Made by a program: the position numbers and the translations under genes | The notes under the pieces: generated by a model | What the model was told of the DNA's origin: nothing | Seen by the model: the letters and a program-made list of their open reading frames with translations, nothing else | Database searches by the model: none | Part shown: in pieces, positions 1 to 38,800 of the stretch | How positions within the stretch are numbered: the first letter of the stretch is position 1 | How the letters are laid out: every line of letters starts with the position of its first letter | UHGV virus genome: UHGV-0203104 | Source: a virus | DNA length: 38,800 nucleotides | Strand: one strand, 5' to 3'

Positions 1-193
1 GCGGTCCGACTAATCTGAGGCATAACAATTTCCATCAACAAAAATCCAACAAATAATATCATTTATCCTGCTGTAAAAAAAACGCTATCCCGGCGCTGGG
101 TAACATCGGGTTCATGCTAAGATAGAGCCTTGTCCCCCGCAGGATTGATATGGGGTGTTTTCGATTTCAGATTACCGATGATTCACGACGCTT

Positions 194-676
194 ATGACGA
201 AGAAAAAAGCACATAAACCTGGTTCAGCGACCATCGCGCTTAACAAGCGCGCCCGTCACGAATACTTTATCGAAGAAGAGTTCGAAGCGGGACTTGCCCT
301 GCAAGGCTGGGAGGTTAAATCCCTGCGCGCAGGAAAAGCCAATATCAGCGACAGCTATGTCCTTCTGCGCGACGGAGAGGCATTTCTGTTTGGCGCTAAC
401 ATCACGCCAATGGCTGTGGCCTCCACGCATGTGGTGTGCGATCCTACCCGTACCCGCAAGTTACTTCTCAACCAGCGCGAACTGGACTCATTGTACGGTC
501 GCGTCAATCGAGAAGGCTATACCGTAGTGGCGCTCTCCCTGTACTGGAAAAATGCCTGGTGCAAAGTGAAAATCGGCGTCGCCAAAGGTAAGAAACAGCA
601 CGATAAACGTTCAGATATCAAAGAACGCGAATGGCAGGTGGATAAAGCGCGTATCATGAAAAATGCCCACCGTTAA
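194..676 (+). CDS. smpB: SsrA-binding protein SmpB (host gene)
   Basis: 160-aa ORF whose sequence I recognise as near-identical to E. coli SmpB; lies immediately upstream of the tmRNA gene as in enterobacteria. Confidence 0.95.
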
Positions 677-890
677 ACCTATATAAGCGATACTAATCAA
701 ATCCTCACCGCGCCTCCCTATCCGGTGGCGCGAATGAACATCTTATCGACTGTCAAATCTGACACAGATGTAGCCATCCCATTGCTTAATCGAAAAAAAA
801 TCATACTATGCAGGCGCTAATTCCAGGATGATAACGCCTTTTGGGCTAGTCATGCTGCTCATAAATCTGGTATACTTACCGTTACACATT

Positions 891-1253
891 GGGGCTGATT
901 CTGGATTCGACGGGATTTGCGAAACCCAAGGTGCATGCCGAGGGGCGGTTGGCCTCGTAAAAAGCCGCAAAAAATAGTCGCAAACGACGAAAACTACGCT
1001 TTAGCAGCTTAATAACCTGCTTAGAGCCCTCTCTCCCTAGCCTCCGCTCTTAGGACGGGGATCAAGAGAGGTCAAACCCAAAAGAGATCGCGTGGAAGCC
1101 CTGCCTGGGGTTGAAGCGTTAAAACTTAATCAGGCTAGTTTGTTAGTGGCGTGTCCGTCCGCAGCTGGCAAGCGAATGTAAAGACTGACTAAGCATGTAG
1201 TACCGAGGATGTAGGAATTTCGGACGCGGGTTCAACTCCCGCCAGCTCCACCA
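891..1253 (+). ncRNA. ssrA: tmRNA (SsrA), 363 nt ending in CCA
   Basis: Starts GGGGCTGATTCTGGATTCGACGGG, contains the tag-reading-frame region and the tRNA-like 3' end GGTTCAACTCCCGCCAGCTCCACCA; matches E. coli ssrA as I recall it. Confidence 0.95.
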
Positions 1254-1254
1254 A
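1209..1254. repeat. attL: 46-bp direct repeat formed by the 3' end of ssrA
   Basis: ATGTAGGAATTTCGGACGCGGGTTCAACTCCCGCCAGCTCCACCAA occurs identically at 1209-1254 and 37585-37630; the two copies bracket the phage gene block. Confidence 0.85.
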
Positions 1255-1263
1255 ATAAATCAA

Positions 1264-1296
1264 GGGGTTACGTGAAAGCGTAGCCCCTTTTTCTTT
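1264..1296 (+). terminator. Rho-independent terminator just downstream of the reconstituted ssrA 3' end (phage-derived)
   Basis: GGGGTTACG-tgaaag-CGTAGCCCC hairpin (one G-U pair) followed by TTTTTCTTT. Confidence 0.5.
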
Positions 1297-1311
1297 GGTA
1301 GTGGCGGCAAA

Positions 1312-1350
1312 ATGGCGACAGACTTTTGCGTCCATCTTGCCTGTCGCCAT
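1312..1350. promoter_or_regulatory. Inverted repeat ATGGCGACAG-N19-CTGTCGCCAT upstream of the 1377 gene (possible operator or integrase arm site)
   Basis: 10-bp perfect inverted repeat arms at 1312-1321 and 1341-1350, directly upstream of the RBS (AAGAGG) and ATG at 1377. Confidence 0.3.
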
Positions 1351-1376
1351 CTTGAAATCATGCAAAGAGGTTTCAC

Positions 1377-1859
1377 ATGGAAGAACTTCACTTTGTTTAC
1401 ATCAATGCAAATGGTCGTATCGGTGTTCACTCAATACAGAGCATCAGTTATAGCGAAAATCATATACAGGGCATTTGTAAGAACACCGATCGAATAAAAA
1501 CCTTCCGAAAAGACCGCATTCTTAAACAGTACGATTCACCAGAACAAGCCATTCAGGAATGCGCGTCATTCCTCCCCGAAAACTACTCACATCTCACTAA
1601 GCAGTCTGGTCCGAAAAAAAATACATTCGATGTGTGCTTCACCGGATTTAAGAAAGCAGATAAAGAAAGATTGGTTGATAAGGCGAATGAACAAGGATTA
1701 ACGGTAAGAACCTCTGTAACCCAAAGCCTTCAGATGCTCTGTTGCGGTTACAATGCAGGCCCATCAAAAGTATCGGCAGCCAGGATGAAAGGCACAATCA
1801 TCATAGATGAGCCTGGCTTTATACATTTTCTTGAAACGGGTGAGATCCCAGATGAATAA
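1377..1859 (+). CDS. Small cargo protein with WYL-like N-terminal region and C-terminal BRCT-like domain
   Basis: 160 aa with good RBS. N-terminal YINANGR...TFRKDRI resembles the WYL-domain signature; the C-terminal stretch FDVCFTGF...GLTVRTSV...AG.SK...IIIDE..F..FL aligns by eye to the LigA-type BRCT domain. Sits between attL and ogr, outside the conserved P2 gene set. Confidence 0.55.
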   Translation: MEELHFVYINANGRIGVHSIQSISYSENHIQGICKNTDRIKTFRKDRILKQYDSPEQAIQECASFLPENYSHLTKQSGPKKNTFDVCFTGFKKADKERLVDKANEQGLTVRTSVTQSLQMLCCGYNAGPSKVSAARMKGTIIIDEPGFIHFLETGEIPDE

Positions 1860-1885
1860 AAACCTGCCGTAGCAGGTTCTCTTTC

Positions 1886-2101
1886 TCAAAAATTCATATG
1901 CCCCTGACCACCTGGCAGTGGATGTGGAGGGGCTGTAGCAATCAATGCAGGTGTCACAATAAACCGGACCACTGTTTCATGGGTAACAAAAGTGCTCCCG
2001 CAGTTAATATTTTGGCACTGGCAGTAACGCTCTTTGGTGCTTTCTGTTACTTGAAAACTGCTCCTTGTGTGCGCCGCATGACCACACTTCGGACAATTCA
2101 T
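1886..2101 (-). CDS. ogr: Ogr/Delta-type zinc-finger late-gene activator
   Basis: MNCPKCGHAAHTRSS...ERYCQCQNINCGSTF matches the P2 Ogr C4 zinc-finger pattern; start trimmed to the internal Met of ORF 1886..2152; adjacent to D as in P2. Confidence 0.8.
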   Translation of the reverse strand: MNCPKCGHAAHTRSSFQVTESTKERYCQCQNINCGSTFVTHETVVRFIVTPALIATAPPHPLPGGQGHMNF

Positions 2102-2173
2102 CATATCCAGATCCCTACCTTTTGCTATCAGAATCATTGTAATGATACACAAAATATCAATATTGAGAACACT

Positions 2174-3274
2174 TTATTCCATTTCAAGATCATCAATCTT
2201 CACTTCGAGTTCAATACTGGTTGTAAAACCGTTATCCGGGCTGACGGTATGTGTCAGAGTCGTAATGGTCCATTCCGCATCATCTATCGGCTGTTTAAAG
2301 CCACTGACTTTCACTGGCATTTCCGTGTAGAGATCTGCCCGACCTTCCGCCAGTTGTAGCGAGAATGACGCAACGCCGCGTTGCAGGCGTTCCCACTGCA
2401 TTTTCGCTGCCCGTTCAGCGTTGCTCCGGTTAGCATAAGTGCGATTAAGTACCAGCACGTTTTCATCCGTACCCACCAGGTAATCGCCCTGCTTCGCTTC
2501 CGGCTCTTTCTTCTGCTTTGCGGTCCTGCGCTTACGCTTCACCGTGGTGCTTTCTTTCTTCGCGGGTTCGCGGGTATGCAACCAACTGGCAATTACGCCC
2601 GTATAGGCTCCGCGATCTGCCAGGGTAAAGCGGTGACTGTCGCCGTCCTTGCGTGTGATAGTGATCACCGGCAGAGGTTTACCGCTGGCGCTTTTGCCCT
2701 GTCCCTGCCGGACGAATAACAGATTGCCATTTTTCACCGACGCAATAGCACCGTACTGGCGCGCCAGCCGCATCAGAAAACTGCCGTCACTCTCATTGGT
2801 CTGGTCTATATGTACCACGGGCTTATCCAACAGGTCTTTACCCAGTGCCATCTTCAGCTTGTGCCGCGCGGCTATTTCCTTCACCACTTCCCCGACGGTG
2901 GTCTTGTGCCACGACTTTTCACGACGGGTATTCAGCGTTTCCCGAAAATCAGCACTTCGCGCCCGGATAGTCAGGCGGTCCGGTGCGCCAGTGTGTTCAA
3001 TCTCGTCCACCGTGAATGCCCCTTTAGGGAAAAGCGGCTGCCCCTTCCAGCCCAGCGCCAGCGTAATGACCGCACCACGGCGCGGCAGCACGATTTTTCC
3101 GTCGGCGTCGTCCAGCTCCAGATCAAGCTGGTCCGCTTCAAAGCCCCGATTGTCCGTCAGAGTCAAACTCATCAGGCGGTTATCCAGCACAGTGGTGATA
3201 TCCCTGCCCTCAATACTGATGCTGAATGCGGGAGTTTTGTTGCCTTTGTTAAGCAGTTCAGAGCTGAAATTCAC
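2174..3274 (-). CDS. D: Tail protein D homolog (late control / tail)
   Basis: 366 aa; last gene of the FI-FII-E-T-U-D operon by order and size (P2 D about 387 aa). Confidence 0.8.
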   Translation of the reverse strand: MNFSSELLNKGNKTPAFSISIEGRDITTVLDNRLMSLTLTDNRGFEADQLDLELDDADGKIVLPRRGAVITLALGWKGQPLFPKGAFTVDEIEHTGAPDRLTIRARSADFRETLNTRREKSWHKTTVGEVVKEIAARHKLKMALGKDLLDKPVVHIDQTNESDGSFLMRLARQYGAIASVKNGNLLFVRQGQGKSASGKPLPVITITRKDGDSHRFTLADRGAYTGVIASWLHTREPAKKESTTVKRKRRTAKQKKEPEAKQGDYLVGTDENVLVLNRTYANRSNAERAAKMQWERLQRGVASFSLQLAEGRADLYTEMPVKVSGFKQPIDDAEWTITTLTHTVSPDNGFTTSIELEVKIDDLEME

Positions 3275-3756
3275 GACAGCAGCCCTCCCACCGTTTTACT
3301 AATATCACTTAAGGCAGATGTTGCCATGTCCTGCAGATTATTCAGTTGCGTACTGAGATCACCGAACATATCGGACAGGGATTCATCCACCCGTTTGAGC
3401 GACAGGGTGAACTCAATCCGGCGCGGCATACCGTCGCGGAAAAACTCCGTTTTAGTCAGATTCAGTCCCTCAATCACATACATGCCGTAAATCGTGCCGC
3501 TGCCTTCAATCAGGGGCCATGCTTTTCCCTGTTCTGCCATCTGCTCCAGAGCCAGCAACGACAGCCTGCCGCCCGTTATCTCCGGCATAAGAACACCAGA
3601 AAGCGTCAGCATGTCGTTGTCCGGTCCCAGAAACTGCGTGGACGGACGACGGTTTACCCGGCTGTTTGCCGCATGTCGCCAGCTGCGTTGATACTGCAGT
3701 TCCTGATACGGAACGGTGCGCAGCATAAACACGTACAATCCCAGCACCATCATCAT
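3271..3756 (-). CDS. U: Tail protein U homolog
   Basis: 161 aa, translationally coupled between T and D; P2 U is about 159 aa. Confidence 0.8.
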   Translation of the reverse strand: MMMVLGLYVFMLRTVPYQELQYQRSWRHAANSRVNRRPSTQFLGPDNDMLTLSGVLMPEITGGRLSLLALEQMAEQGKAWPLIEGSGTIYGMYVIEGLNLTKTEFFRDGMPRRIEFTLSLKRVDESLSDMFGDLSTQLNNLQDMATSALSDISKTVGGLLS

Positions 3757-6700
3757 GCGTCGTATCCCCCCTGATCGCTGTAGTTACTCCTGGCTTTTGC
3801 CTTCAGCCTGCGTTCACGTTCATCAAGCTGGCGTGCCACCTCCCGCGCAATATCCTGCGCACTTTGTCCTGGCTGCGTCTGAATGATGATCTGCGTCGGT
3901 GCCTCAATCCGGTGAACGGGCGGCACAGTGGCTGCACGACTCACCATCGCTTCGCCACCTTTCGCGGGAAGTGCCAAAGGATGCAACGGTGGAAGCTCTG
4001 CAGGCGCGGCAGCAACGCCCATCATTCCGGCAACAACGGCAGCCAGTGCAGCTGTATTTCTCCGGCTGGTCACATTTGCCGGGCCGTTAACAATTTCCGG
4101 CCCGTTTTCACCGACGATGCCAAACTGCCCGCGCGGGATATAGCCGCCGCTGTCATACATCCCCGCAAAGCCATATCCCCATGACGGAAAACCACCCGAT
4201 GGCATCATCACTTTACCGTCTGCATTCACCGTCGCAGGTTGCTGACGCGTCACTCTTTCCGGCAGTTTCGCCTTTGCAGCCTCTTTACTGACAATGCCGA
4301 GTTTCTCCAGTAACCAGGAAACGCCGGATTTCAGGGAGTCCAGCGGATGCATGACCATATTCAGCCCTTCCGCCAGTGCCTCCCCGAATCGTCGCCCCAT
4401 TGCCGCTGCGCTCTGCAGTTCGGCAGAGGTCGATTTAACGGGCGTCAGCAGATCAGTAAACCAGCCCCACAACGCCTGCACTTTGTCGCCAATCCACTGA
4501 AACACAGGCTTAAGTGGTTCGAATGCTGCACTGATGGGACCTGCCGCCGCTTTGAATCCTTCCACCACACCAGCGAGAAATGCGGTGATGGGTTGCCAGT
4601 ATTTCCAGACAACCAGCGCCACGCCCGCCAGTGCAGTAACCACAAGACCTATCGGACTGAGCAGAGCACCTAACAGACCAGATATGGCATACAGGGCAAC
4701 GCGCAGCATCGCCAGCGGACCGGATGCCAGTACTCGCAGCACCGCGCCTGCGGCAGCCAGTCCACCGCGTAGTGCTGCCAGTGGATTCATAAACATCACA
4801 GCAACAGCACGCAAACCGGATAATCCAGACCGCAACAGTGCAACCGGCACACCTGCTACAGTTTTCAGGACATTCCCCGTCAGTGATGCCGTGCGGCGCA
4901 AAGACGACAACGGCGCAGTAAGTAAACCCGCTGCGTTGCCCGATGAAGCAAGCCCGCGTCGCAGCAGTGCCAGTGGAGCGCCAGCTAACCAGGACAACGC
5001 GCTGCTGGTTCGTGTTACTGCTGCCGTAACGGAAGATAACGTTTTGATACCCAGCACAGAGAATCCCAGACGGATGACTGCCAGCGGCCCCAGCACTGCA
5101 GCCAGCACCACCGCTAAGGTGCCGAGGCCTACGGTAACCGCAGCCACAACAGCCGCTACTTTCATCAGTGTGCCTGTCAGTTCCGGGTTAGCTTCCACCC
5201 AGCGGCGCAACGCCCCCGTGATGCTTTTCACCGTGTACAGAATATCCATCAGCGGCTGGCGCAGCGTTTCGCCCAGGCTGCTGAAGGTGTTCTGCGCTCC
5301 GGTTTTGACCAGCAACCACTGAGCAGAAAGTGAGTCTTTGTTGATGTCGGATTCTTTCTGCATGGAACCGAGCGCATCATTGCCCGCTGTCAGTTTTAGC
5401 TGGCGCTGCAGTTCCGGAAGGTTGTTTGCCAGTTTCGCCGCGTCATCACCAAACTCTTTACCAAACAACATGGTCATGGCAGACAGACGCTTGTCCTGCG
5501 GCAGTGCGTTCACCTTCTCCAGCACACGCTGGATAGTTCCCATTGCATCCTTCGTCATCTGCTTTTCAATCACTTCAGGATTGAGTTTCAGCAGATTCAT
5601 CCCTTCAAAGAAACTCTTGCTTTGCATGGTGGCAATGGACAATTCACGCACCATCGCGTTTGCTGCACTGGCTGCAACCTCCGGCGCAGCGCCCAGTGTC
5701 AGAAAGGTGGAACCCAGTGCCGCCGCTTTACGATAATCCAGACGGTCAGCCACACCGCCCAGACGTTGCATCACATCAATGATGTCCGCCCCTTTCGACA
5801 TGGCGTTATCATCCAGATAGTTCAGCGCATCGCCGAGCTGTTCAATATTGCGGGTAGGTATTTTGTAGAGCTGGGCGATTTTCCCCAGACTTTCTGACAG
5901 TTCATCCGCTGGCAGCTCAAAGGCTGTTGCCGCCTTTGCTGCCGTACTGGCGAAGGCCAGCAGGTCACGTTTCTGGTCTTCCCAGCTGTCGTCAGGGTTT
6001 GCGACGTTCATGCGCGCACCACCTTCAACCAGTGCAGCGAAGTCCACCGCACCGTTTTCCATCGGCAACTGTTCGCTGGCAGCCTTGATGGCATCCTGCA
6101 TTTCATAAAAGCGTGCAGTGCGGTTGCCATTATCGTCACGCAGACCATTGACCTGCTTTGCCACACCTTTCATGGCATCTTCCATGCTGGTATAGCTTTT
6201 TACTGCCGCCATCACTGGCGCACCCATTGCCAGCCCTGCAGCCGTGGTAGTGGCTCCGGCTCCTGCGATGCGATCGCGCACTTCAAGCCGTCTTGAGTAT
6301 TGTTCTCTGGCAGCGTTCATCCGTGCCTGTTGTTCACCCAGACGTTTAAGTGCTTTTTGCTGGCCCTCCAGTACCTGCCTTGTTTCTTCAGCATTTTTCT
6401 TAAGTTCTCGCTGGGCACTACTGAGTTGTCTGGTATCAATCCCTGATTCTTTAAGTGCCTGACGTTGTCTCTGGACCGCCCCCAACAAGCCGTTATAGGT
6501 CTGCTGAAGTTCCTGTACTCGTGTTTTGGCCTGACTGAATAACTTTGCCTGCGCGGCGGTTGGCCTGTTAGTGGCAGCAAATTGTGTGGCGAGTTTTGCC
6601 GCCTCTTCGCGGGCTGCGTTCAGGTTGTTGGCTGTTATGGCTAGTTGCGAGCGCGTCTTGCGAAATTCATCAATTCTGCCAGCCTGCTTATTCAGTTCTT

Positions 6701-6830
6701 TGAGGCTGTTTCGGGTATTCTGAATTGCGCCAGCCAGCTCTTTCGAACTGGCCTGTGCAGCACGGAATGGGCGGGTGAGTTTGTCAACCGCATTAAGAAT
6801 GACCTGCAGGCGCAGGTTATTATCACTCAT
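3753..6830 (-). CDS. T: Tail tape-measure protein (T homolog)
   Basis: 1025-aa Ala/Gln-rich protein with long coiled-coil character and hydrophobic Gly/Ala-rich segments, directly downstream of E/E'. Confidence 0.85.
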   Translation of the reverse strand: MSDNNLRLQVILNAVDKLTRPFRAAQASSKELAGAIQNTRNSLKELNKQAGRIDEFRKTRSQLAITANNLNAAREEAAKLATQFAATNRPTAAQAKLFSQAKTRVQELQQTYNGLLGAVQRQRQALKESGIDTRQLSSAQRELKKNAEETRQVLEGQQKALKRLGEQQARMNAAREQYSRRLEVRDRIAGAGATTTAAGLAMGAPVMAAVKSYTSMEDAMKGVAKQVNGLRDDNGNRTARFYEMQDAIKAASEQLPMENGAVDFAALVEGGARMNVANPDDSWEDQKRDLLAFASTAAKAATAFELPADELSESLGKIAQLYKIPTRNIEQLGDALNYLDDNAMSKGADIIDVMQRLGGVADRLDYRKAAALGSTFLTLGAAPEVAASAANAMVRELSIATMQSKSFFEGMNLLKLNPEVIEKQMTKDAMGTIQRVLEKVNALPQDKRLSAMTMLFGKEFGDDAAKLANNLPELQRQLKLTAGNDALGSMQKESDINKDSLSAQWLLVKTGAQNTFSSLGETLRQPLMDILYTVKSITGALRRWVEANPELTGTLMKVAAVVAAVTVGLGTLAVVLAAVLGPLAVIRLGFSVLGIKTLSSVTAAVTRTSSALSWLAGAPLALLRRGLASSGNAAGLLTAPLSSLRRTASLTGNVLKTVAGVPVALLRSGLSGLRAVAVMFMNPLAALRGGLAAAGAVLRVLASGPLAMLRVALYAISGLLGALLSPIGLVVTALAGVALVVWKYWQPITAFLAGVVEGFKAAAGPISAAFEPLKPVFQWIGDKVQALWGWFTDLLTPVKSTSAELQSAAAMGRRFGEALAEGLNMVMHPLDSLKSGVSWLLEKLGIVSKEAAKAKLPERVTRQQPATVNADGKVMMPSGGFPSWGYGFAGMYDSGGYIPRGQFGIVGENGPEIVNGPANVTSRRNTAALAAVVAGMMGVAAAPAELPPLHPLALPAKGGEAMVSRAATVPPVHRIEAPTQIIIQTQPGQSAQDIAREVARQLDERERRLKAKARSNYSDQGGYDA

Positions 6831-6956
6831 CGTTAGCCCCGCTTCTCTGAATCGCTTTATACCGCCATTCCAGCACTTCGGTCAGCGGCATAACGTCAGT
6901 AACGGATGGCGGCCAGTGAAAAATGGTGGCGATATCTGCCACCAGATCGTCAACCG

Positions 6957-7259
6957 TCAGGCTGTCGGTAAACCGGCAAGCACCGACTTCTTCAACAAAA
7001 AAGTGACAACCTCAACCGACATGGCAGTGAGATCTGCCGGGTCCATCTCTGCAATTTCCTGTGCAGTCAGCGCCGGGCTGGAGATGCGGGGGATCACGGT
7101 CATCATCGCGTTCACATCCATATCCATAATGGCCTGCAGGCGTGTACCGCGCAGCGCACCGGACTGCGGTTTACGCAGCACAATTTCGGTGATTTCAGTT
7201 TTACCACGCATGATGGGGGTATCCAGTAGAATGGTCTTTTCAGTCTGCTTATCGCTCAT
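6957..7259 (-). CDS. E: Tail assembly chaperone E (with E' made by -1 frameshift)
   Basis: 100-aa ORF; slippery heptamer TTTTTTG on the minus strand (plus-strand CAAAAAA at 7003-7009) near its 3' end, as in P2 E/E'. Confidence 0.75.
   Translation of the reverse strand: MSDKQTEKTILLDTPIMRGKTEITEIVLRKPQSGALRGTRLQAIMDMDVNAMMTVIPRISSPALTAQEIAEMDPADLTAMSVEVVTFLLKKSVLAGLPTA
7003..7009 (-). other. Programmed -1 ribosomal frameshift site (T TTT TTG) for E/E'
   Basis: Codons act-ttt-ttg (T F L) within ...VVTFLLKKS; position equivalent to the P2 E/E' slippery site. The -1 frame extension was not traced. Confidence 0.6.
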
Positions 7260-7313
7260 TTTGCTGTCCTGTAAATTGGGTTCTGGCGCGGCATTCCGCG
7301 CCGTTCAGATACA

Positions 7314-7829
7314 TCAGAGGCCGAGGGCGTTGCGGTGCGCTTCCATCAAGTCCACACCGTCCACAATTTCCACCATGTTGATAAGGTCCACTTCATAGAG
7401 CACCTCACCATTGATAGTCAGCTTCGCGTAGCTGTTGGTACTGGTCACTTTGGTGGTGTTGCTTTCGCCCGTCTTCCACTCGCCGGAATCCACTTCTTTG
7501 TGACGTCCACGCACCACAAGCTCCACGGCCTGCACTTCCCCGGTATCATCACGCTGGATAGAGCCGGTAAAGCGCAACTGGATGCCATCCACCGTGGCTT
7601 TGCCCATCTGTTTAAACAGCAGCAGTTCAGTACCACCAATGGAAAATTCTGTGTCCAGCGCACTGTCATCAAGCCCCAGATCCACATCCACTGCACCCGG
7701 CATTCCGCCGCCGCGATACTTCTCATATTTGCGGGTGAATTTCGGCAGCGTCAGCGACTCAACGATCCCCTGCCAGTTATTCCCGTCGTTAAACAGGTTC
7801 AGGTGTTTTAATTTACGTGGTAAAGCCAT
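7314..7829 (-). CDS. FII: Tail tube protein (FII homolog)
   Basis: 171 aa, immediately after the sheath gene; P2 FII is about 172 aa. Confidence 0.85.
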   Translation of the reverse strand: MALPRKLKHLNLFNDGNNWQGIVESLTLPKFTRKYEKYRGGGMPGAVDVDLGLDDSALDTEFSIGGTELLLFKQMGKATVDGIQLRFTGSIQRDDTGEVQAVELVVRGRHKEVDSGEWKTGESNTTKVTSTNSYAKLTINGEVLYEVDLINMVEIVDGVDLMEAHRNALGL

Positions 7830-7838
7830 GTTGTCCCC

Positions 7839-9011
7839 TTACGCGCTGACCTGGCTGGCGAAATTCACCAGGTACTGATCGGTGATGCGCTGACGCAGCA
7901 TCAGGTTTTCAAGTGGTGGCACTGGCGTGTAGTCGTAATCGATGGTGAGTTTTCCGGCTTTCAGAGTGTCTTTGTCGTTCACCGACTCATCCAGCCAGCA
8001 ATCGCCACCAATGAGATAGCCCTGACTGACCAGGCTGCGCATTTTGGCGCGGATACCTTCGATAATGTCCCGGGCCAGCGACGGGTTAAGCGGTTTATCC
8101 ACCGCCCACATGTGTGCTTCTGCCATCGTGTCCATCAGCACCTGCGCCGTGCGGGTGTAGTTTTCGAAGGCAAAGAGCGGGTCATCACTCAGGCAGCGGG
8201 AACCCCAGAAGCGGAAACCGTCTTTGCGGATAAGGGTGGTGACGTCGTTCTGGTTCAGCAGTCCAGCATCGGTTGCCGTGTCCTGCAGATCCCAGAACAC
8301 ATCAGCAGAAATTCCGGTGACACCGTTAACGCCCACATTGGACAGGCTTTTGTGCCATCCGGTCTGCTCGTCAATTTTTGCGCGCAGACCAAGCGCACGG
8401 GCGGTGGCATATGCCGTTGCTTCGGCATTCAGCACCGTGTCCCAGCCAGTAAAGTCGGGCCAGATCAGCATTCCTTCGCGCTGGCTGAAGTTTTCACGGT
8501 AAGTGATCGCCTCCTGCACCGTCTTGCAGCCATACGCTGACAGGTAAGCAAACCCACGCAGGCTTTGCGCCACACTCAGCAACTCAGTAGCAACGGCTTT
8601 GTTATCGTGACCTGGCACGCCGAGAATGCGCGGTTTAACGCCGAGCTGTGTCTGGGCAGATAACAGGGCTTTCATGCCTGTTTTTTTACCTTCAGCAGTC
8701 ACTGCGCCGATGATATTGGTCGTGGTTTCTTCTTCCGTTTCACCCTGCGGCACACGCACAACAACGGTCACGGGTTTTGCCTGGTCAGCGATGGCATCCA
8801 GCGAACGGGCCAGCGTGCCGGACTCACCCGCTTTACCGCTGGCAGTCAGCACATCAGTGATCAGCACGGGTTTATTAAGAGGAAACATTTTTGCATCGGC
8901 ATCATCGCCCGTGCAGACCATACCCACGATGGCGGTGCTCACCGTGGTAATGGATCGGGTGCCTTCGTTGATTTCAACAACGCGCACCCCGTGGTGGTAA
9001 TCCTGAGCCAT
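7839..9011 (-). CDS. FI: Contractile tail sheath protein (FI homolog)
   Basis: 390 aa; first gene of the F operon by order and size (P2 FI about 396 aa). Confidence 0.85.
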
Positions 9012-9087
9012 AGCGGCGAACCTCCTGATTGGATTAGGCTTCGCCCTATGTTGAAGTGATTGTGCCCGACAAACAGCTAAGTGTAGT

Positions 9088-9105
9088 TGTACAGTTATTC
9101 ACACA
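9088..9105. promoter_or_regulatory. Candidate Ogr-binding site (TGT-N12-ACA) of the late promoter for the F operon
   Basis: TGTACAGTTATTCACACA lies about 85 bp upstream of the FI start codon, consistent with an activator site near -55. Confidence 0.4.
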
Positions 9106-9153
9106 AAATGACGGTATTTGTCTACTTGCAGGGATAATCAAAATTATGCTGAC

Positions 9154-9726
9154 TCAGGGGGATTCACTGCTCTTATTTGCCGGAAATTTTCTATAAATGG
9201 TAGAAACGCCCACATCAAAAATCAGTGCAATACGCTGTCTTGATTCTCCGGCCTCTAGTAAACGTCCAATCTGTGCCCACTGTTCGGTGGTCAACTTAGG
9301 ACGGCGTCCACCTACTCTGCCTTTGTCGCGAGCTGCAGCAATCCCCGCCCTGGTACGTTCAACTATCAGTTCGCGTTCCATTTCAGCCAGGGCACCCATG
9401 ACATGAAAAAAGAAACGGCCCATTGGGGTACTGGTATCAATACTGTCAGTCAGGCTTCGGAAATTCACGCCACGCTGGCGCAACTCTTCTATCAGCGTAA
9501 CAAGATGCCGCATACTGCGTCCCAACCTGTCCAGCTTCCAGACAACCAGCGTGTCTCCTGCCGATAGTGTCCTGAGTAGTTTTTTCAGCCCCGGTCTGTC
9601 GGACTTAGTGCCACTGATTTTGTCCTCAAAAATCCGCTCACATCCCGCGCAGTTCAGTGCATTACGTTGCAAATCGGTGTTCTGGTCATTTGTTGACACG
9701 CGTACATAGCCAATAAGCATGATCAT
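9154..9726 (-). CDS. Serine DNA invertase (Hin/Gin/Pin/Cin family)
   Basis: N-terminal YVRVSTNDQ catalytic-serine motif, resolvase/invertase core and C-terminal HTH (GVSTIYRKF); adjacent to the invertible tail-fibre segment. Confidence 0.9.
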   Translation of the reverse strand: MIMLIGYVRVSTNDQNTDLQRNALNCAGCERIFEDKISGTKSDRPGLKKLLRTLSAGDTLVVWKLDRLGRSMRHLVTLIEELRQRGVNFRSLTDSIDTSTPMGRFFFHVMGALAEMERELIVERTRAGIAAARDKGRVGGRRPKLTTEQWAQIGRLLEAGESRQRIALIFDVGVSTIYRKFPANKSSESP

Positions 9727-9747
9727 CCCCCTGAATAAAAACCGGAG

Positions 9748-10269
9748 ATGATGCCAGTTAGCTGTTACCTCTGCATTTTCTTAAACGTTGGTTTGGGAGA
9801 AGGCTCTGCATTACCTGTTGGTGTGCCTGTTCCATGGCCTTCAGCCACACCGCCAACAGGCTGGCTGAAATGCAACGGTGCGGCATTTTCTGCTGAAGAA
9901 TACCCGGAACTGGCAAAGGCTTATCCAACAAATAAATTACCTGATTTACGCGGTGAGTTTATTCGTGGCTGGGATGACGGGCGCGGTATTGATGCAGGAC
10001 GTGTTTTATTGAGTATTCAGGCCGGAATGCTGGAAAAGCACCGTCATCCTGTTGTCGCCAACGATGGGTATGACTCAAAAGAGGAATGGGAACTGGCGAC
10101 AATCTTCAGAAGAGCATATACGCAAGGCAGGGGGCTTGATGCTGCCGCTGCCGGAGGGAGTCTGATCCCATCACCGACACTTCATTCACGAGGGAGTATC
10201 GGTAATACTGGCGGGAATGAAACCCGTCCACGAAATATTGCATTTAACTATATCGTGAGGGCTGTATAA
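9748..10269 (+). CDS. Alternative tail-fibre C-terminal cassette (silent; fused to H after inversion)
   Basis: Track ORF 9748..10269; its first codons overlap the crossover site and encode GLGE, the same tetrapeptide encoded at the site inside H (YLGLGE); no independent promoter or RBS context. Confidence 0.6.
   Translation: MMPVSCYLCIFLNVGLGEGSALPVGVPVPWPSATPPTGWLKCNGAAFSAEEYPELAKAYPTNKLPDLRGEFIRGWDDGRGIDAGRVLLSIQAGMLEKHRHPVVANDGYDSKEEWELATIFRRAYTQGRGLDAAAAGGSLIPSPTLHSRGSIGNTGGNETRPRNIAFNYIVRAV
9776..9802. other. Invertase crossover site (gix/hix-like), left end of invertible segment
   Basis: TTCTTAAACGTTGGTTTGGGAGAAG; the core GGTTTGGGAGAAG recurs in inverted orientation at 11665-11677. 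Confidence 0.6.
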
Positions 10270-10871
10270 TGGATAACGCCGTATTAAATAGCGAGCTTAT
10301 TACCACGAAGGCGGGGAATATTACCGTCTATAACTATGATGGTGAGACGCGGGAATATATTTCTGCATCAACTGAATATCTTGCAGTGGGTGTCGGTATT
10401 CCAGCATATTCCTGTTTAGACGCTCCTGGTACATCTAAGGCTGGTTATACAATTTGCCGTTCTGTGGATTTAAAATCATGGGAATATGTGTCAGACCATC
10501 GCGGTGAAATCATCTATAACACCGAAACGGGAGATGCCAAAGAAATCACAGCACTAGGCGACTATCCCGAAAATACAACCACTATCGCCCCGTTAACGCC
10601 ATACGATAAATGGGATGGTGAAAAATGGGTGACAGATACTGAGGCACAACACGGTGCCGCAGTAGAAGCGGCAGAAGCACAGCGCCAGTCACTTATTGAT
10701 GCAGCAATGGCTTCCATCAGTCTGATTCAACTGAAATTGCAGGCCGGACGTAAACTGACGCAGGCAGAAACAACCAGACTTAACGCTGTGCTGGATTACA
10801 TTGACGCGGTGACGGCAACAGATACCAGCACCGCGCCGGATGTCATCTGGCCTGAACTGCCGGAGGCGTAG
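10269..10871 (+). CDS. Tail-fibre assembly chaperone, alternative copy
   Basis: 200 aa; C-terminus TSTAPDVIWPELP parallels the C-terminus of the convergent chaperone gene (TSSAPDIEWPTPP). Confidence 0.7.
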   Translation: MDNAVLNSELITTKAGNITVYNYDGETREYISASTEYLAVGVGIPAYSCLDAPGTSKAGYTICRSVDLKSWEYVSDHRGEIIYNTETGDAKEITALGDYPENTTTIAPLTPYDKWDGEKWVTDTEAQHGAAVEAAEAQRQSLIDAAMASISLIQLKLQAGRKLTQAETTRLNAVLDYIDAVTATDTSTAPDVIWPELPEA

Positions 10872-11295
10872 GCCATTCAATATCTGGCGCACTGGAGGTA
10901 TCAACCAGCTCCAGTGCATCCAGATAATCCAGCCACAAATTATATTGCGCCAGTTCCTCACCTTTCAGACGACCAATAGCGGCTTTACCGGGCCATTGCT
11001 TACTGTTCATGTATTCGTTGGCCTGGTTAATTAGTAGCTGTCTTTCTGATTCAGTAATTTCAATAAGCTCTTCATGCGTGGGTGGAGGAATATCTGCCCA
11101 CGCAGGCAGCCCATCATCTCCGGCAATACGGATTTTTCCTTGTGGCGGTTCAGCCATAAACTCACTGATAATATTTTGATTTACTTCCTTAGCGTCTGAT
11201 AAATCCCATCCCTCTGATTTATATTTATCAATCATATCCACAGGGAAAAAAGCATTATGCCTTGCGCTATAAACATATTCGTTCATATAAATCAC
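10843..11295 (-). CDS. Tail-fibre assembly chaperone (G-like), active orientation
   Basis: 150 aa immediately downstream of H on the same strand; Tfa-like. Confidence 0.7.
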   Translation of the reverse strand: MIYMNEYVYSARHNAFFPVDMIDKYKSEGWDLSDAKEVNQNIISEFMAEPPQGKIRIAGDDGLPAWADIPPPTHEELIEITESERQLLINQANEYMNSKQWPGKAAIGRLKGEELAQYNLWLDYLDALELVDTSSAPDIEWPTPPAVQAR

Positions 11296-11306
11296 CCTGA
11301 ATAAAA

Positions 11307-12728
11307 TTACTCACCAACAGCCCACCAACTGTAATTCATCGATACCGTGTCGCTGGTTGATGACGTTCTGTAAGCAGAATTAAAGCCGGTTAACGTTGGG
11401 CCTTCTGCAGTCATCACGAACCCTCGCCCAGCGCCTAAAGGCGCACCGCCATCACCAGAATGAGTAAGCATGGCGCAGTCCGCTTTTTTGGGGAAAGGGA
11501 TGCTGAATGTAATTCTCATTGTTTGCGTCGATAATGTCGGCGTAACCGCACCACGACCATATTGCAGGATTTTCCCGTTGGGTAATTTCATCCATCCATC
11601 ACCACTGGCAAAAGAGGCCATATCAGGTATCTGATTCGCCCCTGTCCCTACATTCCTTTTAGCTGCTTCTCCCAAACCAAGGTATGCGAGAAGACCAGCT
11701 ACATCCTTTCCACTCAAATTGGTAAGCGTATTGTCCAGCGGTTGTTTACCTGCCAGCGCATTAAGCATTGTCGTGGCAAAGTTCGGATCATTCCCCAGTG
11801 CCGCCGCCAGTTCGTTCAGTGTATCCAGTGCCGCAGGTGCAGAACCCACCATTGCTGCAATCGCTGATTTCACAAAAGCTGTAGTGGCAATCTGTGTATT
11901 GTTGACCGACTGTGCCGCAGTAGGTGCTGTTGGCGTTCCGGTGAGTGCCGGACTCGACAGTGGGGCTTTTAGTGCCAGCGCATTGTTAATAGTGGTACTG
12001 AATTTCGGGTCATTGTTAATGGCTGCGGCAATTTCTTTCAGTGTGTCCAGCGTGGCTGGCGCACCGTTAATCAGAGCAGTAATAGCGGCCTGAACAAACT
12101 CAGTGGTCGCAATCCGCGTGGTGTTATTTCCTGCTGCAGGCGTCGGCGCTTTTGGTTCTCCGGTAAATGTCGGATTATGTTTCTGCGCATACTGGGTATG
12201 AGGATCTTGTGCGGCAATGTGGTTTCTCATCTGGTCATCCACATACAGCTTTAATTCCAGGACTTCATCATCCACGTATTTACGGGTTGCCAGCACTACA
12301 GCAGGGTCGATTTTCAGGGTGATATTGTCCGTACTGCTGGTAATCAGCACCATGCGCACGGTCTGGGTGCGCCCGCTGCCTTCAGCCAGTTGCGGTTTAT
12401 AGCTTTCCGGGCAGTTTCCCACGGCAATCAATGCCCCTGACTCATCAAACAGGCCCACTTCACGTATCCACCAACCGCCCTCGTTTTCAGGGATCACCTG
12501 TTCAGCAATAATCTGGCTGCTGTTCTGCGGGTCGATATAGAGCATATTCAGCGCAGCCCGGCGTTTCTCATTTACCAGTGCACTCTGCTTTGCGTCCGGC
12601 GTCGGCAATGTTCCGCCACCATCGCCCACCGCCATATGGGTAATTTTTAAAGGCACACCGAGCGCGGCGGCGCTGGCAAGTTTCGCCGCGCCAATATCCG
12701 TCAGCAGGGTATAAAATTTTGTGCTCAT
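11307..12728 (-). CDS. H: Tail fibre protein (H homolog); C-terminal third lies inside the invertible segment
   Basis: 473 aa with repeated NDPxF / ALAxKxPL collar-like motifs; crossover site at 11664-11690 lies in-frame inside the gene. Confidence 0.85.
   Translation of the reverse strand: MSTKFYTLLTDIGAAKLASAAALGVPLKITHMAVGDGGGTLPTPDAKQSALVNEKRRAALNMLYIDPQNSSQIIAEQVIPENEGGWWIREVGLFDESGALIAVGNCPESYKPQLAEGSGRTQTVRMVLITSSTDNITLKIDPAVVLATRKYVDDEVLELKLYVDDQMRNHIAAQDPHTQYAQKHNPTFTGEPKAPTPAAGNNTTRIATTEFVQAAITALINGAPATLDTLKEIAAAINNDPKFSTTINNALALKAPLSSPALTGTPTAPTAAQSVNNTQIATTAFVKSAIAAMVGSAPAALDTLNELAAALGNDPNFATTMLNALAGKQPLDNTLTNLSGKDVAGLLAYLGLGEAAKRNVGTGANQIPDMASFASGDGWMKLPNGKILQYGRGAVTPTLSTQTMRITFSIPFPKKADCAMLTHSGDGGAPLGAGRGFVMTAEGPTLTGFNSAYRTSSTSDTVSMNYSWWAVGE
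11664..11690. other. Invertase crossover site (gix/hix-like), right end of invertible segment inside H
   Basis: CTTCTCCCAAACCAAGGTATGCGAGAA with imperfect dyad half-sites TTCTCCCAAACC / TTCTCGCATACC; inverted copy of the 9776-9802 core. Confidence 0.6.
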
Positions 12729-13330
12729 GGATTCACTCTCATTGTGTCAATAACATGGACCGCCCCGCCTTCATGCGCGGTGCCGCCGGAAATAATTGTT
12801 TCGTTGATATACGGATAGATCGTGATTTCTTCGCCAAGATAGCTGGCGGCTCCCACCCAATGCGGGCCGCTGGTCTGCAGATTGATGGACATGCCGATCA
12901 TGTGACGGCTACATGGTTTGGCATCGCTTATCAGTCGCTCAAGTTCCAGATAGGTATCTTCAGTGATGCCCTGGTCCTGCACGCCGATATCCAGGCGAAA
13001 CGTACCCGGTGTTTCTCCGGTCTGCCACCACTCAATAATGCGGATCAGGAAGCCGAACGGCTCCACCACCCGCCGCACGGCACTGGTGGTTCCTTTATGC
13101 TGATGAATATAAAAAGCATCCTTCACCACCTGTCGTTTGACGCTTTCCGTCCAGCCCTCGTCCCAGCGATCCACAGAGAACGCCCAGGCGAGATAAGGCA
13201 GGAAGCTGACCGGGCAGGTAGCCGGATTCCACAAGTCACGCAGCGGCACCTGCAGATCAGAAATCCCGCTGCACGTTTGCGCCAGTCGGCGCTCCAGTGA
13301 AGTTGACCCCGATGGCAGCAGACTATTCAT
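12725..13330 (-). CDS. I: Baseplate assembly protein I homolog
   Basis: 201 aa, coupled between J and H in P2 order. Confidence 0.8.
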   Translation of the reverse strand: MNSLLPSGSTSLERRLAQTCSGISDLQVPLRDLWNPATCPVSFLPYLAWAFSVDRWDEGWTESVKRQVVKDAFYIHQHKGTTSAVRRVVEPFGFLIRIIEWWQTGETPGTFRLDIGVQDQGITEDTYLELERLISDAKPCSRHMIGMSINLQTSGPHWVGAASYLGEEITIYPYINETIISGGTAHEGGAVHVIDTMRVNP

Positions 13331-14270
13331 CCGTTCCCCCGTTGGTCACGCTCCACTCCGTACATGATGCCGCCTGCGTTTTGTTCAAAACCACATCCGC
13401 CAGCGGCGAAGCCAGCTCCACACGCTGCACACCCTCAACATGCAGGGCGGCAAAGATGGCGCTACGGCGAATATCCCGACCAAGCCGCGTCTGACTGGCG
13501 ATGTATTTCTGCAGGCTGGCTTTTGCCGCTGCCATTACCGGCTCTGCTTCCGGCCCCGGATAGAGAAAAATGGTGGCTTCCACACGGTACGGGATGATTT
13601 CTGCGCTGCGAACCGTCAGACGGTCAGCCACCGGGCGGACATTCTCACTGTTCAGGGCTTTCTCCACCACATCCAGCAAATCTTTTTCTGCTGTTCCGTC
13701 GCCTTCACGGCTCAGGACAGTCAGTACCACCTCTGCAGGTGCCGGACTGGTTGCACTGGCATCCGCCACCCGACCGTCGGCGCTTCGGGCATGAAATTCA
13801 TAAGCGGCAGTTGGCCCCGCAACAGAAAGCCCTTCAAAGGCTGCGGGCACACGCAGGCGTAACGCTTCATCGCTTTCCATCACAGCCGCAACGGGTGGCA
13901 CAGCGTCATTATCAGCAGGCGTCACCGTCAGGCGTTTCACGTTGTAGTTGGCAGCGAGCTGGTCAAGATCGCCGCCCATCGCGTAAGCCACCATCACCGC
14001 CTGCGCGGCTTCGTTAATGCGCTGGCGCAGAAGCAACTCACGGTAAGCGTTCTCCTGCAGCAATTTGGTGACGGGTTCAGATTCCAGTTCCAGCGTGCGG
14101 ATCACGGCTTCCTGCTCATCTTTCGGATGAAGCGCAACAAATTCGGCCTTGCGTTCGGCAAGCAACGTCTCAAAGTCCGGCACATCGACAATCTGCGGCG
14201 CAGGCAACTGCGAAAGGTCAATCACTGCCATTCTCTGCTCCTGTTGATACGGAAAGGGAAACAGGCACAC
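13323..14270 (-). CDS. J: Baseplate wedge protein J homolog
   Basis: 315 aa; P2 J is about 302 aa; synteny V-W-J-I-H. Confidence 0.8.
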   Translation of the reverse strand: MCLFPFPYQQEQRMAVIDLSQLPAPQIVDVPDFETLLAERKAEFVALHPKDEQEAVIRTLELESEPVTKLLQENAYRELLLRQRINEAAQAVMVAYAMGGDLDQLAANYNVKRLTVTPADNDAVPPVAAVMESDEALRLRVPAAFEGLSVAGPTAAYEFHARSADGRVADASATSPAPAEVVLTVLSREGDGTAEKDLLDVVEKALNSENVRPVADRLTVRSAEIIPYRVEATIFLYPGPEAEPVMAAAKASLQKYIASQTRLGRDIRRSAIFAALHVEGVQRVELASPLADVVLNKTQAASCTEWSVTNGGTDE

Positions 14271-14577
14271 CGTTATTACGCCGCCCGGTCAGTCCCACCA
14301 CCATTGAACCGTCAAAATTGCTGTTAATGGTGATGGAATCCAGCGTCAGCCGTGGCTCCCAGCGACTCAGCGCCACATACACTGCCGACATGACCTGCAG
14401 GCGTAATGCCGGATTTTGTGGCTGGTCTATCAGTGCCGACAGCAGGGAACCATATTCCCGACGGGCAATGCGGCTACCCTGCGGCGTCAGCAAAATGTCC
14501 CGCACCGACTGGCGCAGATGGTCAATATCAGTAATGGCTTTACCGCTGGTATTGTTCATCCCGCTATAAAGCGTCAT
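14218..14577 (-). CDS. W: Baseplate protein W homolog (gp25-like)
   Basis: 119 aa; P2 W is about 115 aa. Confidence 0.8.
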   Translation of the reverse strand: MTLYSGMNNTSGKAITDIDHLRQSVRDILLTPQGSRIARREYGSLLSALIDQPQNPALRLQVMSAVYVALSRWEPRLTLDSITINSNFDGSMVVGLTGRRNNGVPVSLSVSTGAENGSD

Positions 14578-15152
14578 ACCGGGCCTCCGGTTGTATCGCC
14601 GCCTTTCAGGACGCCAGTATGCTGATGCGCATCAACCACGATCCCGTTAGAACTCATCGCTCCGCCGCCCTGAGTAACGCCACCATTGACCACCACTTCG
14701 CTGTTAATACGCGTGCACTCAGCCTCCAGCACAAACTCACTGGTTTTCAGGGTGATGTTATCGGCAGCCTCAATGACCATGGATTTGATGCCCCTGACAT
14801 ACCAGCGCCCGGTGGCAGGTTCGTATTCAAACCAGCCACCGTCAGGATGTTCTGTCACGCAGGCGTCCGCCGACGTCGACGGTGGTGCGAACTGATTCGA
14901 ATAGATGGCGGGCAGCGCAAAAGCTGTTTCCAGATTACCGCCCATACTCAGCAGCACCACCTGCTCACCTTCCGATGGTCGCCACCATGTCCGGGCATTC
15001 CCGGCACGCAGCGTCAGCCAGCTGATCCAGTTGGTTTCAAGGTCGCCCGTTTTCACCCGGCAAAGCCAGTTTGTCCTGTCCACTTCGGTGACTACCCCAG
15101 TGCGGATCAGGTTGGTGATAAGGCGCATGATTTCTGTTAGATTTTTGTCCAT
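14574..15152 (-). CDS. V: Baseplate spike / central hub protein V homolog
   Basis: 192 aa; N-terminus aligns to P2 V (..MIRTGxV.E.D...RV.TG.....W..W...RAG..RTWW.PS.GEQV); ends in a Gly-rich tip. Confidence 0.85.
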   Translation of the reverse strand: MDKNLTEIMRLITNLIRTGVVTEVDRTNWLCRVKTGDLETNWISWLTLRAGNARTWWRPSEGEQVVLLSMGGNLETAFALPAIYSNQFAPPSTSADACVTEHPDGGWFEYEPATGRWYVRGIKSMVIEAADNITLKTSEFVLEAECTRINSEVVVNGGVTQGGGAMSSNGIVVDAHQHTGVLKGGDTTGGPV

Positions 15153-15198
15153 ATATTAAATATGAATGAAAAAAACCATATAATCGCTTACAGTTCGT

Positions 15199-15216
15199 TG
15201 TATAAAACATGGTACA
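15199..15216. promoter_or_regulatory. TGT-N12-ACA element between V and the 15231 cargo gene (possible displaced late-promoter activator site)
   Basis: TGTATAAAACATGGTACA at 15199-15216; its spacing to the V start is about 20 bp shorter than expected for a -55 site, so the assignment is tentative. Confidence 0.25.
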
Positions 15217-15230
15217 AATAGGGAAACACA

Positions 15231-16250
15231 ATGGATTTTAAAGAATGGTTAAGCTCAAATAAAAACAGTCTTCCCGATGCAACCAGAGAAAATTTTGAAA
15301 AGCTATACTGGGAGTTCATAGACTTCAAAGCAAATGAATACATGTCGGAATTTAAAGAAAAAAAAGCAGAATTACTGGCCCAAAATGAACAAGAACATCA
15401 AAATTTCATAAAAAGACATATTAATATTTGGAGAGATGGTTTTGGATTATTAGAGTTGTTGTTAGAGTTATGTATTAATCAAGGTTCTAAATATAGTACA
15501 AGCTTACAACAAGATAAAGACACCGACACAAACAACCATTTGCAATTACTAATTAGATTACACGCAAAGGCATGTGCAATTTCTAACGAGATTTTATGTC
15601 TATTAAAAAATGGATTTCCTGACGCAGCCCATGCAAGATGGAGAGCACTGCATGAAACAAATGTAACACTACATTTCATCGACAAGCATGGTCCTAAATG
15701 CTCAGAAATATTTTTAGCACATGAAATTTATGATAGCTATTATCTAATGATGTCACATAAAAAGTATGAAAGCAGGCTTCAAGAGAAAGGGCCCAGTAAT
15801 GAAGAGGCCAGAGAATTAACAGACTTGTTCGATAAAGCCATTAAAACATATGGCAGAAGTTTTGATTCGCAATATGGTTGGGCCACACCATTTTTAACTG
15901 ATAAGAAACACAAAGCTAGCTTTAAATCAATTGAAAAAGAAGTTAAATTAGATCACATGCGCCCATATTTTAAATGGGCATGCCAAAACATCCATGTAAA
16001 TATAAAAACAATCACTAATAGCTTGTCACTACCCCATCACCTGAAGAACGTCATCAACATAGGTCCAAGTAATTTCGGATTAGTTGACCCTGCACATGCT
16101 ACAGCCCTTAGTCTTACTCAATCAACGTGCTGTCTACTGAAAAATGACTGCAACGAAGAGAATTTAATTTTCATGAATTTAATTAAACAACTATCTATAG
16201 AAATAGGGGACACATTCCTATCTATATCTAACTCAATTGAAAACAAATAA
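15231..16250 (+). CDS. AT-rich cargo gene inserted between V and S; hypothetical protein with a possible HEPN-like R-x4-H motif
   Basis: 339-aa ORF on the opposite strand to the flanking tail genes; visibly AT-rich against GC-rich neighbours; AGGG RBS 6 nt before ATG; stop codon 3 nt from the S stop codon. Contains HARWRALHE (R136-x4-H141). Confidence 0.7.
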   Translation: MDFKEWLSSNKNSLPDATRENFEKLYWEFIDFKANEYMSEFKEKKAELLAQNEQEHQNFIKRHINIWRDGFGLLELLLELCINQGSKYSTSLQQDKDTDTNNHLQLLIRLHAKACAISNEILCLLKNGFPDAAHARWRALHETNVTLHFIDKHGPKCSEIFLAHEIYDSYYLMMSHKKYESRLQEKGPSNEEARELTDLFDKAIKTYGRSFDSQYGWATPFLTDKKHKASFKSIEKEVKLDHMRPYFKWACQNIHVNIKTITNSLSLPHHLKNVINIGPSNFGLVDPAHATALSLTQSTCCLLKNDCNEENLIFMNLIKQLSIEIGDTFLSISNSIENK

Positions 16251-16253
16251 AAA

Positions 16254-16697
16254 TCAAGTTAGGTTTTTAATGAACATTCTTTCAATTAACTCAATAGATT
16301 GGACATTAAAACCTAATAACTGCCTTTTCGCATAGATGGTATAAATACCTTTTCGACTGACGCGATCGCGCAAGCCGTAATGGTGAACACGGGCAATGCG
16401 CTGCACCCTACCTTCAAACTGTACGCTGGCAGAATCGGCGCTGGCTGCAGTTTTCAGGTATTTTGTGGTGCGCAGCTTTGTAAACATCTGACGTTTGATG
16501 CGCCCCTTTTTGCTGCGTGCTGTTACCCTGCGCGGCTCATAACTGCTGCCATCTGGATTGCGCTGCATCCTGATGTTCTGCTGCTGTGTCCGGCGCAGTT
16601 CCTGCGCCAGCTGGCGCATCATGCGGCTTCTTGCGGCTGGCTCCAGATTCGCCAATAATGCACTCAGCCAGTCGTCCACCTTCTGCAATTCAGCCAC
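16254..16697 (-). CDS. S: Tail completion protein S homolog
   Basis: 147 aa; P2 S is about 150 aa; follows R. Confidence 0.8.
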   Translation of the reverse strand: MAELQKVDDWLSALLANLEPAARSRMMRQLAQELRRTQQQNIRMQRNPDGSSYEPRRVTARSKKGRIKRQMFTKLRTTKYLKTAASADSASVQFEGRVQRIARVHHYGLRDRVSRKGIYTIYAKRQLLGFNVQSIELIERMFIKNLT

Positions 16698-17205
16698 GTT
16701 TCACCGCCCACATTTCTTCAGGTTCATCAGGTTCCGCTACCGCTTCAACGTTCGACACACTGCCGTCAGTGCTGACCAGCACACGCTCCGTCAGTTGCAG
16801 GTTAAGGCTGATATCACAGACATCGTTGCGCAGAATATCCACCTCAAAGGTGAATAGCTTTTCCCGTAACGCCGGGTTATTGATCGCATCGGGCTGGTTA
16901 TCCCGCAGCCACAGCAAAACCGGGGCCATCAGCAGATTCTGGTCGCCGCTGAAATCTTCAATCACCACGTTCAGGGTGTAGCGGTACTCCCATGACATGG
17001 AGCTAGCCCCGGAGGCAACCAGCGAACCGTTATCCACAAACAGATGCAGTTTGTCCGGGTTATTACGGACATAAGGCACTGCTTTATTGAGGGCGTGGCG
17101 CAGGGATTGTGGTTTGTTCACTGTTTCGCTCCTGACACGCAATAATCCTGTCCACTTTGTCTGCACAGACCGCCCAGGCGGCCTCCGTTTCATCCAGCAA
17201 CGCAT
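16690..17205 (-). CDS. R: Tail completion protein R homolog
   Basis: 171 aa, between the lysis cassette and S. Confidence 0.8.
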   Translation of the reverse strand: MRCWMKRRPPGRSVQTKWTGLLRVRSETVNKPQSLRHALNKAVPYVRNNPDKLHLFVDNGSLVASGASSMSWEYRYTLNVVIEDFSGDQNLLMAPVLLWLRDNQPDAINNPALREKLFTFEVDILRNDVCDISLNLQLTERVLVSTDGSVSNVEAVAEPDEPEEMWAVKRG

Positions 17206-17374
17206 TCAGATCACCGTTAGTGCGCGGCGCTGCCTGCTCCAGCCGACACGGCGTCACTCGCGGACAACCACTGACGGTAAGCTGCACCTCCGGTGAGTGC
17301 CGGACGTTCCCGCAGCCGGATAATGTCAGCAGGCAAAGGAGTATCAGCCCAGCGACGTAAATCCTCGTTCTCAC
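17084..17374 (-). CDS. lysC: Outer-membrane spanin lipoprotein (LysC/Rz1-like)
   Basis: 96 aa with signal peptide and lipobox LTLSGC, in an alternate frame overlapping the 3' end of lysB and the 5' end of R, as for P2 lysC. Confidence 0.7.
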   Translation of the reverse strand: MRTRIYVAGLILLCLLTLSGCGNVRHSPEVQLTVSGCPRVTPCRLEQAAPRTNGDLNALLDETEAAWAVCADKVDRIIACQERNSEQTTIPAPRPQ

Positions 17375-17645
17375 GTTTCAGTTCCTCAATCCGGCGTTGT
17401 CGTTGTCTCAGCAGTACACTGGTCTGTTCTGCTTCGGCATAGAGCCGCGCCTGCTCCCGGTTATTGGTTTCAGTCAGAATGGACAGGCTGATAAGCTGGC
17501 TGTTGCTCTTTGCCAGTGCCTGGCTTTTGCTCTGCAGCTCGTCTGCCTGCGTGCTGATGGTCTGGCTGGCATCAGCCAGCCGCCACGTCTGCCAGCCCAG
17601 CGCCGCCAGTAATAACGCCAGCACAACCAGCAGCAACCGGTTCAT
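17217..17645 (-). CDS. lysB: Inner-membrane spanin (LysB/Rz-like)
   Basis: 142 aa; N-terminal TM helix followed by a charged coiled-coil region. Confidence 0.75.
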   Translation of the reverse strand: MNRLLLVVLALLLAALGWQTWRLADASQTISTQADELQSKSQALAKSNSQLISLSILTETNNREQARLYAEAEQTSVLLRQRQRRIEELKRENEDLRRWADTPLPADIIRLRERPALTGGAAYRQWLSASDAVSAGAGSAAH

Positions 17646-18019
17646 GCGGCTACCTGTTGCGCCATCTGATTACGGGTGATCCAGAAGGCAATAACGGTCA
17701 GCAGATAAAAGACCAGGGTAATGGCCCACCCCGTCCAGGCGAGACTGACGACAATCAGCAATCGTATCACCCAGCTGATAAATACGTTTTCTTTTCGGGT
17801 AATTGTCTTCAGTAAAGATGCCCTCAACTCCTGCCAGAGCGGGCCATTCTTAATTAACGAAGCCAGTGCTACCGGAATTACCGCCCATGTCAGTAAACAG
17901 GCTACCCAAACGCCGGACGCTGCCAGTACCGGAAAAATCCCCTGCGGATACACCATTGCTGCGATTAACAGCGCCATCCATAACATCAGAAACAGCCCGC
18001 TGATTAATTTCTTTTTCAT
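17642..18019 (-). CDS. lysA: Lysis-timing membrane protein (LysA-like)
   Basis: Multi-TM hydrophobic protein; start placed at the Met of MKKKLISGLF, one base from the endolysin stop (the track ORF extends to 18091). Confidence 0.6.
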   Translation of the reverse strand: MKKKLISGLFLMLWMALLIAAMVYPQGIFPVLAASGVWVACLLTWAVIPVALASLIKNGPLWQELRASLLKTITRKENVFISWVIRLLIVVSLAWTGWAITLVFYLLTVIAFWITRNQMAQQVAA

Positions 18020-18020
18020 T

Positions 18021-18533
18021 TCAGTTTGCTCCCTGTAAACACCAGGCCATCTCCCGCGCACGGCGGTTATCCAGCCCCTGATTAAAAACACCTTTCACAT
18101 AAACCCAGCGCGGCAACTGTCGGCACGCATCCGCCCAGCGCCGCTGATTGAGCAATTTCACCAGCGTGGAACTGCAGGCATTGCCCGTACCCACGTTGAA
18201 GGCAAACGACACCGCAGCGTCATACACCTTCTGCGGCGGCTGTTGCTTCACACACCTTTCCAGCGCCCGCTCCACACGCAGCACGTTGGAGATCAGCCCT
18301 TCTGCTGCCTGTCGCTCCGTAATGGTTTTGCCGGGAATGACGCCCGACGTATTACCAATACCGTCGGTCCAGACACCCGCGCTGCACTGATACGGCTGCA
18401 GACGACAACCTTCGTAATCGGCAATCAGTTTCAGTCCCTCCACGGAGGTGTGAAGCTGTTGAAAACCCGGCAGCGTGGCAGCAATAGCCAGCACGGCCCC
18501 GACAAGGCAGCGTTTAACGATTGATGGATTCAT
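18021..18533 (-). CDS. K: Endolysin, T4-lysozyme-like (GH24) with N-terminal signal-anchor-release region (K homolog)
   Basis: N-terminal hydrophobic segment, then EGLKLIADYEGCRLQPYQCSAGVWTDGIGNT, which matches the E...D...T catalytic signature of T4-lysozyme-family endolysins. Confidence 0.85.
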   Translation of the reverse strand: MNPSIVKRCLVGAVLAIAATLPGFQQLHTSVEGLKLIADYEGCRLQPYQCSAGVWTDGIGNTSGVIPGKTITERQAAEGLISNVLRVERALERCVKQQPPQKVYDAAVSFAFNVGTGNACSSTLVKLLNQRRWADACRQLPRWVYVKGVFNQGLDNRRAREMAWCLQGAN

Positions 18534-18729
18534 AGTCCTCCCGCGAGATCTGCCCGTCGCGCAGAAGCTGGTAGGCTTTGTGTTTGTAGTACCAGTTGAT
18601 AGCCAGCATCAGCACACCAATCATCAGGCCGCCCAGCGTTGAGGCATCCTTGATGGACAAATCGCCCAGCCAGGCCAGCACGACGGCGATGCAATACGTG
18701 ATAAAGGCGCTGATTCGCTCAAGCGTCAT
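18514..18729 (-). CDS. Y: Holin
   Basis: 71 aa, two hydrophobic helices and a charged C-terminus, immediately upstream of the endolysin. Confidence 0.75.
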   Translation of the reverse strand: MTLERISAFITYCIAVVLAWLGDLSIKDASTLGGLMIGVLMLAINWYYKHKAYQLLRDGQISREDYESINR

Positions 18730-18732
18730 AAT

Positions 18733-18936
18733 TCAGTCCCATAGCTGGACGGTCTGCACGGTGGTGGTGGTCGGAATGTCCGGCAGCTCCACCTGCAGCC
18801 CGTGAGGTAAAAAGGGGCCGTATTCGGCAAGCCCCGGATTTGCCTTCAGTACCTGCTCCGTGACACCCTGCGTGCGCCCGTAATGACGCCAGCAAAGCGC
18901 GTCCACCGTGTCATACTGATGCGCACGCACTTTCAT
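18733..18936 (-). CDS. X: Tail protein X homolog
   Basis: 67 aa, same size as P2 X, between L and the holin. Confidence 0.75.
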   Translation of the reverse strand: MKVRAHQYDTVDALCWRHYGRTQGVTEQVLKANPGLAEYGPFLPHGLQVELPDIPTTTTVQTVQLWD

Positions 18937-19463
18937 CAGATAAGCTCCACTGTGCAGTGCGGCGCGTCCTGCACCCGGCTGATGGCCCAGCGGGCGTCAC
19001 GCCACAAATCACCGCTTGCTTCCGCCAGTTCTTCGCCCCGCTTCGCACCGGATGCCGTGGCGTCATAGTCCTGGAAACGTTCGTTGAGCATGGCGCGAGC
19101 CCAGCAGTAAACCGCGTTGAAATAGTGCTGAATGCGCTCACTTTTCCCGTCCAGCTGTTCCGCCGGAACCTCAGCCAGCGACGCATACCCCAGCATCTGC
19201 TGGCGTCTGCGAAACTCATACAGCTCTGCGTTAACCTCCGAAATTGCCGACAGTGCAACCTGCTTTAAACGCGGCTGCGTCACCGTGCCGTCAGTGCGCA
19301 TGACACTGCGAAACTCCGACAGGTCCACATCAGGCCAGAACGGCGTATTTCTAATGATTTCCGCCTGTTCCGGTGCCTGTTCTGGCGCAACAAACTTCAT
19401 GCTGCTTTCTCCTGAAATAAAGGGCGGTGGACGGGGTTTTGATGTGGCTGTGCCTTTCGCCAC
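18936..19463 (-). CDS. L: Head completion protein L homolog
   Basis: 175 aa; P2 L is about 169 aa. Confidence 0.8.
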   Translation of the reverse strand: MAKGTATSKPRPPPFISGESSMKFVAPEQAPEQAEIIRNTPFWPDVDLSEFRSVMRTDGTVTQPRLKQVALSAISEVNAELYEFRRRQQMLGYASLAEVPAEQLDGKSERIQHYFNAVYCWARAMLNERFQDYDATASGAKRGEELAEASGDLWRDARWAISRVQDAPHCTVELI

Positions 19464-19495
19464 CCCGTGCCGCCCGTGCGCGGGGGCACGTTCTG

Positions 19496-20146
19496 TCAGC
19501 GGCTGTCATTGCGCAGTCTGCGCTCCAGCTGCTGTTTGTCTTTTTTCACGCCACAGCGGGGATCGAGCTGTAACGCATGGTTGAGATGATTAAGGGCGGA
19601 AGCCGGATTGCTTTCACTCAGGACCGCGCCAATCGCTTTATGCAGACGTGCCCGTGACTGGTCCGGCATATCCAGACCGTCTGTCAGCTCCAGCGTCTGC
19701 AGCAACAGATCGGCATCAAAGCCGGTGGCGGCAAGCATTGCGCTCTGCGCTGCATCTGCCATTTCCTCTGTCAGCACGGTCTGCACGTTGCGGTTGCCCA
19801 GCGGCATCACCCATCCATGACGCAGGGCATGACGCCCGATCTCCAGCGCCCCGGCATAATCTCCGGCATCAATGCGCCACAACATCACGTACATCAGCAC
19901 GTCATCCTGTTGAGCGCCTCCGGCAGCCAGGACACCCTCCGCCCAGGCGGCGTACTTCGGCAGCAGCTCCACTTTGATTTCCGCTTTTTTGACCGTGGAC
20001 TGAACGCCCTTGAGACGGCGGCGGTCTTCCGCCAGTTGCAGCAGCATCAGGTCATAGCCCGATGCGTGGCGAACACTGCCACCCTCACGGGCGGCCTGTT
20101 CAGCCTGAACGCGCAGGCGATGCTGCCGTGCGGGACTCAGGCTCAT
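19496..20146 (-). CDS. M: Terminase small (endonuclease) subunit M homolog
   Basis: 216 aa, after the capsid gene in O-N-M-L order. Confidence 0.8.
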   Translation of the reverse strand: MSLSPARQHRLRVQAEQAAREGGSVRHASGYDLMLLQLAEDRRRLKGVQSTVKKAEIKVELLPKYAAWAEGVLAAGGAQQDDVLMYVMLWRIDAGDYAGALEIGRHALRHGWVMPLGNRNVQTVLTEEMADAAQSAMLAATGFDADLLLQTLELTDGLDMPDQSRARLHKAIGAVLSESNPASALNHLNHALQLDPRCGVKKDKQQLERRLRNDSR

Positions 20147-20149
20147 GGA

Positions 20150-21208
20150 TTACGCTCCGGTTTCGGCTGCGGCGGCGCTGAAATCACTAATCTGGATGTT
20201 TTCCACCAGTGCGGCGCAGCGGTAGTCCTCAACCACATAGGCTTCGTTAACGGATTCAAAGTTTTCAATCCGGTCACGTTTCGGGTTGTCGATAACTGAA
20301 CGGCGGCGGGTGTCTTCCTGCCAGTAGATGGACAGGTTATCCAGACGGGTGATCAGCAGCGCATTCGGCGGGAAGAACGGCGCACGCACGGCCTGCAGGC
20401 CACCCATGCGTTTCTGACTGATGATCATATCGGCAGCCAGTTTTTCACTGTTTTCCTGCTCTTTGTTGACCAGCGGGAAATACTTGTCAGACAGCAGTTC
20501 ACGACCGCAAATCACCACCAGATCGTCATCGTCCTGGTAGACCACGTCGATAAGCTCATTGACGGCATCCATCACCACGGCGTCCAGGTTGGCATATTCG
20601 CCACCTTTCCCGACTTTCACTGCGCCCGGTGTGGTTTCACCGCCCGTGGTGGTGCTGCCCATGACGTGATCCGGTGCATCCTCACGGATTTTCTGCAGCC
20701 AGCCTTTATTCACATCCTGCAGCAGCGGGTTTTCGCTACGGTTGGAGGTTTTCGCACGCTTCACGCCATTAAAGCCGATCATGATGCGGTCCAGTGCCTG
20801 ACGTTTCACGATGGCGTCACGGATACGCACCTGAAAATCCTGAAACTTCGCCCACAGGTCCAGCTTCGCGTAGGTCAGCACCGTGTCAAAGTTGGTCTGC
20901 TCGCATTTATATTCCACATCGACCATCAGCGTCGGATCGACAGGTTCACGCTCTTTCGCAGTGGTATCAGTGGTTCCGGCAATGGTGCTGCCAACTCCCA
21001 ACCCCAGCAGCTGACCGGACTGCTCAGTCACTGGCGTGACGTTAATCAGAGTCAGGAAAGCGGCGGACTGCTGGATCTGGTCTTCCAGCGTCTGCTGCAC
21101 GGACGGCTCTACGGTGAACTTGCTGGACAGTTCTTCAACTGCCACACCGTTCAGACGCGCCAGTTGCTGCAGGTAAGCGTTAAAAGCAAAGCGGGTATTC
21201 TTCTTCAT
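20150..21208 (-). CDS. N: Major capsid protein N homolog
   Basis: 352 aa; P2 N is about 357 aa. Confidence 0.85.
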   Translation of the reverse strand: MKKNTRFAFNAYLQQLARLNGVAVEELSSKFTVEPSVQQTLEDQIQQSAAFLTLINVTPVTEQSGQLLGLGVGSTIAGTTDTTAKEREPVDPTLMVDVEYKCEQTNFDTVLTYAKLDLWAKFQDFQVRIRDAIVKRQALDRIMIGFNGVKRAKTSNRSENPLLQDVNKGWLQKIREDAPDHVMGSTTTGGETTPGAVKVGKGGEYANLDAVVMDAVNELIDVVYQDDDDLVVICGRELLSDKYFPLVNKEQENSEKLAADMIISQKRMGGLQAVRAPFFPPNALLITRLDNLSIYWQEDTRRRSVIDNPKRDRIENFESVNEAYVVEDYRCAALVENIQISDFSAAAAETGA

Positions 21209-21224
21209 CAGGTTTTGTGCTCCA

Positions 21225-22058
21225 TCAGCAATTGGTCAGAGTGTCAGCGGGGGCGTTACCGCCTGTTGCACGCTGGCGGTAGTCCTGGCGGCTGTCTTCA
21301 TGACTCAGCTTGTCCACCAGTTCGTTAAAGGCGGTTTGCTGTGCCTGCAGGGCAGTCTCCAGCTCAGACAGGCGTTCTTCCTGCTCAGACAGGGATTTTT
21401 CGGTGCGTGCGCTCAGGTTCTGCTGCTCAGTGGCGACCAGCTCCACGGCCTTATGCACATCAGAGAACCGGGCGTCATCGGACTGCTCTTTTTTGGTAAA
21501 CAGCGCCGTGACGCGGGCAAACAGGGACGGTTTGTCGTCCTGGACTTCTTCCAGTTCGATCACCGTTTCCTCTGCGGCGGTAAAGAGATTGGCGGGATTC
21601 TGCTTGCGGTTTGCCAGCGGGTTATGGGCTGCACTGGCGCTGAATGTCAGCATTTCAGTGCCCAGACTGGCAGGGTCATCAGTGGCAGCCAGGCCGACCA
21701 GGTAGGCTTTGCCCGTATCAGCGAACTTCGGGCTGACTTCCATAGAGGTGAATAATTTCTGGCCTTTTTTCACCAGTTCCACCAGGGACTCCGTTGGCTC
21801 AACGTCAGCATACAGCGCCATCTTGCCTGCCAGCGGACCTTCCGTGATTTCTTCAGCAAACAGCGCCGTCACCTTGCCGTAGCGGTTAAAGGTGCTGTCC
21901 GGCAGATAAGACTTGATGTGCTCAAGGTTAATCAGCGCGGTATACACCGCCGGGTTATAGCTGGCTGCCATCTGTTCCAGCCATTCACGCTGGATTTCGC
22001 GTCCGTCGGTGGTGGCACCTTCCACCCCGATGCGAAAACGCTTTGCTTTCACTGTCAT
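21225..22058 (-). CDS. O: Capsid scaffold protein O homolog
   Basis: 277 aa with an acidic, coiled-coil C-terminal half; first gene of the O operon. Confidence 0.85.
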   Translation of the reverse strand: MTVKAKRFRIGVEGATTDGREIQREWLEQMAASYNPAVYTALINLEHIKSYLPDSTFNRYGKVTALFAEEITEGPLAGKMALYADVEPTESLVELVKKGQKLFTSMEVSPKFADTGKAYLVGLAATDDPASLGTEMLTFSASAAHNPLANRKQNPANLFTAAEETVIELEEVQDDKPSLFARVTALFTKKEQSDDARFSDVHKAVELVATEQQNLSARTEKSLSEQEERLSELETALQAQQTAFNELVDKLSHEDSRQDYRQRATGGNAPADTLTNC

Positions 22059-22136
22059 GAGCCGTGCTCCGTTAGAAAAAACTTACTGGAGCCTTATGGT
22101 TGCGGTGATAGGGGCAGTGAAACAATGCGCGGTATT

Positions 22137-22154
22137 TGTACCGACAACCACACA
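22137..22154. promoter_or_regulatory. Candidate Ogr-binding site (TGT-N12-ACA) in the divergent O/P late promoter region
   Basis: TGTACCGACAACCACACA centred about 87 bp upstream of the O start codon. Confidence 0.4.
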
Positions 22155-22200
22155 AACCGCAGGCGGGGAAAGCCTTCATTCAAGGCTGTAGGTTTGTGCC

Positions 22201-23967
22201 ATGAACACCACACTGACACCCGCAGATCTCGATCCCCGTCGGCAGGCCATGCTGCTGTACTTTCAGGGATACCGCGTAGCCCGCATTGCTGAAATGCTGG
22301 GCGAGAAAGTTGCAACCGTTCACAGCTGGAAAAAACGCGACAAGTGGGGTGACTATGGGCCTCTGGATCAGATGCAGCTCACCACCGCCGCACGCTACTG
22401 CCAGCTCATCATGAAGGAGCACAAAGAAGGGAAAGATTTCAAAGAGATTGACCTGCTGGCGCGCCAGTCTGAGCGCCACGCGCGGATCGGCAAGTTTAAC
22501 AATGGCGGCAACGAAGCCGACTTAAACCCTAACGTCGCCAACCGCAATAAAGGCCCACGCCGTCAGCCTGAAAAGAATGTTTTCACCGATGACCAGATTG
22601 AGAAGCTGGAAAAAATTTTCCATTCCTCCATGTTCAACTACCAGCGCCACTGGTGGGAAGCCGGAAAAACCAACCGCATCCGCAACCTGCTGAAGTCACG
22701 CCAGATCGGCGCGACCTTCTATTTTGCCCGTGAAGCCCTGATTGACGCCCTGCTTACCGGACGTAACCAGATTTTCCTTTCTGCCAGTAAGGCACAGGCC
22801 CACGTCTTCAAACAGTACATCATCGACTTTGCCAAAGAAGTGGAGGTGGAGCTGAAAGGCGATCCGATAGTGCTTCCCAACGGGGCCACACTGTATTTCC
22901 TCGGCACCAATGCCCGCACTGCCCAGAGTTATCACGGTAACCTGTATCTGGATGAATATTTCTGGATACCGAAATTCCAGGAGCTGCGCAAAGTGGCTTC
23001 CGGTATGGCTATTCACAAAAAATGGCGACAGACCTATTTTTCCACGCCATCCAGCCTGACACACAGTGCTTATCCGTTCTGGTCCGGTGCGCTGTTCAAC
23101 CGTGGGCGCAACAAAGCCGATAAGGTGGACATCGACCTGTCCCACAGCAATCTGGCCCCCGGCCTGCTGTGCGCAGACGGGCAATACCGCCAGATAGTCA
23201 CCGTGGAAGATGCAGTGCGCGGCGGATGTAACCTTTTCGACCTCGATCAGTTGCGCATGGAGTACAGCCCGGACGAATACCAGAACCTGCTGATGTGCGA
23301 GTTTGTGGACGATCTCGCGTCCGTGTTCCCGCTCAGCGAGCTGCAGGCGTGCATGGTGGACAGTTGGGAAGTCTGGACCGACTTTCATGCACTGGCCCTG
23401 CGCCCGTTTGGCTGGCGCGAAGTGTGGATCGGTTATGACCCGGCAAAAGGTACGCAAAACGGCGACAGCGCCGGGTGCGTGGTGGTGGCACCGCCAGCCG
23501 TGCCGGGCGGTAAGTTCCGCATTCTTGAGCGTCACCAGTGGCGCGGGATGGACTTCCGCGCCCAGGCTGACGCCATCAAAAAACTGACTGAACAGTACAA
23601 CGTGACATACATCGGTATCGACTCAACCGGCGTCGGTCACGGGGTTTACGAGAACGTGAAAGCGTTTTTTCCTGCCGTCCGGGAGTTTGTCTACAACCCC
23701 AACGTTAAAAACGCCCTGGTACTCAAGGCCTACGACATTATTAGCCACCGCCGCCTGGAGTTTGACGCCGGGCACACCGACATAGCGCAGTCCTTTATGG
23801 CAATCCGTCGCGCCACCACTGCCAGCGGCAACCGCCCGACCTATGAAGCCAGCCGCAGCGAAGAAGCCAGCCACGCCGATCTGGCCTGGGCAACAATGCA
23901 CGCACTGTTTAACGAACCGCTGCAGGGCGAATCCGCCAATAACAGCAATATTGTGGAGATTTTTTGA
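22201..23967 (+). CDS. P: Terminase large (ATPase) subunit P homolog
   Basis: 588 aa (P2 P about 590 aa); hydrophobic-stretch D-E motif LYLDEY; divergent from O and followed by the portal gene. Confidence 0.85.
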   Translation: MNTTLTPADLDPRRQAMLLYFQGYRVARIAEMLGEKVATVHSWKKRDKWGDYGPLDQMQLTTAARYCQLIMKEHKEGKDFKEIDLLARQSERHARIGKFNNGGNEADLNPNVANRNKGPRRQPEKNVFTDDQIEKLEKIFHSSMFNYQRHWWEAGKTNRIRNLLKSRQIGATFYFAREALIDALLTGRNQIFLSASKAQAHVFKQYIIDFAKEVEVELKGDPIVLPNGATLYFLGTNARTAQSYHGNLYLDEYFWIPKFQELRKVASGMAIHKKWRQTYFSTPSSLTHSAYPFWSGALFNRGRNKADKVDIDLSHSNLAPGLLCADGQYRQIVTVEDAVRGGCNLFDLDQLRMEYSPDEYQNLLMCEFVDDLASVFPLSELQACMVDSWEVWTDFHALALRPFGWREVWIGYDPAKGTQNGDSAGCVVVAPPAVPGGKFRILERHQWRGMDFRAQADAIKKLTEQYNVTYIGIDSTGVGHGVYENVKAFFPAVREFVYNPNVKNALVLKAYDIISHRRLEFDAGHTDIAQSFMAIRRATTASGNRPTYEASRSEEASHADLAWATMHALFNEPLQGESANNSNIVEIF

Positions 23968-24674
23968 TGCCCCCAATCCCAACTAACCTCATGACTATCG
24001 CGGGACTTCCGGTGGATAGCTCTTTCTTTGCTTACCAGTATGAGTGGAACACTGGCCCAAAGAGTAGAAACCGTGTACTCACAAAAATGCGCCAGGCAGG
24101 CGCGGATTTCTTTTTTTCCTATGAAGCCCTGAACGATGCACTGCATACCGGGCGTAACCAGATTTTCCTCTGCTGCAGCACAGCATCTGCGCAGGCAATC
24201 AAAGCCTATGTATCAGCATTCTTAAGCCAGGCCGCAGCTTATACGCACACTGGAAAAATAAAATCAGGCAAAAGTCATCTGGAGCTTCCGAATGGTGCAG
24301 TAATTTATTTTACCGACCTCCGCAGTCTCACCTCCGCACTCAGTGGAAATGTTTACGTGTCAGAGTATGCCTGGAGTGAATCACCGAGAAATATGATTGC
24401 CATCGCTAAAGGGATTTCTATGCACGCACACCACCACGCCACCTACTACACCACTCCCAGCCCTAACCCAGAGGCACGGCAGGAATATAAAAAGCTATGC
24501 AGAAACAACAGCGTAACCAGCATGGTGTTCACCGCAGATGACGCAGCAGCATCTGGAGCAATGTTGTTTACTGATAACTGGCTGAACGATATGAAAAAAG
24601 AATTATCAGAAGAGGACTGGAAAATGCTGTTTATGTGCGAATGGCCTCTCGCTAGCAAGGAACTGGCAGAATGA
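23964..24674 (+). CDS. Terminase large-subunit ATPase-domain paralog with substituted Walker-B-like Asp; extra gene between P and Q
   Basis: 236 aa; start overlaps the P stop (ATGA) and stop overlaps the Q start. Aligns by eye to the central ATPase region of P (FNYQRHWW/FAYQYEW, DALLTGRNQIFLSASKAQA/DALHTGRNQIFLCCSTASA, NGATLYF/NGAVIYF, LLMCEF/LFMCEW), but GNLYLDEY of P is GNVYVSEY here. Visibly lower GC than P and Q. Confidence 0.65.
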   Translation: MMPPIPTNLMTIAGLPVDSSFFAYQYEWNTGPKSRNRVLTKMRQAGADFFFSYEALNDALHTGRNQIFLCCSTASAQAIKAYVSAFLSQAAAYTHTGKIKSGKSHLELPNGAVIYFTDLRSLTSALSGNVYVSEYAWSESPRNMIAIAKGISMHAHHHATYYTTPSPNPEARQEYKKLCRNNSVTSMVFTADDAAASGAMLFTDNWLNDMKKELSEEDWKMLFMCEWPLASKELAE

Positions 24675-25702
24675 GCAAACGTAAAAACACCAAGCAGGTA
24701 ACAGTTGGTCACGACACAAAACCAAGCAACGGCCCAACGGCTGAGGCTTTCAGCTTTGGTGATCCCATCCCCGTGCTGGACCGCCGCGAACTGCTGGACT
24801 ATGTGGAATGCGTACAGATGGATCGCTGGTATGAGCCGCCCGTCAGCTTTAATGGACTGGCGCGCACCTTCCGCGCCGCCGTGCATCACAGTTCCCCGAT
24901 TGCAGTAAAGTGCAACATTCTGACCAGTACCTATATCCCTCATCCGCTGCTCAGCCAGCAGGCTTTTTCGCGTTTTGTGCAGGACTATCTGGTATTTGGT
25001 AACGCCTACTTGGAGAAACGCACGAACCGCTTTGGTGAAGTTATCGCCCTTGAGCCAGCTTTGGCAAAATACACCCGACGCGGATTAGACCTGGATACCT
25101 ACTGGTTTGTGCAAGACGGTATGACAGCCCAGCCGTATCAGTTCACGAAAGGCAGCATTTTTCATCTGATGGAACCGGACATCAACCAGGAGATCTACGG
25201 CCTGCCAGGTTATCTCTCTGCCATCCCGTCAGCCCTGCTCAACGAGTCCGCCACACTGTTCCGCCGTAAGTATTACATCAACGGCAGCCATGCAGGTTTC
25301 ATCATGTACATGACCGATGCCGCACAGAACCAAGAAGATGTGAACAACCTCCGCAACGCAATGAAAAGCGCCAAAGGGCCAGGCAACTTCCGCAACCTGT
25401 TTATGTACTCTCCTAACGGCAAAAAGGACGGGCTTCAGATTATCCCGTTGTCAGAAGTCGCGGCGAAGGATGAGTTTCTGAATATCAAGAACGTGAGCCG
25501 GGACGACATGATGGCGGCACACCGTGTGCCGCCGCAAATGATGGGGATAATGCCTAATAATGTTGGGGGGTTTGGGGATGTGGAGAAGGCTAGTAAGGTT
25601 TTTGTGATAAATGAATTAATTCCTTTGCAAAAACGATTTATGGAAATAAACGCATGGCTCGGGGAGAAACTTATAGAATTTTCTCCATATGAGCTTAACT
25701 AA
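24671..25702 (+). CDS. Q: Portal protein Q homolog
   Basis: 343 aa (P2 Q about 344 aa); contains the conserved P2-family portal segment PLSEVAAKDEFLNIKNVSRDDMMAAHRVPPQMMGIMP. Confidence 0.9.
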   Translation: MSKRKNTKQVTVGHDTKPSNGPTAEAFSFGDPIPVLDRRELLDYVECVQMDRWYEPPVSFNGLARTFRAAVHHSSPIAVKCNILTSTYIPHPLLSQQAFSRFVQDYLVFGNAYLEKRTNRFGEVIALEPALAKYTRRGLDLDTYWFVQDGMTAQPYQFTKGSIFHLMEPDINQEIYGLPGYLSAIPSALLNESATLFRRKYYINGSHAGFIMYMTDAAQNQEDVNNLRNAMKSAKGPGNFRNLFMYSPNGKKDGLQIIPLSEVAAKDEFLNIKNVSRDDMMAAHRVPPQMMGIMPNNVGGFGDVEKASKVFVINELIPLQKRFMEINAWLGEKLIEFSPYELN

Positions 25703-25708
25703 AATATT

Positions 25709-25740
25709 AGTTGCCAGTACCGTATTGTTGCTACTGGCAA
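25709..25740. terminator. Hairpin between the convergent Q and 25752 genes (possible bidirectional terminator)
   Basis: Stem TTGCCAGTA ... TACTGGCAA (9 bp) with a 12-nt loop, flanked by A/T-rich sequence. Confidence 0.4.
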
Positions 25741-25751
25741 TTGCAATAAAA

Positions 25752-28088
25752 TTACAAATATGTATTGCTATGTAGAGATGTGTTTATTCCATCTTCTATC
25801 TCAATTTTTGACGAAGCATACTCATCATTCGCACTATCATCAATATCAAACTCATCTTGTAGATGAAGTGACTCATTTAACGGTCTATAAAACTCACCCA
25901 TCATCATTTTGTAATGGGCAGTATGCTCACTACACTCAAATATCTTCTGAAAAACAATTAAATATTTTTGCACAGACTCCGTATCTAAATTCATATAAAG
26001 ATCATCACCTGCAAAATGAGAACCATCATTAATCCATGACACTAAAGATTTAAATATGATTTTTTCATCACCATAAAAATGACATTCAAGCTTCCTAATA
26101 TCCATCCCACCTAATATCTTAAAGTAATTCTCCAAAATCCTTCGCATTGTATTTTGTATAGTATTATTATTAATATCTGTTCTTCTCAATTCGCACCAGA
26201 GCAAATCATAAGACGTTTTTATTGGGTTTGATTCGCACTTTTCAAGATATGAGACCTTCCCTTTTTTCCTTACAATCCAAAAAGTCTCCTCTTTCATTGC
26301 TTGATTACCGGATCTTTTAGTATTAAAAGTCAACTCTTTATGAAAATAAATATTATGTGTAAGGAATATAATTTGCTTAATATTTCCTTCATCCTTACGA
26401 ACATCCTCCATTAAATCTTTAATCAACGAACTTACAATAAACAGAATATCACTATCTAAACTTGAAATTGGATCATCAAATACTACAACACGATCATCTA
26501 AAACACCTGATGCATTATCACTCCCTCTAACAAGGCTATAAAAATACAAAAAAGTGATAAATGTCTTTTCTCCCTCGCTAAGGGTTGTACGAGCATTATC
26601 TCCACTATCTCTCACTATCATATAATGCTTTTTATCTTCGGAGGGTTTTAAGTAAAAATTTTTGAAGCCATAAGAATCCAGAATCTTGTTAATTTTTGTA
26701 ATAGTTGGAAGAGTACTGGTTTTATTAGACTCAATTGCCTCAATAGCCGAAGCATTTAACATTAACTTCTTTTTGTCTTCCTCTAACCCAGATTTAAGCC
26801 CTTGTAACTTCCTATTAAATTTATCAGATTCGCTACGGTAAGAAGTTATTTCAGACTTTAACTCCACCTTTACGATATATGCCCATATCTGATTAGAAAG
26901 ATTACTAGCCTCTACCTTTCTATTACTGTGTATTTTGTTATTATTATCTATCAATAGATTTGAATCATTCAAAAAAGAAATAAAATCATCAACAACTTCA
27001 CTTAAGTCACTAAAATGAACTGATTCACTTAAAAAATTGCGTTTATTTTTTGCCAATTCAAAATTCTTGTTTAATTCAGATAATACTATCTTAGCCTTAT
27101 CCTCAAACACTTCATAGTTTATGAATGGAGATTTAATCGCCCTTATATCATCTATCGCCTGCAAGATATTATTAAGTTGATGTTCATATTGTAAAACCAA
27201 TGCATCGATTTCTCTTTTTTTTAACTCATATGTTTTATCAAAATATGATGATAGATTATCAAATATATTATCATTTACATCCTGCTGGCAGAATGGGCAC
27301 TTGGGATTAGATTTACTGAAATATGTTAAACCTTCCTTAACCCAATCACTGTTATTGAGCATTGTAATTAAGTCTGAAACACTAACGTCTTTTTTCCCTA
27401 GAATACGCTCACTCCAAATCTCCCTACTCAAAATATCATCTATCCCATTGAAGGATGGAATTGTAATTGATACATGTGATGTCAATTCAGTAGAAAAAAC
27501 AATTTTTGCTTTCTCAATTAGCTCTGCTATTGAGCAAACTTCTGATGTGTTATTTTCATACTCAGCCAACACTCTAGCTTTAAATTTTTCACTACTATTC
27601 CTTAATCCCTCAAAAGCCTTTGAGAACACATTATCATGTTTTACTTTTTGCTTCCAACATGAATCTTTAAAAGATTTTTCATGGTCTTCGATTTGTTTAA
27701 CAACGCCTAATATATTATCACCACCATCTATTAGCTTTTCCTTTGCTATAATAGATTCTATTAGCTTATTTTTTTCTTCTTCAAGAGATATTAATTTCTC
27801 TTCATCCTCCTTAAGATCGCTACCAAGGGTAAATACACCTTTAATTTTATCTTGACTAAAATTTCTTTCAACAAAATCTTTATTATATACGTAGCTTATT
27901 AAAGATATATTATTTTTCCATTTAATCGGACATGTTGGATATTGTTCAGGGTCATTAATAATTTTACTTATAGTTGTTTTACCTGCACCATTAGCTCCAT
28001 ATAAATAGTTAAATTTAGAAAGCCCATGTAAAAGCTGAGTAGGGCCATTATATGAGCCTACTTTGTCAATAACTACCTCTTCAATCAT
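25752..28088 (-). CDS. RloC/PrrC-like (AAA_13-type) ATPase with zinc hook and putative C-terminal anticodon-nuclease-like region
   Basis: 778 aa, strongly AT-rich. Walker A GANGAGKTT (res 31-39), CPFC zinc-hook-like motif (264-267), ABC-signature-like LSEGEK (503-508), Walker B VVVFDDP (534-540), LTHN (576-579), and C-terminal R-x3-E plus downstream His (RRILE 649-653, H670/H691). Sits between Q and the cos-like site. Confidence 0.6.
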   Translation of the reverse strand: MIEEVVIDKVGSYNGPTQLLHGLSKFNYLYGANGAGKTTISKIINDPEQYPTCPIKWKNNISLISYVYNKDFVERNFSQDKIKGVFTLGSDLKEDEEKLISLEEEKNKLIESIIAKEKLIDGGDNILGVVKQIEDHEKSFKDSCWKQKVKHDNVFSKAFEGLRNSSEKFKARVLAEYENNTSEVCSIAELIEKAKIVFSTELTSHVSITIPSFNGIDDILSREIWSERILGKKDVSVSDLITMLNNSDWVKEGLTYFSKSNPKCPFCQQDVNDNIFDNLSSYFDKTYELKKREIDALVLQYEHQLNNILQAIDDIRAIKSPFINYEVFEDKAKIVLSELNKNFELAKNKRNFLSESVHFSDLSEVVDDFISFLNDSNLLIDNNNKIHSNRKVEASNLSNQIWAYIVKVELKSEITSYRSESDKFNRKLQGLKSGLEEDKKKLMLNASAIEAIESNKTSTLPTITKINKILDSYGFKNFYLKPSEDKKHYMIVRDSGDNARTTLSEGEKTFITFLYFYSLVRGSDNASGVLDDRVVVFDDPISSLDSDILFIVSSLIKDLMEDVRKDEGNIKQIIFLTHNIYFHKELTFNTKRSGNQAMKEETFWIVRKKGKVSYLEKCESNPIKTSYDLLWCELRRTDINNNTIQNTMRRILENYFKILGGMDIRKLECHFYGDEKIIFKSLVSWINDGSHFAGDDLYMNLDTESVQKYLIVFQKIFECSEHTAHYKMMMGEFYRPLNESLHLQDEFDIDDSANDEYASSKIEIEDGINTSLHSNTYL

Positions 28089-28220
28089 CCTCTAATCCTC
28101 AAAAAACAGATTAATCCTATCAAATCAATGATAATAGAAGACATTACTTACCTAATTACAAGGTGATCATTTATACAGCTGTGAATAAATCAGGCTAATC
28201 ATCTATTTGTCATAACGCGC

Positions 28221-28240
28221 GCTCGTATCCCCGCCACGCC
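28221..28240 (-). other. cos-like site (G-rich cohesive-end core)
   Basis: Minus strand reads GGCGTGGCGGGGATACGAGC; the first 13 nt match my recollection of the 186/P2 cos core. Exact ends not verified. Confidence 0.35.
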
Positions 28241-28285
28241 TGCCCGCTTTATGTAGTGGTTTTCATGCACCTGCATGATCTACGC

Positions 28286-28317
28286 AAAAGCCCGCCAGTT
28301 CTGGCGGGCCTTAGCAA
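28286..28317 (-). terminator. Rho-independent terminator downstream of the dinI-like gene
   Basis: GCCCGCCAG-ttct-GGCGGGC hairpin followed on the minus strand by TTTTG. Confidence 0.45.
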
Positions 28318-28444
28318 AAACGATCCTCAAACGATCATGCGATCTCATGCGGCATAGACATGCACTACAGAGCTAACGCCTCGCAAGGGCTCGTTGTTCA
28401 ACCTTGCTGACGCCAGAAGCAAGTTCAGACGCCAGCAACGTTTC

Positions 28445-28678
28445 TTAATGCAGCCAGCTGTCGTCTTCCCACACCTTCTGCATAATTTTCATCACTTGTT
28501 TTCTTTCTTCGTCCAGTTGCAGTCCGGTTAGTTCCACACCGTTAGAGCTACCTTTGCGAATGCGAATTACCGTTTTGGGATACAGGGGGCGCAGATTGCG
28601 GTAAAGCTCGGATTCAAGGGCGTCCAGGGTAGACTGGCTAATCTTCTGCTCTTTATCGATCATTATTTCAATGCGCAT
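28445..28678 (-). CDS. dinI: DinI-like protein
   Basis: MRIEIMIDK...LDALESELYRNLRPLYP...VWEDDSWLH parallels E. coli DinI (MRIEVTIAK...WESADDWFVSE); start trimmed to the MRIE Met of ORF 28445..28750. Confidence 0.75.
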   Translation of the reverse strand: MRIEIMIDKEQKISQSTLDALESELYRNLRPLYPKTVIRIRKGSSNGVELTGLQLDEERKQVMKIMQKVWEDDSWLH

Positions 28679-28688
28679 AAAAGTCACC

Positions 28689-28877
28689 TCAGCTGATGAC
28701 ATCCATTGAGCGGTTGTATTCGTGGGTTCTGATTTTTGCCATGAGTTCATCAGTCAATTCAGAAACCCACTGCAGAGCCAGCCCCTTCTCTTCATCACTA
28801 CACTCACTAGCCGCTACAAGCTTAAGAAAAAAATCAATGCGCTGGAGCTTCAAAGACTCCAAAAAATAGTCCTGCAT
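28689..28877 (-). CDS. Small SOS-controlled protein upstream of the dinI-like gene (possible Tum-type antirepressor)
   Basis: 62 aa from the internal Met of ORF 28689..28979; a LexA box sits about 45 bp upstream. Function inferred from position only. Confidence 0.45.
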   Translation of the reverse strand: MQDYFLESLKLQRIDFFLKLVAASECSDEEKGLALQWVSELTDELMAKIRTHEYNRSMDVIS

Positions 28878-28920
28878 CTTTCCTCCTATGACACCACACG
28901 CAATACTGTATGCATAACCA

Positions 28921-28936
28921 CTGTTTATATTTACAG
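28921..28936. promoter_or_regulatory. LexA (SOS) box CTGT-N8-ACAG
   Basis: CTGTTTATATTTACAG with AT-rich spacer, overlapping a -10-like TATATAAT on the minus strand, upstream of the small ORF / dinI-like operon. Confidence 0.7.
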
Positions 28937-29030
28937 TATATAATAATCTTACTGATGTAAAACGTTTTTTTACGTTCATCAGCCTGATATGCCTGGTATT
29001 ATTAAGAGCACGAATTGTTAACCCGCGTAA

Positions 29031-31445
29031 TTAATACAGGTTCCGCCACTGATCATCTTCCTGCAAACGCTGGTTCCGATAGAAGATACGCAGGCCTGCT
29101 CCTGACGGAATACTGCCTCCGCGAAGGAGTAAATCGACCTCTTTCTCGCTGCCATCAAATCCTCTGGACTTCAGCTCATACACGAGCTGCAGTCGCTGAT
29201 GGTCTGTAATTCGCTGTTTGTAGTCTTTACGCCGTTTCGGTTTCACCAGGCGTAACCTTGCTGCCAGTTCCCGGCGCTCTTTTTTGCTCATACTGTGCAG
29301 GTAATCGTGCAGCTCCTTGTCATCCATGCTGGTAATGTCCGTTCTGGGGTTCCCATCAGCTGATTTATCTTTCTCCTGTTGGTTCAAATTTTCAGCAAGG
29401 GGACAGTTATTGCCACGAGTCCAAGGGGCGCAAGCGCCCTGGTCGGCTGCCGCCTCCTGAACGTCAACGGCCTTACGAACCATTTTCCACTTCACTGCAT
29501 GAGTGCAGATCTTGCCCTCTGCAATGGGTGACCAGATGCCATAAATACGAATACCGTGATCGCCATAGGCGGTTGGCTCTTCGTTGATTTCATAAGCGGT
29601 TCTGATGAGGTGATATTTGCGGGGAACCAGTACGCCGCCCTGCTTCATGATGTAGGTGGCAAAACAACCAGCATCAGCAGCAGCCAGGATGGCATCAAGG
29701 CGCGGGTTATCCAGTACCGGCGCACCTGCTTTTTTGTCACCCTGTTGCCTTGCCGCCTGACCAGCCAGCAATCGCAGTTCACGGTAAGCCTGACGCCCCG
29801 GAATGCCAAAGAAGCGGAATTGCTGAACACGATGCAGAGACGCCCAGGCATTAACGTATTCAGCGTTATCACGCAGGGATTTACCCGTTTCCTTACTGAT
29901 CTCGCCAGCCAAACCACGCCCGTCAATATTCTTACTGATATATTTCGCAATGTAGCTTGTCGGCGTTCCTTTGCGCGGGTTTATCAGCTCAGACTTAAAG
30001 CGTGGCCCCGTGTTATTGCCCAGCTCCTCGCGGTCTTCACGGATGGCAAACTTACGCAACAATGCAGTAATGGCGCGGCGGTCTTTTTTGCGCATGAAAC
30101 ACAACAGGTGCCAGTGAACTGTGCCGTCATGATGCGGCTCAGCCACCCGCACGCCATACCAGCGCAACCCGGCTTTGTGCATAGCCTTACGAAATGCAGC
30201 AAACATGCCGACCAGATAATCGCTGCTTTGTCTTACTGTCGCGTTGGTCCAGGTCGGGTTTGGCCTGCCGTTATTTAGCGTGGAATGGAAACGTGACGGA
30301 CAGGTGATGGTGTAGAAAACGGCGCAGTCACCACGCATTTCCGCGATAAGCTCCAGGCCTTTAACACAGGCCATCATCTCATTGCGGCGATGCGCCGGGT
30401 TGCTGCTGCTGGCGTTTACCACATCCTCCATGTTCAGCGTGTCGCCGTCTTCGTTCACCAGTTCATGAGAACGGAAAAACTCCAGCGACTTACGGCGCTG
30501 CTCACGTTTATGCATCACGGCTTCATAGCTGACATAGGGAGATGCTTTTTTGCTGACCAGGCAGACAGCACGCAACTGTTCTTCCCGCCATTCGCAACGC
30601 ATCTTCCATAATTTCCGATACCACCAGTCGGCGCACAGCATACGCGCCAGCGAACCCGGAATGAGTTCATAGGGCACAGGTTTGCGGCGGTTTCTTTTCC
30701 GGCGGAGTTGCTCAAACGCAGGCGGTATGACATCCAGTCGCAGGGTTTCTGCAGCCACCTTTTCCCATGTCTTGCGGATTTCTTCTGGCTTAACATCATC
30801 GGAGGCGTACAAATCACCACAAGCGGCATCAAGACACATGCTCATATGCGCAGCGACAAGGGTAGACAGGCGTTTCACCTGATCCTGACTCATTTCAGGC
30901 AGGATCAGCAGACCGTCCAGCCCTTCATGGCTTGCCATAAAACGAAAAGATGCAGATAGCTGGCTGTCGCGTACATGCTCCAGTCGTTCCAGACATGGCT
31001 TAATCGTCTCACGCAAATAGCGGGAATAAGCCTTTGGCCTGCCCAGGCTGCTGAAATATTCAATACGTTGCATCAGCGGCTTGCTGATATGGGAAGGCTG
31101 GGCGTTGACGTCAGCCAGAATGACCATGTCTGGATTAAAACGCTGCTGCTCATGCACCATCTTTGCCCGGCTAATGAGCTTATCCTGCTCCATTTCGCGT
31201 TGGACAGGATCACGGGATTCATTAAAGAAATAACACTCCCAGACCTGATCACTCAGTGCCTCGCGGCGCAGTCGTTCCTGTTCGTTATCGGTAGCGTACA
31301 GAGTGATCAGGTTTGAAAGCGCAGAAACCGGCGCAACTTCCGCCGGGTCCAGATAAGGGTTAATGGCCTTTTTCGGGCTGTTCCATGAGAATGCTGCGGC
31401 GACCTCGTTAAAGCCGCTGCAGTTGTTCATATCAGCATGGCTCAT
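29031..31445 (-). CDS. A: Rolling-circle replication initiator (A homolog)
   Basis: 804 aa; HUH motif (TVHWHLLCF) and tyrosine motif ([12 protein letters not shown]); size and position as P2/186 gene A. Confidence 0.85.
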
Positions 31446-32299
31446 GCACGCACTCCGTACACGGCTGAACTATCCACGCCACGCGAAGGATCAAATCCCA
31501 CCCAGCAGCGCGGCCCGGAAACAGCGATGATTTCTGTTGCAGATTTACTCTCACCAGCTGCCACACCGATGCTGCGTTTTGCCTTGATGTAGTGGTGAGT
31601 AAAATTGCGATACAGCGAACGGATCAGGGATGTATCACTGTTAGAAACAATGACCGGATGTCCTTCTGATGACCGATGTTTAAGAACGGATGCCAGGTGA
31701 TACTGGTCATCTTCAGTGAAACCATCAGTGTGATAGCCGGAAAACGTACCGTCATACGGCGGATCGCAATACACCACATCCCCCACCTGCAGCATCGCCA
31801 GCGTTTCATCAAAGCTTGCGCAGATAAACGTTGCACGCTGGGCTTTCTCTGCAAATGCGCGAATTTCTTTTTCAGGGAAATACGGATTTTTATAATTACC
31901 GTACGGAATGTTGAAATGCCCGCTCTTGTTATAGCGACATAATCCACGGTAACCATGACGATTGAGATACAGGAAATATACCGCTTTCATGAAATCAGTA
32001 ATTTCAGTGGAGTAATTAAACTCCTGCCTTATGTTGTAATAAGCCACCTCCCTGTTTGCGATCTCAAATAAAACTCTGGCGCGAGATATAAACGATTCAC
32101 AATCAACGGCAACCTTTTTATAGAGGTTGATTAAATCAGGATTAATATCCGCAACCAGATAGCTGGGGTAATCCGTCTCCATCATCACAGCACAGGAACC
32201 CGCGAAAGGTTCAACCAGTCGCGGGCCAGCAGGAAGGTGTTTTTTCAGTTCGGACATAATGGCGGTTTTATTTCCCGCCCATTTCAGGATGGTGCTCAT
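31442..32299 (-). CDS. dam: DNA adenine methyltransferase (Dam family)
   Basis: ILKWAGNK...[11 protein letters not shown] (AdoMet motif) and VVYCDPPY (motif IV); start trimmed to the MSTILKWAG Met of ORF 31442..32371. Confidence 0.85.
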
Positions 32300-32598
32300 A
32301 CAGCACCTCCTGCAATAACATATCCTAAAGCTTCTAATGGGGTTAATGGGCGAATTGATAGCATCACCCATTGTTCTGAAACTGCCATGACGTCATTAAC
32401 CGGAAGCACATGAGAGATAACAGCGGCCCATTCCCTACCCGTAAATACGCCATGCTTCCATTCGCAAAGAGAAAGAACATCACCAACTTTATAGCCACGA
32501 TCGTCTTTACGAAGTTCAGCCGTCTTTTGACCTGCAACCACAGCGTTGAAATACTTAGGTGCAATTTTTAATTGATGGATACGCACTGCCCTTGTCAT
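32296..32598 (-). CDS. Small PUA/ASCH-like protein (hypothetical)
   Basis: About 100 aa from the internal Met of ORF 32296..32658; coupled to the TraR-like gene upstream and dam downstream. Fold assignment is a guess. Confidence 0.4.
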
Positions 32599-32822
32599 AC
32601 AGCACCTCCGTTGTAATGCTTGCCTTTCAGCTCTGCGATTTCCTGACAGGTAATGCAAAGCTGCACACCCGGAATGGCGCGGCGTCGTGCTGGCGGAATT
32701 GGCGCCTCACATTCAATGCAAAGTACGCGGGACACGCCCGGCGTTTTGGTACGGGCAGCACGGATATGGCGCTGGCGTTCTTCTTCAACGCGCTGCTGTA
32801 CGAGATCCATTGCATCAGCCAT
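32595..32822 (-). CDS. TraR/DksA-family C4 zinc-finger protein
   Basis: 75 aa with CIEC...N17...CITC at the C-terminus. Confidence 0.7.
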
Positions 32823-33061
32823 TAGTGGACCTCCTGCGCTTCGTTCTGGATTGCTTCAGCGGTCACACGCAGCAGTTCTGCTGCTTCGACGTGGTTTAGC
32901 TGGCGGGATGTAATATGACACGCAAGGCTATCAAGGCGGGCAGCCATTGCCTCAGCCCTTGCCCGACGTTCTTCCAGACGAGCCTCTGTCAGTAAAATAT
33001 TAAGTCCTGCGTCATCCGGTCCGGTTTTAGTCGAGAGGGTTTCAATATTACGCATAATCAA
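32822..33061 (-). CDS. Hypothetical early protein
   Basis: 79-aa ORF coupled to the downstream TraR-like gene; no recognised motif. Confidence 0.4.
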   Translation of the reverse strand: MIMRNIETLSTKTGPDDAGLNILLTEARLEERRARAEAMAARLDSLACHITSRQLNHVEAAELLRVTAEAIQNEAQEVH

Positions 33062-33122
33062 TTCTCCTGAATTTAGATAAAGGAATGCCCGGCGGGTTTA
33101 CGCCATGAATTTCATTAATTGG

Positions 33123-33464
33123 TTAATTCGGCATGGCTAGCCGTCTGGGAAATAAGCTCACCACTGCACGAAGATGATTCATTACTTTAATCAACTCCCG
33201 CTTTTCGTCAGTGGTCAGCTCATTAATGCTGATGCTATGACGTTCAGCTGGAATTTTTGCTATAAAGAATATAGCAGCCAGTGCCCGTTTATTTCGTTCA
33301 TAATTAATATCCCGTGGATCACGTATATCTTTAATAAACCGCTCAAGCTCTGACTCAATATTCAGGCCAAATACTTTCGCCCTTAATTCCGCAATATGAT
33401 TAAGTCCATTCAGGCGTTCACCTGGGCTTAATGGAACAGTCGCCGCAGCGCCATTAATTGCCAT
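33123..33464 (-). CDS. Hypothetical early protein
   Basis: 113-aa ORF in the early operon; no recognised motif. Confidence 0.45.
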   Translation of the reverse strand: MAINGAAATVPLSPGERLNGLNHIAELRAKVFGLNIESELERFIKDIRDPRDINYERNKRALAAIFFIAKIPAERHSISINELTTDEKRELIKVMNHLRAVVSLFPRRLAMPN

Positions 33465-33486
33465 AATTCATATCCCCAAAACGCAA

Positions 33487-33711
33487 CTATCGCTCTTTGT
33501 TCTTACGGTAACGCTCAAGAGGAGATATATTTTTTCGTATCATCTCTTTAACCTGCTCTCCCCGTAAAAACGTCCCATCCTTTAGCGTGAAAAAGTAACT
33601 GCCATCGCCCGATAACGACGGATAACAACAGAGCAAATCATCTTCAGATACTGAATAACTCTCCCCTCTGTAACGAAACTGATAAACCACTTCACTTTCC
33701 GCTGCATACAT
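33487..33711 (-). CDS. Hypothetical early protein (overlaps an alternative-frame ORF)
   Basis: 74-aa ORF with GGAG RBS; overlaps track ORF 33582..33908, which is in another frame. Confidence 0.4.
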   Translation of the reverse strand: MYAAESEVVYQFRYRGESYSVSEDDLLCCYPSLSGDGSYFFTLKDGTFLRGEQVKEMIRKNISPLERYRKNKER

Positions 33712-33885
33712 TTTGACTTTCTCCGTTTCCCCGTGGTCAATTCAGACAGCAATTCATCTTGTGAACGGCACGGATGCCAGCGTTTACCATCCTCACCCAT
33801 GATCCAGCCGTGACCGTAGTGCATTGCCGGGCTTTGTTTTACCAGCAGCGATGCAAATGATGGTTCTTTCGTCAGCATAAGCACC

Positions 33886-34395
33886 TCACAGCAAACCGAA
33901 TGAAGCACCGAGGCCAGTCACGGTATCAACTGCACTCGCCATCGCAGGATTAGCCTGTAAACGGGCCTGCAATGAAACAGCCGCCAGCGCCATCAGTCGT
34001 GTTACAGAGTTAATGCTGCTGATAGCATCACGACGACCGGCACAGGTTTTTACATCGCCAGATACCGCACCTGCAGCAACACGCCCGATCTCTGCGGTTG
34101 CACTCATGACGTAATGTGGCAGTTTCTCTTTTGCCACCTCATTAATCGGTACACATGGCAGACAATGAATCTGTGCCAGAAAACCATCTACCAGCGTTGA
34201 ATCTTCAGTCAGATCGGTAAGCAGCCAGATTTCTGATGCATTGAGTTGATGCGGTTGATCTGGGTTGAGTTTGTTTCGCAGAGTCTGGACATTCATTCCT
34301 GCACGTTCTGCCAGCTTCGCCATATTGTGACGAAGTGCAAAAGCTCTACAGGCTTCATCAAAATGCGGGTGTTTGGAAATCTTATAATCAAACAT
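33886..34395 (-). CDS. cII: CII-like lysogeny-establishment regulator (186 type)
   Basis: 169 aa, the length of 186 CII; HTH region NMAKLAERAGMNVQTLRNKL; second gene of the rightward early operon. Confidence 0.65.
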   Translation of the reverse strand: MFDYKISKHPHFDEACRAFALRHNMAKLAERAGMNVQTLRNKLNPDQPHQLNASEIWLLTDLTEDSTLVDGFLAQIHCLPCVPINEVAKEKLPHYVMSATAEIGRVAAGAVSGDVKTCAGRRDAISSINSVTRLMALAAVSLQARLQANPAMASAVDTVTGLGASFGLL

Positions 34396-34427
34396 GCTAC
34401 CCCCTTAGAAAGTTCTCATAATTGAAC

Positions 34428-34670
34428 TTACTTACCAACAATGACGCGGAAGTTGGAATGACCGAGGGATTCACGGACCTGATCGGTTTTGTACATTAAA
34501 TAACGCAGGCTTACGCGGCCTTTGTTTTTTTCTTTCTTGACCATGTATTTAGCAAGCTGACCATGGTGAATTTTTTGATACACGGAGCCGCGGGAGATAC
34601 CTTCCCATTCCGCGAACTCAGCAGGCGTTGCCATCTCTTTTGGTACACGAATTGAAATATCAGTACTCAT
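34428..34670 (-). CDS. apl: Apl/Cox-like excisionase / early regulator
   Basis: 80 aa with HTH-like ATPAEFAEWEGISRGSVYQKI; first gene divergent from cI. Confidence 0.55.
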   Translation of the reverse strand: MSTDISIRVPKEMATPAEFAEWEGISRGSVYQKIHHGQLAKYMVKKEKNKGRVSLRYLMYKTDQVRESLGHSNFRVIVGK

Positions 34671-34780
34671 AGTGCAGTATCTCTTAGTTTGGTTTCGTTT
34701 TATCTTGTTTTATGTGGTTTGGTTTTGCTTTTCAAACCATTAATGGATATTAGGATCACTTTTTATATACGTCAAGAGGT
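34671..34780. promoter_or_regulatory. Immunity switch region between apl and cI
   Basis: 110-bp AT-rich intergenic region with repeated GTTTGGTTT elements; by position it must carry the lytic/lysogenic promoters and operators. Confidence 0.5.
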
Positions 34781-35419
34781 TTGATTATGAGTTTAATCAA
34801 GGCGGGGAATGATAGTGGTGGGCGCGATGCGATTAATAGGCTTATTAAGGCTTACAACTTCAGCTCACGACAGCAGCTCTGCGAACATCTGGAAGTATCA
34901 AAAAGCACTATGGCTAACAGATACTTAAGGGATAGCTTTCCTGCCGAATGGGTAATCCAATGTGCCCTTGAAACAGGAGCTTCCCTTCTATGGCTGGCTA
35001 CTGGTCAAGGAGATATGTATGTGTGTGAGAACGAAGAAACAAATCTCAAAAATGAACCTCCTGTCACTGTAAGACCACTTTCTAAGATCGTTGCTCCGAG
35101 CATCAAACGTGTTGAACTAAAGAACGGCGAACTGCAGCCAAGTGATGAAATTCTTCTTGATAGCAGCCTGCTTGATGGTGACTCATCCAACGCTTTATTT
35201 GTTAAAACAGCTAATGATAGCTTTGTAGTGGATACGTCTGTTAAACAAGTCAGTAATGGCTTCTGGTTAGTCGATATGGACGGAGTTAAAAGCATCGTCA
35301 AAATTGCGCGCATACCCGGAAACAAAATAGTAGTTAACCAAGATGACACTTCATTTGAATGTTCTATAGATGATGTGGAAGTCGTAGGACGTGCAGTCAA
35401 AATAATCAAGAACCTCTAA
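34781..35419 (+). CDS. cI: Immunity repressor (CI, 186 type)
   Basis: 212 aa; N-terminal HTH (SRQQLCEHLEVSKSTMANRYLR) plus C-terminal domain; immediately upstream of int on the same strand. Confidence 0.7.
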   Translation: MIMSLIKAGNDSGGRDAINRLIKAYNFSSRQQLCEHLEVSKSTMANRYLRDSFPAEWVIQCALETGASLLWLATGQGDMYVCENEETNLKNEPPVTVRPLSKIVAPSIKRVELKNGELQPSDEILLDSSLLDGDSSNALFVKTANDSFVVDTSVKQVSNGFWLVDMDGVKSIVKIARIPGNKIVVNQDDTSFECSIDDVEVVGRAVKIIKNL

Positions 35420-35422
35420 CTT

Positions 35423-36463
35423 ATGACCATCAGAAAACAGCCAAACGGAAAATGGTTGTGTGAGTGCTATCCCAATGGACGCAATGGTAAGCGCGTGCGT
35501 AAGCAATTTGCTACTAAAGGCGAAGCCATTGCGTTTGAAAGCTTCACAATGGAAGAAGTGAACAAAAAACCATGGCTAGGGGAAAAGGAAGATCGGCGAC
35601 ATCTATCAGAATTAATTGAGCTGTGGTATTCCCTGTATGGTCAAACACTCGCAGACCCCAAGCGCCTCATGGCGAAACTTAGAATTATCTGTAATGGTCT
35701 AGGCGATCCCATCGCCTCAGAACTGACAGCTGGTGAGTTTACGAAATACCGCGAAGCACGGTTAAAAGGTGAAGTACGAAATGAAGATGGCACGCTTATG
35801 TCGCCCGTTAAGCCCCGCACGGTAAATCTTGAACAGCGCAACCTATCATCTGTTTTTGGTACACTGAAAAAGCTGGGCCACTGGTCAGCCCCCAACCCGC
35901 TTGCTGGGCTGCCAACATTTAAAATTGCTGAGGGTGAATTGGCGTTCCTGACCTCGGAAGAAATTAAACGTCTGCTGGATGCCTGTGCTGATTCTCAAAG
36001 CCCCAGTCTGCTGATGATTGCAAAAATATGCTTGGCCACCGGCGCACGCTGGAGCGAAGCCGAAAACCTGCAGAGTCATCAGGTATCAAAATACCGTATC
36101 ACTTATACCAAGACTAAAGGAAAGAAAAACCGAACAGTGCCTATTTCAAAGGATTTATATGAAGAACTGCCTAAGAATAGGGGAAAATTATTTACACCTT
36201 GTAGGAAAGCTTTTGAACGTGCGGTAAAACGAGCTGGCATCGAGCTACCAGAAGGGCAATGCACACACGTATTACGACATACATTTGCAAGTCACTTTAT
36301 GATGAATGGCGGAAACATACTGGTGCTGCGCGATATTCTGGGCCATGTCGATATAAAAATGACAATGATTTACGCCCACTTTGCTCCCGACCATCTGGAA
36401 GATGCTGTAACCAAAAATCCTCTTGCTAACCTTGGATGGAGAAGATTAGAAAGTGTTTGTTAA
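35423..36463 (+). CDS. int: Tyrosine integrase (P2/186 family)
   Basis: 346 aa; catalytic region with R...H..R and LGHVDIKMTMIYAH. Confidence 0.9.
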   Translation: MTIRKQPNGKWLCECYPNGRNGKRVRKQFATKGEAIAFESFTMEEVNKKPWLGEKEDRRHLSELIELWYSLYGQTLADPKRLMAKLRIICNGLGDPIASELTAGEFTKYREARLKGEVRNEDGTLMSPVKPRTVNLEQRNLSSVFGTLKKLGHWSAPNPLAGLPTFKIAEGELAFLTSEEIKRLLDACADSQSPSLLMIAKICLATGARWSEAENLQSHQVSKYRITYTKTKGKKNRTVPISKDLYEELPKNRGKLFTPCRKAFERAVKRAGIELPEGQCTHVLRHTFASHFMMNGGNILVLRDILGHVDIKMTMIYAHFAPDHLEDAVTKNPLANLGWRRLESVC

Positions 36464-37499
36464 TAACTATATCCAACAATACCCATGGATATCGTACTTA
36501 CTTATCATAATATATTTTATATATATATGCCTTGAATTATATCTATGCGTATCAAAAAAAGGCTTTAACATGGATGAAAGGCCATTAACAAGTCAATACT
36601 TATTTAAACAATCACTTAGGATTCCTGTATTTTCAGCGATATACTTTGGTATATTTTCCTGGCTTGGACATTCCCCTCAATTTGATAGTGAGGGCTTTAA
36701 TAATTTCATTGCAATTAGCAAGCTTCCTATCGCCTTACTTTCTTTGTCCATACCATTTGTTGCTGTCGTAGCAAACATACACCGCACAGTTCAAACAAAC
36801 CGACAAATTGAGGAAACCAAGCAAAAGAATCTATCTGATAGCTACTATAGCCATCTAAAGTTCGTTACTGATTATTTCACCAATTTACCTAACAAAACCA
36901 TTAAACGCGAACGTCATTATGGTACTAAAGAGATAAGTTATAAAATTAACTACCCAATACATCTATATAGATATATTTTCATAAATAGCTCACCAGAGAA
37001 GGGACGGCCTAAAAATACAGATAAAGAATACATACGTGAAGTGAATAATCACTGGGTTGATATACTAAAAAACCTGGAGAAGATACATTCATCTAATCGT
37101 GGCTCTCAGTGTGACGAAGTTTTAATCCGTCAAATGCAATCTCTTCATTCAATAGAAAAACACTTATCCGAACTTAATCGAATGCTTTGCCTAACTCCAA
37201 TGGAGTTAAATGAACATGGAACTTTATACTTTGATGGATATAAAATGATTACTAACTTCATGTCCAGCATTGAACTTGGCGATACAATTGAAACCTACTT
37301 CAAATTTACCATTGATATTCTTGATATTACCGATAATTTCCTTTCATTCAAGGATGATGGCTCGTCTGGGCAAATCATTATACTTGCAAGATTACTGAAA
37401 GATAATAATCCAGCTATCTTTGATGAAATTATAACAGACAAAGGGAAGGCTCAACCTTCGTTGACCTACAATGGCGACAAATTGGCGGCAGAGGATTAA
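36453..37499 (+). CDS. AT-rich cargo protein with hydrophobic N-terminal segments (hypothetical; possible exclusion/abortive-infection factor)
   Basis: 348-aa ORF (alternative start at 36570, MDERPL..., AGG-containing RBS); strongly AT-rich; apparent hydrophobic helices (IPVFSAIYFGIFSWLG, LPIALLSLSIPFVAVVANI) before a roughly 220-aa soluble domain. Lies between int and attR. Confidence 0.6.
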   Translation: MFVNNYIQQYPWISYLLIIIYFIYICLELYLCVSKKGFNMDERPLTSQYLFKQSLRIPVFSAIYFGIFSWLGHSPQFDSEGFNNFIAISKLPIALLSLSIPFVAVVANIHRTVQTNRQIEETKQKNLSDSYYSHLKFVTDYFTNLPNKTIKRERHYGTKEISYKINYPIHLYRYIFINSSPEKGRPKNTDKEYIREVNNHWVDILKNLEKIHSSNRGSQCDEVLIRQMQSLHSIEKHLSELNRMLCLTPMELNEHGTLYFDGYKMITNFMSSIELGDTIETYFKFTIDILDITDNFLSFKDDGSSGQIIILARLLKDNNPAIFDEIITDKGKAQPSLTYNGDKLAAED

Positions 37500-37584
37500 A
37501 AATGTGTAAAACCGACAAAAACAAAATAACACTAACACATTGTTTTAAAACATAAATACATATTTTTATTATAATAAAAATGGT

Positions 37585-37630
37585 ATGTAGGAATTTCGGA
37601 CGCGGGTTCAACTCCCGCCAGCTCCACCAA
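37585..37630. repeat. attR: displaced 46-bp copy of the ssrA 3' end
   Basis: Identical to 1209-1254. Confidence 0.85.
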
Positions 37631-37758
37631 TCATGATTGGACGGTGTAAGGACTACACCAACAAAAACAGGAAGTTATAAGTCTCAGCAGGACACCGACC
37701 AGACGGTGAGGAGACAAAAAAGGATACGCAACGGAGTCGCGACTCCCTATGACATTAA

Positions 37759-37782
37759 AGCCCGCTGATGCGGGCTTTTTTA
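37759..37782 (+). terminator. Rho-independent terminator downstream of attR (probably the ancestral ssrA terminator)
   Basis: GCCCGC-tgat-GCGGGC hairpin followed by TTTTTTATT. Confidence 0.5.
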
Positions 37783-38212
37783 TTGGTCCTGACCCGCCCT
37801 GAATAGAATTCATCCAATTACAGTCCAGACATATACAGTATCCCTCAGCTCAGTATCAGCTTCTCGACAAATGGTCACTGTTATTTACCCGTTGCCAGAA
37901 AGAGAATAATTTGCCCCCATAGCCAGCCTTCCCGGAATCTGTATATTCATTAATATTGTTATCGATTCCATCAAGTAACATAGGTTGGATGCGATTGATC
38001 TTACTCACATTAGTCGACACGGAACTCAGTAAGTTGAACTCTGAAAAAGCAGTTTAAATAGCATTTAAACAAATGCCACCAGTTCGAAAAAGAGTATAAG
38101 CACACTTAATATATTGTTTTAATTATTCATTTCCTTTCAACCCAATTCTTATCCCTCACATTATTTGTTATTAATTTGTTGTTTTTGATCACAATAAGAA
38201 AACAATATGTAA

Positions 38213-38800
<588 letters not shown>

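Follow-up and report, generated by a model that had tools for sequence, protein, structure and literature searches.

An accessory prophage WYL-BRCT gene that is positionally tied to the repressor transcription unit

The gene located between ssrA and ogr in UHGV virus genome UHGV-0203104 encodes a 160-aa protein in which a WYL domain is joined to a BRCT domain. It is a real, widespread, accessory prophage gene whose position links it to the lysogenic (repressor) transcription unit. Our tentative reading of its function, whose chance of being correct falls somewhat short of even, is that the protein is made in the lysogen, binds single-stranded DNA (ssDNA) and 5ˊ-phosphate DNA ends, and thereby excludes superinfecting phages.

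The window, by which we mean the whole stretch of 38,800 nucleotides that was analysed, carries a prophage of ~36 kb bounded by two copies of an att core. This prophage belongs to the 186 subtype of the P2 family and is integrated in ssrA. The features that define the setting of the gene are as follows.

194-676: smpB, at the left end of the window, before ssrA
891-1253, plus strand: host ssrA (tmRNA), whose 3ˊ end is the attachment site (ARAGORN, tag ANDENYALAA)
1209-1254, no strand: ogr-side att core of the prophage, a 46-bp sequence that recurs at 37585-37630
1364-1370, plus strand: ribosome-binding site AAAGAGG, read from the sequence
1377-1859, plus strand: WYL-BRCT gene, 160 aa, with a GC content of 41.6% versus 49.6% for the whole window
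1861-1878, plus strand: terminator-like hairpin between the convergent WYL-BRCT gene and ogr
1886-2104, minus strand: ogr, the late-gene activator and first core P2 gene (Pfam Ogr_Delta, 9e-21)
34781-35419, plus strand: 186-type CI repressor (Pfam Phage_CI_repr and Phage_CI_C)
35423-36463, plus strand: integrase
37585-37630, no strand: int-side att core of the prophage, the same 46 bp as at 1209-1254

The open reading frame (ORF) starts with ATG and is flanked by ssrA and ogr, which confirms the 160-aa gene that the earlier note had placed there. The genes for gpD, gpU and the tape measure come after ogr, and the minus strand of the prophage includes gpA, a Dam methylase gene and cII. The interval between the integrase gene and the att core contains a 348-aa ORF (36453-37499, plus strand) that has no Pfam match and matches the PADLOC '2TM effector' model weakly (E 2e-4). 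In phage Cartapus the corresponding slot holds another ORF, of 401 aa, and Yersinia phage MLG42 has no ORF there. These differing contents indicate that the interval between int and attP is a variable cargo site. A two-gene system composed of the WYL-BRCT gene and the int-side cargo ORF was considered and rejected, because Cartapus with its different cargo and MLG42 with none both retain the WYL-BRCT gene. Elsewhere in the prophage, a 778-aa AAA_13 ATPase gene (25752-28088, minus strand) adjoins the gpA replication region. Its product is a full-length match to PDC-S06, one of the candidate defence families of PADLOC (E 1.5e-266), and this is likely a second cargo or defence gene of the prophage.

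Searches at E ≤ 1e-3 yielded 122 homologues of the window protein, and a profile of its N-terminal domain retrieved 791 cluster representatives (50% identity) from among 1.84 billion searched. The architecture, which the earlier note had proposed to seek in other prophages, is therefore found widely. The same note had called the domain combination unusual, and this description does not hold: WYL plus BRCT was already listed, without a function, among the WYL architectures of a 2014 domain catalogue (PMC4012209). This catalogue was all that our literature search turned up, with no experimental study of the WYL-BRCT family and no described function that would make it a conserved gene of known role. 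Within E. coli, the arrangement of ssrA, the gene and ogr occurs in 170 of 5426 complete genomes (about 3%), and the identical prophage junction is present without the gene in 15 genomes, as expected of a gene outside the P2 core. This pattern of presence and absence, together with the low GC content, was counted in favour of accessory status. In a gene-less E. coli junction (L143 3655-3775), only ~118 bp separate ssrA and ogr. Besides a hairpin, this interval contains three direct copies of the 8-mer TGGCGRCA, and it shows where the gene has been inserted.

An AlphaFold2 model built with 44 homologues has a mean pLDDT of 91.8 and is weak only in the linker (residues ~71-82). It is thus a confident two-domain structure in which a WYL barrel is flexibly linked to a BRCT domain.

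1383-1532, plus strand: WYL domain (residues 3-52), whose five-stranded barrel contains TFRKDRI
1623-1841, plus strand: BRCT domain, residues 83-155, with invariant T89, G90 and K131

The C-terminal domain has the beta-alpha-beta-beta-alpha-beta-alpha fold of BRCT domains. The window protein itself stays below the cut-off for Pfam BRCT (PF00533), at 19.5 bits against 21.3; 40 of the 44 homologues match this model, the best at 2e-6. A family profile searched against the PDB retrieves BRCT domains from LigA of Thermus and from RFC1 of yeast and human (E 5e-5 to 2e-4), and the RFC1 BRCT matches obtained with the whole protein sequence are marginal (E 0.07). Together with the model, these matches bear out the proposal of a LigA-like BRCT domain and place it in the LigA/RFC1 type. 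T89, G90 and K131 are unchanged across the 44 sequences and correspond to FTG and (S/K)K in RFC1. Such positions make up the phosphate pocket of BRCT domains. By these residues, the phosphate pocket of the LigA/RFC1 class is intact in the window protein. A Kd of ~10 nM for the isolated RFC1 BRCT with recessed 5ˊ-phosphate DNA is the value quoted from Kobayashi 2006/2010 in PMC9293004.

Homology to this domain has affected the naming of the family in public phage records. PHROG 2561 and RefSeq phage records carry the label 'DNA ligase', and phage Cartapus carries 'putative exonuclease'. Members mislabelled in one of these ways include the following.

L001 4001-4483; L002 3980-4498; L005 6001-6483: family members labelled ligase or exonuclease

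An NAD-dependent DNA ligase was rejected because the adenylation region, OB fold, Zn finger and HhH region are all missing. Specifically, LigA models align only to residues ~42-153 of the protein, through their C-terminal positions 549-664, and score 11-20 bits against cut-offs of 369-1051. Likewise, a DEDDh exonuclease was rejected because only the BRCT tail aligns (model positions 229-307 of 331), at 26 bits against a cut-off of 389. Judged from these alignments, neither label is correct, as each goes back to nothing more than the BRCT tail. Stripped of catalysis, the ligase label forms part of another explanation, in which the protein is an accessory for host benefit or phage DNA metabolism. 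As a scaffold at nicks and gaps, it would either recruit LigA or clamp-associated repair factors or compete with them. The closeness of the domain to LigA and RFC1 BRCTs and the PHROG label would fit such a role. However, only the last ~70-100 residues of LigA have a counterpart in the protein, the gene lies in a lysogenic rather than a replication operon, and natural prophages dispense with it. We therefore consider a repair scaffold improbable.

The N-terminal domain includes the motifs YINANGR (residues 8-14) and TFRKDRI (residues 42-48), which had suggested a WYL domain to the earlier reader. When residues 1-75 are modelled separately, the pLDDT is 91.7 and the fold is an Sm-like five-stranded beta-barrel. 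The top matches of this fold among solved structures are WYL domains, two of which were solved with ssDNA bound. The Pfam WYL model (PF13280) does not match the window protein even at E ≤ 10, and it matches 8 of the 44 homologues, the best at 1.5e-5. A fused relative (P0122) scores 28.5 bits against this model, for which the cut-off is 21.8, and PADLOC WYL models match relatives at E values down to 3.7e-9. A PDB profile search with the N-terminal domain gave nothing significant (PafBC at E 1.1), so the assignment, which upholds the original suggestion, is based on the fold match and on the family-model matches to homologues. In the solved CapW and DriD structures, the WYL barrel fold binds ssDNA, and by analogy to these structural relatives the barrel of the window protein may do so as well.

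The family search with the window protein detected no helix-turn-helix (HTH), and the model has no helical N-terminal region, since the barrel begins at residue 3. These results agree with the earlier view that the protein lacks such a domain. In addition, neither a WCX domain nor a catalytic domain is present in the 160 aa. Without an N-terminal HTH and a WCX domain, the protein cannot act as a transcription factor.

The following elements are found upstream of the gene and on the int-side att arm.

1262-1299, plus strand: phage-supplied ssrA terminator, a 12-bp stem followed by a T-run, ahead of the WYL-BRCT gene
1302-1320, plus strand: tandem direct TGGCGGCA / TGGCGACA with an 11-bp period (1302 and 1313), probable integrase arm-type sites
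1341-1350, minus strand: third, inverted TGGCGRCA copy (at 1342), which is the right arm of the inverted repeat
37472-37490, plus strand: tandem TGGCGACA / TGGCGGCA with an 11-bp period (37472 and 37483), in the int-side att arm

The earlier note had assigned a 10-bp inverted repeat to the promoter region of the gene. The repeat is exact, with ATGGCGACAG at 1312-1321 and CTGTCGCCAT at 1341-1350 separated by a 19-bp spacer. However, a lone repeat of this kind is not statistically remarkable, as the window contains three perfect 10-bp inverted pairs with spacers of ≤ 30 bp compared to 1.0 on average and at most 4 in shuffled sequences. Its arms are copies of TGGCGRCA, the left one falling within the ogr-side tandem pair. 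The window contains 14 instances of this 8-mer versus 3.9 expected, a count that no shuffle attained, and five of them lie around the att core. An alignment of seven sequences, which represent seven genera, shows no variation in the ogr-side pair, and the intact attP regions of Cartapus and MLG42 have both tandem pairs arranged in the same way. The third, inverted copy is confined to the E. coli lineage.

Given the known attP organisation of P2-family phages, the TGGCGRCA pairs are probably integrase arm-type sites. A role for the inverted repeat as an operator of the gene was rejected in favour of such sites, since its left arm is part of the invariant tandem pair, which has a counterpart on the int side, and its right arm is restricted to the E. 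coli lineage. Because the repeats are symmetric on both arms and also occur in E. coli prophages that lack the gene, they appear to serve the integrase rather than the WYL-BRCT protein. The inverted repeat thus stands as a sequence feature, but its promoter or operator role is not supported. These same observations bear on the possibility that the protein is an accessory factor for integration or excision at attP. Although the gene of the window lineage adjoins the att site and the att-arm repeats, it is located away from att in most lineages, and the repeats of both arms persist where the gene is missing. An att accessory function is therefore highly improbable.

Seven genera retain the terminator hairpin at 1262-1299 in the alignment, and its base changes occur in pairs. 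After integration, the host ssrA gene receives its terminator from the phage. No sigma-70-like promoter was detected on the plus strand between 1254 and 1376, and the upstream alignment across genera reveals no conserved promoter. The lack of an upstream promoter and the strong terminator after ssrA weigh against the exclusion reading, which presupposes that the gene is expressed in the lysogen. Candidate sources of its transcript are read-through from ssrA or an atypical promoter.

The genomic context of the family gives a consistent picture of where the gene resides. A same-strand repressor ORF, usually 3-90 bp away, lies upstream in 19 of the 48 species-level loci, and among the prophages that can be recognised as such, most have the gene immediately after the immunity repressor. 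Three unrelated kinds of repressor precede the gene, namely 186-type CI, CI proteins with HTH and S24-peptidase domains, and short HTH_3 proteins. The position behind the repressor is also occupied in Mannheimia phage PHL101, Vibrio phage PV94 and a Serratia prophage, as well as in Pseudomonas prophages without detected P2-family genes. A Xenorhabdus prophage has the order cI, gene and int with gaps of 34 bp and 2 bp, and in Burkholderia phages one gene intervenes between the repressor and the WYL-BRCT gene. The location at a prophage terminus, on which the earlier note had laid weight, holds for the enterobacterial ssrA lineage, in which the gene is always between att and ogr, but not elsewhere, where the conserved position is directly downstream of the repressor. 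This position points away from a control of excision and toward a function that is expressed in lysogens. In the window lineage the gene is on the cI strand, past cI, int, the cargo gene and attP; in the circular phage these elements form one same-strand series that is headed by cI and ends with the WYL-BRCT gene.

According to Rousset et al. (PMC9122126), the interval between cI and int of K139-like P2 phages is a defence hotspot. Some non-prophage copies of the WYL-BRCT gene have Mrr, AbiGi or McrB-HNH genes as neighbours. In the other 23 loci, most of which come from environmental genomes, the neighbours are heterogeneous and often housekeeping genes. No conserved partner gene is present across these 23 loci, which suggests that the WYL-BRCT protein acts alone.

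The linkage to repressor genes is equally relevant to the main rival explanation. In this alternative, the protein is a DNA-damage sensor that tunes the lysogenic switch. Its WYL domain would detect ssDNA, its BRCT domain would dock onto the repressor, RecA or some other factor, and prophage induction would be promoted or restrained as a result. Tight linkage to the repressor would be expected of such a device, its structurally closest WYL proteins (PafBC, DriD and CapW) are sensors of DNA damage or ssDNA, and BRCT domains often mediate protein contacts. However, the gene is found with three unrelated repressor families, which include self-cleaving S24 types that already sense RecA. Moreover, membrane-tethered variants hold the same slot, some copies exist outside prophages, and in the window int, the cargo gene and attP separate the gene from cI. 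We regard a damage sensor as unlikely, although it is the likeliest of the rivals.

The best 150 of the 791 representatives are mostly WYL-BRCT proteins of about 160 aa. Strongly hydrophobic segments are present in 41 of these 150, either as one to three N-terminal helices or as a C-terminal tail anchor. The latter arrangement implies that the WYL-BRCT module is placed in the cytoplasm, and tail-anchored forms include P0152, P0220, P0229 and P0253. Other relatives carry additions, which are a ~200-aa extra domain, extra BRCT domains or an NHL propeller. The ~200-aa domain has the motifs GW.F.V...L.I and WTQGH.F.F, sits before or after the WYL-BRCT module, and has no sequence match in Pfam or the PDB.

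L144 8001-8906; L146 8001-8624; L122 7536-8492: variants with one to three N-terminal helices, directly behind the repressor in P2-like prophages of other bacteria
L126 7719-8519; L130 7590-8531: further variants with N-terminal helices in the same post-repressor slot
P0127, P0168, P0182, P0242, P0267-P0271: proteins with the ~200-aa extra domain

The membrane segments also bear on a counter-defence role, in which the protein would shield phage DNA ends from host nucleases or from end-sensing immunity. The domain make-up is compatible with DNA-end binding, and some relatives occur in records of non-P2 phages. However, a location on the lysogenic strand behind a repressor suggests expression during dormancy, and an end-protecting protein is not expected to carry membrane anchors. 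Counter-defence is for these reasons distinctly improbable.

Exclusion of superinfecting phages, the reading we tentatively prefer, is favoured by the domain make-up, the linkage to the repressor, the membrane variants in the same slot, the defence-gene neighbours and the accessory status. According to this proposal, the protein would be made in the lysogen, being co-transcribed with the immunity repressor in most lineages. In the window lineage it would likely be expressed via read-through of the int operon or, once integrated, from ssrA. The target would be ssDNA combined with a 5ˊ-phosphate end, such as a foreign genome might expose at cohesive ends, nicks or gaps while it enters or replicates. 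Occupation of this structure would then hinder end-joining or replication of superinfecting phages. Membrane-anchored relatives might act at the inner membrane face or use the membrane segment as an effector.

Several observations count against exclusion. The soluble 160-aa form has no effector domain, and the protein does not match PADLOC models beyond the BRCT domain that it has in common with PDC-S48. The neighbours in the 23 mostly environmental loci are heterogeneous and often housekeeping genes, and the BRCT half is mildly acidic (pI 5.3). Furthermore, BRCT domains can bind proteins instead of DNA. A bolder version of the exclusion proposal is that the family represents an effector-less or membrane-anchored class of prophage immunity, which would read ssDNA beside a 5ˊ-phosphate end, for example at the cohesive ends of a phage genome that enters or replicates, and block circularisation or replication by a new exclusion mechanism. 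We consider this rather improbable, and give the same low likelihood to its corollary that the repressor operons of P2-like and lambdoid prophages in several proteobacterial groups encode such a mechanism.

Whichever explanation applies, this is a common family, as shown by the roughly 3% of complete E. coli genomes that have the gene and by the 791 cluster representatives, yet it has been mislabelled as DNA ligase or exonuclease. Its slot behind the immunity repressor is kept across prophages with unrelated repressors, and genes in this slot have repeatedly proved to be exclusion or defence genes. The existence of soluble and membrane-anchored versions with invariant pocket residues offers a direct experimental handle. 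In addition, a WYL domain with an end-binding BRCT in place of the HTH would demonstrate that WYL sensing can be coupled to a non-transcriptional output.

The family can be compared with several known systems. The WYL regulators of defence or DNA damage, which include BrxR, CapW, DriD and PafBC, have an N-terminal HTH and a WCX dimerisation domain, whereas the window protein has neither and carries a BRCT partner instead. Relative to these proteins, we hypothesize that it is a sensor joined to an end-binding BRCT rather than to an HTH and residing within prophage immunity operons. The BRCT domains of LigA and RFC1 are its closest sequence relatives and have the same fold and T-G...K pocket, but they form part of a ligase or of an AAA+ clamp loader, whereas the BRCT of the window protein is part of a stand-alone 160-aa protein with WYL. 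Among PADLOC defence models there is no full-length match: PDC-S48 is hit over the BRCT part only, and SspE weakly over its tail. The PDC-S48 candidate has a related C-terminal BRCT (E 1.8e-7), but the match covers the last ~70 residues of its 411-position model, and the remaining architecture differs. Finally, the rexAB genes of phage lambda are exclusion genes that are expressed in the lysogen and co-transcribed with the repressor. They and the cI-int cargo genes of K139-like phages occupy the same position behind the repressor on the lysogenic strand, and the membrane segments of many WYL-BRCT variants were counted as a further likeness to lysogen-expressed exclusion genes. In sequence and fold, the WYL-BRCT gene is unrelated to rexAB and the cI-int cargo.

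Follow-up and report, generated by a model that had tools for sequence, protein, structure and literature searches.

What kind of gene lies between the tail genes V and S of a P2/186-like prophage, on the strand opposite to both and with a strikingly lower GC content, is the question raised by the window analysed here (the whole stretch of 38,800 nucleotides, UHGV virus genome UHGV-0203104). An earlier note had reported an AT-rich open reading frame of 339 codons at this junction, and every coordinate, spacing and compositional statement that it made about the frame holds. The gene, referred to below as the cargo gene, and its neighbours are as follows:

15231..16250, + strand: cargo gene, encoding a 339-aa DUF5677 protein (ORF list; Pfam PF18928), oriented against the late tail genes
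14574..15152, - strand: V, baseplate spike gene and conserved left flank (Pfam Phage_base_V and Apex)
16254..16697, - strand: S, tail-completion gene (Pfam Phage_tail_S)
16348..16697, - strand: conserved part of S and right flank (Pfam Phage_tail_S; homology regained at 16348)

The cargo frame opens with ATG 78 nt from the start codon of V and closes, convergently, 3 nt from the stop codon of S (16251-16253). Its GC content is 33.6%, against 56.5% for V and 56.6% for codons 1-116 of S. A chance reading frame was considered and rejected, as an open frame of 339 codons has P ~1.6e-12 at the same composition and the frame is also conserved. The identical gene carries the RefSeq label 'DUF5677 domain-containing protein', and the allele was found in 4 of 5,426 complete E. 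coli genomes. The proposal that the AT-rich gene is an accessory gene gained by horizontal transfer is supported. The best explanation of the feature is a moron cassette that occupies the variable orf30 (S-V) site; its carrier is an E. coli prophage of the P2/186 type with an integration site beside ssrA.

The AT-rich tract extends past 16253 to ~16347, a stretch of the S tail that the earlier note had overlooked. The segment and its control elements are:

15140..16347, unstranded: exchangeable AT-rich cassette, from the conserved body of V to codon 116 of S (loss and regain of blastn homology; composition)
16254..16347, - strand: last 31 codons of S, carried on the cassette (27.7% GC; different with each cargo)
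15153..15230, unstranded: shared control region of 78 bp, with the core V late promoter (-) and the putative cargo promoter (+)
15199..15216, unstranded: TGT-N12-ACA, Ogr-type late-activator binding site at the V-operon promoter (conserved position, P2-like geometry)
15179-15184, + strand: candidate TATAAT of the cargo promoter
15220-15224, + strand: candidate AGGGA ribosome-binding site of the cargo gene

The cassette has a GC content of 32.6% over 15153-16347, and its borders emerge from blastn comparisons with phages whose flanks are 95-96% identical, in which homology is lost at 15139-15153 and comes back at 16348. The S proteins are ~99% identical through residue 116 and divergent beyond it, and among the P2-resident alleles the S tail is 29-42% identical where residues 1-116 are 61-92% identical. 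As near-identity ends at the start of V and is recovered only from 16348 on, the exchanged segment contains the promoter region of V, activator site included; the activator site does not, as had been suggested, lie just outside an insertion that landed upstream of it. Sequence comparison shows that a V promoter region (including the late-activator site) and an S C-terminus travel with the exchanged segment. Each cassette thus supplies a V promoter and the end of an essential tail gene, a concrete clue to how such hotspots can swap cargo and leave the late operons intact.

The TGT-N12-ACA element reported in the gap to V is present, and its position is kept among relatives: all six relatives that were aligned, one of them a phage with an empty site, have it at 46 nt from the start codon of V, and its centre lies 55.5 bp from the V start, the same distance as in the annotated activator site of P2. 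Such elements are not enriched in the window (7 found against 9.4 expected), the weight of this one coming wholly from its conserved position. In four alleles the cargo start codon follows 14-15 nt past the activator site. A consensus scan of 14900-16600 recovered no full sigma-70 site upstream of the cargo gene and no terminator.

That the P2 junction between S and V carries only a late promoter, as the earlier note held, is contradicted by the P2 record, which annotates there Orf30, a non-essential protein of 261 aa encoded on the opposite strand. The site had also been regarded as not described as a cargo hotspot; the orf30 region has in fact been grouped with the TO region (old/tin) and the Z region (fun(Z)) as one of three sites of foreign genes in P2-like phages (PMC3091744; PMC6823313), and our survey finds high turnover in it. 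In 76 related IMG/VR loci the junction was empty in 46 and occupied in 30, by at least 13 different AT-rich single genes, so that the suggested comparison of the junction across relatives (empty or variably occupied?) returned both answers. All the S-V cargos surveyed have 31-37% GC, and in 13 of the 14 distinct occupied configurations examined the cargo lies on the strand opposite to S and V. The occupants include candidates for defence of the ApeA-like, FRG and KAP-NTPase kinds, the known or candidate defence genes at this junction being ApeA, PDC-S15 and PDC-S49. Individual relatives show no gene at the site, one of 176 aa or one of 503 aa. By its position, its deviant GC content and its pattern of presence, absence and replacement, the cargo gene belongs to the orf30 (S-V) variable site. 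It is probably dispensable for phage growth, to judge by the empty-site relatives and by Orf30, which the P2 record labels 'nonessential'.

Sequence searches place the cargo protein as a full-length member of a large and strongly conserved family, DUF5677 (PF18928; E 5.8e-28, 98.5 bits against a gathering cut-off of 27.1, residues 106-266), a profile matched by all 35 aligned homologues. The family comprises 4,554 clusters (at 50% identity) at E<=1e-3 and ranges from Enterobacteria to Bacillus and haloarchaea-like sequences; its longer members include one NTPase_1 fusion, the remaining extensions being of no recognised kind. Five diverged DUF5677 alleles share both the S-V site and the orientation. 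Elsewhere, one homologue follows the replication genes in a lambdoid prophage of Klebsiella, one adjoins the primase of a P4-like satellite, one stands where an island with integrase, AlpA and D5 primase has its cargo end, and others occur in SPbeta-like prophages and (in one case) on a chromosome without phage genes. DUF5677 occurs as a solo gene in accessory sites of prophages (P2-like, lambdoid and SPbeta-like) and of P4-like satellites, and no conserved neighbour gene was seen across these contexts. Among the P2-resident alleles the flanking W, V, S(1-116) and R are 61-96% identical, against 46-55% overall for DUF5677, in which identity falls from 58-68% in the core to 21-35% in the N-terminus and 32-50% in the C-terminal part. 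Searches of the cargo protein against PADLOC-DB 2.0 (including ApeA, the PD-T7/PD-T4 series and the PDC candidates) returned 0 families at E<=1, NCBIfam gave no match, and PHROGs matched a family of unknown function only.

The features of the protein that bear on its activity are, in gene coordinates:

15636..15656, + strand: codons of R136-W-R-A-L-H141-E142, the family signature RWRxLHE (alignment of 32 sequences)
15522..15719, + strand: helices of residues 98-126 and 130-163, the putative first alpha-hairpin of a HEPN-like four-helix bundle
16083..16244, + strand: helices of residues 285-306 and 309-338, the putative second hairpin, variable in sequence

The string HARWRALHE, singled out earlier for its R136-x4-H141 spacing, is present and its pattern is nearly invariant in the family: in an alignment reaching down to 22% identity no sequence departs from R136, W137, R138 or E142, 31 of 32 sequences keep H141, and D-x4-RWRxx[H/Y]E fits 300 of the 312 members examined (H in 294, Y in 6). 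As judged by alignment, this motif and several other polar residues are nearly invariant (the conserved cluster being H111, D131, R136, R138, H141, E142, W217 and H255), while the N- and C-terminal helices vary strongly. A zinc site formed by H111, C115 and H141 was considered and rejected, since the Bacillus branch does not conserve C115.

The structure of the protein is predicted with a pLDDT of 91.7, and the predicted fold contains a HEPN-like four-helix bundle, i.e. two alpha-hairpins in an up-down arrangement with an insert between helices 2 and 3, as in HEPN domains. In the model of residues 96-339 about 15 of the top 20 structural matches belong to the HEPN/KNTase_C group, and some 100-108 residues align to HEPN domains with residues 1-95 thus removed. 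The canonical HEPN motif stands at the end of helix 3 or at the start of the loop between helices 3 and 4, and in HEPN RNases a polar residue (N, D or H) typically, if not obligatorily, comes right after the arginine (PMC3710099). In the cargo model a single helix (98-126) precedes the R-x4-H within the bundle, so that a sequential mapping would put the motif in helix 2 of the first hairpin, and R136 is followed by the invariant W137 instead of a polar residue; a circularly permuted bundle, as in the KEN domain, would bring the motif near the helix 3-4 junction. HEPN Pfam families gave no match to the cargo protein at E<=1 and none to 35 family members at E<=10; no PDB chain was matched by sequence (with the single protein or with a profile), and Foldseek against the PDB yielded no significant match (best E 0.16). 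The profile and structure searches that had been proposed thus delivered the DUF5677 assignment and the HEPN-like bundle, without a HEPN profile or PDB match, and the HEPN reading itself is weaker than it seems at first sight: the R-x4-H pattern and the modelled bundle agree with it, but no HEPN or defence HMM matches, W137 is not a polar residue, and the motif, mapped sequentially, falls in the first hairpin.

We reason that the cargo is a plausible solo abortive-infection nuclease and hence a candidate single-protein anti-phage gene, a reading which we hold to be evenly poised. In the lysogen the prophage would express the cargo gene, from a promoter that would overlap the V late-promoter region, and the protein would rest as an inactive oligomer until a component of a superinfecting phage, sensed via the variable terminal helices, activates it. 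Once activated, the protein would be a nuclease, with RNA or tRNA as its likeliest substrate (as for HepS, DARNA and ApeA), and this action would abort the infection. In the late phase of the prophage itself, read-through of the S transcript and the late activator on the shared promoter region may turn the gene down. More tentatively, and with some doubt on our side, DUF5677 at large might be a new and widespread kind of single-protein abortive-infection nuclease, with a catalytic R/H/E cluster shifted to the first hairpin of a HEPN-type bundle (or a circularly permuted bundle) and hypervariable terminal helices as sensor of the phage, for which the S-V junction would serve as a dedicated solo-effector hotspot whose cassettes bring their own V late promoter and S C-terminus.

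A defence or conflict protein could also be built on the HEPN-like scaffold and not be a canonical HEPN RNase, the R-x4-H spacing then being coincidental and the conserved cluster forming some other site, e.g. that of a metal-dependent hydrolase or of a nucleotide-binding sensor. Pointing this way are the motif's location in the first hairpin of the bundle in place of the end of helix 3, the invariant tryptophan where HEPN RNases carry a polar residue, three conserved histidines and many conserved residues within the 164-284 insert, the replacement of H141 by Y in ~2% of members (6/300) and the missing HEPN profile match; moreover, AF0298-type and AbiV HEPN proteins have already been proposed to use alternative sites (PMC3710099). 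We consider such a site rather improbable, given that HEPN domains clearly lead the structural matches of two independent models and that an arginine, a histidine and an acidic residue are the set used by metal-independent RNases; the HEPN hairpins are, besides, alike, and a permutation in the style of KEN would put the motif near the H3-H4 junction (PMC3710099). The cargo may, on the other hand, be an accessory gene that serves lysogenic conversion, host physiology, counter-defence or superinfection control and gives no anti-phage defence. No function is known for P2 orf30, which sits at this site in P2, PADLOC gives no match, the DUF5677 gene that was tested gave no protection, and hotspots carry other cargo as well (such as the plasmid-partition genes of the Q-A hotspot). 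We nevertheless find this unlikely: DUF5677 recurs at defence-rich sites of four kinds of mobile element, ApeA, FRG and KAP candidates hold the same S-V site, fast-diversifying termini surround a conserved, catalytic-looking core, and six of eight loci of unknown function from P4 hotspots were protective when tested. The strand of the gene argues in the same direction, since in P2 old, tin and fun(Z) likewise lie opposite to the late operons.

HEPN-like proteins are often toxins, which would accord with a selfish toxin or an addiction module that keeps the cassette or the prophage stable; such a module is nonetheless very improbable here, as the neighbours at 3 nt and 78 nt leave no room for a partner gene, no neighbour is conserved across contexts, and loss of the cargo is evidently tolerated because the S-V site is often empty in close relatives. 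A type II toxin-antitoxin pair was looked for in the same positions, and no adjacent co-oriented partner exists, S and V being on the other strand. Finally, the earlier note had named as fatal to its proposal homology to a structural or host-range protein that most P2-like phages conserve in this place. Nothing was found in favour of that reading, which the occupancy survey rules out and which has in our view next to no probability: most relatives have an empty site and the rest hold unrelated genes, the gene occurs in no more than four of the complete E. coli genomes mentioned above, and satellites, siphovirus-type prophages and a chromosome free of phage genes carry the same family.

Should the protein defend, a large unnamed family would join the solo HEPN-type immunity proteins (HepS, DARNA, ApeA), which are only now being worked out, and DUF5677 would represent a variant whose conserved motif lies away from the textbook HEPN site. 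The neglected orf30 site would likewise join the old/tin and fun(Z) sites as the third from which P2-like phages yield defence genes. Should the gene not defend, it would be an ordinary moron at a known site.

Among the known systems HepS, from the Salmonella prophage Gifsy-1 (PMC13043305), is like the cargo a single gene without a partner in a prophage accessory site; it sits after the replication genes, and the Klebsiella DUF5677 homologue occupies the same kind of site. HepS homologues are shorter than 250 aa and carry R100-H105, whereas DUF5677 proteins, of ~340 aa, include an insert of 120 residues and have long helices at both termini. The activity, trigger and structure of HepS are experimental, while the cargo protein is known from its sequence and a predicted model. 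No HepS-labelled match appeared in the PDB sequence and fold searches with the cargo protein, and the Gifsy-1 record of LT2 holds a different cargo and no protein with R100-x4-H105.

DARNA (PD-T7-3; bioRxiv 10.64898/2026.02.22.705581) is a HEPN tRNA nuclease activated by ssDNA. Like the cargo protein, whose HEPN-like bundle is a prediction, DARNA and ApeA are all-helical single proteins that combine a HEPN domain with a helical domain of unknown fold and are carried in mobile-element hotspots of E. coli, and an ApeA-like gene holds the same S-V site in a relative. Unlike the cargo protein, DARNA has an N-terminal HEPN domain with a canonical R117-x4-H122, and the cargo protein matches none of the PADLOC models, the PD-T7 series and ApeA among them. 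A non-canonical histidine from outside the usual motif has been proposed for the AF0298-type HEPN (PDB 2hsb) and for AbiV (PMC3710099); these are 6-7% identical to the cargo protein in sequence (with no profile match), and their domains of ~125-200 aa are in many cases paired with nucleotidyltransferases, a partner that the cargo gene lacks.

The closest positional counterpart is P2 orf30 itself, which like the cargo gene is a single gene of low GC content in the S-V position, on the opposite strand and with a content that varies among relatives. The encoded proteins are unrelated (best BLASTP E 6.8), and a Pfam search of P2 Orf30 and of the Cartapus cargo gave no match. Defence hotspots inside the P2 late genes are described in the literature; relative to the orf30 region as known, the unit exchanged here is seen, by sequence comparison, to include the V promoter region and the S C-terminus.

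The AT-rich gene that the earlier note had placed between the baseplate gene V and the tail gene S lies in a P2/186-like prophage adjoining the tmRNA gene ssrA, in the following arrangement:

14574..15152, minus strand, baseplate gene V, left neighbour (Pfam Phage_base_V and Apex)
15231..16250, plus strand, cargo ORF, 339 aa
16254..16697, minus strand, tail-completion gene S, right neighbour (Pfam Phage_tail_S)

The ORF is separated by 78 nt from the V start and its stop codon by 3 nt from the convergent S stop, has a GC content of 33.6% (vs 56.5% in V and 56.6% in the S body), and an open frame of 339 codons would arise by chance at its composition with a probability of ~1.6e-12. Since HARWRALHE (with R136 and H141) was found in the product and TGT-N12-ACA at 15199-15216, the original observation is confirmed. 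The ssrA gene (891..1253) sits directly beside the prophage end, and a 160-aa ORF between ssrA and ogr (1377..1859) matched PADLOC PDC-S48 weakly and nothing in Pfam.

Even among phages that are 95-96% identical in the flanks, the S-V junction differs:

500465-1, empty junction of 68 bp
Cartapus, 176-aa gene
Kp4865-2, 503-aa P-loop protein

Among 80 IMG/VR loci fetched by their S protein, 76 carried both S and V, and the site proved variably occupied (empty in 46, filled in 30). This contradicts a structural protein conserved at the junction, and we regard a conserved structural role as refuted. The single genes in the 30 occupied loci are of at least 13 kinds (209-610 aa, all 31-37% GC), and in 13 of the 14 distinct occupied configurations examined the cargo was opposite in strand to S and V. 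Three cargos were matched by PADLOC and three further ones had an RNxxxH-like motif near the C-terminus, as listed here for the S-V interval (~5390..7390) of loci L029, L040, L049, L069, L070, L072 and L083 from relatives:

ApeA-like HEPN protein, 584 aa, RNNIVH (PADLOC match)
FRG-domain protein, 311 aa (PADLOC match, PDC-S15)
KAP NTPase, 610 aa (PADLOC match, PDC-S49)
P-loop protein, 503 aa, same strand as S and V
unannotated protein, 449 aa, RNIIIH near the C-terminus
unannotated protein, 386 aa, RDKIAH near the C-terminus
unannotated protein, 304 aa, RHSLFH near the C-terminus

The list hints at a preference of the site for solo HEPN-type proteins. Out of 5,426 complete genomes of E. coli, 4 carried the window's allele itself, each time at the S-V site. 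We count as a new point that the orf30 site behaves like a true hotspot whose cargo is of the defence type.

The position was already known, though little studied. Contrary to the earlier note, which had the P2 junction carrying only the late promoter and knew of no description as a cargo hotspot, the reference record of P2 has Orf30 annotated at this junction (261 aa, non-essential, opposite strand), with the pV activator-binding site just past it; a comparison of P2-like phages named three places (TO, Z and orf30) as common locations for genes absent from P2, which were considered horizontally acquired (PMC3091744); and phage R18C is reported to have a different ORF instead of orf30 (PMC6823313). 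Recent work on hotspots has mainly dealt with old/tin and fun(Z).

Between the portal and replication genes (the classical old/tin hotspot) lies a 778-aa AAA_13 ATPase (25752..28088, minus strand) that matches PADLOC PDC-S06 (E 1.5e-266), with weaker likeness to the LmuB and PrrC models, and the prophage therefore has a second defence candidate. The fun(Z) region (9154..11295) contains a resolvase-type invertase (9154..9726, minus strand) beside tail-fibre/fibre-assembly segments in both orientations (9748..10871, plus; 10843..11295, minus) and, according to RefSeq, a truncated tail-fibre gene nearby; it looks like an invertible host-range switch. A 236-aa ORF (23964..24674, plus strand, also annotated by RefSeq) with a second Terminase_6N ATPase domain overlaps by 4 nt both the full-length terminase P (22201..23967) and the portal Q (24671..25702), between which P2 has no gene.

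Homology to near-identical relatives is lost at 15139-15153 (the V start codon) and regained at 16348; the exchanged unit therefore comprises the V control region (all 78 bp), the cargo gene and the last 31 S codons (16254..16347, 27.7% GC). S proteins that are otherwise ~99% identical diverge completely past residue 116, and their C-terminal ~31 residues, encoded by AT-rich DNA, are swapped with each cargo (the window and loci L001, L002, L003, L011 and L020), with a Y, an R and an LLG motif as the sole retained features. Almost any sequence must thus be tolerated at this end of an essential tail-completion protein. What the control regions of six aligned relatives, the empty site included, have in common is limited to the two half-sites of TGT-N12-ACA and their spacing from the V start (46 nt, centre at 55.5 bp as in P2). 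The same pattern recurs at 9088..9105, upstream of the sheath gene FI, and at 22137/22195 (22137..22212), where the O (scaffold) and P (terminase) operons diverge; the other three late promoters are expected at these places. The conserved distance and this recurrence identify 15199-15216 as the late-activator site of the V promoter. The insertion had been proposed to have landed beside this element, which instead lies inside the exchanged segment and travels with the cassette. As the cargo start codon falls 14-15 nt past it in four alleles, any cargo promoter must overlap the V promoter region, and TATAAT (15179-15184) may be part of it; consensus scans gave no convincing cargo promoter and no terminator between the convergent cargo and S genes. 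That cassettes bring along the V promoter and the S C-terminus is, in our view, also new.

The product belongs to the Pfam family DUF5677 (98.5 bits, cut-off 27.1, aa 106-266) and matches one PHROG of unknown function; PADLOC and NCBIfam gave no match. The family is large, as a search of 1.84 billion representatives at E<=1e-3 yielded 4,554 clusters (50% identity), and its members are mostly stand-alone proteins of 340-430 aa. A few carry N-terminal extensions (P0146, 633 aa; P0185, 671 aa; P0191, 840 aa), one being a fusion to an NTPase_1 P-loop domain and the others without a Pfam match in the extension. In an alignment reaching down to 22% identity W67, L124, G128, D131, A133, R136, W137, R138, L140, E142, W217, H255, G278 and G283 are invariant and H111 and H141 nearly so, while D-x4-RWRxx[H/Y]E fits 300 of 312 members (H in 294, Y in 6). 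Five diverged alleles (about 50-55% identical) lie at S-V junctions and are oriented as in the window, their sources being P2-like prophages (Salmonella, Enterobacter, Lelliottia) and metagenomes; homologues elsewhere are found as follows:

Klebsiella lambdoid prophage, following the replication genes
Enterobacter, cargo end of an integrase/AlpA/D5-primase island
Serratia P4-like satellite, beside the primase
SPbeta-like Bacillus prophages, near the arbitrium genes
Shewanella, small chromosomal islet (single case)

No conserved partner gene was found across the P2-like, lambdoid, island, satellite, SPbeta-like and islet contexts. In the Enterobacter islands (L005-L010) the next gene after the homologue (9200..11533) encodes a 777-aa protein that has a SEC-C motif at its C-terminus (two ORFs in one variant) and was not found beside other homologues. 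Across the five P2-resident loci the flanks (W, V, S residues 1-116, R) are 61-96% identical and the cargo 46-55% over its full length, with 21-35% in the N-terminal 95 residues, 58-68% in the core and 30-50% in the C-terminal helices, a pattern of a conserved, catalytic-looking core flanked by fast-changing termini.

The AlphaFold2 model (from 35 sequences, pLDDT 91.7) is all-helical; Foldseek, sequence and profile searches found nothing in the PDB, and the top structural match is AF0298, for whose group an alternative histidine has already been proposed (PMC3710099). In the model, the HEPN-matching bundle, without residues 1-95, must correspond to predicted helices 98-126, 130-163, 285-306 and 309-338, and a 120-residue insert follows the second, the right place for the common HEPN insert between helices 2 and 3 (PMC3710099). 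Of the HEPN idea, the R-x4-H and a HEPN-like fold stand; the motif is non-canonical and none of 35 family members matches a HEPN Pfam model. HEPN proteins have a conserved acidic residue in helix 2 and usually N, D or H directly after the arginine (PMC3710099); here that residue is W, and RWRxLHE is modelled in the initial turns of helix 2, at the canonical site's end of the bundle and on the neighbouring helix. As the HEPN bundle consists of two similar hairpins and the KEN domain offers a known case of circular permutation (PMC3710099), a permuted mapping could possibly bring the motif near the helix 3-4 junction. With two typical features missing or doubtful, we do not class the protein among the HEPN RNases, and it may still work like one. 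Our third new point is that DUF5677 is a large family with a predicted HEPN-like core.

Taken as a whole, we give about an even chance to the cargo being a single-protein abortive-infection defence nuclease of the HepS/DARNA/ApeA type (known solo HEPN-type anti-phage proteins), and a lower chance to canonical HEPN RNase chemistry. In favour of the defence reading, the site shows high turnover and also houses recognised defence candidates, the family recurs at accessory positions in four kinds of mobile element, the gene stands alone, its termini diversify around a conserved core, and the modelled HEPN-like fold carries an invariant R/H/E cluster. Starting from the observed site behaviour, family membership, fold similarity and conservation, the effector would be produced in the lysogen and inactive at rest, a component of an incoming phage would switch it on, and it would then cut RNA and so protect. 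The non-canonical motif counts against this reading, and a protein that uses the HEPN scaffold with another active site is an unlikely alternative. Also against defence, the cargo matches no defence HMM, and a DUF5677 gene from a Bacillota dataset, one of nine candidates assayed in E. faecalis, was not among the five that protected (six phages); a non-defence accessory function is improbable, and an addiction toxin very improbable.

The cargo, a prophage hotspot gene that may encode a solo nuclease, is unsurprising in kind and a good experimental candidate. By position it falls in the orf30-site class of P2, sharing with Orf30 the place and the opposite strand and being unrelated to it as a protein; by sequence it groups with DUF5677, and it matches none of HepS, DARNA and ApeA by the sequence tests made here.

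Follow-up and report, generated by a model that had tools for sequence, protein, structure and literature searches.

Genetic organisation of the P-X-Q region

In the window (the whole stretch of 38,800 nucleotides of virus genome UHGV-0203104 that was analysed), a P2-like E. coli prophage carries an extra gene, designated X, wedged between the genes for terminase P and portal Q; the genes and motifs given below with coordinates lie on the + strand. The upstream neighbour P (22201..23967) encodes a terminase large subunit of 588 aa with Terminase_5 HTH, ATPase and nuclease domains (Pfam matches to Terminase_5 at 3e-27, Terminase_6N at 1e-65 and Terminase_6C at 2e-49), which PGAP names 'terminase ATPase subunit family protein'. 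The downstream neighbour Q (24671..25702) encodes a portal protein of 343 aa, identified by PGAP annotation and a Pfam match to Phage_portal (4e-16). In phage P2 itself Q directly follows P, as the first-pass annotation of this DNA had stated.

X (23967..24674) encodes a stand-alone paralogue of the terminase ATPase domain, 235 aa in length. The ATG at 23967 is its likely start, since PGAP chose this codon for the identical record from E. coli MINF_1D, the X-family alignment shows no variation at Met1 and a GGAG Shine-Dalgarno sequence (23955..23958, read from the sequence) lies 8 nt upstream; a TTG at 23964 is the alternative. The open reading frame originally annotated at 23964-24674 therefore stands as a frame, but its length of 236 aa needs the TTG. 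The P stop codon TGA (23965-23967) and the X start share a single base in TGATG (23965..23969), and the ATGA overlap that had been claimed for this junction is incorrect, a four-base overlap arising only from the TTG alternative. At the other end of the gene, the X stop TGA (24672-24674) and the Q ATG (24671-24673) do overlap in ATGA (24671..24674), as had been reported, and an AGGA Shine-Dalgarno sequence for Q (24658..24661) can be read inside the 3' end of X. Both arrangements recur, TGATG or TAATG at the P/X junction being kept in six loci from different genera and ATGA at the X/Q junction in 6/6 loci compared. Alignment of the junction with that of the insert-less prophage L003 shows identity up to the X ATG, and the same GGAG site serves Q in prophages without X.

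Judging by these overlapping stop and start codons, X is translated from the late P-Q message. A promoter scan found no promoter-like site in front of the gene. The one terminator-like hairpin found by scanning lies inside X (24088-24104); as no strong enrichment is seen across the region, it is taken as a chance occurrence.

Domain architecture and predicted fold

X aligns with the neighbouring P at 32% identity over P residues 142-368 (BLASTP, E 3e-32), and Pfam assigns it to Terminase_6N (PF03237), where it scores 63 bits (cut-off 22, E 4e-17) over positions 6-201 of the 215 in the profile; it also matches phrog_3746 (2.6e-86). Neither Terminase_5 nor Terminase_6C is matched by X in Pfam, which indicates that X has neither the N-terminal nor the nuclease domain. 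Its sequence stops at the hinge between ATPase and nuclease (MCEW), equivalent to P residue 368, and its first 20 residues are predicted to be disordered. A search of NCBIfam returned no family for X, and a sequence search of the PDB returned nothing.

The AF2 model of X (pLDDT 81, pTM 0.83) has the TerL ATPase fold of a Rossmann-like core with a lid, and its best Foldseek matches in the PDB (E down to 3e-9, TM 0.6-0.7) are the TerL ATPase domains of P74-26, T4 gp17, D6E, HK97, Sf6 and PhiV-1; structure matches in BFVD are to terminases only. By sequence, profile and fold, the claimed similarity to the central ATPase region of P is not spurious, and the clean domain boundaries bear out the reported loss of the nuclease half. 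X is almost certainly a real gene under selection, and its product a free-standing version of the ATPase domain of a P2-type large terminase.

The nucleotide-binding site

The residues that surround the nucleotide are largely retained in X. Tyr23-Gln24 (24033..24038) aligns with the 'YQ' motif upstream of Walker A, which binds adenine in large terminases, as is known from T4 gp17, and Gln24 is invariant in the X family. The Walker A motif, or P-loop, reads K40-M-R-Q-A-G-A-D47 (24084..24107), with Asp47 in place of the Thr of the terminase KSRQIGAT, and K40, R42, G45, A46 and D47 are invariant in 28 X-family members. The Walker B region, G127-N-V-Y-V-S132-E133-Y134 (24345..24368), keeps the catalytic Glu133, while Ser132 (codon TCA, 24360-24362), aligned with the Asp of the P motif LYLDEY, replaces the Walker-B Asp; Ser132 is invariant in the same 28 members, and Glu133 is likewise invariant. 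The C (coupling) motif T162-T-P-S165 (24450..24461) is retained, with T162, P164 and S165 invariant or nearly so. By comparison, the Walker-A Thr and the Walker-B Asp occur in 12/12 Peduoviridae TerLs compared. The change from Asp to Ser recognised in the first-pass annotation is therefore real and family-wide; what had been missed is its partner, the equally invariant and covarying change from Thr to Asp in Walker A.

Counted without regard to phylogeny, a Walker-A Asp is paired with a non-Asp Walker B in 69/70 cases, and a Thr/Ser-type Walker A with a Walker-B Asp in 105/114. Elsewhere in the X group, Pro, Gly or Ala also occur at the Walker-B position that is paired with Asp47. From these alignments, it is concluded that the X family has kept the nucleotide pocket but that the acidic residue of its Mg2+ site now lies in Walker A instead of Walker B, a pattern that looks more like rewiring than simple loss. 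Catalytic impairment of X is unproven, given that it retains the YQ motif, the Lys, Arg, Gln and Gly of the P-loop, the C-motif and the catalytic Glu. To our knowledge, no other P-loop ATPase carries this reciprocal exchange of Walker-A Thr to Asp and Walker-B Asp to Ser, and its maintenance over deep divergence makes the site of biochemical interest whatever the biological role of the protein. Outside the pocket, the alignments indicate that constraint has been lost at more than half of the positions conserved in TerLs: of 97 such positions, 34 are kept in the X family (including those of the P-loop, TGRNQ, NGA, the Walker B region and the C-motif), while 10 are switched and the other 53 vary.

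One explanation of this pattern is that the exchange preserves Mg2+-ATP chemistry, and that X is a working ATPase with a new job on DNA, RNA or another protein, no mimicry being involved. A reciprocal, covarying exchange is what would be expected if the metal site needs one carboxylate, the motifs required for such an enzyme are invariant or nearly so, and the basal relatives at the P-Q locus have a fully canonical site. Nevertheless, the relatives at this locus extend from that state to loss of the catalytic Glu, and some relatives have no acidic residue at either the Walker-A or the Walker-B position, so hydrolysis is not essential across the wider group; together with the 53 unconstrained positions, this leaves an active enzyme of this kind an unlikely reading.

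Distribution and phylogeny of the X family

The X family is a monophyletic group of proteins of 225-260 aa, with 58 relatives of about 225-241 aa found across Enterobacterales and many further short relatives among 1.8 billion representative sequences. It falls outside all Peduoviridae TerL ATPase domains with a bootstrap of 1.0 (in a neighbour-joining tree only), and the distance of X to each Peduoviridae TerL is about the same. A recent tandem duplication is thereby ruled out, in agreement with the first-pass view of X as an old, diverged copy.

Of 16 related contexts examined, 13 have the gene between P and Q of a P2-like phage. Escherichia, Yersinia, Buttiauxella, Pantoea and several metagenomic lineages share the order P-X-Q, overlapping codons included. 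A survey of the content between P and Q, proposed in the first-pass annotation, shows X to be accessory and not a universal core gene: it is present in 21 of the 1224 E. coli genomes with this P/Q region. Among phage records with a match, only 5/457, representing three distinct phages, hold an X-type copy (E at most 1e-30); plaque-forming carriers are vB_YpM_MLG42 and vB_YenM_201.16. In an insert-less prophage, P is 99% identical to the P found next to X, and mature Q is nearly identical as well. This near-identity and the sparse distribution rule out a core packaging gene of the lineage. The X family is an old accessory family that occupies the exact P-Q position in a minority of P2-like phages.

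No description of the X family was found in literature on a gene between P and Q, on terminase decoys or on nuclease-less terminase paralogues, and the terminase passages of a survey of 5945 P2-like genomes do not mention it. X-type genes are now labelled 'terminase large subunit' or 'terminase family protein', which may mislead terminase-based typing of phages.

Selection, evolutionary rate and base composition

The dN/dS of X (0.19-0.45) lies below 1 and above that of P and Q (0.01-0.14), and across phages X is 42% identical where P is 84% identical. The same contrast holds in individual comparisons, X identity being 36-47% where that of P is 82-87%, and X proteins differing by 24-60% between phages in which P remains 82-94% identical. 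About 30 positions of X are nonetheless invariant across members down to about 35% identity, and none of the loci examined has a disrupted reading frame.

These values bear on the possibility that X is a non-functional remnant, either a partial copy in decay or a frameshifted piece of P, to which its low GC3 relative to its neighbours and its absence from most related prophages would lend themselves. The intact frames, purifying selection, invariant positions and preserved start and stop overlaps, together with the presence of X in plaque-forming phages, effectively refute decay and make this explanation extremely improbable. A broken piece of P, which had been named earlier as an outcome that would overturn the paralogue interpretation, was looked for and is ruled out: P is full length with its three domains, hence X was not broken off it, and X is itself intact and only 32% identical to P.

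The GC content of X (0.482) is indeed lower than that of P (0.562) and Q (0.508), as is its GC3 (0.508 against 0.691 and 0.608). The first-pass annotation had read the lower GC as the mark of an acquired copy; the observation holds, but does not in itself demonstrate acquisition, since the GC3 of X lies below that of P and Q in 10/10 loci checked from very different hosts. Weaker codon selection fits the low GC3 as well as foreign origin does.

Given that X is only 36-47% identical between phages with a slowly evolving P, the target of any arms race is unlikely to be P or Q, and the rate contrast, as far as alignments can indicate, favours a partner of X other than these two proteins. Fast evolution with a dN/dS below 1 also fits relaxed constraint around a small functional core.

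Expression context, sister clade and neighbourhood

A sister clade of stand-alone TerL-ATPase paralogues from P2-like phages (P0096, P0111 and P0087), recognised in this analysis, shares with X the Terminase_6N domain, a similar length and its grouping in the tree, and most of its members share the Walker-A Asp, with Ser or Pro in Walker B. Whereas X lies between P and Q, these genes are encoded in the early operon, on the early strand, downstream of replication gene A; the three phages concerned have no copy between P and Q, and P abuts Q directly.

The fixed P-Q position could mean a packaging role, or merely an origin by local duplication. In the former case, X may act as a modulator or pseudo-subunit of the packaging motor, binding the ATPase ring of P or the portal and tuning the assembly, timing or termination of the phage's own packaging. 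Its place between P and Q and its translational coupling to both imply that it is made with them in similar amounts, and the ATPase fold that mediates TerL-TerL contacts is kept. However, X is dispensable for an almost identical P and Q, 98% of related E. coli prophages do without it, and it diverges many times faster than P and Q, unlike a stable partner. Furthermore, the N- and C-terminal domains of P are absent from X; in lambda gpA these domains carry the small-subunit and portal contacts, which by analogy would lie there in P as well. Considering also the early-operon location of the sister clade, a role as motor modulator appears rather unlikely.

Truncated ATPase-only subunits are classic dominant negatives, and on this principle X could instead be a poison subunit that enters or caps the terminases of other P2-like phages or satellites, whether resident in the same cell or superinfecting it, and leaves its own P unharmed. 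The blocking of rival terminases is proven in other systems: TerI of Listeria prophages (bioRxiv 10.1101/2025.02.27.640495) and Gpi of the PLE satellite (PMC11417361) both bind and block TerL. The fast evolution and patchy distribution of X would suit such a weapon. Nevertheless, the lack of an own promoter and the late-operon location imply that X would not be made in the lysogen, where exclusion factors act, and the ATPase targets in P2-like TerLs are so conserved (82-94% for P) that sparing of the own P is hard to picture; action as a poison subunit is thus considered very unlikely.

PADLOC returned no defence-system match for X, and the gene, sitting inside the late P-Q operon, does not follow the layout of the old/tin and Z/fun hotspots with their own promoter. 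The hotspot cargo found near X differs from locus to locus (PDC-S06, TIR, AIPR, macro, OLD, SocA). As it differs in every locus and X has no PADLOC match, X as cargo of a neighbouring defence hotspot is ruled out. The loci examined showed neither Avs nor Upx genes beside X.

Proposed function as a terminase mimic

A packaging modulator, a dominant-negative factor and an immune decoy had all been put forward in the first-pass annotation, and each keeps the rank of a hypothesis. Large terminases are among the main protein patterns detected by bacterial immune receptors. Both EcAvs2 and Upx recognise the terminase ATPase domain on its own, and the contacts of EcAvs2 include the ATP bound to the terminase and the hydration shell of its Mg2+ (PMC13601566). 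Moreover, the T4 protein vs.8, itself a stand-alone TerL-ATPase-like protein, engages EcAvs2, and it was proposed by the authors of that work that vs.8-type proteins may be anti-defence factors (PMC13601566). This precedent, in combination with the rate contrast to P and Q and the retained ATP pocket, suggests, as a best guess of low confidence, that X is an ATP-binding mimic or decoy of the terminase which titrates factors that target the TerL ATPase face. Such a protein would not package DNA; it would bind ATP, present a terminase-like active-site face and be made together with the true terminase (the sister-clade protein being made before it), thereby occupying molecules aimed at the TerL ATPase domain. 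Candidate targets would be host terminase sensors such as Avs1-3 or Upx, as well as TerL-binding inhibitors from rival elements. Conversely, since isolated ATPase domains and vs.8 activate EcAvs2, a mimic of this kind could be a liability rather than an antagonist.

In its most far-reaching form, which we regard as rather doubtful, the proposal holds that X and its early-operon sister clade are the first phage-encoded pseudo-terminases, ATP-locked mimics of the TerL ATPase face that antagonise Avs1-3 or Upx or soak up TerL-targeting inhibitors. If so, it would be the carboxylate swap between Walker A and Walker B that uncouples binding from activation or hydrolysis, and T4 vs.8 and other 'non-terminase activators' like it might be accounted for by the same pseudo-terminase logic. 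The question of why certain phages carry additional terminase-like proteins has been raised explicitly for T4 vs.8, Ksap1 and Ksap2. The natural occurrence of prophages with and without X around 99%-identical terminases, along with plaque-forming carriers, provides a tractable system for addressing it.

Comparison with known systems

One close point of reference is gpP of P2/186-type phages, the ATPase domain of which is homologous to X, the YQ motif, the P-loop K-x-R-Q-x-G, the catalytic Glu and the C-motif being common to both. The two differ in that gpP has Terminase_5 and nuclease domains, a loop of ~25-38 residues after the C-motif that is missing in X, and a Walker-A Thr with a Walker-B Asp where X has Asp and Ser.

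Accessory genes of mobile elements concerned with the packaging motor also include TerI and Gpi, which, in this respect alike to X, are candidate opponents or analogues of it. They are set apart from X by the descriptions in their papers, where they are not called terminase homologues. TerI is made in the lysogen from its own promoter and is accompanied by dedicated anti-TerI immunity genes (bioRxiv 10.1101/2025.02.27.640495), whereas X is a TerL-domain paralogue in a late operon without partner genes.

A further parallel is T4 vs.8, an uncharacterised protein reported to be toxic with EcAvs2 (PMC13601566). Both vs.8 (219 aa) and X (235 aa) are short copies of the large-terminase ATPase domain of their own phage without the nuclease domain, and both are lineage-restricted. 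However, vs.8 has canonical Walker A and B motifs as reported (PMC13601566), while those of X are swapped, and its gene lies away from the terminase gene, while X lies inside the P-Q operon. Terminase_6N finds no match in vs.8, and comparison of the X-family profile with vs.8 by hhalign gives a probability of 0.1% (E 0.49), which rules out X as a member of the vs.8 family. As there is no detectable sequence relationship between them, the origins of X and vs.8 are independent. The X family thus provides a second, independent case after T4 vs.8, in temperate and genetically manipulable P2-like phages.

Genomic locus and reading frame

The window corresponds to a 186/P2-type prophage in E. coli MINF_1D (NZ_LR890198.1), with 0 mismatches across the 35,101 bases compared. 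Genes N and O (-) are followed on the plus strand by the terminase large subunit (TerL) gene P (22201-23967), an additional gene (hereafter X) and the portal protein gene Q (24671-25702). The first-pass annotation had described an extra ORF between P and Q, which directly adjoin each other in phage P2; both statements hold, and the ORF lies at 23967-24674 (+). It had further started the ORF at 23964, with an ATGA overlap at the P stop. Of the available starts (TTG at 23964 or ATG at 23967), the ATG, yielding 235 aa, is more likely, since it is used by PGAP, encodes a Met1 invariant across the X family and has GGAG 8 nt upstream. The overlap with the P stop is thus probably the single base of TGATG, while the ATGA proposed for the X stop and the Q start stands. 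A terminator-like GC-rich hairpin with a T-rich tract (24088-24104, +) lies within X, where it covers the Walker-A codons; chance is the probable explanation, as the region holds 9 such sites against 4.5 +/- 2.0 in shuffles.

Homology, fold and domain content

The X protein aligns with residues 142-368 of the neighbouring P (BLASTP; 32% identity, E 3e-32) and has Terminase_6N as its sole Pfam match (63 bits, cut-off 22); P carries Terminase_5, Terminase_6N and Terminase_6C. X belongs to the Terminase_6N superfamily, and its initial description as a relative of the terminase ATPase region devoid of the nuclease half is borne out. A 29-sequence alignment gave a confident AlphaFold2 model (pLDDT 81, pTM 0.83), save for the first 20 residues, which are disordered. 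Its closest PDB structures are the large terminase ATPase domains of P74-26, T4, D6E, HK97, Sf6 and PhiV-1, and in a viral structure library it matches terminases only. Behind the C-motif, X is missing a loop of some 25-38 residues. X lacks the domains that a terminase needs to cut DNA and, by analogy with other terminases, would also lack those for docking on the small subunit and portal. A poison subunit against competitors is considered improbable. X departs from a functional TerL in the absence of nuclease and N-terminal domains, in its non-canonical Mg2+ ligands and in its non-core status. Database records carry it as 'terminase large subunit domain-containing protein' or 'terminase family protein', and PADLOC and NCBIfam hold no model for it.

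A rewired nucleotide-binding site

All 12 TerLs compared carry K-S-R-Q-[IV]-G-[AF]-T and [YF]-x-D-E, and all 28 X-family members carry K-x-R-Q-x-G-A-D and Y-x-S-E. Codon 24360-24362 (TCA) specifies Ser132, opposite the Asp of LYLDEY in the alignment with P; the Walker-B Asp-to-Ser change noticed in the first-pass annotation is therefore genuine and fixed in the family. Its counterpart, a reciprocal Thr-to-Asp exchange in the final residue of Walker A, had escaped that annotation. In P-loop NTPases, the last Walker-A residue and the Walker-B Asp sit together at the Mg2+ site. When covariation was scored over 185 aligned relatives, Walker-A Asp occurred 69 times with a residue other than Asp at Walker-B and once with Asp; relatives with another Walker-A residue numbered 9 and 105, respectively (Fisher p 3e-39, overstated since shared ancestry is ignored).

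The adenine-binding YQ motif, P-loop Lys/Arg/Gln/Gly, catalytic Glu and C-motif are invariant or nearly so in the X clade. At the 97 ATPase-domain positions with at least 90% conservation in TerLs, X has kept 34 (almost all in the nucleotide pocket), switched 10 to a new conserved residue and become variable at 53. Together, these alignments depict a nucleotide site that has been kept but rewired, within a scaffold freed from constraints specific to the motor. An enzyme with a new role, which would make use of this pocket with its altered ligands, is unlikely.

Other short relatives differ in these residues. P0067, P0069 and P0075 (P-Q locus) are fully canonical (Thr/Ser-Asp-Glu), P0061 (between P and Q) combines Walker-A Asp with Walker-B Gly, P0065 and P0060 combine it with Ala or Pro, and P0139 (P-Q locus) has lost the catalytic Glu. 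The P-Q locus thus accommodates active sites graded from canonical to degenerate. P0087 (early operon) and P0122 (early-operon-type) have no acidic residue at either Walker position. The fully canonical P0067, P0069 and P0075 and the Glu-less P0139 are among the very divergent short ATPase-domain genes seen at P-Q of other P2-like elements (L023, L027/L028, L034/L035 and L032/L033).

Distribution and genomic context

A search of 5.8 billion proteins yielded 58 X relatives, nearly all of 225-241 aa (with a few shorter partials) and with identities as low as about 37%, from Escherichia, Citrobacter, Salmonella, Klebsiella, Leclercia, Pantoea, Phytobacter, Yersinia and Buttiauxella. A profile search of 1.8 billion representatives brought many more proteins of 220-290 aa, which were intermixed with full-length terminases (570-620 aa). 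Sixteen contexts (9 related proteins, one phage, E. coli alleles and the window's own record) were sampled rather than surveyed. Thirteen occupy the P-Q position of a P2-like element, 11 of them with stop/start codon overlaps; the P0139 contigs (L032 and L033) have short gaps instead, of 12 and 5 bases. The remaining three (P0096, P0111 and P0087) belong to the early operon, where they follow replication gene A; P abuts Q directly in these three phages, so that the two sites are mutually exclusive in this small sample. The early-operon genes (L022 5001-5750; L025 5001-5681; L029 5001-5696), just after gene A, encode stand-alone terminase-ATPase paralogues that make up a sister clade; most of its members combine Walker-A Asp with Walker-B Ser or Pro.

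The possibility that X is universally present, and hence a core gene, was dismissed: X is accessory, being carried by 21 of the 1224 complete E. coli genomes matching its flanks. Its carriage is compatible with a working phage, as the plaque-forming vB_YpM_MLG42 and vB_YenM_201.16 harbour it. In Escherichia phage 500465-1 (NC_049342.1 / CP025900.1, 7743-8439), the homologue aligns as two separate segments (68% identity) and has been annotated as a pair of 'terminase large subunit' features; it may be a frameshift or pseudogene. No paper describing the family was found in the literature; it is widespread and uncharacterised, and its members, stand-alone paralogues of the terminase ATPase, are marked out by their swapped Walker pair.

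Evolution

In neighbour-joining trees of the ATPase region (about 200 columns), X proteins form one group (bootstrap 1.0) apart from the TerLs of Escherichia, Yersinia, Pantoea, Buttiauxella, Ralstonia, Pseudomonas, Vibrio, Mannheimia and Pseudoalteromonas phages, and their mean distance (0.93) is twice that of TerLs (0.44). Thus, X is an old paralogue and no recent copy of the neighbouring P, in agreement with the earlier view of a diverged copy rather than a recent tandem duplication. The lower GC content (X 0.482, P 0.562, Q 0.508) had been taken as a sign of acquisition. The difference is real; nevertheless, GC3 is lower in X than in P and Q at 10/10 loci checked, and recent acquisition is therefore not shown by GC3 alone.

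Between the window and a Pantoea prophage, identity is 84% for P, 78% for Q and 42% for X; with Yersinia phage MLG42, it is 94% for P and 76% for X. Pairwise Nei-Gojobori dN/dS, which saturates in distant pairs, is 0.19-0.45 for X versus 0.01-0.14 for P and Q, so selection on X is purifying, with a constraint that is much weaker or less uniform than that on P and Q. X is an accessory paralogue of the ATPase domain that is under selection, sits in the late operon and is coupled to its neighbours in translation, and a dead remnant is very improbable. Its much faster divergence argues that its partner is neither P nor Q; a role in modulating the packaging motor of the phage itself, a reading that would accommodate the coupling to both genes, is rather doubtful.

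Within the same genome pair, synonymous distances are several-fold greater for X and Q than for P, indicating mosaic recombination near the junction. An insert-less prophage (L003) has a P 99.0% identical to that of the window, and a nearly identical Q whose differences are concentrated in about the first 22 residues (window 24671-24740; L003 1768-1830) and at the extreme C-terminus. The N-terminal difference in Q, together with the higher synonymous divergence of X and Q, suggests that a recombination breakpoint lies at the stop codon of P.

Other features of the window

The hotspot of old/tin type, from Q to the end of the early operon, is filled by a gene (25752-28088, -; GC 0.31) for a 778-aa AAA_13 (PF13166) ATPase, with a strong PADLOC match to candidate defence family PDC-S06 (1.5e-266) and weaker PrrC and LmuB similarity; other X-carrying prophages hold TIR, AIPR, macro, OLD-like and SocA cargo here. 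Baseplate gene V and the tail-completion genes flank an oppositely oriented DUF5677 gene (15231-16250, +; GC 0.34), which resembles a moron insertion and has no PADLOC match. A recombinase-family (invertase-like) gene (9154-9720, -) adjoins opposed tail-fibre and tail-fibre-assembly genes (9750-12730) that include a truncated tail-fibre pseudogene (12339-12728), which suggests an invertible host-range segment. Just past the integrase at the prophage edge, a hypothetical gene (36570-37499, +; 309 aa, GC 0.35) shows weak similarity to a 2TM effector model in PADLOC (8.8e-5).

Proposed role and comparison with known systems

The favoured, albeit tentative, reading is that X serves as a terminase mimic or decoy, which could protect from terminase sensors and equally from TerL-binding blockers. 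The isolated terminase ATPase domain is recognised by EcAvs2 and Upx, and EcAvs2 makes contact with the ATP bound to the terminase and with that ATP's Mg2+ hydration shell (PMC13601566); proteins that bind and block TerL are known from a satellite (Gpi, PMC11417361) and prophages (TerI, bioRxiv 10.1101/2025.02.27.640495). A decoy is favoured because the conserved part of X would be the ATP-bound active-site face, because the far quicker evolution of X than of P and Q argues for a different partner, because X would be made with TerL (or before it in the sister clade), and because sensors see the isolated domain, with T4 vs.8 as a precedent. Against a decoy, isolated ATPase domains activate sensors, so a TerL mimic might be harmful; no sensor gene was linked to X in the contexts sampled; and relaxed constraint can imitate an arms-race signature.

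T4 vs.8, a stand-alone TerL-like protein without known function, engages EcAvs2, and vs.8-like proteins were suggested as possible anti-defence factors (PMC13601566). Although vs.8 and X have no sequence relationship (hhalign probability 0.1%), both are stand-alone and TerL-ATPase-like, and vs.8 is the closest described analogue of X.

Follow-up and report, generated by a model that had tools for sequence, protein, structure and literature searches.

An RloC-family gene as single-gene cargo beside the cos-like site of a P2-like prophage

PrrC, from the E. coli prr locus, is a protein of about 400 aa with no coiled-coil or hook insert; to our knowledge its gene occurs only within type Ic hsd loci, which silence it. 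The characterised RloC enzymes come from Geobacillus kaustophilus (GkaRloC) and Acinetobacter baylyi ADP1 (AbaRloC) (PMC2610378, PMC3458546, PMC3874168). Both, from distant phyla, cleave anticodon loops (PMC2610378, PMC3874168), and excision of the wobble nucleotide under the control of a hook and a DNA-dependent ATPase is known for these two proteins only (PMC2610378, PMC3458546, PMC3874168). The family is recognised by a C-proximal Arg-x3-Glu-x36-52-His, with a Ser often preceding the His (PMC2610378). In the same 2008 work, Table S1 lists the APEC O1 protein YP_852004 as an RloC orthologue (PMC2610378). ABC-HEPN proteins carried by prophages were treated in a 2013 paper (PMC3710099), and an 'AAA_13, RloC-like' cargo was catalogued in 2022 as system #5 of the P2 A-Q hotspot, a proven defence locus (Rousset 2022, PMC9122126). 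With these three precedents, an RloC-type cargo in the P2 slot is not a new idea, and since cargo of this kind at the hotspot has already been catalogued, the find described below is sound but ordinary.

The window is the whole stretch of viral DNA that we analysed (UHGV-0203104, 38,800 nt), and all of it is 100% identical to the chromosome of E. coli MINF_1D. An earlier note, made from the letters alone, had pointed to an AT-rich ORF of 778 aa at 25752-28088. The gene does occupy these positions, on the minus strand (778 aa plus stop), and its GC content of 0.30-0.33 (about 0.31 overall) compares with 0.50-0.58 in the phage genes either side. It begins with an ATG, and a Shine-Dalgarno GAGGA lies 7 nt upstream at 28096-28100. 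The MINF_1D annotation calls the product merely 'AAA family ATPase' (WP_040072399.1). The AAA_13 profile search that the note had proposed returned a match over the full length of the profile (PF13166, E = 5.8e-164, 548 bits, positions 2-713 of 713), far above chance for a family with a gathering cutoff of 36 bits. In PADLOC, the protein matched model PDLC04890 of PDC-S06 over positions 1-725 of 732 (E = 1.5e-266). PDC-S06 is a computational candidate single-gene defence family, for which we found no published test in the literature. Weaker whole-protein matches were obtained with the PADLOC profiles of LmuB (E = 9e-14) and PrrC (aa 459-703, E = 2.5e-11), and a whole-protein sequence search against PDB chains found no relative. 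The length of 778 aa falls inside the RloC size range of 658-897 aa, and the protein shows every sequence feature by which RloC was defined (PMC2610378). Homologs 42-45% identical to it carry the JGI label 'wobble nucleotide-excising tRNase'. By sequence criteria, then, the product of 25752-28088 is an RloC-family protein.

Motif scanning located the nucleotide-binding elements of an ABC ATPase where the earlier note had read them from the translation, and their conservation was followed in an alignment of 43 homologs of 41-66% identity. All lie on the minus strand. The Walker A or P-loop GANGAGKT spans aa 31-38 (27975-27998), with K37 invariant in 43 of 43. The ABC signature LSEGEK follows at aa 503-508 (26565-26582; L503, S504, E505, G506 and E507 invariant). 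Walker B and D-loop, VVVFDDP(ISSLD), lie at aa 534-540 (26469-26489; D538, D539 and P540 invariant), and the full stretch at aa 534-545 reads VVVFDDPISSLD. The switch or H-loop LTHN occupies aa 576-579 (26352-26363; T577, H578 and N579 invariant). Between Walker A and signature lies a coiled-coil insert, which the AF2 model shows as an ascending long helix (aa 93-151, 27636-27812, pLDDT about 86-92) and a set of descending helices (aa 285-454, 26727-27236, pLDDT about 87-94; helices 285-318, 325-351, 363-409 and 411-454). At its apex sits the CPFC zinc-hook motif (aa 264-267, 27288-27299; C264, P265 and C267 invariant), where the confidence of the model is poor (pLDDT 42-59). Rad50, SMC and LmuB were the top PDB structural matches of the model in Foldseek (probability 1.0). 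As modelled, the protein thus has a Rad50-like ABC head and an antiparallel coiled-coil insert with a predicted CxxC zinc hook, in line with the Rad50/RloC-type coiled coil that had been proposed.

The C-terminal domain (aa 620-733, 25890-26231, minus strand) is all-helical in the AF2 model (helices 626-733) and is a putative HEPN-type anticodon nuclease. Here the note had recognised an R-x3-E followed by a conserved-looking His, and the alignment bore this out. R649-x3-E653 (RRILE, aa 649-653, 26130-26144) and S690-H691 (26016-26021, within a GSH motif at aa 689-691), which together would form the catalytic site, are invariant in 43 of 43 homologs, as is the distance of 37 residues from E653 to the His; these Arg, Glu and Ser-His residues do not vary from phylum to phylum. 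K37, C264, C267, D538/D539, H578, R649, E653, S690 and H691 all keep a fixed spacing across the 43 homologs, and R649-x3-E653-x37-S690-H691 fits the RloC triad rule. A profile search with the domain gathered 1,251 representative clusters, in which it is nearly always C-terminal in proteins of about 740 aa; when PrrC-sized proteins were sought among these matches, those of about 400 aa turned out to be fragments of the same family. A fold search with the domain recovered no nuclease fold, and the domain alone (aa 588-745 or 627-733) gave zero matches to the PrrC profile of PADLOC at E up to 10. The whole-protein PrrC match therefore rests on the ABC lobe, and the PrrC-likeness of the nuclease domain on the motif rule only. 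We regard the domain as a putative RNase of divergent HEPN type, with Arg, Glu and His as its triad.

The elements follow one another as in GkaRloC and AbaRloC: Walker A, a coiled coil with a CxxC hook, signature, Walker B, switch His and R-x3-E-x(36-52)-S-H. This comparison is by motifs, with the key residues colinear (K44/C291/D572/R692/E696/H737 in GkaRloC, K37/C267/D538/R649/E653/H691 here). As in the characterised enzymes, the gene is single and of a kind usually unlinked to restriction-modification (R-M). With 778 aa the protein is smaller than either of them (804 and 826 aa), its hook reads CPFCQ where theirs reads C-A/H-F-C-G, and it differs further in belonging to another subfamily, in its acidic SAND tail and in being carried by a prophage. 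Neither G. kaustophilus nor A. baylyi appeared among the best 80 loci of relatives, and a search with OCR'd GkaRloC alignment rows from the 2008 supplement, an approximate query, gave no match. A Streptococcus phage 'RloC' was rejected as a reference because its GSH histidine is absent and D replaces E in the alignment.

A closer point of comparison is the APEC O1 orthologue YP_852004 (WP_000423308), probably identical to APECO1_4465. It too is the product of a single AAA_13 gene at the A-Q hotspot, in an E. coli prophage of the P2 type (locus L013, 25932-28148). BLASTP aligned aa 4-733 of our protein with aa 2-731 of YP_852004 at 27% identity (E = 1e-45) with the motifs in register, RRILE (R649-E653) falling on MRNILEYYF. 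Both are PDC-S06 proteins, with PDLC04886 as the best sub-model there and PDLC04890 here. The APEC O1 gene stands on the A side of cos, co-oriented with Q, whereas the present gene stands on the Q side, convergent with Q, and the APEC O1 protein, unlike ours, has no SAND tail.

Membership in three other groups was considered and rejected. Like PrrC, the protein joins an ABC-type NTPase to an RNase domain at the C terminus, putative here, that has a triad of Arg, Glu and His, and by analogy it would serve in a translation-disabling abortive defence. It differs in its insert of about 400 aa within 778 aa and in the absence of hsd genes, its neighbours being the portal gene, cos and dinI; nor does its C-terminal domain match the profile. 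Of the label 'RloC/PrrC-like' given in the earlier note, the RloC half stands, on the coiled-coil insert and the motif criteria, and the PrrC half does not, with no hsd linked and no PrrC signal in the C-terminal domain. Old of phage P2 (ABC ATPase plus TOPRIM) is cargo of the same hotspot, where its gene lies to the A side of cos. A 2026 preprint describes Old as an abortive tRNase responding to DNA structures (10.64898/2026.07.10.737580). Its TOPRIM effector is unrelated to the helical HEPN-type domain here and it has no zinc-hook coiled coil; no Toprim occurred among the Pfam matches of our protein, which was therefore not placed in the OLD family. Rad50/SbcC and LmuB are alike in an ATPase head from which an antiparallel coiled coil emerges, and the CxxC hook is common to Rad50 and our protein. 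Membership in Rad50/SbcC was rejected as well: our protein has neither an Mre11/SbcD nor an LmuA partner, its coiled coil is far less extended than theirs, and it carries an RNase-type C-terminal domain in cis.

The gene forms an AT-rich cassette of roughly 2.5 kb between the portal gene Q (24671-25702, plus strand) and a cos-like site. At the left junction (25633-25751), backbone similarity stops in the last 20-70 nt of Q, with matches to other P2-like Q genes stopping at 25632-25682 of the window (query positions 433-483), and a 49-nt spacer follows. On the other side, a cargo-specific upstream region (28089-28215, minus strand) holds the 5' UTR and presumably a promoter of its own, and similarity to other P2/186/Fels-2-like phage backbones begins only at 28216. 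A promoter scan of this 127-bp leader found no consensus sigma-70 site. The hotspot boundary is the cos-like 19-mer GGCGTGGCGGGGATACGAG (28222-28240, minus strand), which is found identically, at the same place, in an Enterobacter prophage (L004). The 19-mer that we take to be the canonical P2 cos, present exactly in APEC O1, agrees with it at 14 of 19 positions and is absent from the window when up to three mismatches are allowed; by its sequence, the site is 186/Fels-2-like. Past cos come a G+C-rich inverted repeat forming a hairpin with a minus-strand T-run (28284-28315), at which the early (A-dinI) operon probably terminates, then a DinI-family gene (28445-28750) and gpA (29031-31445). The hairpin probably insulates the cargo gene from the early operon. 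The position had been likened to that of old and tin across cos, and this agrees with a gene on the Q side and Old on the A side.

The 356-bp gap before the DinI-family gene, where the note had also seen no partner gene, contains neither an ORF of more than 45 aa nor a match to Rfam, and among relatives no neighbouring gene is conserved as a partner. The P2- and P4-borne copies stand alone, as expected of the single-gene prophage cargo that had been suggested; the cargo is a single gene with no conserved partner. In Enterobacter, a P2-like prophage carries a relative in this same slot, and in E. coli and Serratia relatives fill the psu-int hotspot of P4 satellites, showing that the cassette is mobile between P2 and P4 hotspots. 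The majority of relatives lie on chromosomes, in R-M or defence settings without phage. Among 75 chromosomal loci, hsdS adjoins the relative in 11, inside hsdM-hsdS-X-hsdR type I R-M operons, and DUF2130/SNF2/methylase genes are adjacent in 12; one relative lies next to CBASS. RloC genes are occasionally linked to R-M and otherwise solitary, and the subfamily, linked in 11 of 75 with the prophage copy unlinked, has this pattern.

We think it fairly probable that the gene encodes an RloC-family DNA-sensing ATPase joined to a tRNA-cutting nuclease and acts as a single-gene prophage defence; the activity, the tRNA substrate, the DNA-end trigger and the phenotype we infer from the characterised RloCs. 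The same enzyme could instead be under PrrC-like control, with a host type I R-M system (EcoKI-like) silencing it in trans, phage anti-restriction proteins releasing it, and DNA ends playing no part as a trigger. The place of 11 of the 75 relatives directly after hsdS would suit such control, and the RloC authors themselves raised teaming in trans, noting that APEC O1 'encodes type I EcoK like' (PMC2610378). It is nonetheless unlikely: P2- and P4-borne copies travel without R-M genes, AbaRloC is activated by inducers of DNA breaks in hsdR, hsdM and hsdS mutants as in wild type (PMC3874168), and the zinc hook, an internal switch in GkaRloC, is strictly conserved.

Somewhat less probable still is an ABC-ATPase-controlled RNase with another substrate, be it mRNA, rRNA or another tRNA site, for which 'anticodon nuclease' would be the wrong label in this subfamily. 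The closest protein to have been called RloC shares only about 27% identity with the subfamily, RloC lacks the elements by which PrrC recognises its substrate (PMC2610378), the RNA targets of HEPN nucleases are diverse (PMC3710099), and the C-terminal domain alone has no detectable similarity to PrrC. Against this, the triad and its spacing match the RloC rule exactly, and the cleavage of anticodon loops is common to both characterised enzymes despite the distance between their phyla. That the gene encodes a non-nucleolytic SMC/Rad50-like DNA-binding protein serving the prophage (in maintaining the genome, in handling packaging ends beside cos, or in exclusion through DNA binding), with a structural or protein-binding C-terminal domain, would suit the best structural matches, the adjoining cos and the missing nuclease fold, but is very improbable given the triad positions invariant across phyla, the mostly chromosomal relatives in R-M and defence settings, and the presence of the gene in only 26 of 5,426 E. 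coli genomes, a rarity which means that P2-like phages do not need it.

On the RloC-type reading, the hook and the ATPase module would restrain the nuclease in the silent state, by analogy with GkaRloC and AbaRloC. Contact of the ATPase head with linear DNA or DNA breaks, for example from a superinfecting phage, would activate it. The active nuclease would then cut the anticodon loops of tRNAs, perhaps with excision of the wobble nucleotide, and bring translation to a halt, an outcome equivalent to abortive infection. The cassette would be self-contained, having its own upstream region, with cos and the terminator insulating it from the early operon.

The protein ends in an acidic tail predicted to be disordered (aa 734-778, 25755-25889, minus strand; pLDDT < 50; 12 D/E against 3 K/R). 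It contains a SAND motif (aa 752-755, 25824-25835, minus strand) conserved only in the P2/P4-borne clade, and the chromosomal clade of relatives has no SAND tail. It is a long shot that the P2/P4-borne clade has its own regulatory layer, in which the acidic SAND tail, as an autoinhibitory DNA mimic or a docking site, spares the cos cleavage of the carrier. If true, the tail would let the system tell the carrier phage, as self, from superinfecting phages, as non-self, and a DNA-end-sensing nuclease would tolerate cos cleavage and linear genomes at the prophage's own induction.

The find extends the known P2/P4 hotspot repertoire by a documented cargo variant that lies on the Q side of cos. RloC stands in defence catalogues, yet we found no phage-challenge test of any RloC in the literature; its discoverers held that such a test requires a natural host and cognate phages encoding tRNA repair (PMC3458546). 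Native to E. coli and carried on a P2-like prophage, the present RloC-type gene supplies such a system. Challenge with T4 carrying Pnk/Rnl1, T4 repair mutants and coliphage panels could show whether wobble excision defeats tRNA repair. The same E. coli system bears on the trigger in vivo and on how a carrier phage avoids self-killing at induction.

The ORF call and GC profile confirmed the observation of the earlier note exactly: an AT-rich gene of 778 codons lies at 25752–28088, on the minus strand. It starts with ATG, preceded 7 nt 5' by the ribosome-binding site GAGGA, and has a GC content of 0.30–0.33 compared with 0.50–0.58 in the adjoining phage genes. The window is 100% identical to a P2-like prophage of the E. 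coli MINF_1D chromosome, whose annotation gives the gene no name beyond 'AAA family ATPase'. Among 5,426 complete genomes of E. coli, just 26 carry it.

All motifs listed earlier for the protein (WP_040072399.1) were found at the residues claimed: Walker A GANGAGKT (aa 31–38, with K37), the CxxC motif CPFC (aa 264–267), the ABC-signature motif LSEGEK (aa 503–508), Walker B VVVFDDP (aa 534–540), the His-containing LTHN (aa 576–579) and the R-x3-E motif RRILE (aa 649–653), with GSH at aa 689–691. Alignment of 43 homologs with 41–66% identity revealed that K37, C264, C267, S504, D538, D539, H578, R649, E653, S690 and H691 are invariant, and that 37 residues separate E from H throughout. The HMM search proposed at the outset gave a match to Pfam AAA_13 over profile positions 2–713 of 713 (E = 5.8e-164). 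The candidate single-gene family PDC-S06 of PADLOC was also matched over the full length (E = 1.5e-266), with weaker matches to LmuB, PrrC, MADS3 and AriA. PHROGs returned an unnamed family only, the NCBIfam search gave nothing meaningful, and a sequence search of PDB chains detected no relative.

RloC was defined by PrrC-type ABC motifs, a coiled-coil/CxxC insert, a C-proximal R-x3-E-x36-52-H in which a Ser often precedes the His, and a length of 658–897 aa (Davidov & Kaufmann 2008, PMC2610378). The window protein shows all four features. Table S1 of the same paper lists an E. coli orthologue, YP_852004 of strain APEC O1 (738 aa, neighbours 'Phage replication initiation, Capsid'), whose gene we found in a P2-like prophage, with gpA on one side and the portal gene on the other (L013 25932–28148). 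The two proteins align end to end (aa 4–733 with aa 2–731, 27% identity, E = 1e-45), with Walker A, CPFCQ, LSEGEKT, DDPISSL, LTHN, MR[RN]ILE[NY]YF and IN[DR]GSH in register. At the level of sequence analysis, the RloC reading is supported. The biochemically characterised GkaRloC and AbaRloC (from Geobacillus kaustophilus and Acinetobacter baylyi) carry the hook C-A/H-F-C-G (PMC2610378 supplement, OCR'd) instead of CPFCQ, while the CPFCQ...YFDDTF of the window protein's subfamily also occurs in one other orthologue of the PMC2610378 alignment. The window protein therefore belongs to the RloC family, but to another subfamily than the characterised pair. Relatives of 42–45% identity are labelled 'wobble nucleotide-excising tRNase' by JGI, which is annotation and not evidence. 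A protein of Streptococcus phage Javan105 (L014 2923–5184) is annotated 'translation-disabling ACNase RloC'; in our alignment, D replaces the E of R-x3-E and the GSH-position His is absent. Either the protein may be inactive or an insertion nearby may have misled the alignment; the annotation is unsuitable as a reference.

In an AlphaFold model (mean pLDDT 78), the ABC head is predicted with confidence, long helices span aa 93–151 and 285–454, and confidence is low at the apex around CPFC. Foldseek matched the model to PDB structures of Rad50, cohesin/condensin heads and Lamassu LmuB, in agreement with the published description of the RloC N-region as Rad50-like. The C-terminal domain, for which structure prediction had been recommended, is modelled as a beta-hairpin with helices (aa 601–733). 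It is followed, after a conserved YKMMMG, by an acidic tail (aa 734–778, 25755–25889), for which the model predicts disorder over aa 743–778. The tail motif S-A-N-D-[DE] is conserved in the clade of P2-like prophages and P4-like satellites only (relatives P0002–P0020) and is missing from the chromosomal clade of 42–45% identity.

The nuclease domain is the weakest link. Tested alone, it gave no signal with the PADLOC PrrC profile, so the whole-protein PrrC match must come from the ABC lobe. Consistent with this, PMC2610378 notes that the triad correspondence had to be adjusted by hand. The R-x3-E...H arrangement suggested earlier was recovered, invariant and with RloC spacing. A profile of aa 588–745 matched 1,251 representative clusters, the best matches being nearly all the C-terminus of proteins of ~740 aa. 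Shorter matching proteins were fragments of the same family. The case for a putative RNase draws on the invariant R/E/S-H, the rule-conforming spacing and the mutagenesis of the equivalent GkaRloC residues (PMC2610378).

Neither the type of element nor its location is new to the literature. The interval between gpA and Q was described as the P2 defence hotspot by Rousset et al. (PMC9122126). In their Table S5B, system #5 is 'AAA_13' with the annotation 'RloC-like' and 420 occurrences; the N-terminal 399 residues tabulated for it are 25% identical to the window protein. Prophage-borne ABC-HEPN proteins, typified by APECO1_4465, were noted by Anantharaman et al. (PMC3710099). In the window, similarity to the P2/186/Fels-2-type backbone ends in the last 20–70 nt of Q (24671–25702) and restarts at 28216, indicating a ~2.5-kb cassette that includes its own 127-bp leader. 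No consensus sigma-70 promoter was detected in this leader by promoter scan; low expression of rloC genes was predicted in PMC2610378. As proposed earlier, no partner gene is evident in the adjacent gap, which holds no ORF >45 aa and no Rfam family. The neighbours on this side are, in order, a cos-like 19-mer (28222–28240), a terminator-like hairpin (28284–28315), a DinI-family gene and gpA. An Enterobacter P2-like prophage carries a 62%-identical protein in the same slot and an identical 19-mer (L004 5856–5874). Relative to cos, both genes are on the Q side; the APEC O1 gene is on the A side, as old is in P2, and its cos (L013 28464–28482) is of the canonical P2 type. The Q-side placement appears new, and both flanks of cos accept insertions among P2-like prophages.

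Between the terminase ATPase gene P (22201–23967) and Q, the window contains a 236-aa Terminase_6N ORF (23964–24674, plus strand, domain E = 4e-17), named 'terminase large subunit domain-containing protein' in RefSeq and overlapping both neighbours by a few bases. It appears to duplicate part of the N-terminal region of P; in the Enterobacter and APEC O1 prophages Q follows P directly. A second AT-rich island (15231–16250, plus strand, GC ~0.36) sits among tail/baseplate genes, between gpV (14574–15152) and a tail-completion gene (16254–16697). The protein encoded there has 339 aa, belongs to DUF5677 (E = 6e-28) and gave no PADLOC match; the island is probably another cargo slot, the orf30 position of P2. 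A further AT-rich ORF (36453–37499, plus strand, GC ~0.34, 348 aa) starts within the end of the integrase gene (35423–36463). Hydrophobic segments are predicted near its N-terminus, no Pfam family matched, and the match to the PADLOC '2TM effector' model is weak (E = 2e-4); the ORF may be prophage-edge cargo or flanking host DNA.

At least 466 species-representative genomes, from many bacterial phyla and from some methanogens, encode relatives. In P4-like satellites of E. coli and Serratia, the psu-int hotspot holds relatives of 51% identity, a Burkholderia relative is a solitary insertion, and a Pseudomonas relative has CBASS genes a few kb away. Flanks were analysed in 75 of the best 80 loci, and no neighbour family was universal among them. 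In 12, a DUF2130 gene lies immediately upstream, with an SNF2 helicase and a DNA methylase, which together with RloC may form a recurrent multi-gene defence module; the DUF2130 protein is ~430 aa with an N-terminal CxxC (L017 2651–3940 and 11 other loci). The RloC-like gene directly abuts hsdS in 11 loci (order hsdM-hsdS-X-hsdR). This pattern, some R-M-linked and most solitary, matches the RloC literature, where genes are mostly solitary with occasional R-M linkage (PMC2610378).

The GkaRloC nuclease stays silent until linear DNA is present and its ATPase hydrolyses ATP, and it is deregulated by hook mutations (PMC3458546). By analogy with characterised RloCs, we propose that the window protein would form silent dimers, which DNA ends from a phage or the breakdown of host DNA would activate to cleave the tRNA anticodon loop and arrest translation. 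The main rival is that a host type I R-M complex controls the protein in trans, as for PrrC. Relatives abutting hsdS favour such control; the hsd-independent activation of AbaRloC (PMC3874168) and the mobility of the P2 and P4 copies without R-M genes speak against it.

The RloC literature examined reports no phage-challenge test of RloC, for which the window gene offers an E. coli-native system. A DNA-end-activated suicide nuclease beside cos would raise the question of how the prophage evades self-triggering while packaging.

Follow-up and report, generated by a model that had tools for sequence, protein, structure and literature searches.

The repressors of the 186 type (CI) are inactivated by the binding of an antirepressor and not by RecA-mediated cleavage (PMC3121763). 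In phage 186, the Tum protein binds CI and keeps it from attaching to the operators, as the work of Shearwin (1998) is cited by Lemire et al. (2011, PMC3121763). The latter authors describe Tum as resembling a fusion of an antirepressor with DinI, and note that tum is divided in two by a stop codon in Fels-2 and PSP3, where the upstream half is the antirepressor. For the SOS and LexA dependence of Fels-2 tum, they cite Bunny et al. (2002); a personal communication from G. E. Christie is among their other sources. In the sequence record of 186, Tum is a single protein of 146 amino acids; shorter, DinI-like products that begin at annotated internal starts are said there to 'modulate SOS induction'. 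The promoter p95 is annotated in this record as TTCACA and TACTGT separated by 18 nt, and the -10 element is the left arm of a LexA box. The record of PSP3 has entries for tumA ('UV induction of prophage') and for tumB.

Genetic data are available for the E. coli HS prophage DuoHS. An in-frame deletion of its 'tum' (ECHS_RS04495, the locus tag being given in the supplementary data), which joined the start and stop codons of a 62-aa gene, abolishes induction by mitomycin C, and a lexA(Ind-) allele separately has the same effect (Phollow study, PMC12055606). Other small LexA-repressed antirepressors, GfoA, GftA and FsoA, are encoded by the Gifsy and Fels-1 prophages; they are co-transcribed with a dinI homologue, several repressors can be their targets in trans, and cross-induction between co-resident prophages was shown for the Gifsy antirepressors (PMC3121763). 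The gene order in the Gifsy and Fels-1 operons, with dinI first, is the reverse of that described below. Lemire et al. place the Gifsy-type repressors in a gfoR/gtgR group with relationship to DicA and RacR, and do not describe them as 186-type CI (PMC3121763).

The window analyzed in this study is the complete 38,800-nt stretch of the virus genome UHGV-0203104. Its minus strand contains what is very probably the SOS-induction operon of a Fels-2-type prophage (186-family, P2-like), in which tum is split into tumA and tumB (Table 1). The order of the genes, a 62-aa ORF and then a DinI-like gene, is that given in a first-pass annotation made from the sequence. The tumA gene ends with TGA (28689–28691) and is separated by a 10-nt gap from tumB, which has a separate Shine-Dalgarno sequence (GAGG) and ATG codon. 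Thus the two halves, which form one polypeptide in 186, are not in one reading frame and constitute two cistrons in the window. The system is already known from 186, PSP3, Fels-2 and DuoHS, and the locus is real but ordinary.

Table 1. Features of the tum operon and of the lysis-lysogeny switch in the window.
Feature	Coordinates	Strand	Basis
-35 element TTTACA of the putative tum promoter (p95 equivalent)	28956..28961	-	read from sequence; placed by analogy with 186 p95
-10 element TACTGT, doubling as left arm of LexA box 1	28933..28938	-	as in the annotated 186 p95
LexA box 1 (distal), TACTGTAAATATAAACAGTG, near-consensus	28919..28938	-	23.5 bits
LexA box 2 (proximal), CAGTGGTTATGCATACAGTA, weaker	28904..28923	-	14.7 bits
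Shine-Dalgarno sequence AGGAGG of tumA	28882..28887	-	read from sequence
tumA, 62 codons, ATG at 28877	28689..28877	-	homologue of 186 Tum N-terminal half
tumB, 77 codons, DinI family	28445..28678	-	equivalent to 186 Tum C-terminal half
Long hairpin without U tract, immediately past the tumB stop codon	28400..28442	-	RNA fold
Intrinsic terminator: 11-bp GC-rich stem, 4-nt loop, U run	28283..28312	-	RNA fold, region z-score -3.7
cII homologue	33886..34395	divergent from cI	70% identical to 186 CII
apl homologue	34428..34670	divergent from cI	30% identical to 186 Apl
cI, 186-type immunity repressor, presumed target of TumA	34787..35419	+	33% identical to 186 CI, full length

The operon is located directly downstream of a gene (29031–31445) encoding the P2/186 gpA replicase (Pfam, 2e-127), in a phage that has a 186-type CI. 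This CI is 91% identical to that of Fels-2 and 38% identical to that of DuoHS, and its gene is adjoined by an integrase gene. Based on the homology of CI, Apl and CII, the lysis-lysogeny switch is assigned to the 186 type and not to the P2 type.

A variable cargo slot separates the tum terminator from the portal gene, and it contains different genes in each of Fels-2, DuoHS and vB_EcoM-813R9. In the window, it is filled by a gene on the minus strand (25752–28088) with a GC content of 30.7%, compared with 49.6% for the whole window. The gene encodes a 778-aa AAA_13 ATPase with a match (E 1.5e-266) to PDC-S06, a candidate defence family in PADLOC. Its position and orientation are the same as those of orf97 in 186, whose expression comes from p95 read-through. 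Another low-GC ORF (33.9%; 348 aa; 36453–37499, plus strand) lies at the edge of the prophage, directly past the integrase gene.

A generic sigma-70 promoter scan detected no promoter, hence the tum promoter was placed by analogy with the annotated p95 of 186. The spacer between its putative -35 and -10 elements is 17 nt. The sequence CTGTTTATATTTACAG (28921–28936, plus strand) is the sole match of the window to the pattern CTGT-N8-ACAG. Such a loose pattern is weak evidence by itself, with 0.41 matches expected by chance and at least one match in 37 of 100 shuffled sequences; the site was therefore rescored with a LexA weight matrix of 20 nt, for which 18 classic E. coli SOS boxes from the literature served as training sites. 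Box 1, which includes this match, had the top score among 38,781 positions, and the median of the training sites is 21.2 bits. A LexA operator overlapping the tumA promoter is thus predicted by both matrix score and position. The first-pass annotation had reported a textbook LexA box at 28921–28936 overlapping a -10-like element, and both observations hold, the overlap with TACTGT being of the same design as in 186 p95. The second LexA-like box was absent from that annotation.

The first-pass annotation could name no motif in the 62-aa protein, and in our Pfam search the protein likewise had no match. TumA and 186 Tum showed no similarity in BLASTP, although a gapless alignment of TumA with the N-terminal half of Tum can be made by eye. 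A deep profile search of 1.84 billion representatives found 86 relatives of TumA, nearly all of 60–70 aa, and the distant members of this set form a visible bridge to Tum. In an hhalign comparison, the broad TumA profile (a 38-sequence family alignment) matched a 40-sequence alignment of Tum N-terminal homologues with a probability of 96.8% and an E-value of 2.4e-10, positions 2–46 being aligned to positions 2–46 in register. The match of the narrow family was weak (P 0.0014, probability 17%). Given this and the negative BLASTP result, the N-terminal halves have diverged to a point where homology is visible only via a broad profile that includes distant members. Among the PHROG families, phrog_698, to which TumA itself belongs, is matched by the N-terminal half of 186 Tum at 5.9e-6, and phrog_8554 and phrog_1993 are matched by both proteins. 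The profile matches identify the 62-aa ORF as TumA, that is, the putative antirepressor half of Tum encoded by a separate cistron. The first-pass annotation had left the identity of the antirepressor open; the homology to the N-terminal half of Tum and the published deletion of the DuoHS orthologue both point to the 62-aa protein as the inducer. Stand-alone proteins of 63–72 aa that match the N-terminal half of 186-type Tum are also common, and thus the split state of tum is widespread.

An AlphaFold (AF2) model of TumA is a two-helix hairpin (pLDDT 88.4) with a conserved Cys26 in the turn. Comparison of the model with PDB by Foldseek gave only generic helical hairpins (best E 0.69), and a profile search of PDB sequences with TumA found nothing. 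In a few sources TumA is named 'levan regulatory protein'; this name was rejected, as neither Pfam nor profile searches support it. Many divergent TumA proteins have a conserved glycine-rich C-terminal tail (...NPQxGGxxxGGxLQ) that TumA of the window does not have. Examples are proteins P0266, P0276, P0278, P0297, P0298 and P0308, and loci L007–L015 and L088–L092.

The product of the second gene, TumB, matches the Pfam DinI family (PF06183) in residues 14–76 with an E-value of 6.6e-23 and 81.3 bits (cut-off 24.2), and is 41% identical to residues 71–145 of 186 Tum. It also aligns with a DinI sequence. By analogy with other members of the family, TumB most likely modulates the activity of RecA filaments.

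A terminator after the DinI-like gene, as described in the first-pass annotation, does exist and is canonical, but it lies 133 nt past the tumB stop codon (Table 1), outside the interval delimited by that annotation. A simple terminator scan missed it, its sole output being a weak hairpin across the stop codon of tumA. The stable hairpin (11+3 bp) that immediately follows tumB is located where 186 has the partial terminator t95a. Possible roles of this hairpin are stabilization of the RNA, or termination that is weak or regulated.

Both proteins are nearly or completely identical to those of described prophages. TumA is identical in 61 of 62 positions (98%) to STM2728 of the Salmonella LT2 prophage Fels-2 and to ECHS_RS04495 of DuoHS. 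TumB is identical in all 77 positions to STM2726.1 of Fels-2 and to ECHS_RS04500 of DuoHS, and is 78% identical to PSP3 TumB. Fels-2 and DuoHS share the gene order of the window, with gpA followed by the LexA operator, the 62-aa gene and the DinI-like gene, and their promoters and operators are near-identical to that of the window, with a few base differences in the spacer of box 2. The genes downstream of the terminator differ between the window, Fels-2 and DuoHS. The similarity to 186 includes a LexA box over a TACTGT -10 element, the site downstream of gene A, the antirepressor and DinI-like halves, and the presence of CI, Apl and CII. In contrast to the window, 186 has a single LexA box, and its downstream gene is orf97 and not a PDC-S06 gene. 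In PSP3, tumA and tumB are split and follow a LexA box as in the window, but the box is single, and PSP3 TumA represents a third, more divergent type with a marginal match to the family profile (P 0.004).

The first-pass annotation had proposed a LexA-controlled antirepressor arrangement like that of 186 tum. The 186-type switch, the homology to both halves of Tum and the near-identity to Fels-2 and DuoHS agree with this proposal. The predicted control and the two halves correspond to those of 186, but the gene is split as in PSP3 and Fels-2 and is not a fusion. Its further suggestion, that the arrangement makes the prophage SOS-inducible, is supported by the published genetics of the near-identical Fels-2 and DuoHS genes.

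Conservation of the module was analyzed in two sets of relatives. About 150 IMG/VR loci with divergent TumA-like proteins represent 47 distinct protein variants. A LexA box of 17–28.5 bits is present 20–45 nt upstream of the start codon in 46 of these variants, and it is by far the best site of the approximately 3-kb locus and is located just downstream of a gpA-like ORF. These distant loci have a single LexA box. No DinI-like ORF was found downstream on the same strand in any of the 47 variants. Since the box recurs in 46 of 47 variants and the DinI-like ORF does not accompany it, the LexA box and TumA are, as judged from these loci, the conserved core of the system. By the same comparison, TumB is an addition of the 186/PSP3/Fels-2 lineage, and box 2 an addition of the Fels-2 lineage.

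The close set comprises 49 promoter variants from 80 contigs encoding identical TumA. The -35 and -10 elements and box 1 are almost invariant in this set (TTTACA and AGGAGG are invariant), and box 1 scores 17–26 bits. Positions 28912–28913, in the center of box 2, and 28899, in the 5' leader, are polymorphic in approximately 40% of the promoter variants; relative to the tumA ATG, the polymorphic positions are -36, -35 and -22. Two loci, L164 (upstream of 701) and L022 (upstream of 1501), have unrelated GC-rich DNA in place of the promoter and box 1, and L164 retains only the right half of box 2. These loci may be rearranged copies or copies free of LexA control.

The operator of the window differs from those of 186 and PSP3 by box 2, the second-best LexA-like position in 38.8 kb; the third-best scores only 9.8 bits. 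It lies exactly 15 bp, or one box-length, downstream of box 1, so that the 16-nt cores (28921–28936 and 28906–28921) overlap by one base, G28921. The simplest alternative is that a single LexA box controls the operon as in 186 p95, and that box 2 is a chance or vestigial sequence not bound by LexA. It is consistent with the low score of box 2, close to the minimum of the training range (13.1 bits), and with the single box in 186, PSP3 and all distant TumA loci. In the 49 promoter variants, the score of box 2 has a median of 15.1 bits and a range of 8.6–17.8, and a constraint test did not show its substitutions to be significantly more benign than expected at random (P 0.09). On the other hand, the common polymorphisms of box 2 fall in two central spacer positions, and the rank and spacing of the box argue against chance. 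Moreover, a blastn search of plasmids with the 51-nt operator matched many small Col-type plasmids, at sites just upstream of the colicin N gene (cna) and of the gene for a tRNase bacteriocin of Klebsiella. The 36-nt operators of the window (ACTGTAAATATAAACAGTGGTTATGCATACAGTATT) and of the plasmids (ACTGTATATAAAACCAGTGGTTATGTGTACAGTATT) agree almost base for base, down to the left arm GTGG, which is unusual. The colicin-type operators (colicin N, E1 and Klebsiella bacteriocins) consist, as in the window, of two LexA boxes with one shared base; they govern a bacteriocin, whereas the operator of the window governs a prophage antirepressor. The double SOS operators of colicins bind two LexA dimers and allow no detectable basal expression (PMC2994835). 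On balance, we consider control by box 1 alone rather unlikely and box 2 likely functional, and by analogy with the colicins the operator of the window is probably bound by two LexA dimers.

DinI-family proteins act on RecA filaments, and one could suppose that TumB is the effector of induction via RecA and that the 62-aa protein is accessory or non-functional. In the 186 record, it is the short DinI-like forms of Tum that are credited with modulating the SOS induction, and the deletion in DuoHS could in principle have cut coupled translation of tumB, as the genes are 10 nt apart. This explanation is nevertheless very improbable. The DuoHS deletion was in-frame and restricted to the 62-aa gene, and it abolished induction (PMC12055606); the upstream gene of PSP3 carries the antirepressor activity, and 186-type CI is inactivated by an antirepressor and not through RecA (PMC3121763). 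In addition, TumA and its LexA box are kept without a DinI gene in 46 of the 47 divergent variants. We therefore regard TumA as the inducer and TumB as an accessory of one lineage only. It is also conceivable that the module is intact in a prophage defective elsewhere, so that the operon is just an SOS-induced host-modulating cassette; the prophage BTP5, for example, expresses tum highly and gives no detectable infectious phage (PMC7067206). However, the window has ORFs for int, cI, apl, cII, gpA, portal, terminase, capsid, tail and lysis-size proteins in P2 order. Furthermore, its tum region (query 28200–29300) is 99.5% identical to that of the isolated phage vB_EcoM-813R9, whose record has the same early-gene order upstream of this region, with the gpB replication protein, a methylase and gpA. 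This makes a defective prophage unlikely.

With tumA and tumB as the SOS-induction operon, the following course of events is proposed. In the lysogen, LexA bound to the operator that overlaps the -10 element would keep the operon silent, probably as two dimers on the colicin-type pair of boxes overlapping by one base. Upon DNA damage, activated RecA would promote self-cleavage of LexA, and the operon would be transcribed. TumA would then bind the 186-type CI and stop its binding to the operator, with firing of the lytic promoter and induction of the prophage as the result. TumB would most likely modulate the RecA filament and so tune the SOS signal in its timing or extent. We infer the LexA binding, the TumA–CI interaction and the inducibility of this particular prophage from comparison with the described systems.

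The most likely surface contacted by TumA is the conserved N-terminal DNA-binding domain of CI. Among 60 IMG/VR contigs (within loci L247–L326) encoding TumA 100% identical to that of the window, the upstream CI proteins form 10 clusters with 33–72% identity. Conservation of CI across these clusters peaks in the N-terminal HTH domain: the majority fraction is 0.78–0.85 at residues 11–75, compared with 0.43–0.59 elsewhere. The CI of 186, the partner of a divergent Tum N-terminal domain, differs in the same N-terminal stretch. Similarly, TumA is 98% identical in the window, Fels-2 and DuoHS, although the CI of DuoHS is only 38% identical to that of the window. These comparisons suggest that one TumA serves many repressor types. 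Its interaction with the DNA-binding domain would explain how operator binding is blocked, and recognition of a conserved CI domain predicts cross-induction of co-resident heteroimmune prophages, as was observed with the Gifsy antirepressors. We tentatively speculate that the Fels-2-type TumA is a pan-immunity antirepressor, which could recognise the N-terminal domains of 186-family CI proteins whatever their immunity type and cross-induce heteroimmune co-residents, with the double operator setting a high damage threshold; we hold this possible, if somewhat short of probable.

The 521-bp module (28445–28965) was found in 1,125 of 5,426 complete E. coli genomes, about one in five, with up to three copies per genome. 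Despite the published genetics, there is an annotation gap for TumA: it is a 'hypothetical protein' in RefSeq (PGAP), a protein of 'unknown function' in PHROG 698 and occasionally a 'levan regulatory protein'. The profile link to Tum, together with the published deletion in DuoHS, makes the annotations of this 62-aa family correctable. The basic picture was already set by 186, PSP3, Fels-2 and DuoHS and is unchanged. The additions made here, namely the homology to Tum as seen by profiles, a double operator of colicin type, a DinI partner that is optional and the occurrence of one TumA with many CIs, are modest refinements. The double operator and the association of one TumA with many CI proteins give rise to testable hypotheses on the timing of induction and on cross-talk between prophages. 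If the pan-immunity hypothesis is true, any one of the heteroimmune P2-like prophages residing in a cell would trigger the others, and the colicin-type double LexA operator would represent a high damage threshold for a collective decision. The module is the switch for the release of a very common family of enterobacterial prophages after DNA damage, including that caused by antibiotics.

Follow-up and report, generated by a model that had tools for sequence, protein, structure and literature searches.

Here we describe a prophage gene, located between the integrase gene (int) and attR, that encodes an inner-membrane protein of a large and unnamed family and whose product would most likely protect the lysogen against other phages. 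The more precise reading that we favor, to which a probability of roughly 0.45 can be given, is that of an anti-phage sensor-effector in the membrane, expressed in the lysogen and acting through abortive infection or exclusion. The gene belongs to a Fels-2-like prophage of ~36.4 kb (186-type, P2 family) integrated in ssrA and contained in the window, i.e., the whole stretch of 38,800 nt that was analysed (Table 1).

Table 1. Features of the int-attR region and of the encoded protein; positions are those of the window.
Feature	Position	Strand	Evidence or remark
"Phage repressor protein CI" gene (PGAP name)	34781..35419	+	Pfam Phage_CI_repr and Phage_CI_C
Fels-2/186-type tyrosine integrase gene	35423..36463	+	Pfam Int_N and Phage_integrase
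Target gene; inner-membrane protein of 348 aa with three helices, from an unnamed family of prophages (PHROG 17460)	36453..37499	+	ORF list, PHROG match, homologues, dN/dS, AlphaFold2
TM1 (aa 13-33), inside the stretch proposed as promoter	36489..36551	+	Hydropathy peak 2.4; AlphaFold2 helix 12-34
Internal ATG (Met40), PGAP start, probably not the main start	36570..36572	+	
Conserved membrane hairpin: TM2 (~aa 54-72), periplasmic helix (aa 79-88), TM3 (aa 90-108)	36612..36776	+	
Stalk helix (aa 109-143), prolonging TM3 into the cytoplasm	36777..36881	+	
Cytoplasmic alpha/beta C-terminal domain (~aa 146-340), fast-evolving, without recognisable fold	36888..37472	+	
Direct repeats TGGCGACA / TGGCGGCA, 11 bp apart, putative arm-type Int sites in the P arm of attP	37472..37490	+	
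attR core, duplicated 46-bp 3′ end of ssrA	37585..37630	+	Identical to 1209-1254
attL core	1209-1254		3′ terminus of an intact tmRNA gene (891-1253)
First + strand terminator-like hairpin downstream of cI-int-gene	37757..37778	+	Terminator scan

The preliminary description of this DNA had reported a 348-aa ORF overlapping the int stop codon, and such an ORF is indeed found, with the integrase stop codon falling within it and an overlap of 11 nt, although its first codon is a GTG and not the ATG that had been given. It ends exactly 85 nt before attR, in line with the earlier estimate of about 85 bp, because the attR core, a 46-bp repeat shared with attL, begins at 37585; position 37584, formerly taken as the end, is the final base ahead of attR. 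The gene occupies the entire interval from int to the arm-type Int sites of attP. It is more AT-rich than int, as had also been noted, with 35% GC (0.349 over positions 36570-37499 and 0.256 over 36453-36569) against 0.457 in the integrase gene and 0.497, or ~50%, in the whole prophage. This ORF is a genuine gene under selection: a pseudogene or a chance ORF was ruled out by dN/dS values well below 1 and by the many homologous clusters.

Three transmembrane helices, where two or three had been predicted, are recovered both by hydropathy (hydrophobic segments at aa 13-33, ~54-72 and 85-108) and by AlphaFold2, whose model (pLDDT 83) places helices at residues 12-34, 49-70 and 79-97/99-143. Lysine and arginine are enriched in the loop 34-56 and beyond TM3, and the whole strongly points to an inner-membrane protein with its N-terminus out and its C-terminus in. 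The remaining ~200 aa had been described as a soluble domain without recognised motif, and this holds, as they match nothing in Pfam or NCBIfam.

Selection acts very unevenly along this architecture. The core formed by the hairpin and the polar stalk (aa 40-145) shows a dN/dS of 0.02-0.03, indicative of very strong purifying selection, against 0.22-0.25 in the C-terminal domain and 0.29-0.56 in TM1; likewise, column conservation reaches 0.5-0.73 in the core and only 0.20-0.30 in the C-terminal domain. TM1 is loosely conserved, while the TM2-TM3 hairpin is extremely so, with near-invariant residues at P58, G66, W70, G81, F85, K90, P92, L96 and P101. The periplasmic helix and its loop (aa 76-92) are also highly conserved. 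The stalk carries the signature N-I-H-R-T-x-Q-T-x-x-Q-I ... K-N-x-x-D-x-Y-Y-S-H-x-K, in which, among 60 diverse members, H110, Q114 and D129 are invariant and R111, T112, T115, Q118, K125, N126, H134 and K136 reach at least 90% conservation, a pattern following a 100-degree helical periodicity.

The protein matches PHROG 17460, a family of unknown function, over nearly its full length (E 2.2e-154; residues 4-332 of 348 against profile positions 2-343 of 343). The family is far larger than this PHROG implies: a word search gave 31 homologous clusters and an exhaustive HMM search gave 986 representatives at E<=1e-3 (452 at E<=1e-10), i.e., about 1000 clusters at 50% identity. A scan of species-representative genomes with the closer alignment returned only 7 loci, and plasmids lack the family, barring a single record, itself a circular Fels-2-like phage. 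Judged from these searches, it is a large and unnamed family, found mainly in prophages of Enterobacterales and, as outliers, in Vibrio and Pseudomonas. One gene, WP_051594477.1, which other E. coli prophages carry at this slot, was considered as unrelated cargo and turned out to be a 28%-identical family member.

Database comparisons gave little else. Pfam yielded no match for the target protein at E<=1, nor did Pfam (E<=0.01) and NCBIfam for the 60 diverse members; among the 38,880 PHROGs, only a chance-level match exists beyond phrog_17460; a sequence profile search of the PDB gave nothing below E 0.1, and structure comparison gave no match to PDB or viral structures, the fold of the C-terminal domain being unmatched. 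PADLOC recognised no catalogued system, with only marginal CBASS-2TM and KwaA matches, and no literature on this protein family was found.

Where translation begins deserves a separate discussion. The PGAP annotation (WP_231531042.1) starts at ATG 36570, giving a 309-aa form with two helices, and the preliminary description had likewise credited this internal start with the better ribosome-binding context, suggesting in addition that the AT-rich stretch 36470-36560 could be its own promoter. Neither proposal is upheld. The GTG at 36453 is preceded, 11 nt upstream, by GGAG, whereas only AAGG lies 7 nt before ATG 36570, and in all but 3 of 66 unique relatives the frame upstream stays open over 27 codons or more and is hydrophobic, which marks this part as coding. 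No promoter consensus occurs in 36470-36560, and promoter-like sites across the region are not above the shuffled expectation; the stretch is not an internal promoter because it encodes the conserved first transmembrane helix. The comparative data would thus favor the long form, with three transmembrane helices.

The opposite view, in which the true product is the two-helix protein and the upstream sequence a promoter or leader, is quite improbable. It can appeal to the PGAP start, to the weak AAGG, to a Met40 conserved in at least 90% of the close subfamily and to the absence of the extension from a few relatives (L028, L089 and P0018). However, the position of Met40 is frequently Leu, Ile or Val in distant members, so that it is not conserved family-wide; nearly all divergent relatives keep this upstream frame open and hydrophobic; the extension has a dN/dS below 1 and is modelled as a confident helix (pLDDT 82-90 over residues 11-40), and no promoter consensus was found upstream. 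One of the 3 exceptions among the 66, without a hydrophobic helix upstream of the Met40 equivalent, is a relative (L015) in which the gene is split by an insertion of ~1.2 kb, an interruption showing that the gene is dispensable. Long and short forms could also coexist.

The cI-int-gene order is conserved in Fels-2/186-type prophages. A co-directional ORF of ~340 aa abuts the gene in 73 of 80 viral contigs, 72 of these being Fels-2/186-type integrases, and in 70 of the 73 IMG/VR loci the upstream co-directional gene ends between -44 and +11 nt from the start. Since the gene abuts or overlaps the upstream one in nearly all relatives, operon transcription and translational coupling, with no promoter of its own, are to be expected. 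Furthermore, the terminator scan found no + strand terminator between 34522 and 37756, and the first hairpin beyond this interval is presumably the original ssrA terminator. The lysogenic promoter would then drive cI, int and this gene in one transcript, with translation of the gene coupled to that of int, and the protein would therefore be made in the lysogen.

At its other end the gene meets the attachment site. The putative arm-type repeats overlap its final codons (peptide GDKLAAED), and where the ORF of a relative stops earlier, this repeat pair is found in non-coding sequence directly past the stop codon. A further pair stands beside attL at 1302-1320, with an inverted copy at 1342-1349, and the window contains 14 copies of the repeat octamer, where 3.9 are expected. 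The conservation of GDxLAAE is thus best described as a DNA-level footprint of the predicted Int-binding repeats of attP. Its interpretation as a C-terminal protein motif, possibly an ssrA-tag-like degron, was discarded, given that other alleles have these repeats in non-coding sequence and that they are found again beside attL.

Here the gene is flanked by int and attR; in relatives, its neighbor is an int, a repressor or a paralogue. Among 48 loci whose integrases are at least 88% identical, the family proteins share 27-97% identity (median 35%). Fels-2, whose Int is 92.7% identical to the present one, has no gene in the int-att slot, which is filled by an unrelated gene of ~400 aa in RE-2010, SopEPhi (which carries sopE elsewhere, an example of non-defence cargo) and Cartapus. 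In non-tailed Vinavirales prophages of Vibrio, the family gene follows a CI/S24 repressor at the genome end; in Pseudomonas, a member sits after umuDC; and in a P2-like phage of Providencia, tandem paralogues lie between ogr/GpQ and GpA, the main defence hotspot of P2 (PMC13586616). The int-att interval of P2 is itself a minor hotspot, with 3% of the P2 defence systems, and six of eight unknown genes from P4 hotspots were protective against phages (PMC13586616). The preliminary description had regarded this slot as typical of conversion, superinfection-exclusion or abortive-infection genes; the gene is indeed an accessory membrane gene in a context that fits the class, but this does not distinguish defence from other kinds of conversion.

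In the defence reading that we favor, the gene would be expressed together with cI and int, and the variable cytoplasmic domain would recognise a component of an infecting phage. The conserved membrane and stalk module would then oligomerise or open, membrane integrity or potential would collapse, and the infection would be aborted, or genome entry or establishment blocked at the inner membrane. Diverse alleles beside a near-constant integrase, in a slot that is elsewhere empty or differently filled, together with the AT-rich character of this cargo, suggest the signature of an arms race. The placement in lysogeny modules of unrelated phages and in the Providencia hotspot would also fit defence, and the weak PADLOC matches to CBASS 2TM proteins may be taken as a hint about the effector. 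At the same time, no known defence family is convincingly matched and no fold match offers a mechanism; the variability of the C-terminal domain could correspond to drift under relaxed constraint, its dN/dS of ~0.2 being still purifying and not positive; hotspot placement is correlative, as such slots also hold virulence and conversion genes; and the AT-rich gene might be silenced by H-NS.

A bolder version, possible though distinctly tentative, would see here an undescribed large family of single-polypeptide membrane defence proteins of unrecognised fold, combining a gated effector that disrupts the membrane, made of the invariant TM hairpin and polar stalk (H110, Q114, D129), and a hypervariable cytoplasmic domain that senses phage proteins directly. 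Alleles would be swapped in the form of cassettes bounded by the int stop codon and the arm sites of attP, and, on this account, near-identical Fels-2-like prophages would thereby come to have different immunity spectra.

Strict superinfection exclusion, for which P22 SieA, HK97 gp15, T4 Imm and lactococcal Sie2009 are models of a block in DNA translocation, is a rather unlikely alternative. The membrane module would bind a conserved inner-membrane component of the host or the ejection machinery and would block translocation without killing. An inner-membrane protein produced from a lysogeny operon would suit this role, its position in the module is like that in lactococcal P335 phages, where the sie genes stand between int and the repressor, and the small, highly conserved periplasmic helix and loop could contact a conserved partner. 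Nevertheless, the variable and presumably specificity-determining part is cytoplasmic, periplasmic exposure is almost nil, and no sequence similarity exists to any PHROG annotated as an exclusion protein.

Lysogenic conversion outside phage conflict, by which the gene would alter host physiology (envelope, transport, stress tolerance or colonisation), is unlikely. Conversion genes in general are classically found next to att, the gene has the AT-rich character of cargo, and the matches to defence families are unconvincing. Yet the protein belongs to the same family as the tandem paralogues in the GpQ-GpA hotspot, its alleles are extremely diversified next to a nearly constant integrase, and transporters, glycosyltransferases and acyltransferases show no homology to it; given these hotspot paralogues and this diversification, antagonistic coevolution fits better than a physiological role. 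Finally, an accessory of the phage life cycle tied to integration, excision or lysis, such as a modulator of Int, is highly improbable: the start overlapping the int stop, the 3′ end overlapping the arm-type repeats and the adjacency to int in 73 of 80 viral loci would suit it, but Fels-2, with its very similar Int, has no gene in the slot, other relatives have an unrelated one, the members in Vibrio (post-repressor), Providencia (GpQ-GpA) and Pseudomonas (post-umuDC) have no integrase neighbor, and the overlap with the arm sites differs among alleles and looks incidental.

If the proposed defence role is true, a widespread and compact family of single-gene membrane defence would have been missed by the current catalogues, and allelic immunity cassettes could be sought in the int-attP slot of Fels-2/186-type prophages. 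The protein divides cleanly into a membrane module that is ultra-conserved and a cytoplasmic domain that diversifies, an arrangement well suited to specificity domain swaps. Whatever the function, the RefSeq/PGAP annotation appears to be short by 39 codons, with the loss of one transmembrane helix, and the C-terminal "motif", as a probable footprint of attP arm sites, calls for caution when inferring motifs near att sites.

Compared with known systems, PHROG 17460 is the protein's own family, matched over its full length, and is itself without function, name or literature. No SLATT 2TM effector domain was matched in Pfam (target at E<=1, the 60 members at E<=0.01), and Pfam and NCBIfam detected no glycosyltransferase, flippase or acyltransferase domain of Gtr/Oac-type conversion in the target. 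CBASS 2TM effectors (Cap15-like; PDLC00691, PDLC02912) likewise have a short N-terminal TM hairpin followed by a cytoplasmic domain, and the proposed logic, in which activation of the cytoplasmic domain would drive membrane disruption, is shared. The target matches PDLC00691 with E 2e-4 (19 bits over aa 55-163) and 3 of the 60 members match CBASS-2TM profiles (two PDLC00691, one 2TM_IV; best other member E 4.4e-5), scores that membrane composition bias may inflate in both cases. On the other hand, no CD-NTase cyclase gene is adjacent at the target locus or at those of relatives, neither a nucleotide-binding beta-barrel nor a SAVED domain was detected in the C-terminal domain, and the target has the extra TM1 and stands alone within the lysogeny operon of a prophage.

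Sie2009 of lactococcal phages, Ltp from S. thermophilus, P22 SieA and HK97 gp15 are membrane-associated proteins of small to medium size, whose genes stand in the int-repressor module or next to it and are expressed in lysogens. The target shares with them this position and its membrane character, but no sequence similarity (Pfam, PHROG), and its bulk and variable part are predicted to be cytoplasmic and not periplasmic or surface-exposed. With the hotspot cargo of the P2 family (Old, Tin, Fun/Z and the GpA-GpQ systems) the target has in common its location in the int-att slot and, through the Providencia paralogues, the occupation of GpQ-GpA, although PADLOC recognises the target as no catalogued system. 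CapRel(SJ46), one of the prophage defence proteins in which sensor and effector are fused, is carried by temperate phages and joins a conserved effector part to a fast-diversifying C-terminal part that sets specificity; the likeness would be in logic only, as the domains are entirely different and the effector of the target would be a membrane module and not an enzyme. Lambda RexB, a membrane effector of abortive infection, is a prophage inner-membrane protein co-transcribed with the repressor, the outcome of its action being a loss of membrane potential. The target is likewise a prophage inner-membrane protein, with a predicted co-transcription with the repressor and a proposed loss of potential; it shows no Pfam or PHROG similarity and no RexA-like partner ORF lies between int and attR, and, unlike in the Rex system, sensor and effector would here be fused in a single polypeptide.

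The window is found with 100% identity in the chromosome of Escherichia coli MINF_1D (NZ_LR890198.1) and carries a prophage of the P2 family, about 36.4 kb long, bounded by two copies of a 46-bp att core, the first at the end of a tmRNA gene that is still intact. This prophage has a 186-type switch (apl, cI, cII, fil) and an integrase 92.7% identical to that of Fels-2. Between int and attR lies the gene considered here, for which the preliminary description is borne out in every structural respect but the start codon: the 348-aa ORF overlaps the end of int, by 11 nt, its stop is 85 nt short of the att core, its GC content is 0.35 (0.26 over the first 117 nt) versus 0.46 for int and 0.50 for the prophage, its N-terminal part holds hydrophobic segments, three in number, and its C-terminal part gives no Pfam or NCBIfam match. 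Beyond attR, about 680 bp before glaH are non-coding and partly very AT-rich (GC 0.29 around 37950-38250), and the ssrA-adjacent island of other E. coli strains appears to be missing.

Features of the window, of the protein (residues, aa) and of loci encoding relatives or other slot proteins
Feature	Position	Remark
tmRNA gene, intact	891-1253	
att core, two copies	1209-1254; 37585-37630	46 bp
Repeat pair beside attL	1302-1320	inverted copy 1342-1349
Two ORFs of ~155 aa	1377-1859; 1898-2359 (+)	just inside attL
DUF5677 protein	15231-16250 (+)	339 aa
AAA_13 ATPase	25752-28088 (-)	777 aa
DinI-like protein	28445-28750 (-)	early region
Dam-type methyltransferase	31442-32371 (-)	early region
int	35423-36463	
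Target gene	36453-37499 (+)	
Repeat pair at gene end	37472-37490	
attR-glaH interval	37631-38312	
ssrA terminator-like hairpin	37757-37778	3' of attR; glaH next
TM1	aa 13-33	hydropathy + AlphaFold2
Basic loop	between TM1 and TM2	hydropathy + AlphaFold2
TM2	about aa 54-72	hydropathy + AlphaFold2
Short conserved helix	aa 79-88	hydropathy + AlphaFold2
TM3	aa 90-108	uninterrupted into long helix to residue 143; hydropathy + AlphaFold2
Alpha/beta domain	after residue 143 to about residue 340	hydropathy + AlphaFold2
Vibrio cyclitrophicus members	L008 5236-6918; L009 4350-6023	non-tailed Vinavirales prophages 10N.286.54.F4_PE001; 10N.239.312.A01_PE001
Providencia tandem paralogues	L097 3958-6098	Logan SRR8591527
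Split copy	L015 3654-5894	IMGVR_UViG_2513237219_000007; codons 1-56 at 3654-3821, codons 50-347 at 5001-5894
Unrelated slot protein	L102 204-1409; L103 161-1372; L104 584-1789	RE-2010 gp01; SopEPhi orfY; Cartapus gp33

The start of the gene requires revision. The overlapping codon had been given as ATG and is actually GTG, with GGAG 11 nt upstream; the internal ATG at 36570 (Met40), which has AAGG 7 nt upstream and is the start annotated by PGAP (309 aa), had been credited with the better RBS context; family comparison argues for the upstream GTG. Across the 31 closest clusters the first 39 residues can be aligned and form a hydrophobic helix with a near-invariant Glu28. With three exceptions, one of them a copy split by an insertion, each of the 66 unique family ORFs taken from viral contigs stays open over 27 or more codons 5' of the Met40 equivalent and specifies there a strongly hydrophobic helix with basic residues after it. 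The Met40 position is occupied by Leu, Ile, Val or Lys in many of the 66, which therefore have no internal start. Furthermore, the extension has a dN/dS of 0.29-0.56, AlphaFold2 models it as a helix over residues 12-34 (pLDDT 82-90 over residues 11-40), and in 70 of 73 loci the start adjoins the upstream gene or lies within it (gap of -44 to +11 nt). In the target's subfamily a shorter form beginning at Met40 may also exist. Because the comparative evidence favours the upstream start, the AT-rich stretch 36470-36560, once proposed as a promoter, is read as the coding sequence of TM1; a consensus scan gave no promoter-like site within it.

The protein belongs to a large, undescribed family without recognisable fold. 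A word-based search returned 31 clusters, all from Enterobacteriaceae and all labelled hypothetical, while an exhaustive profile search of 1.84 billion representatives yielded 986 hits (E<=1e-3), 452 of them at E<=1e-10; most are 320-400 aa long. A second profile search recovered hypothetical proteins only, from Escherichia, Citrobacter, Klebsiella, Enterobacter, Cronobacter, Providencia, Pectobacterium and Raoultella, and PHROG 17460, of unknown function, matches the target at E 2e-154. Pfam gave no match in any of 60 diverse members; neither a sequence relative in the PDB nor, by structure searches that included viral structures, a structural neighbour of the target protein was found. Matches to CBASS 2TM effectors in PADLOC are marginal (E 2e-4 over residues 55-163 of the target, E 4.4e-5 for another member) and represent a hint, not membership.

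The gene encodes a membrane protein under selection, in which a conserved hairpin and stalk, the helix continuing TM3, are joined to a variable, predicted cytoplasmic domain (AlphaFold2 mean pLDDT 83, pTM 0.63). Loop 34-56 and the stretch after TM3 are rich in basic residues, in the target and across the 60 diverse members, so that by prediction the N-terminus faces outward and the large C-terminal domain lies in the cytoplasm. The N-terminal end varies, with one more helix in some relatives and no TM1 in a few, so the invariant unit is the TM2-TM3 hairpin plus stalk. Across the 60 members (20-70% identical), L45, H110, Q114 and D129 are invariant, and R111, T112, T115, Q118, I119, K125, N126, H134 and K136 are at least 90% conserved; the 100-degree periodicity of stalk conservation indicates that one polar face is conserved. 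Column conservation is 0.5-0.73 over residues 41-140 and 0.20-0.30 over residues 141-348, with dN/dS of 0.02-0.03 in the core, 0.22-0.25 in the C-terminal domain and 0.03-0.05 in Int of the same genomes.

The C-terminus of divergent members is often G-[DG]-x-L-A-A-[EA]-[DH]. This peptide was rejected as a protein motif, because the DNA behind it consists of two direct repeats (TGGCG[AG]CA) 11 bp apart, which are non-coding in other alleles and recur beside attL. In alleles with an earlier stop the same pair lies just 3' of the stop, with a constant spacing to the att core, and conserved sequence continues 3' of it; the window holds 14 copies of TGGCG[AG]CA versus 3.9 expected. The repeats are probably the arm-type sites for Int in attP; the pair on the P arm overlaps the last codons of the gene and mimics a conserved C-terminal peptide family-wide. 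In a second integrase subgroup the repeats are of the TCCAC type, and some ORFs read into these as well. On such a reading, the gene would fill the whole int-attP arm space and lie inside the mobilised phage genome, its 3' end constrained by recombination signals.

At a larger scale, the gene has a fixed place in the lysogeny modules and defence hotspots of temperate phages, the target allele itself occurring in only 14 of 5426 complete E. coli genomes. IMG/VR holds 118 loci encoding a relative; 80 were retrieved, and 73 of these have a co-directional ORF of ~340 aa whose end coincides with the start of the gene. Of the 73 ORFs, 72 share 66-100% identity with the integrase of L010, the first locus, which is in turn 99% identical to that of the window; many contigs stop within a few hundred bases 3' of the gene. 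The order cI-int-gene also holds in divergent subfamilies of E. coli, Citrobacter and Klebsiella. Among 48 loci with an integrase at least 88% identical to the window's, identity between family proteins is 27-97% (median 35%). WP_051594477.1, which occupies the corresponding slot in other E. coli prophages, looks different, yet is a family member at 28% identity.

The content of the int-att slot of Fels-2/186-type prophages is truly variable. It is empty in Fels-2 (144 bp after int), and in Salmonella phages RE-2010 and SopEPhi and Escherichia phage Cartapus it is filled by an unrelated protein of ~400 aa, without Pfam or PADLOC match, which is another uncharacterised cargo family; the label 'RES, NAD+ binding' of the Cartapus protein is supported by neither database. 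A copy 96% identical to the target is split by ~1.18 kb, presumably an insertion sequence (L015), which indicates that the gene can be lost.

Outside the Fels-2/186-type group, members follow the CI/S24 repressor directly, at the genome end, in Vibrio Vinavirales prophages; in those of Vibrio cyclitrophicus, similarity to the E. coli protein is confined to the TM hairpin and stalk. Two tandem paralogues (348 and 365 aa, with a 4-nt overlap) lie in a Providencia P2-like prophage between ogr/portal and GpA, not beside int, in the principal P2 defence hotspot (PMC9122126, PMC13586616). A Pseudomonas member follows umuDC and a Xenorhabdus member lies between a terminase remnant and an integrase. 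The family is essentially absent from plasmids; CP019275.1 (37,446 bp), listed as phage and plasmid, is a circular Fels-2-like phage genome whose family member is split by the record start.

Several other genes of the prophage deserve mention. The AAA_13 ATPase is likely a second defence gene, given its match to the PADLOC candidate system PDC-S06 (E 2e-265), with weaker similarity to PrrC and LmuB, and its position between portal and GpA, the main P2 defence hotspot. The DUF5677 gene, on the strand opposite to the surrounding tail genes and without PADLOC match, is likely an accessory gene in the tail-region hotspot. The two ORFs near attL, without Pfam match, may be cargo at the other prophage end; one weakly matches PADLOC PDC-S48 (E 1.8e-7). 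The early region encodes an orphan Dam-type N6-adenine methyltransferase and a DinI-like protein.

Since a terminator scan found no + strand terminator from 34522 up to the hairpin beyond attR and the start overlaps the int stop, we infer that the gene is co-transcribed with cI and int from the lysogenic promoter, and the protein should therefore be present in lysogens. It would be of a kind already familiar, an accessory membrane protein of a prophage hotspot. Assignment to superinfection exclusion, abortive infection or conversion, as first proposed, is reasonable from placement and family context but unproven. We give an anti-phage role a probability of about 0.55-0.6. The variable cytoplasmic domain would act as the sensor of an infecting phage, and the conserved membrane/stalk module as the effector that in response disrupts the integrity or potential of the membrane. 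This reading draws on the placement, the diversification beside a constant integrase, the tandem duplication in a defence hotspot, the cytoplasmic position of the variable part and the weak 2TM-effector matches; it is further backed by the protection against phages conferred by six of eight unknown genes from P4 hotspots (PMC13586616). The sensor-effector model with its outcome left unspecified is tentative, at somewhat under even odds, and abortive membrane disruption specifically is doubtful.

Strict superinfection exclusion at the inner membrane is the least improbable alternative and still unlikely, conversion unrelated to phages being slightly more so. An accessory role in integration or lysis is very improbable. 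The anti-phage protein proposed here would resemble CBASS 2TM effectors and RexB in its outcome, and fused sensor-effector proteins in its logic.
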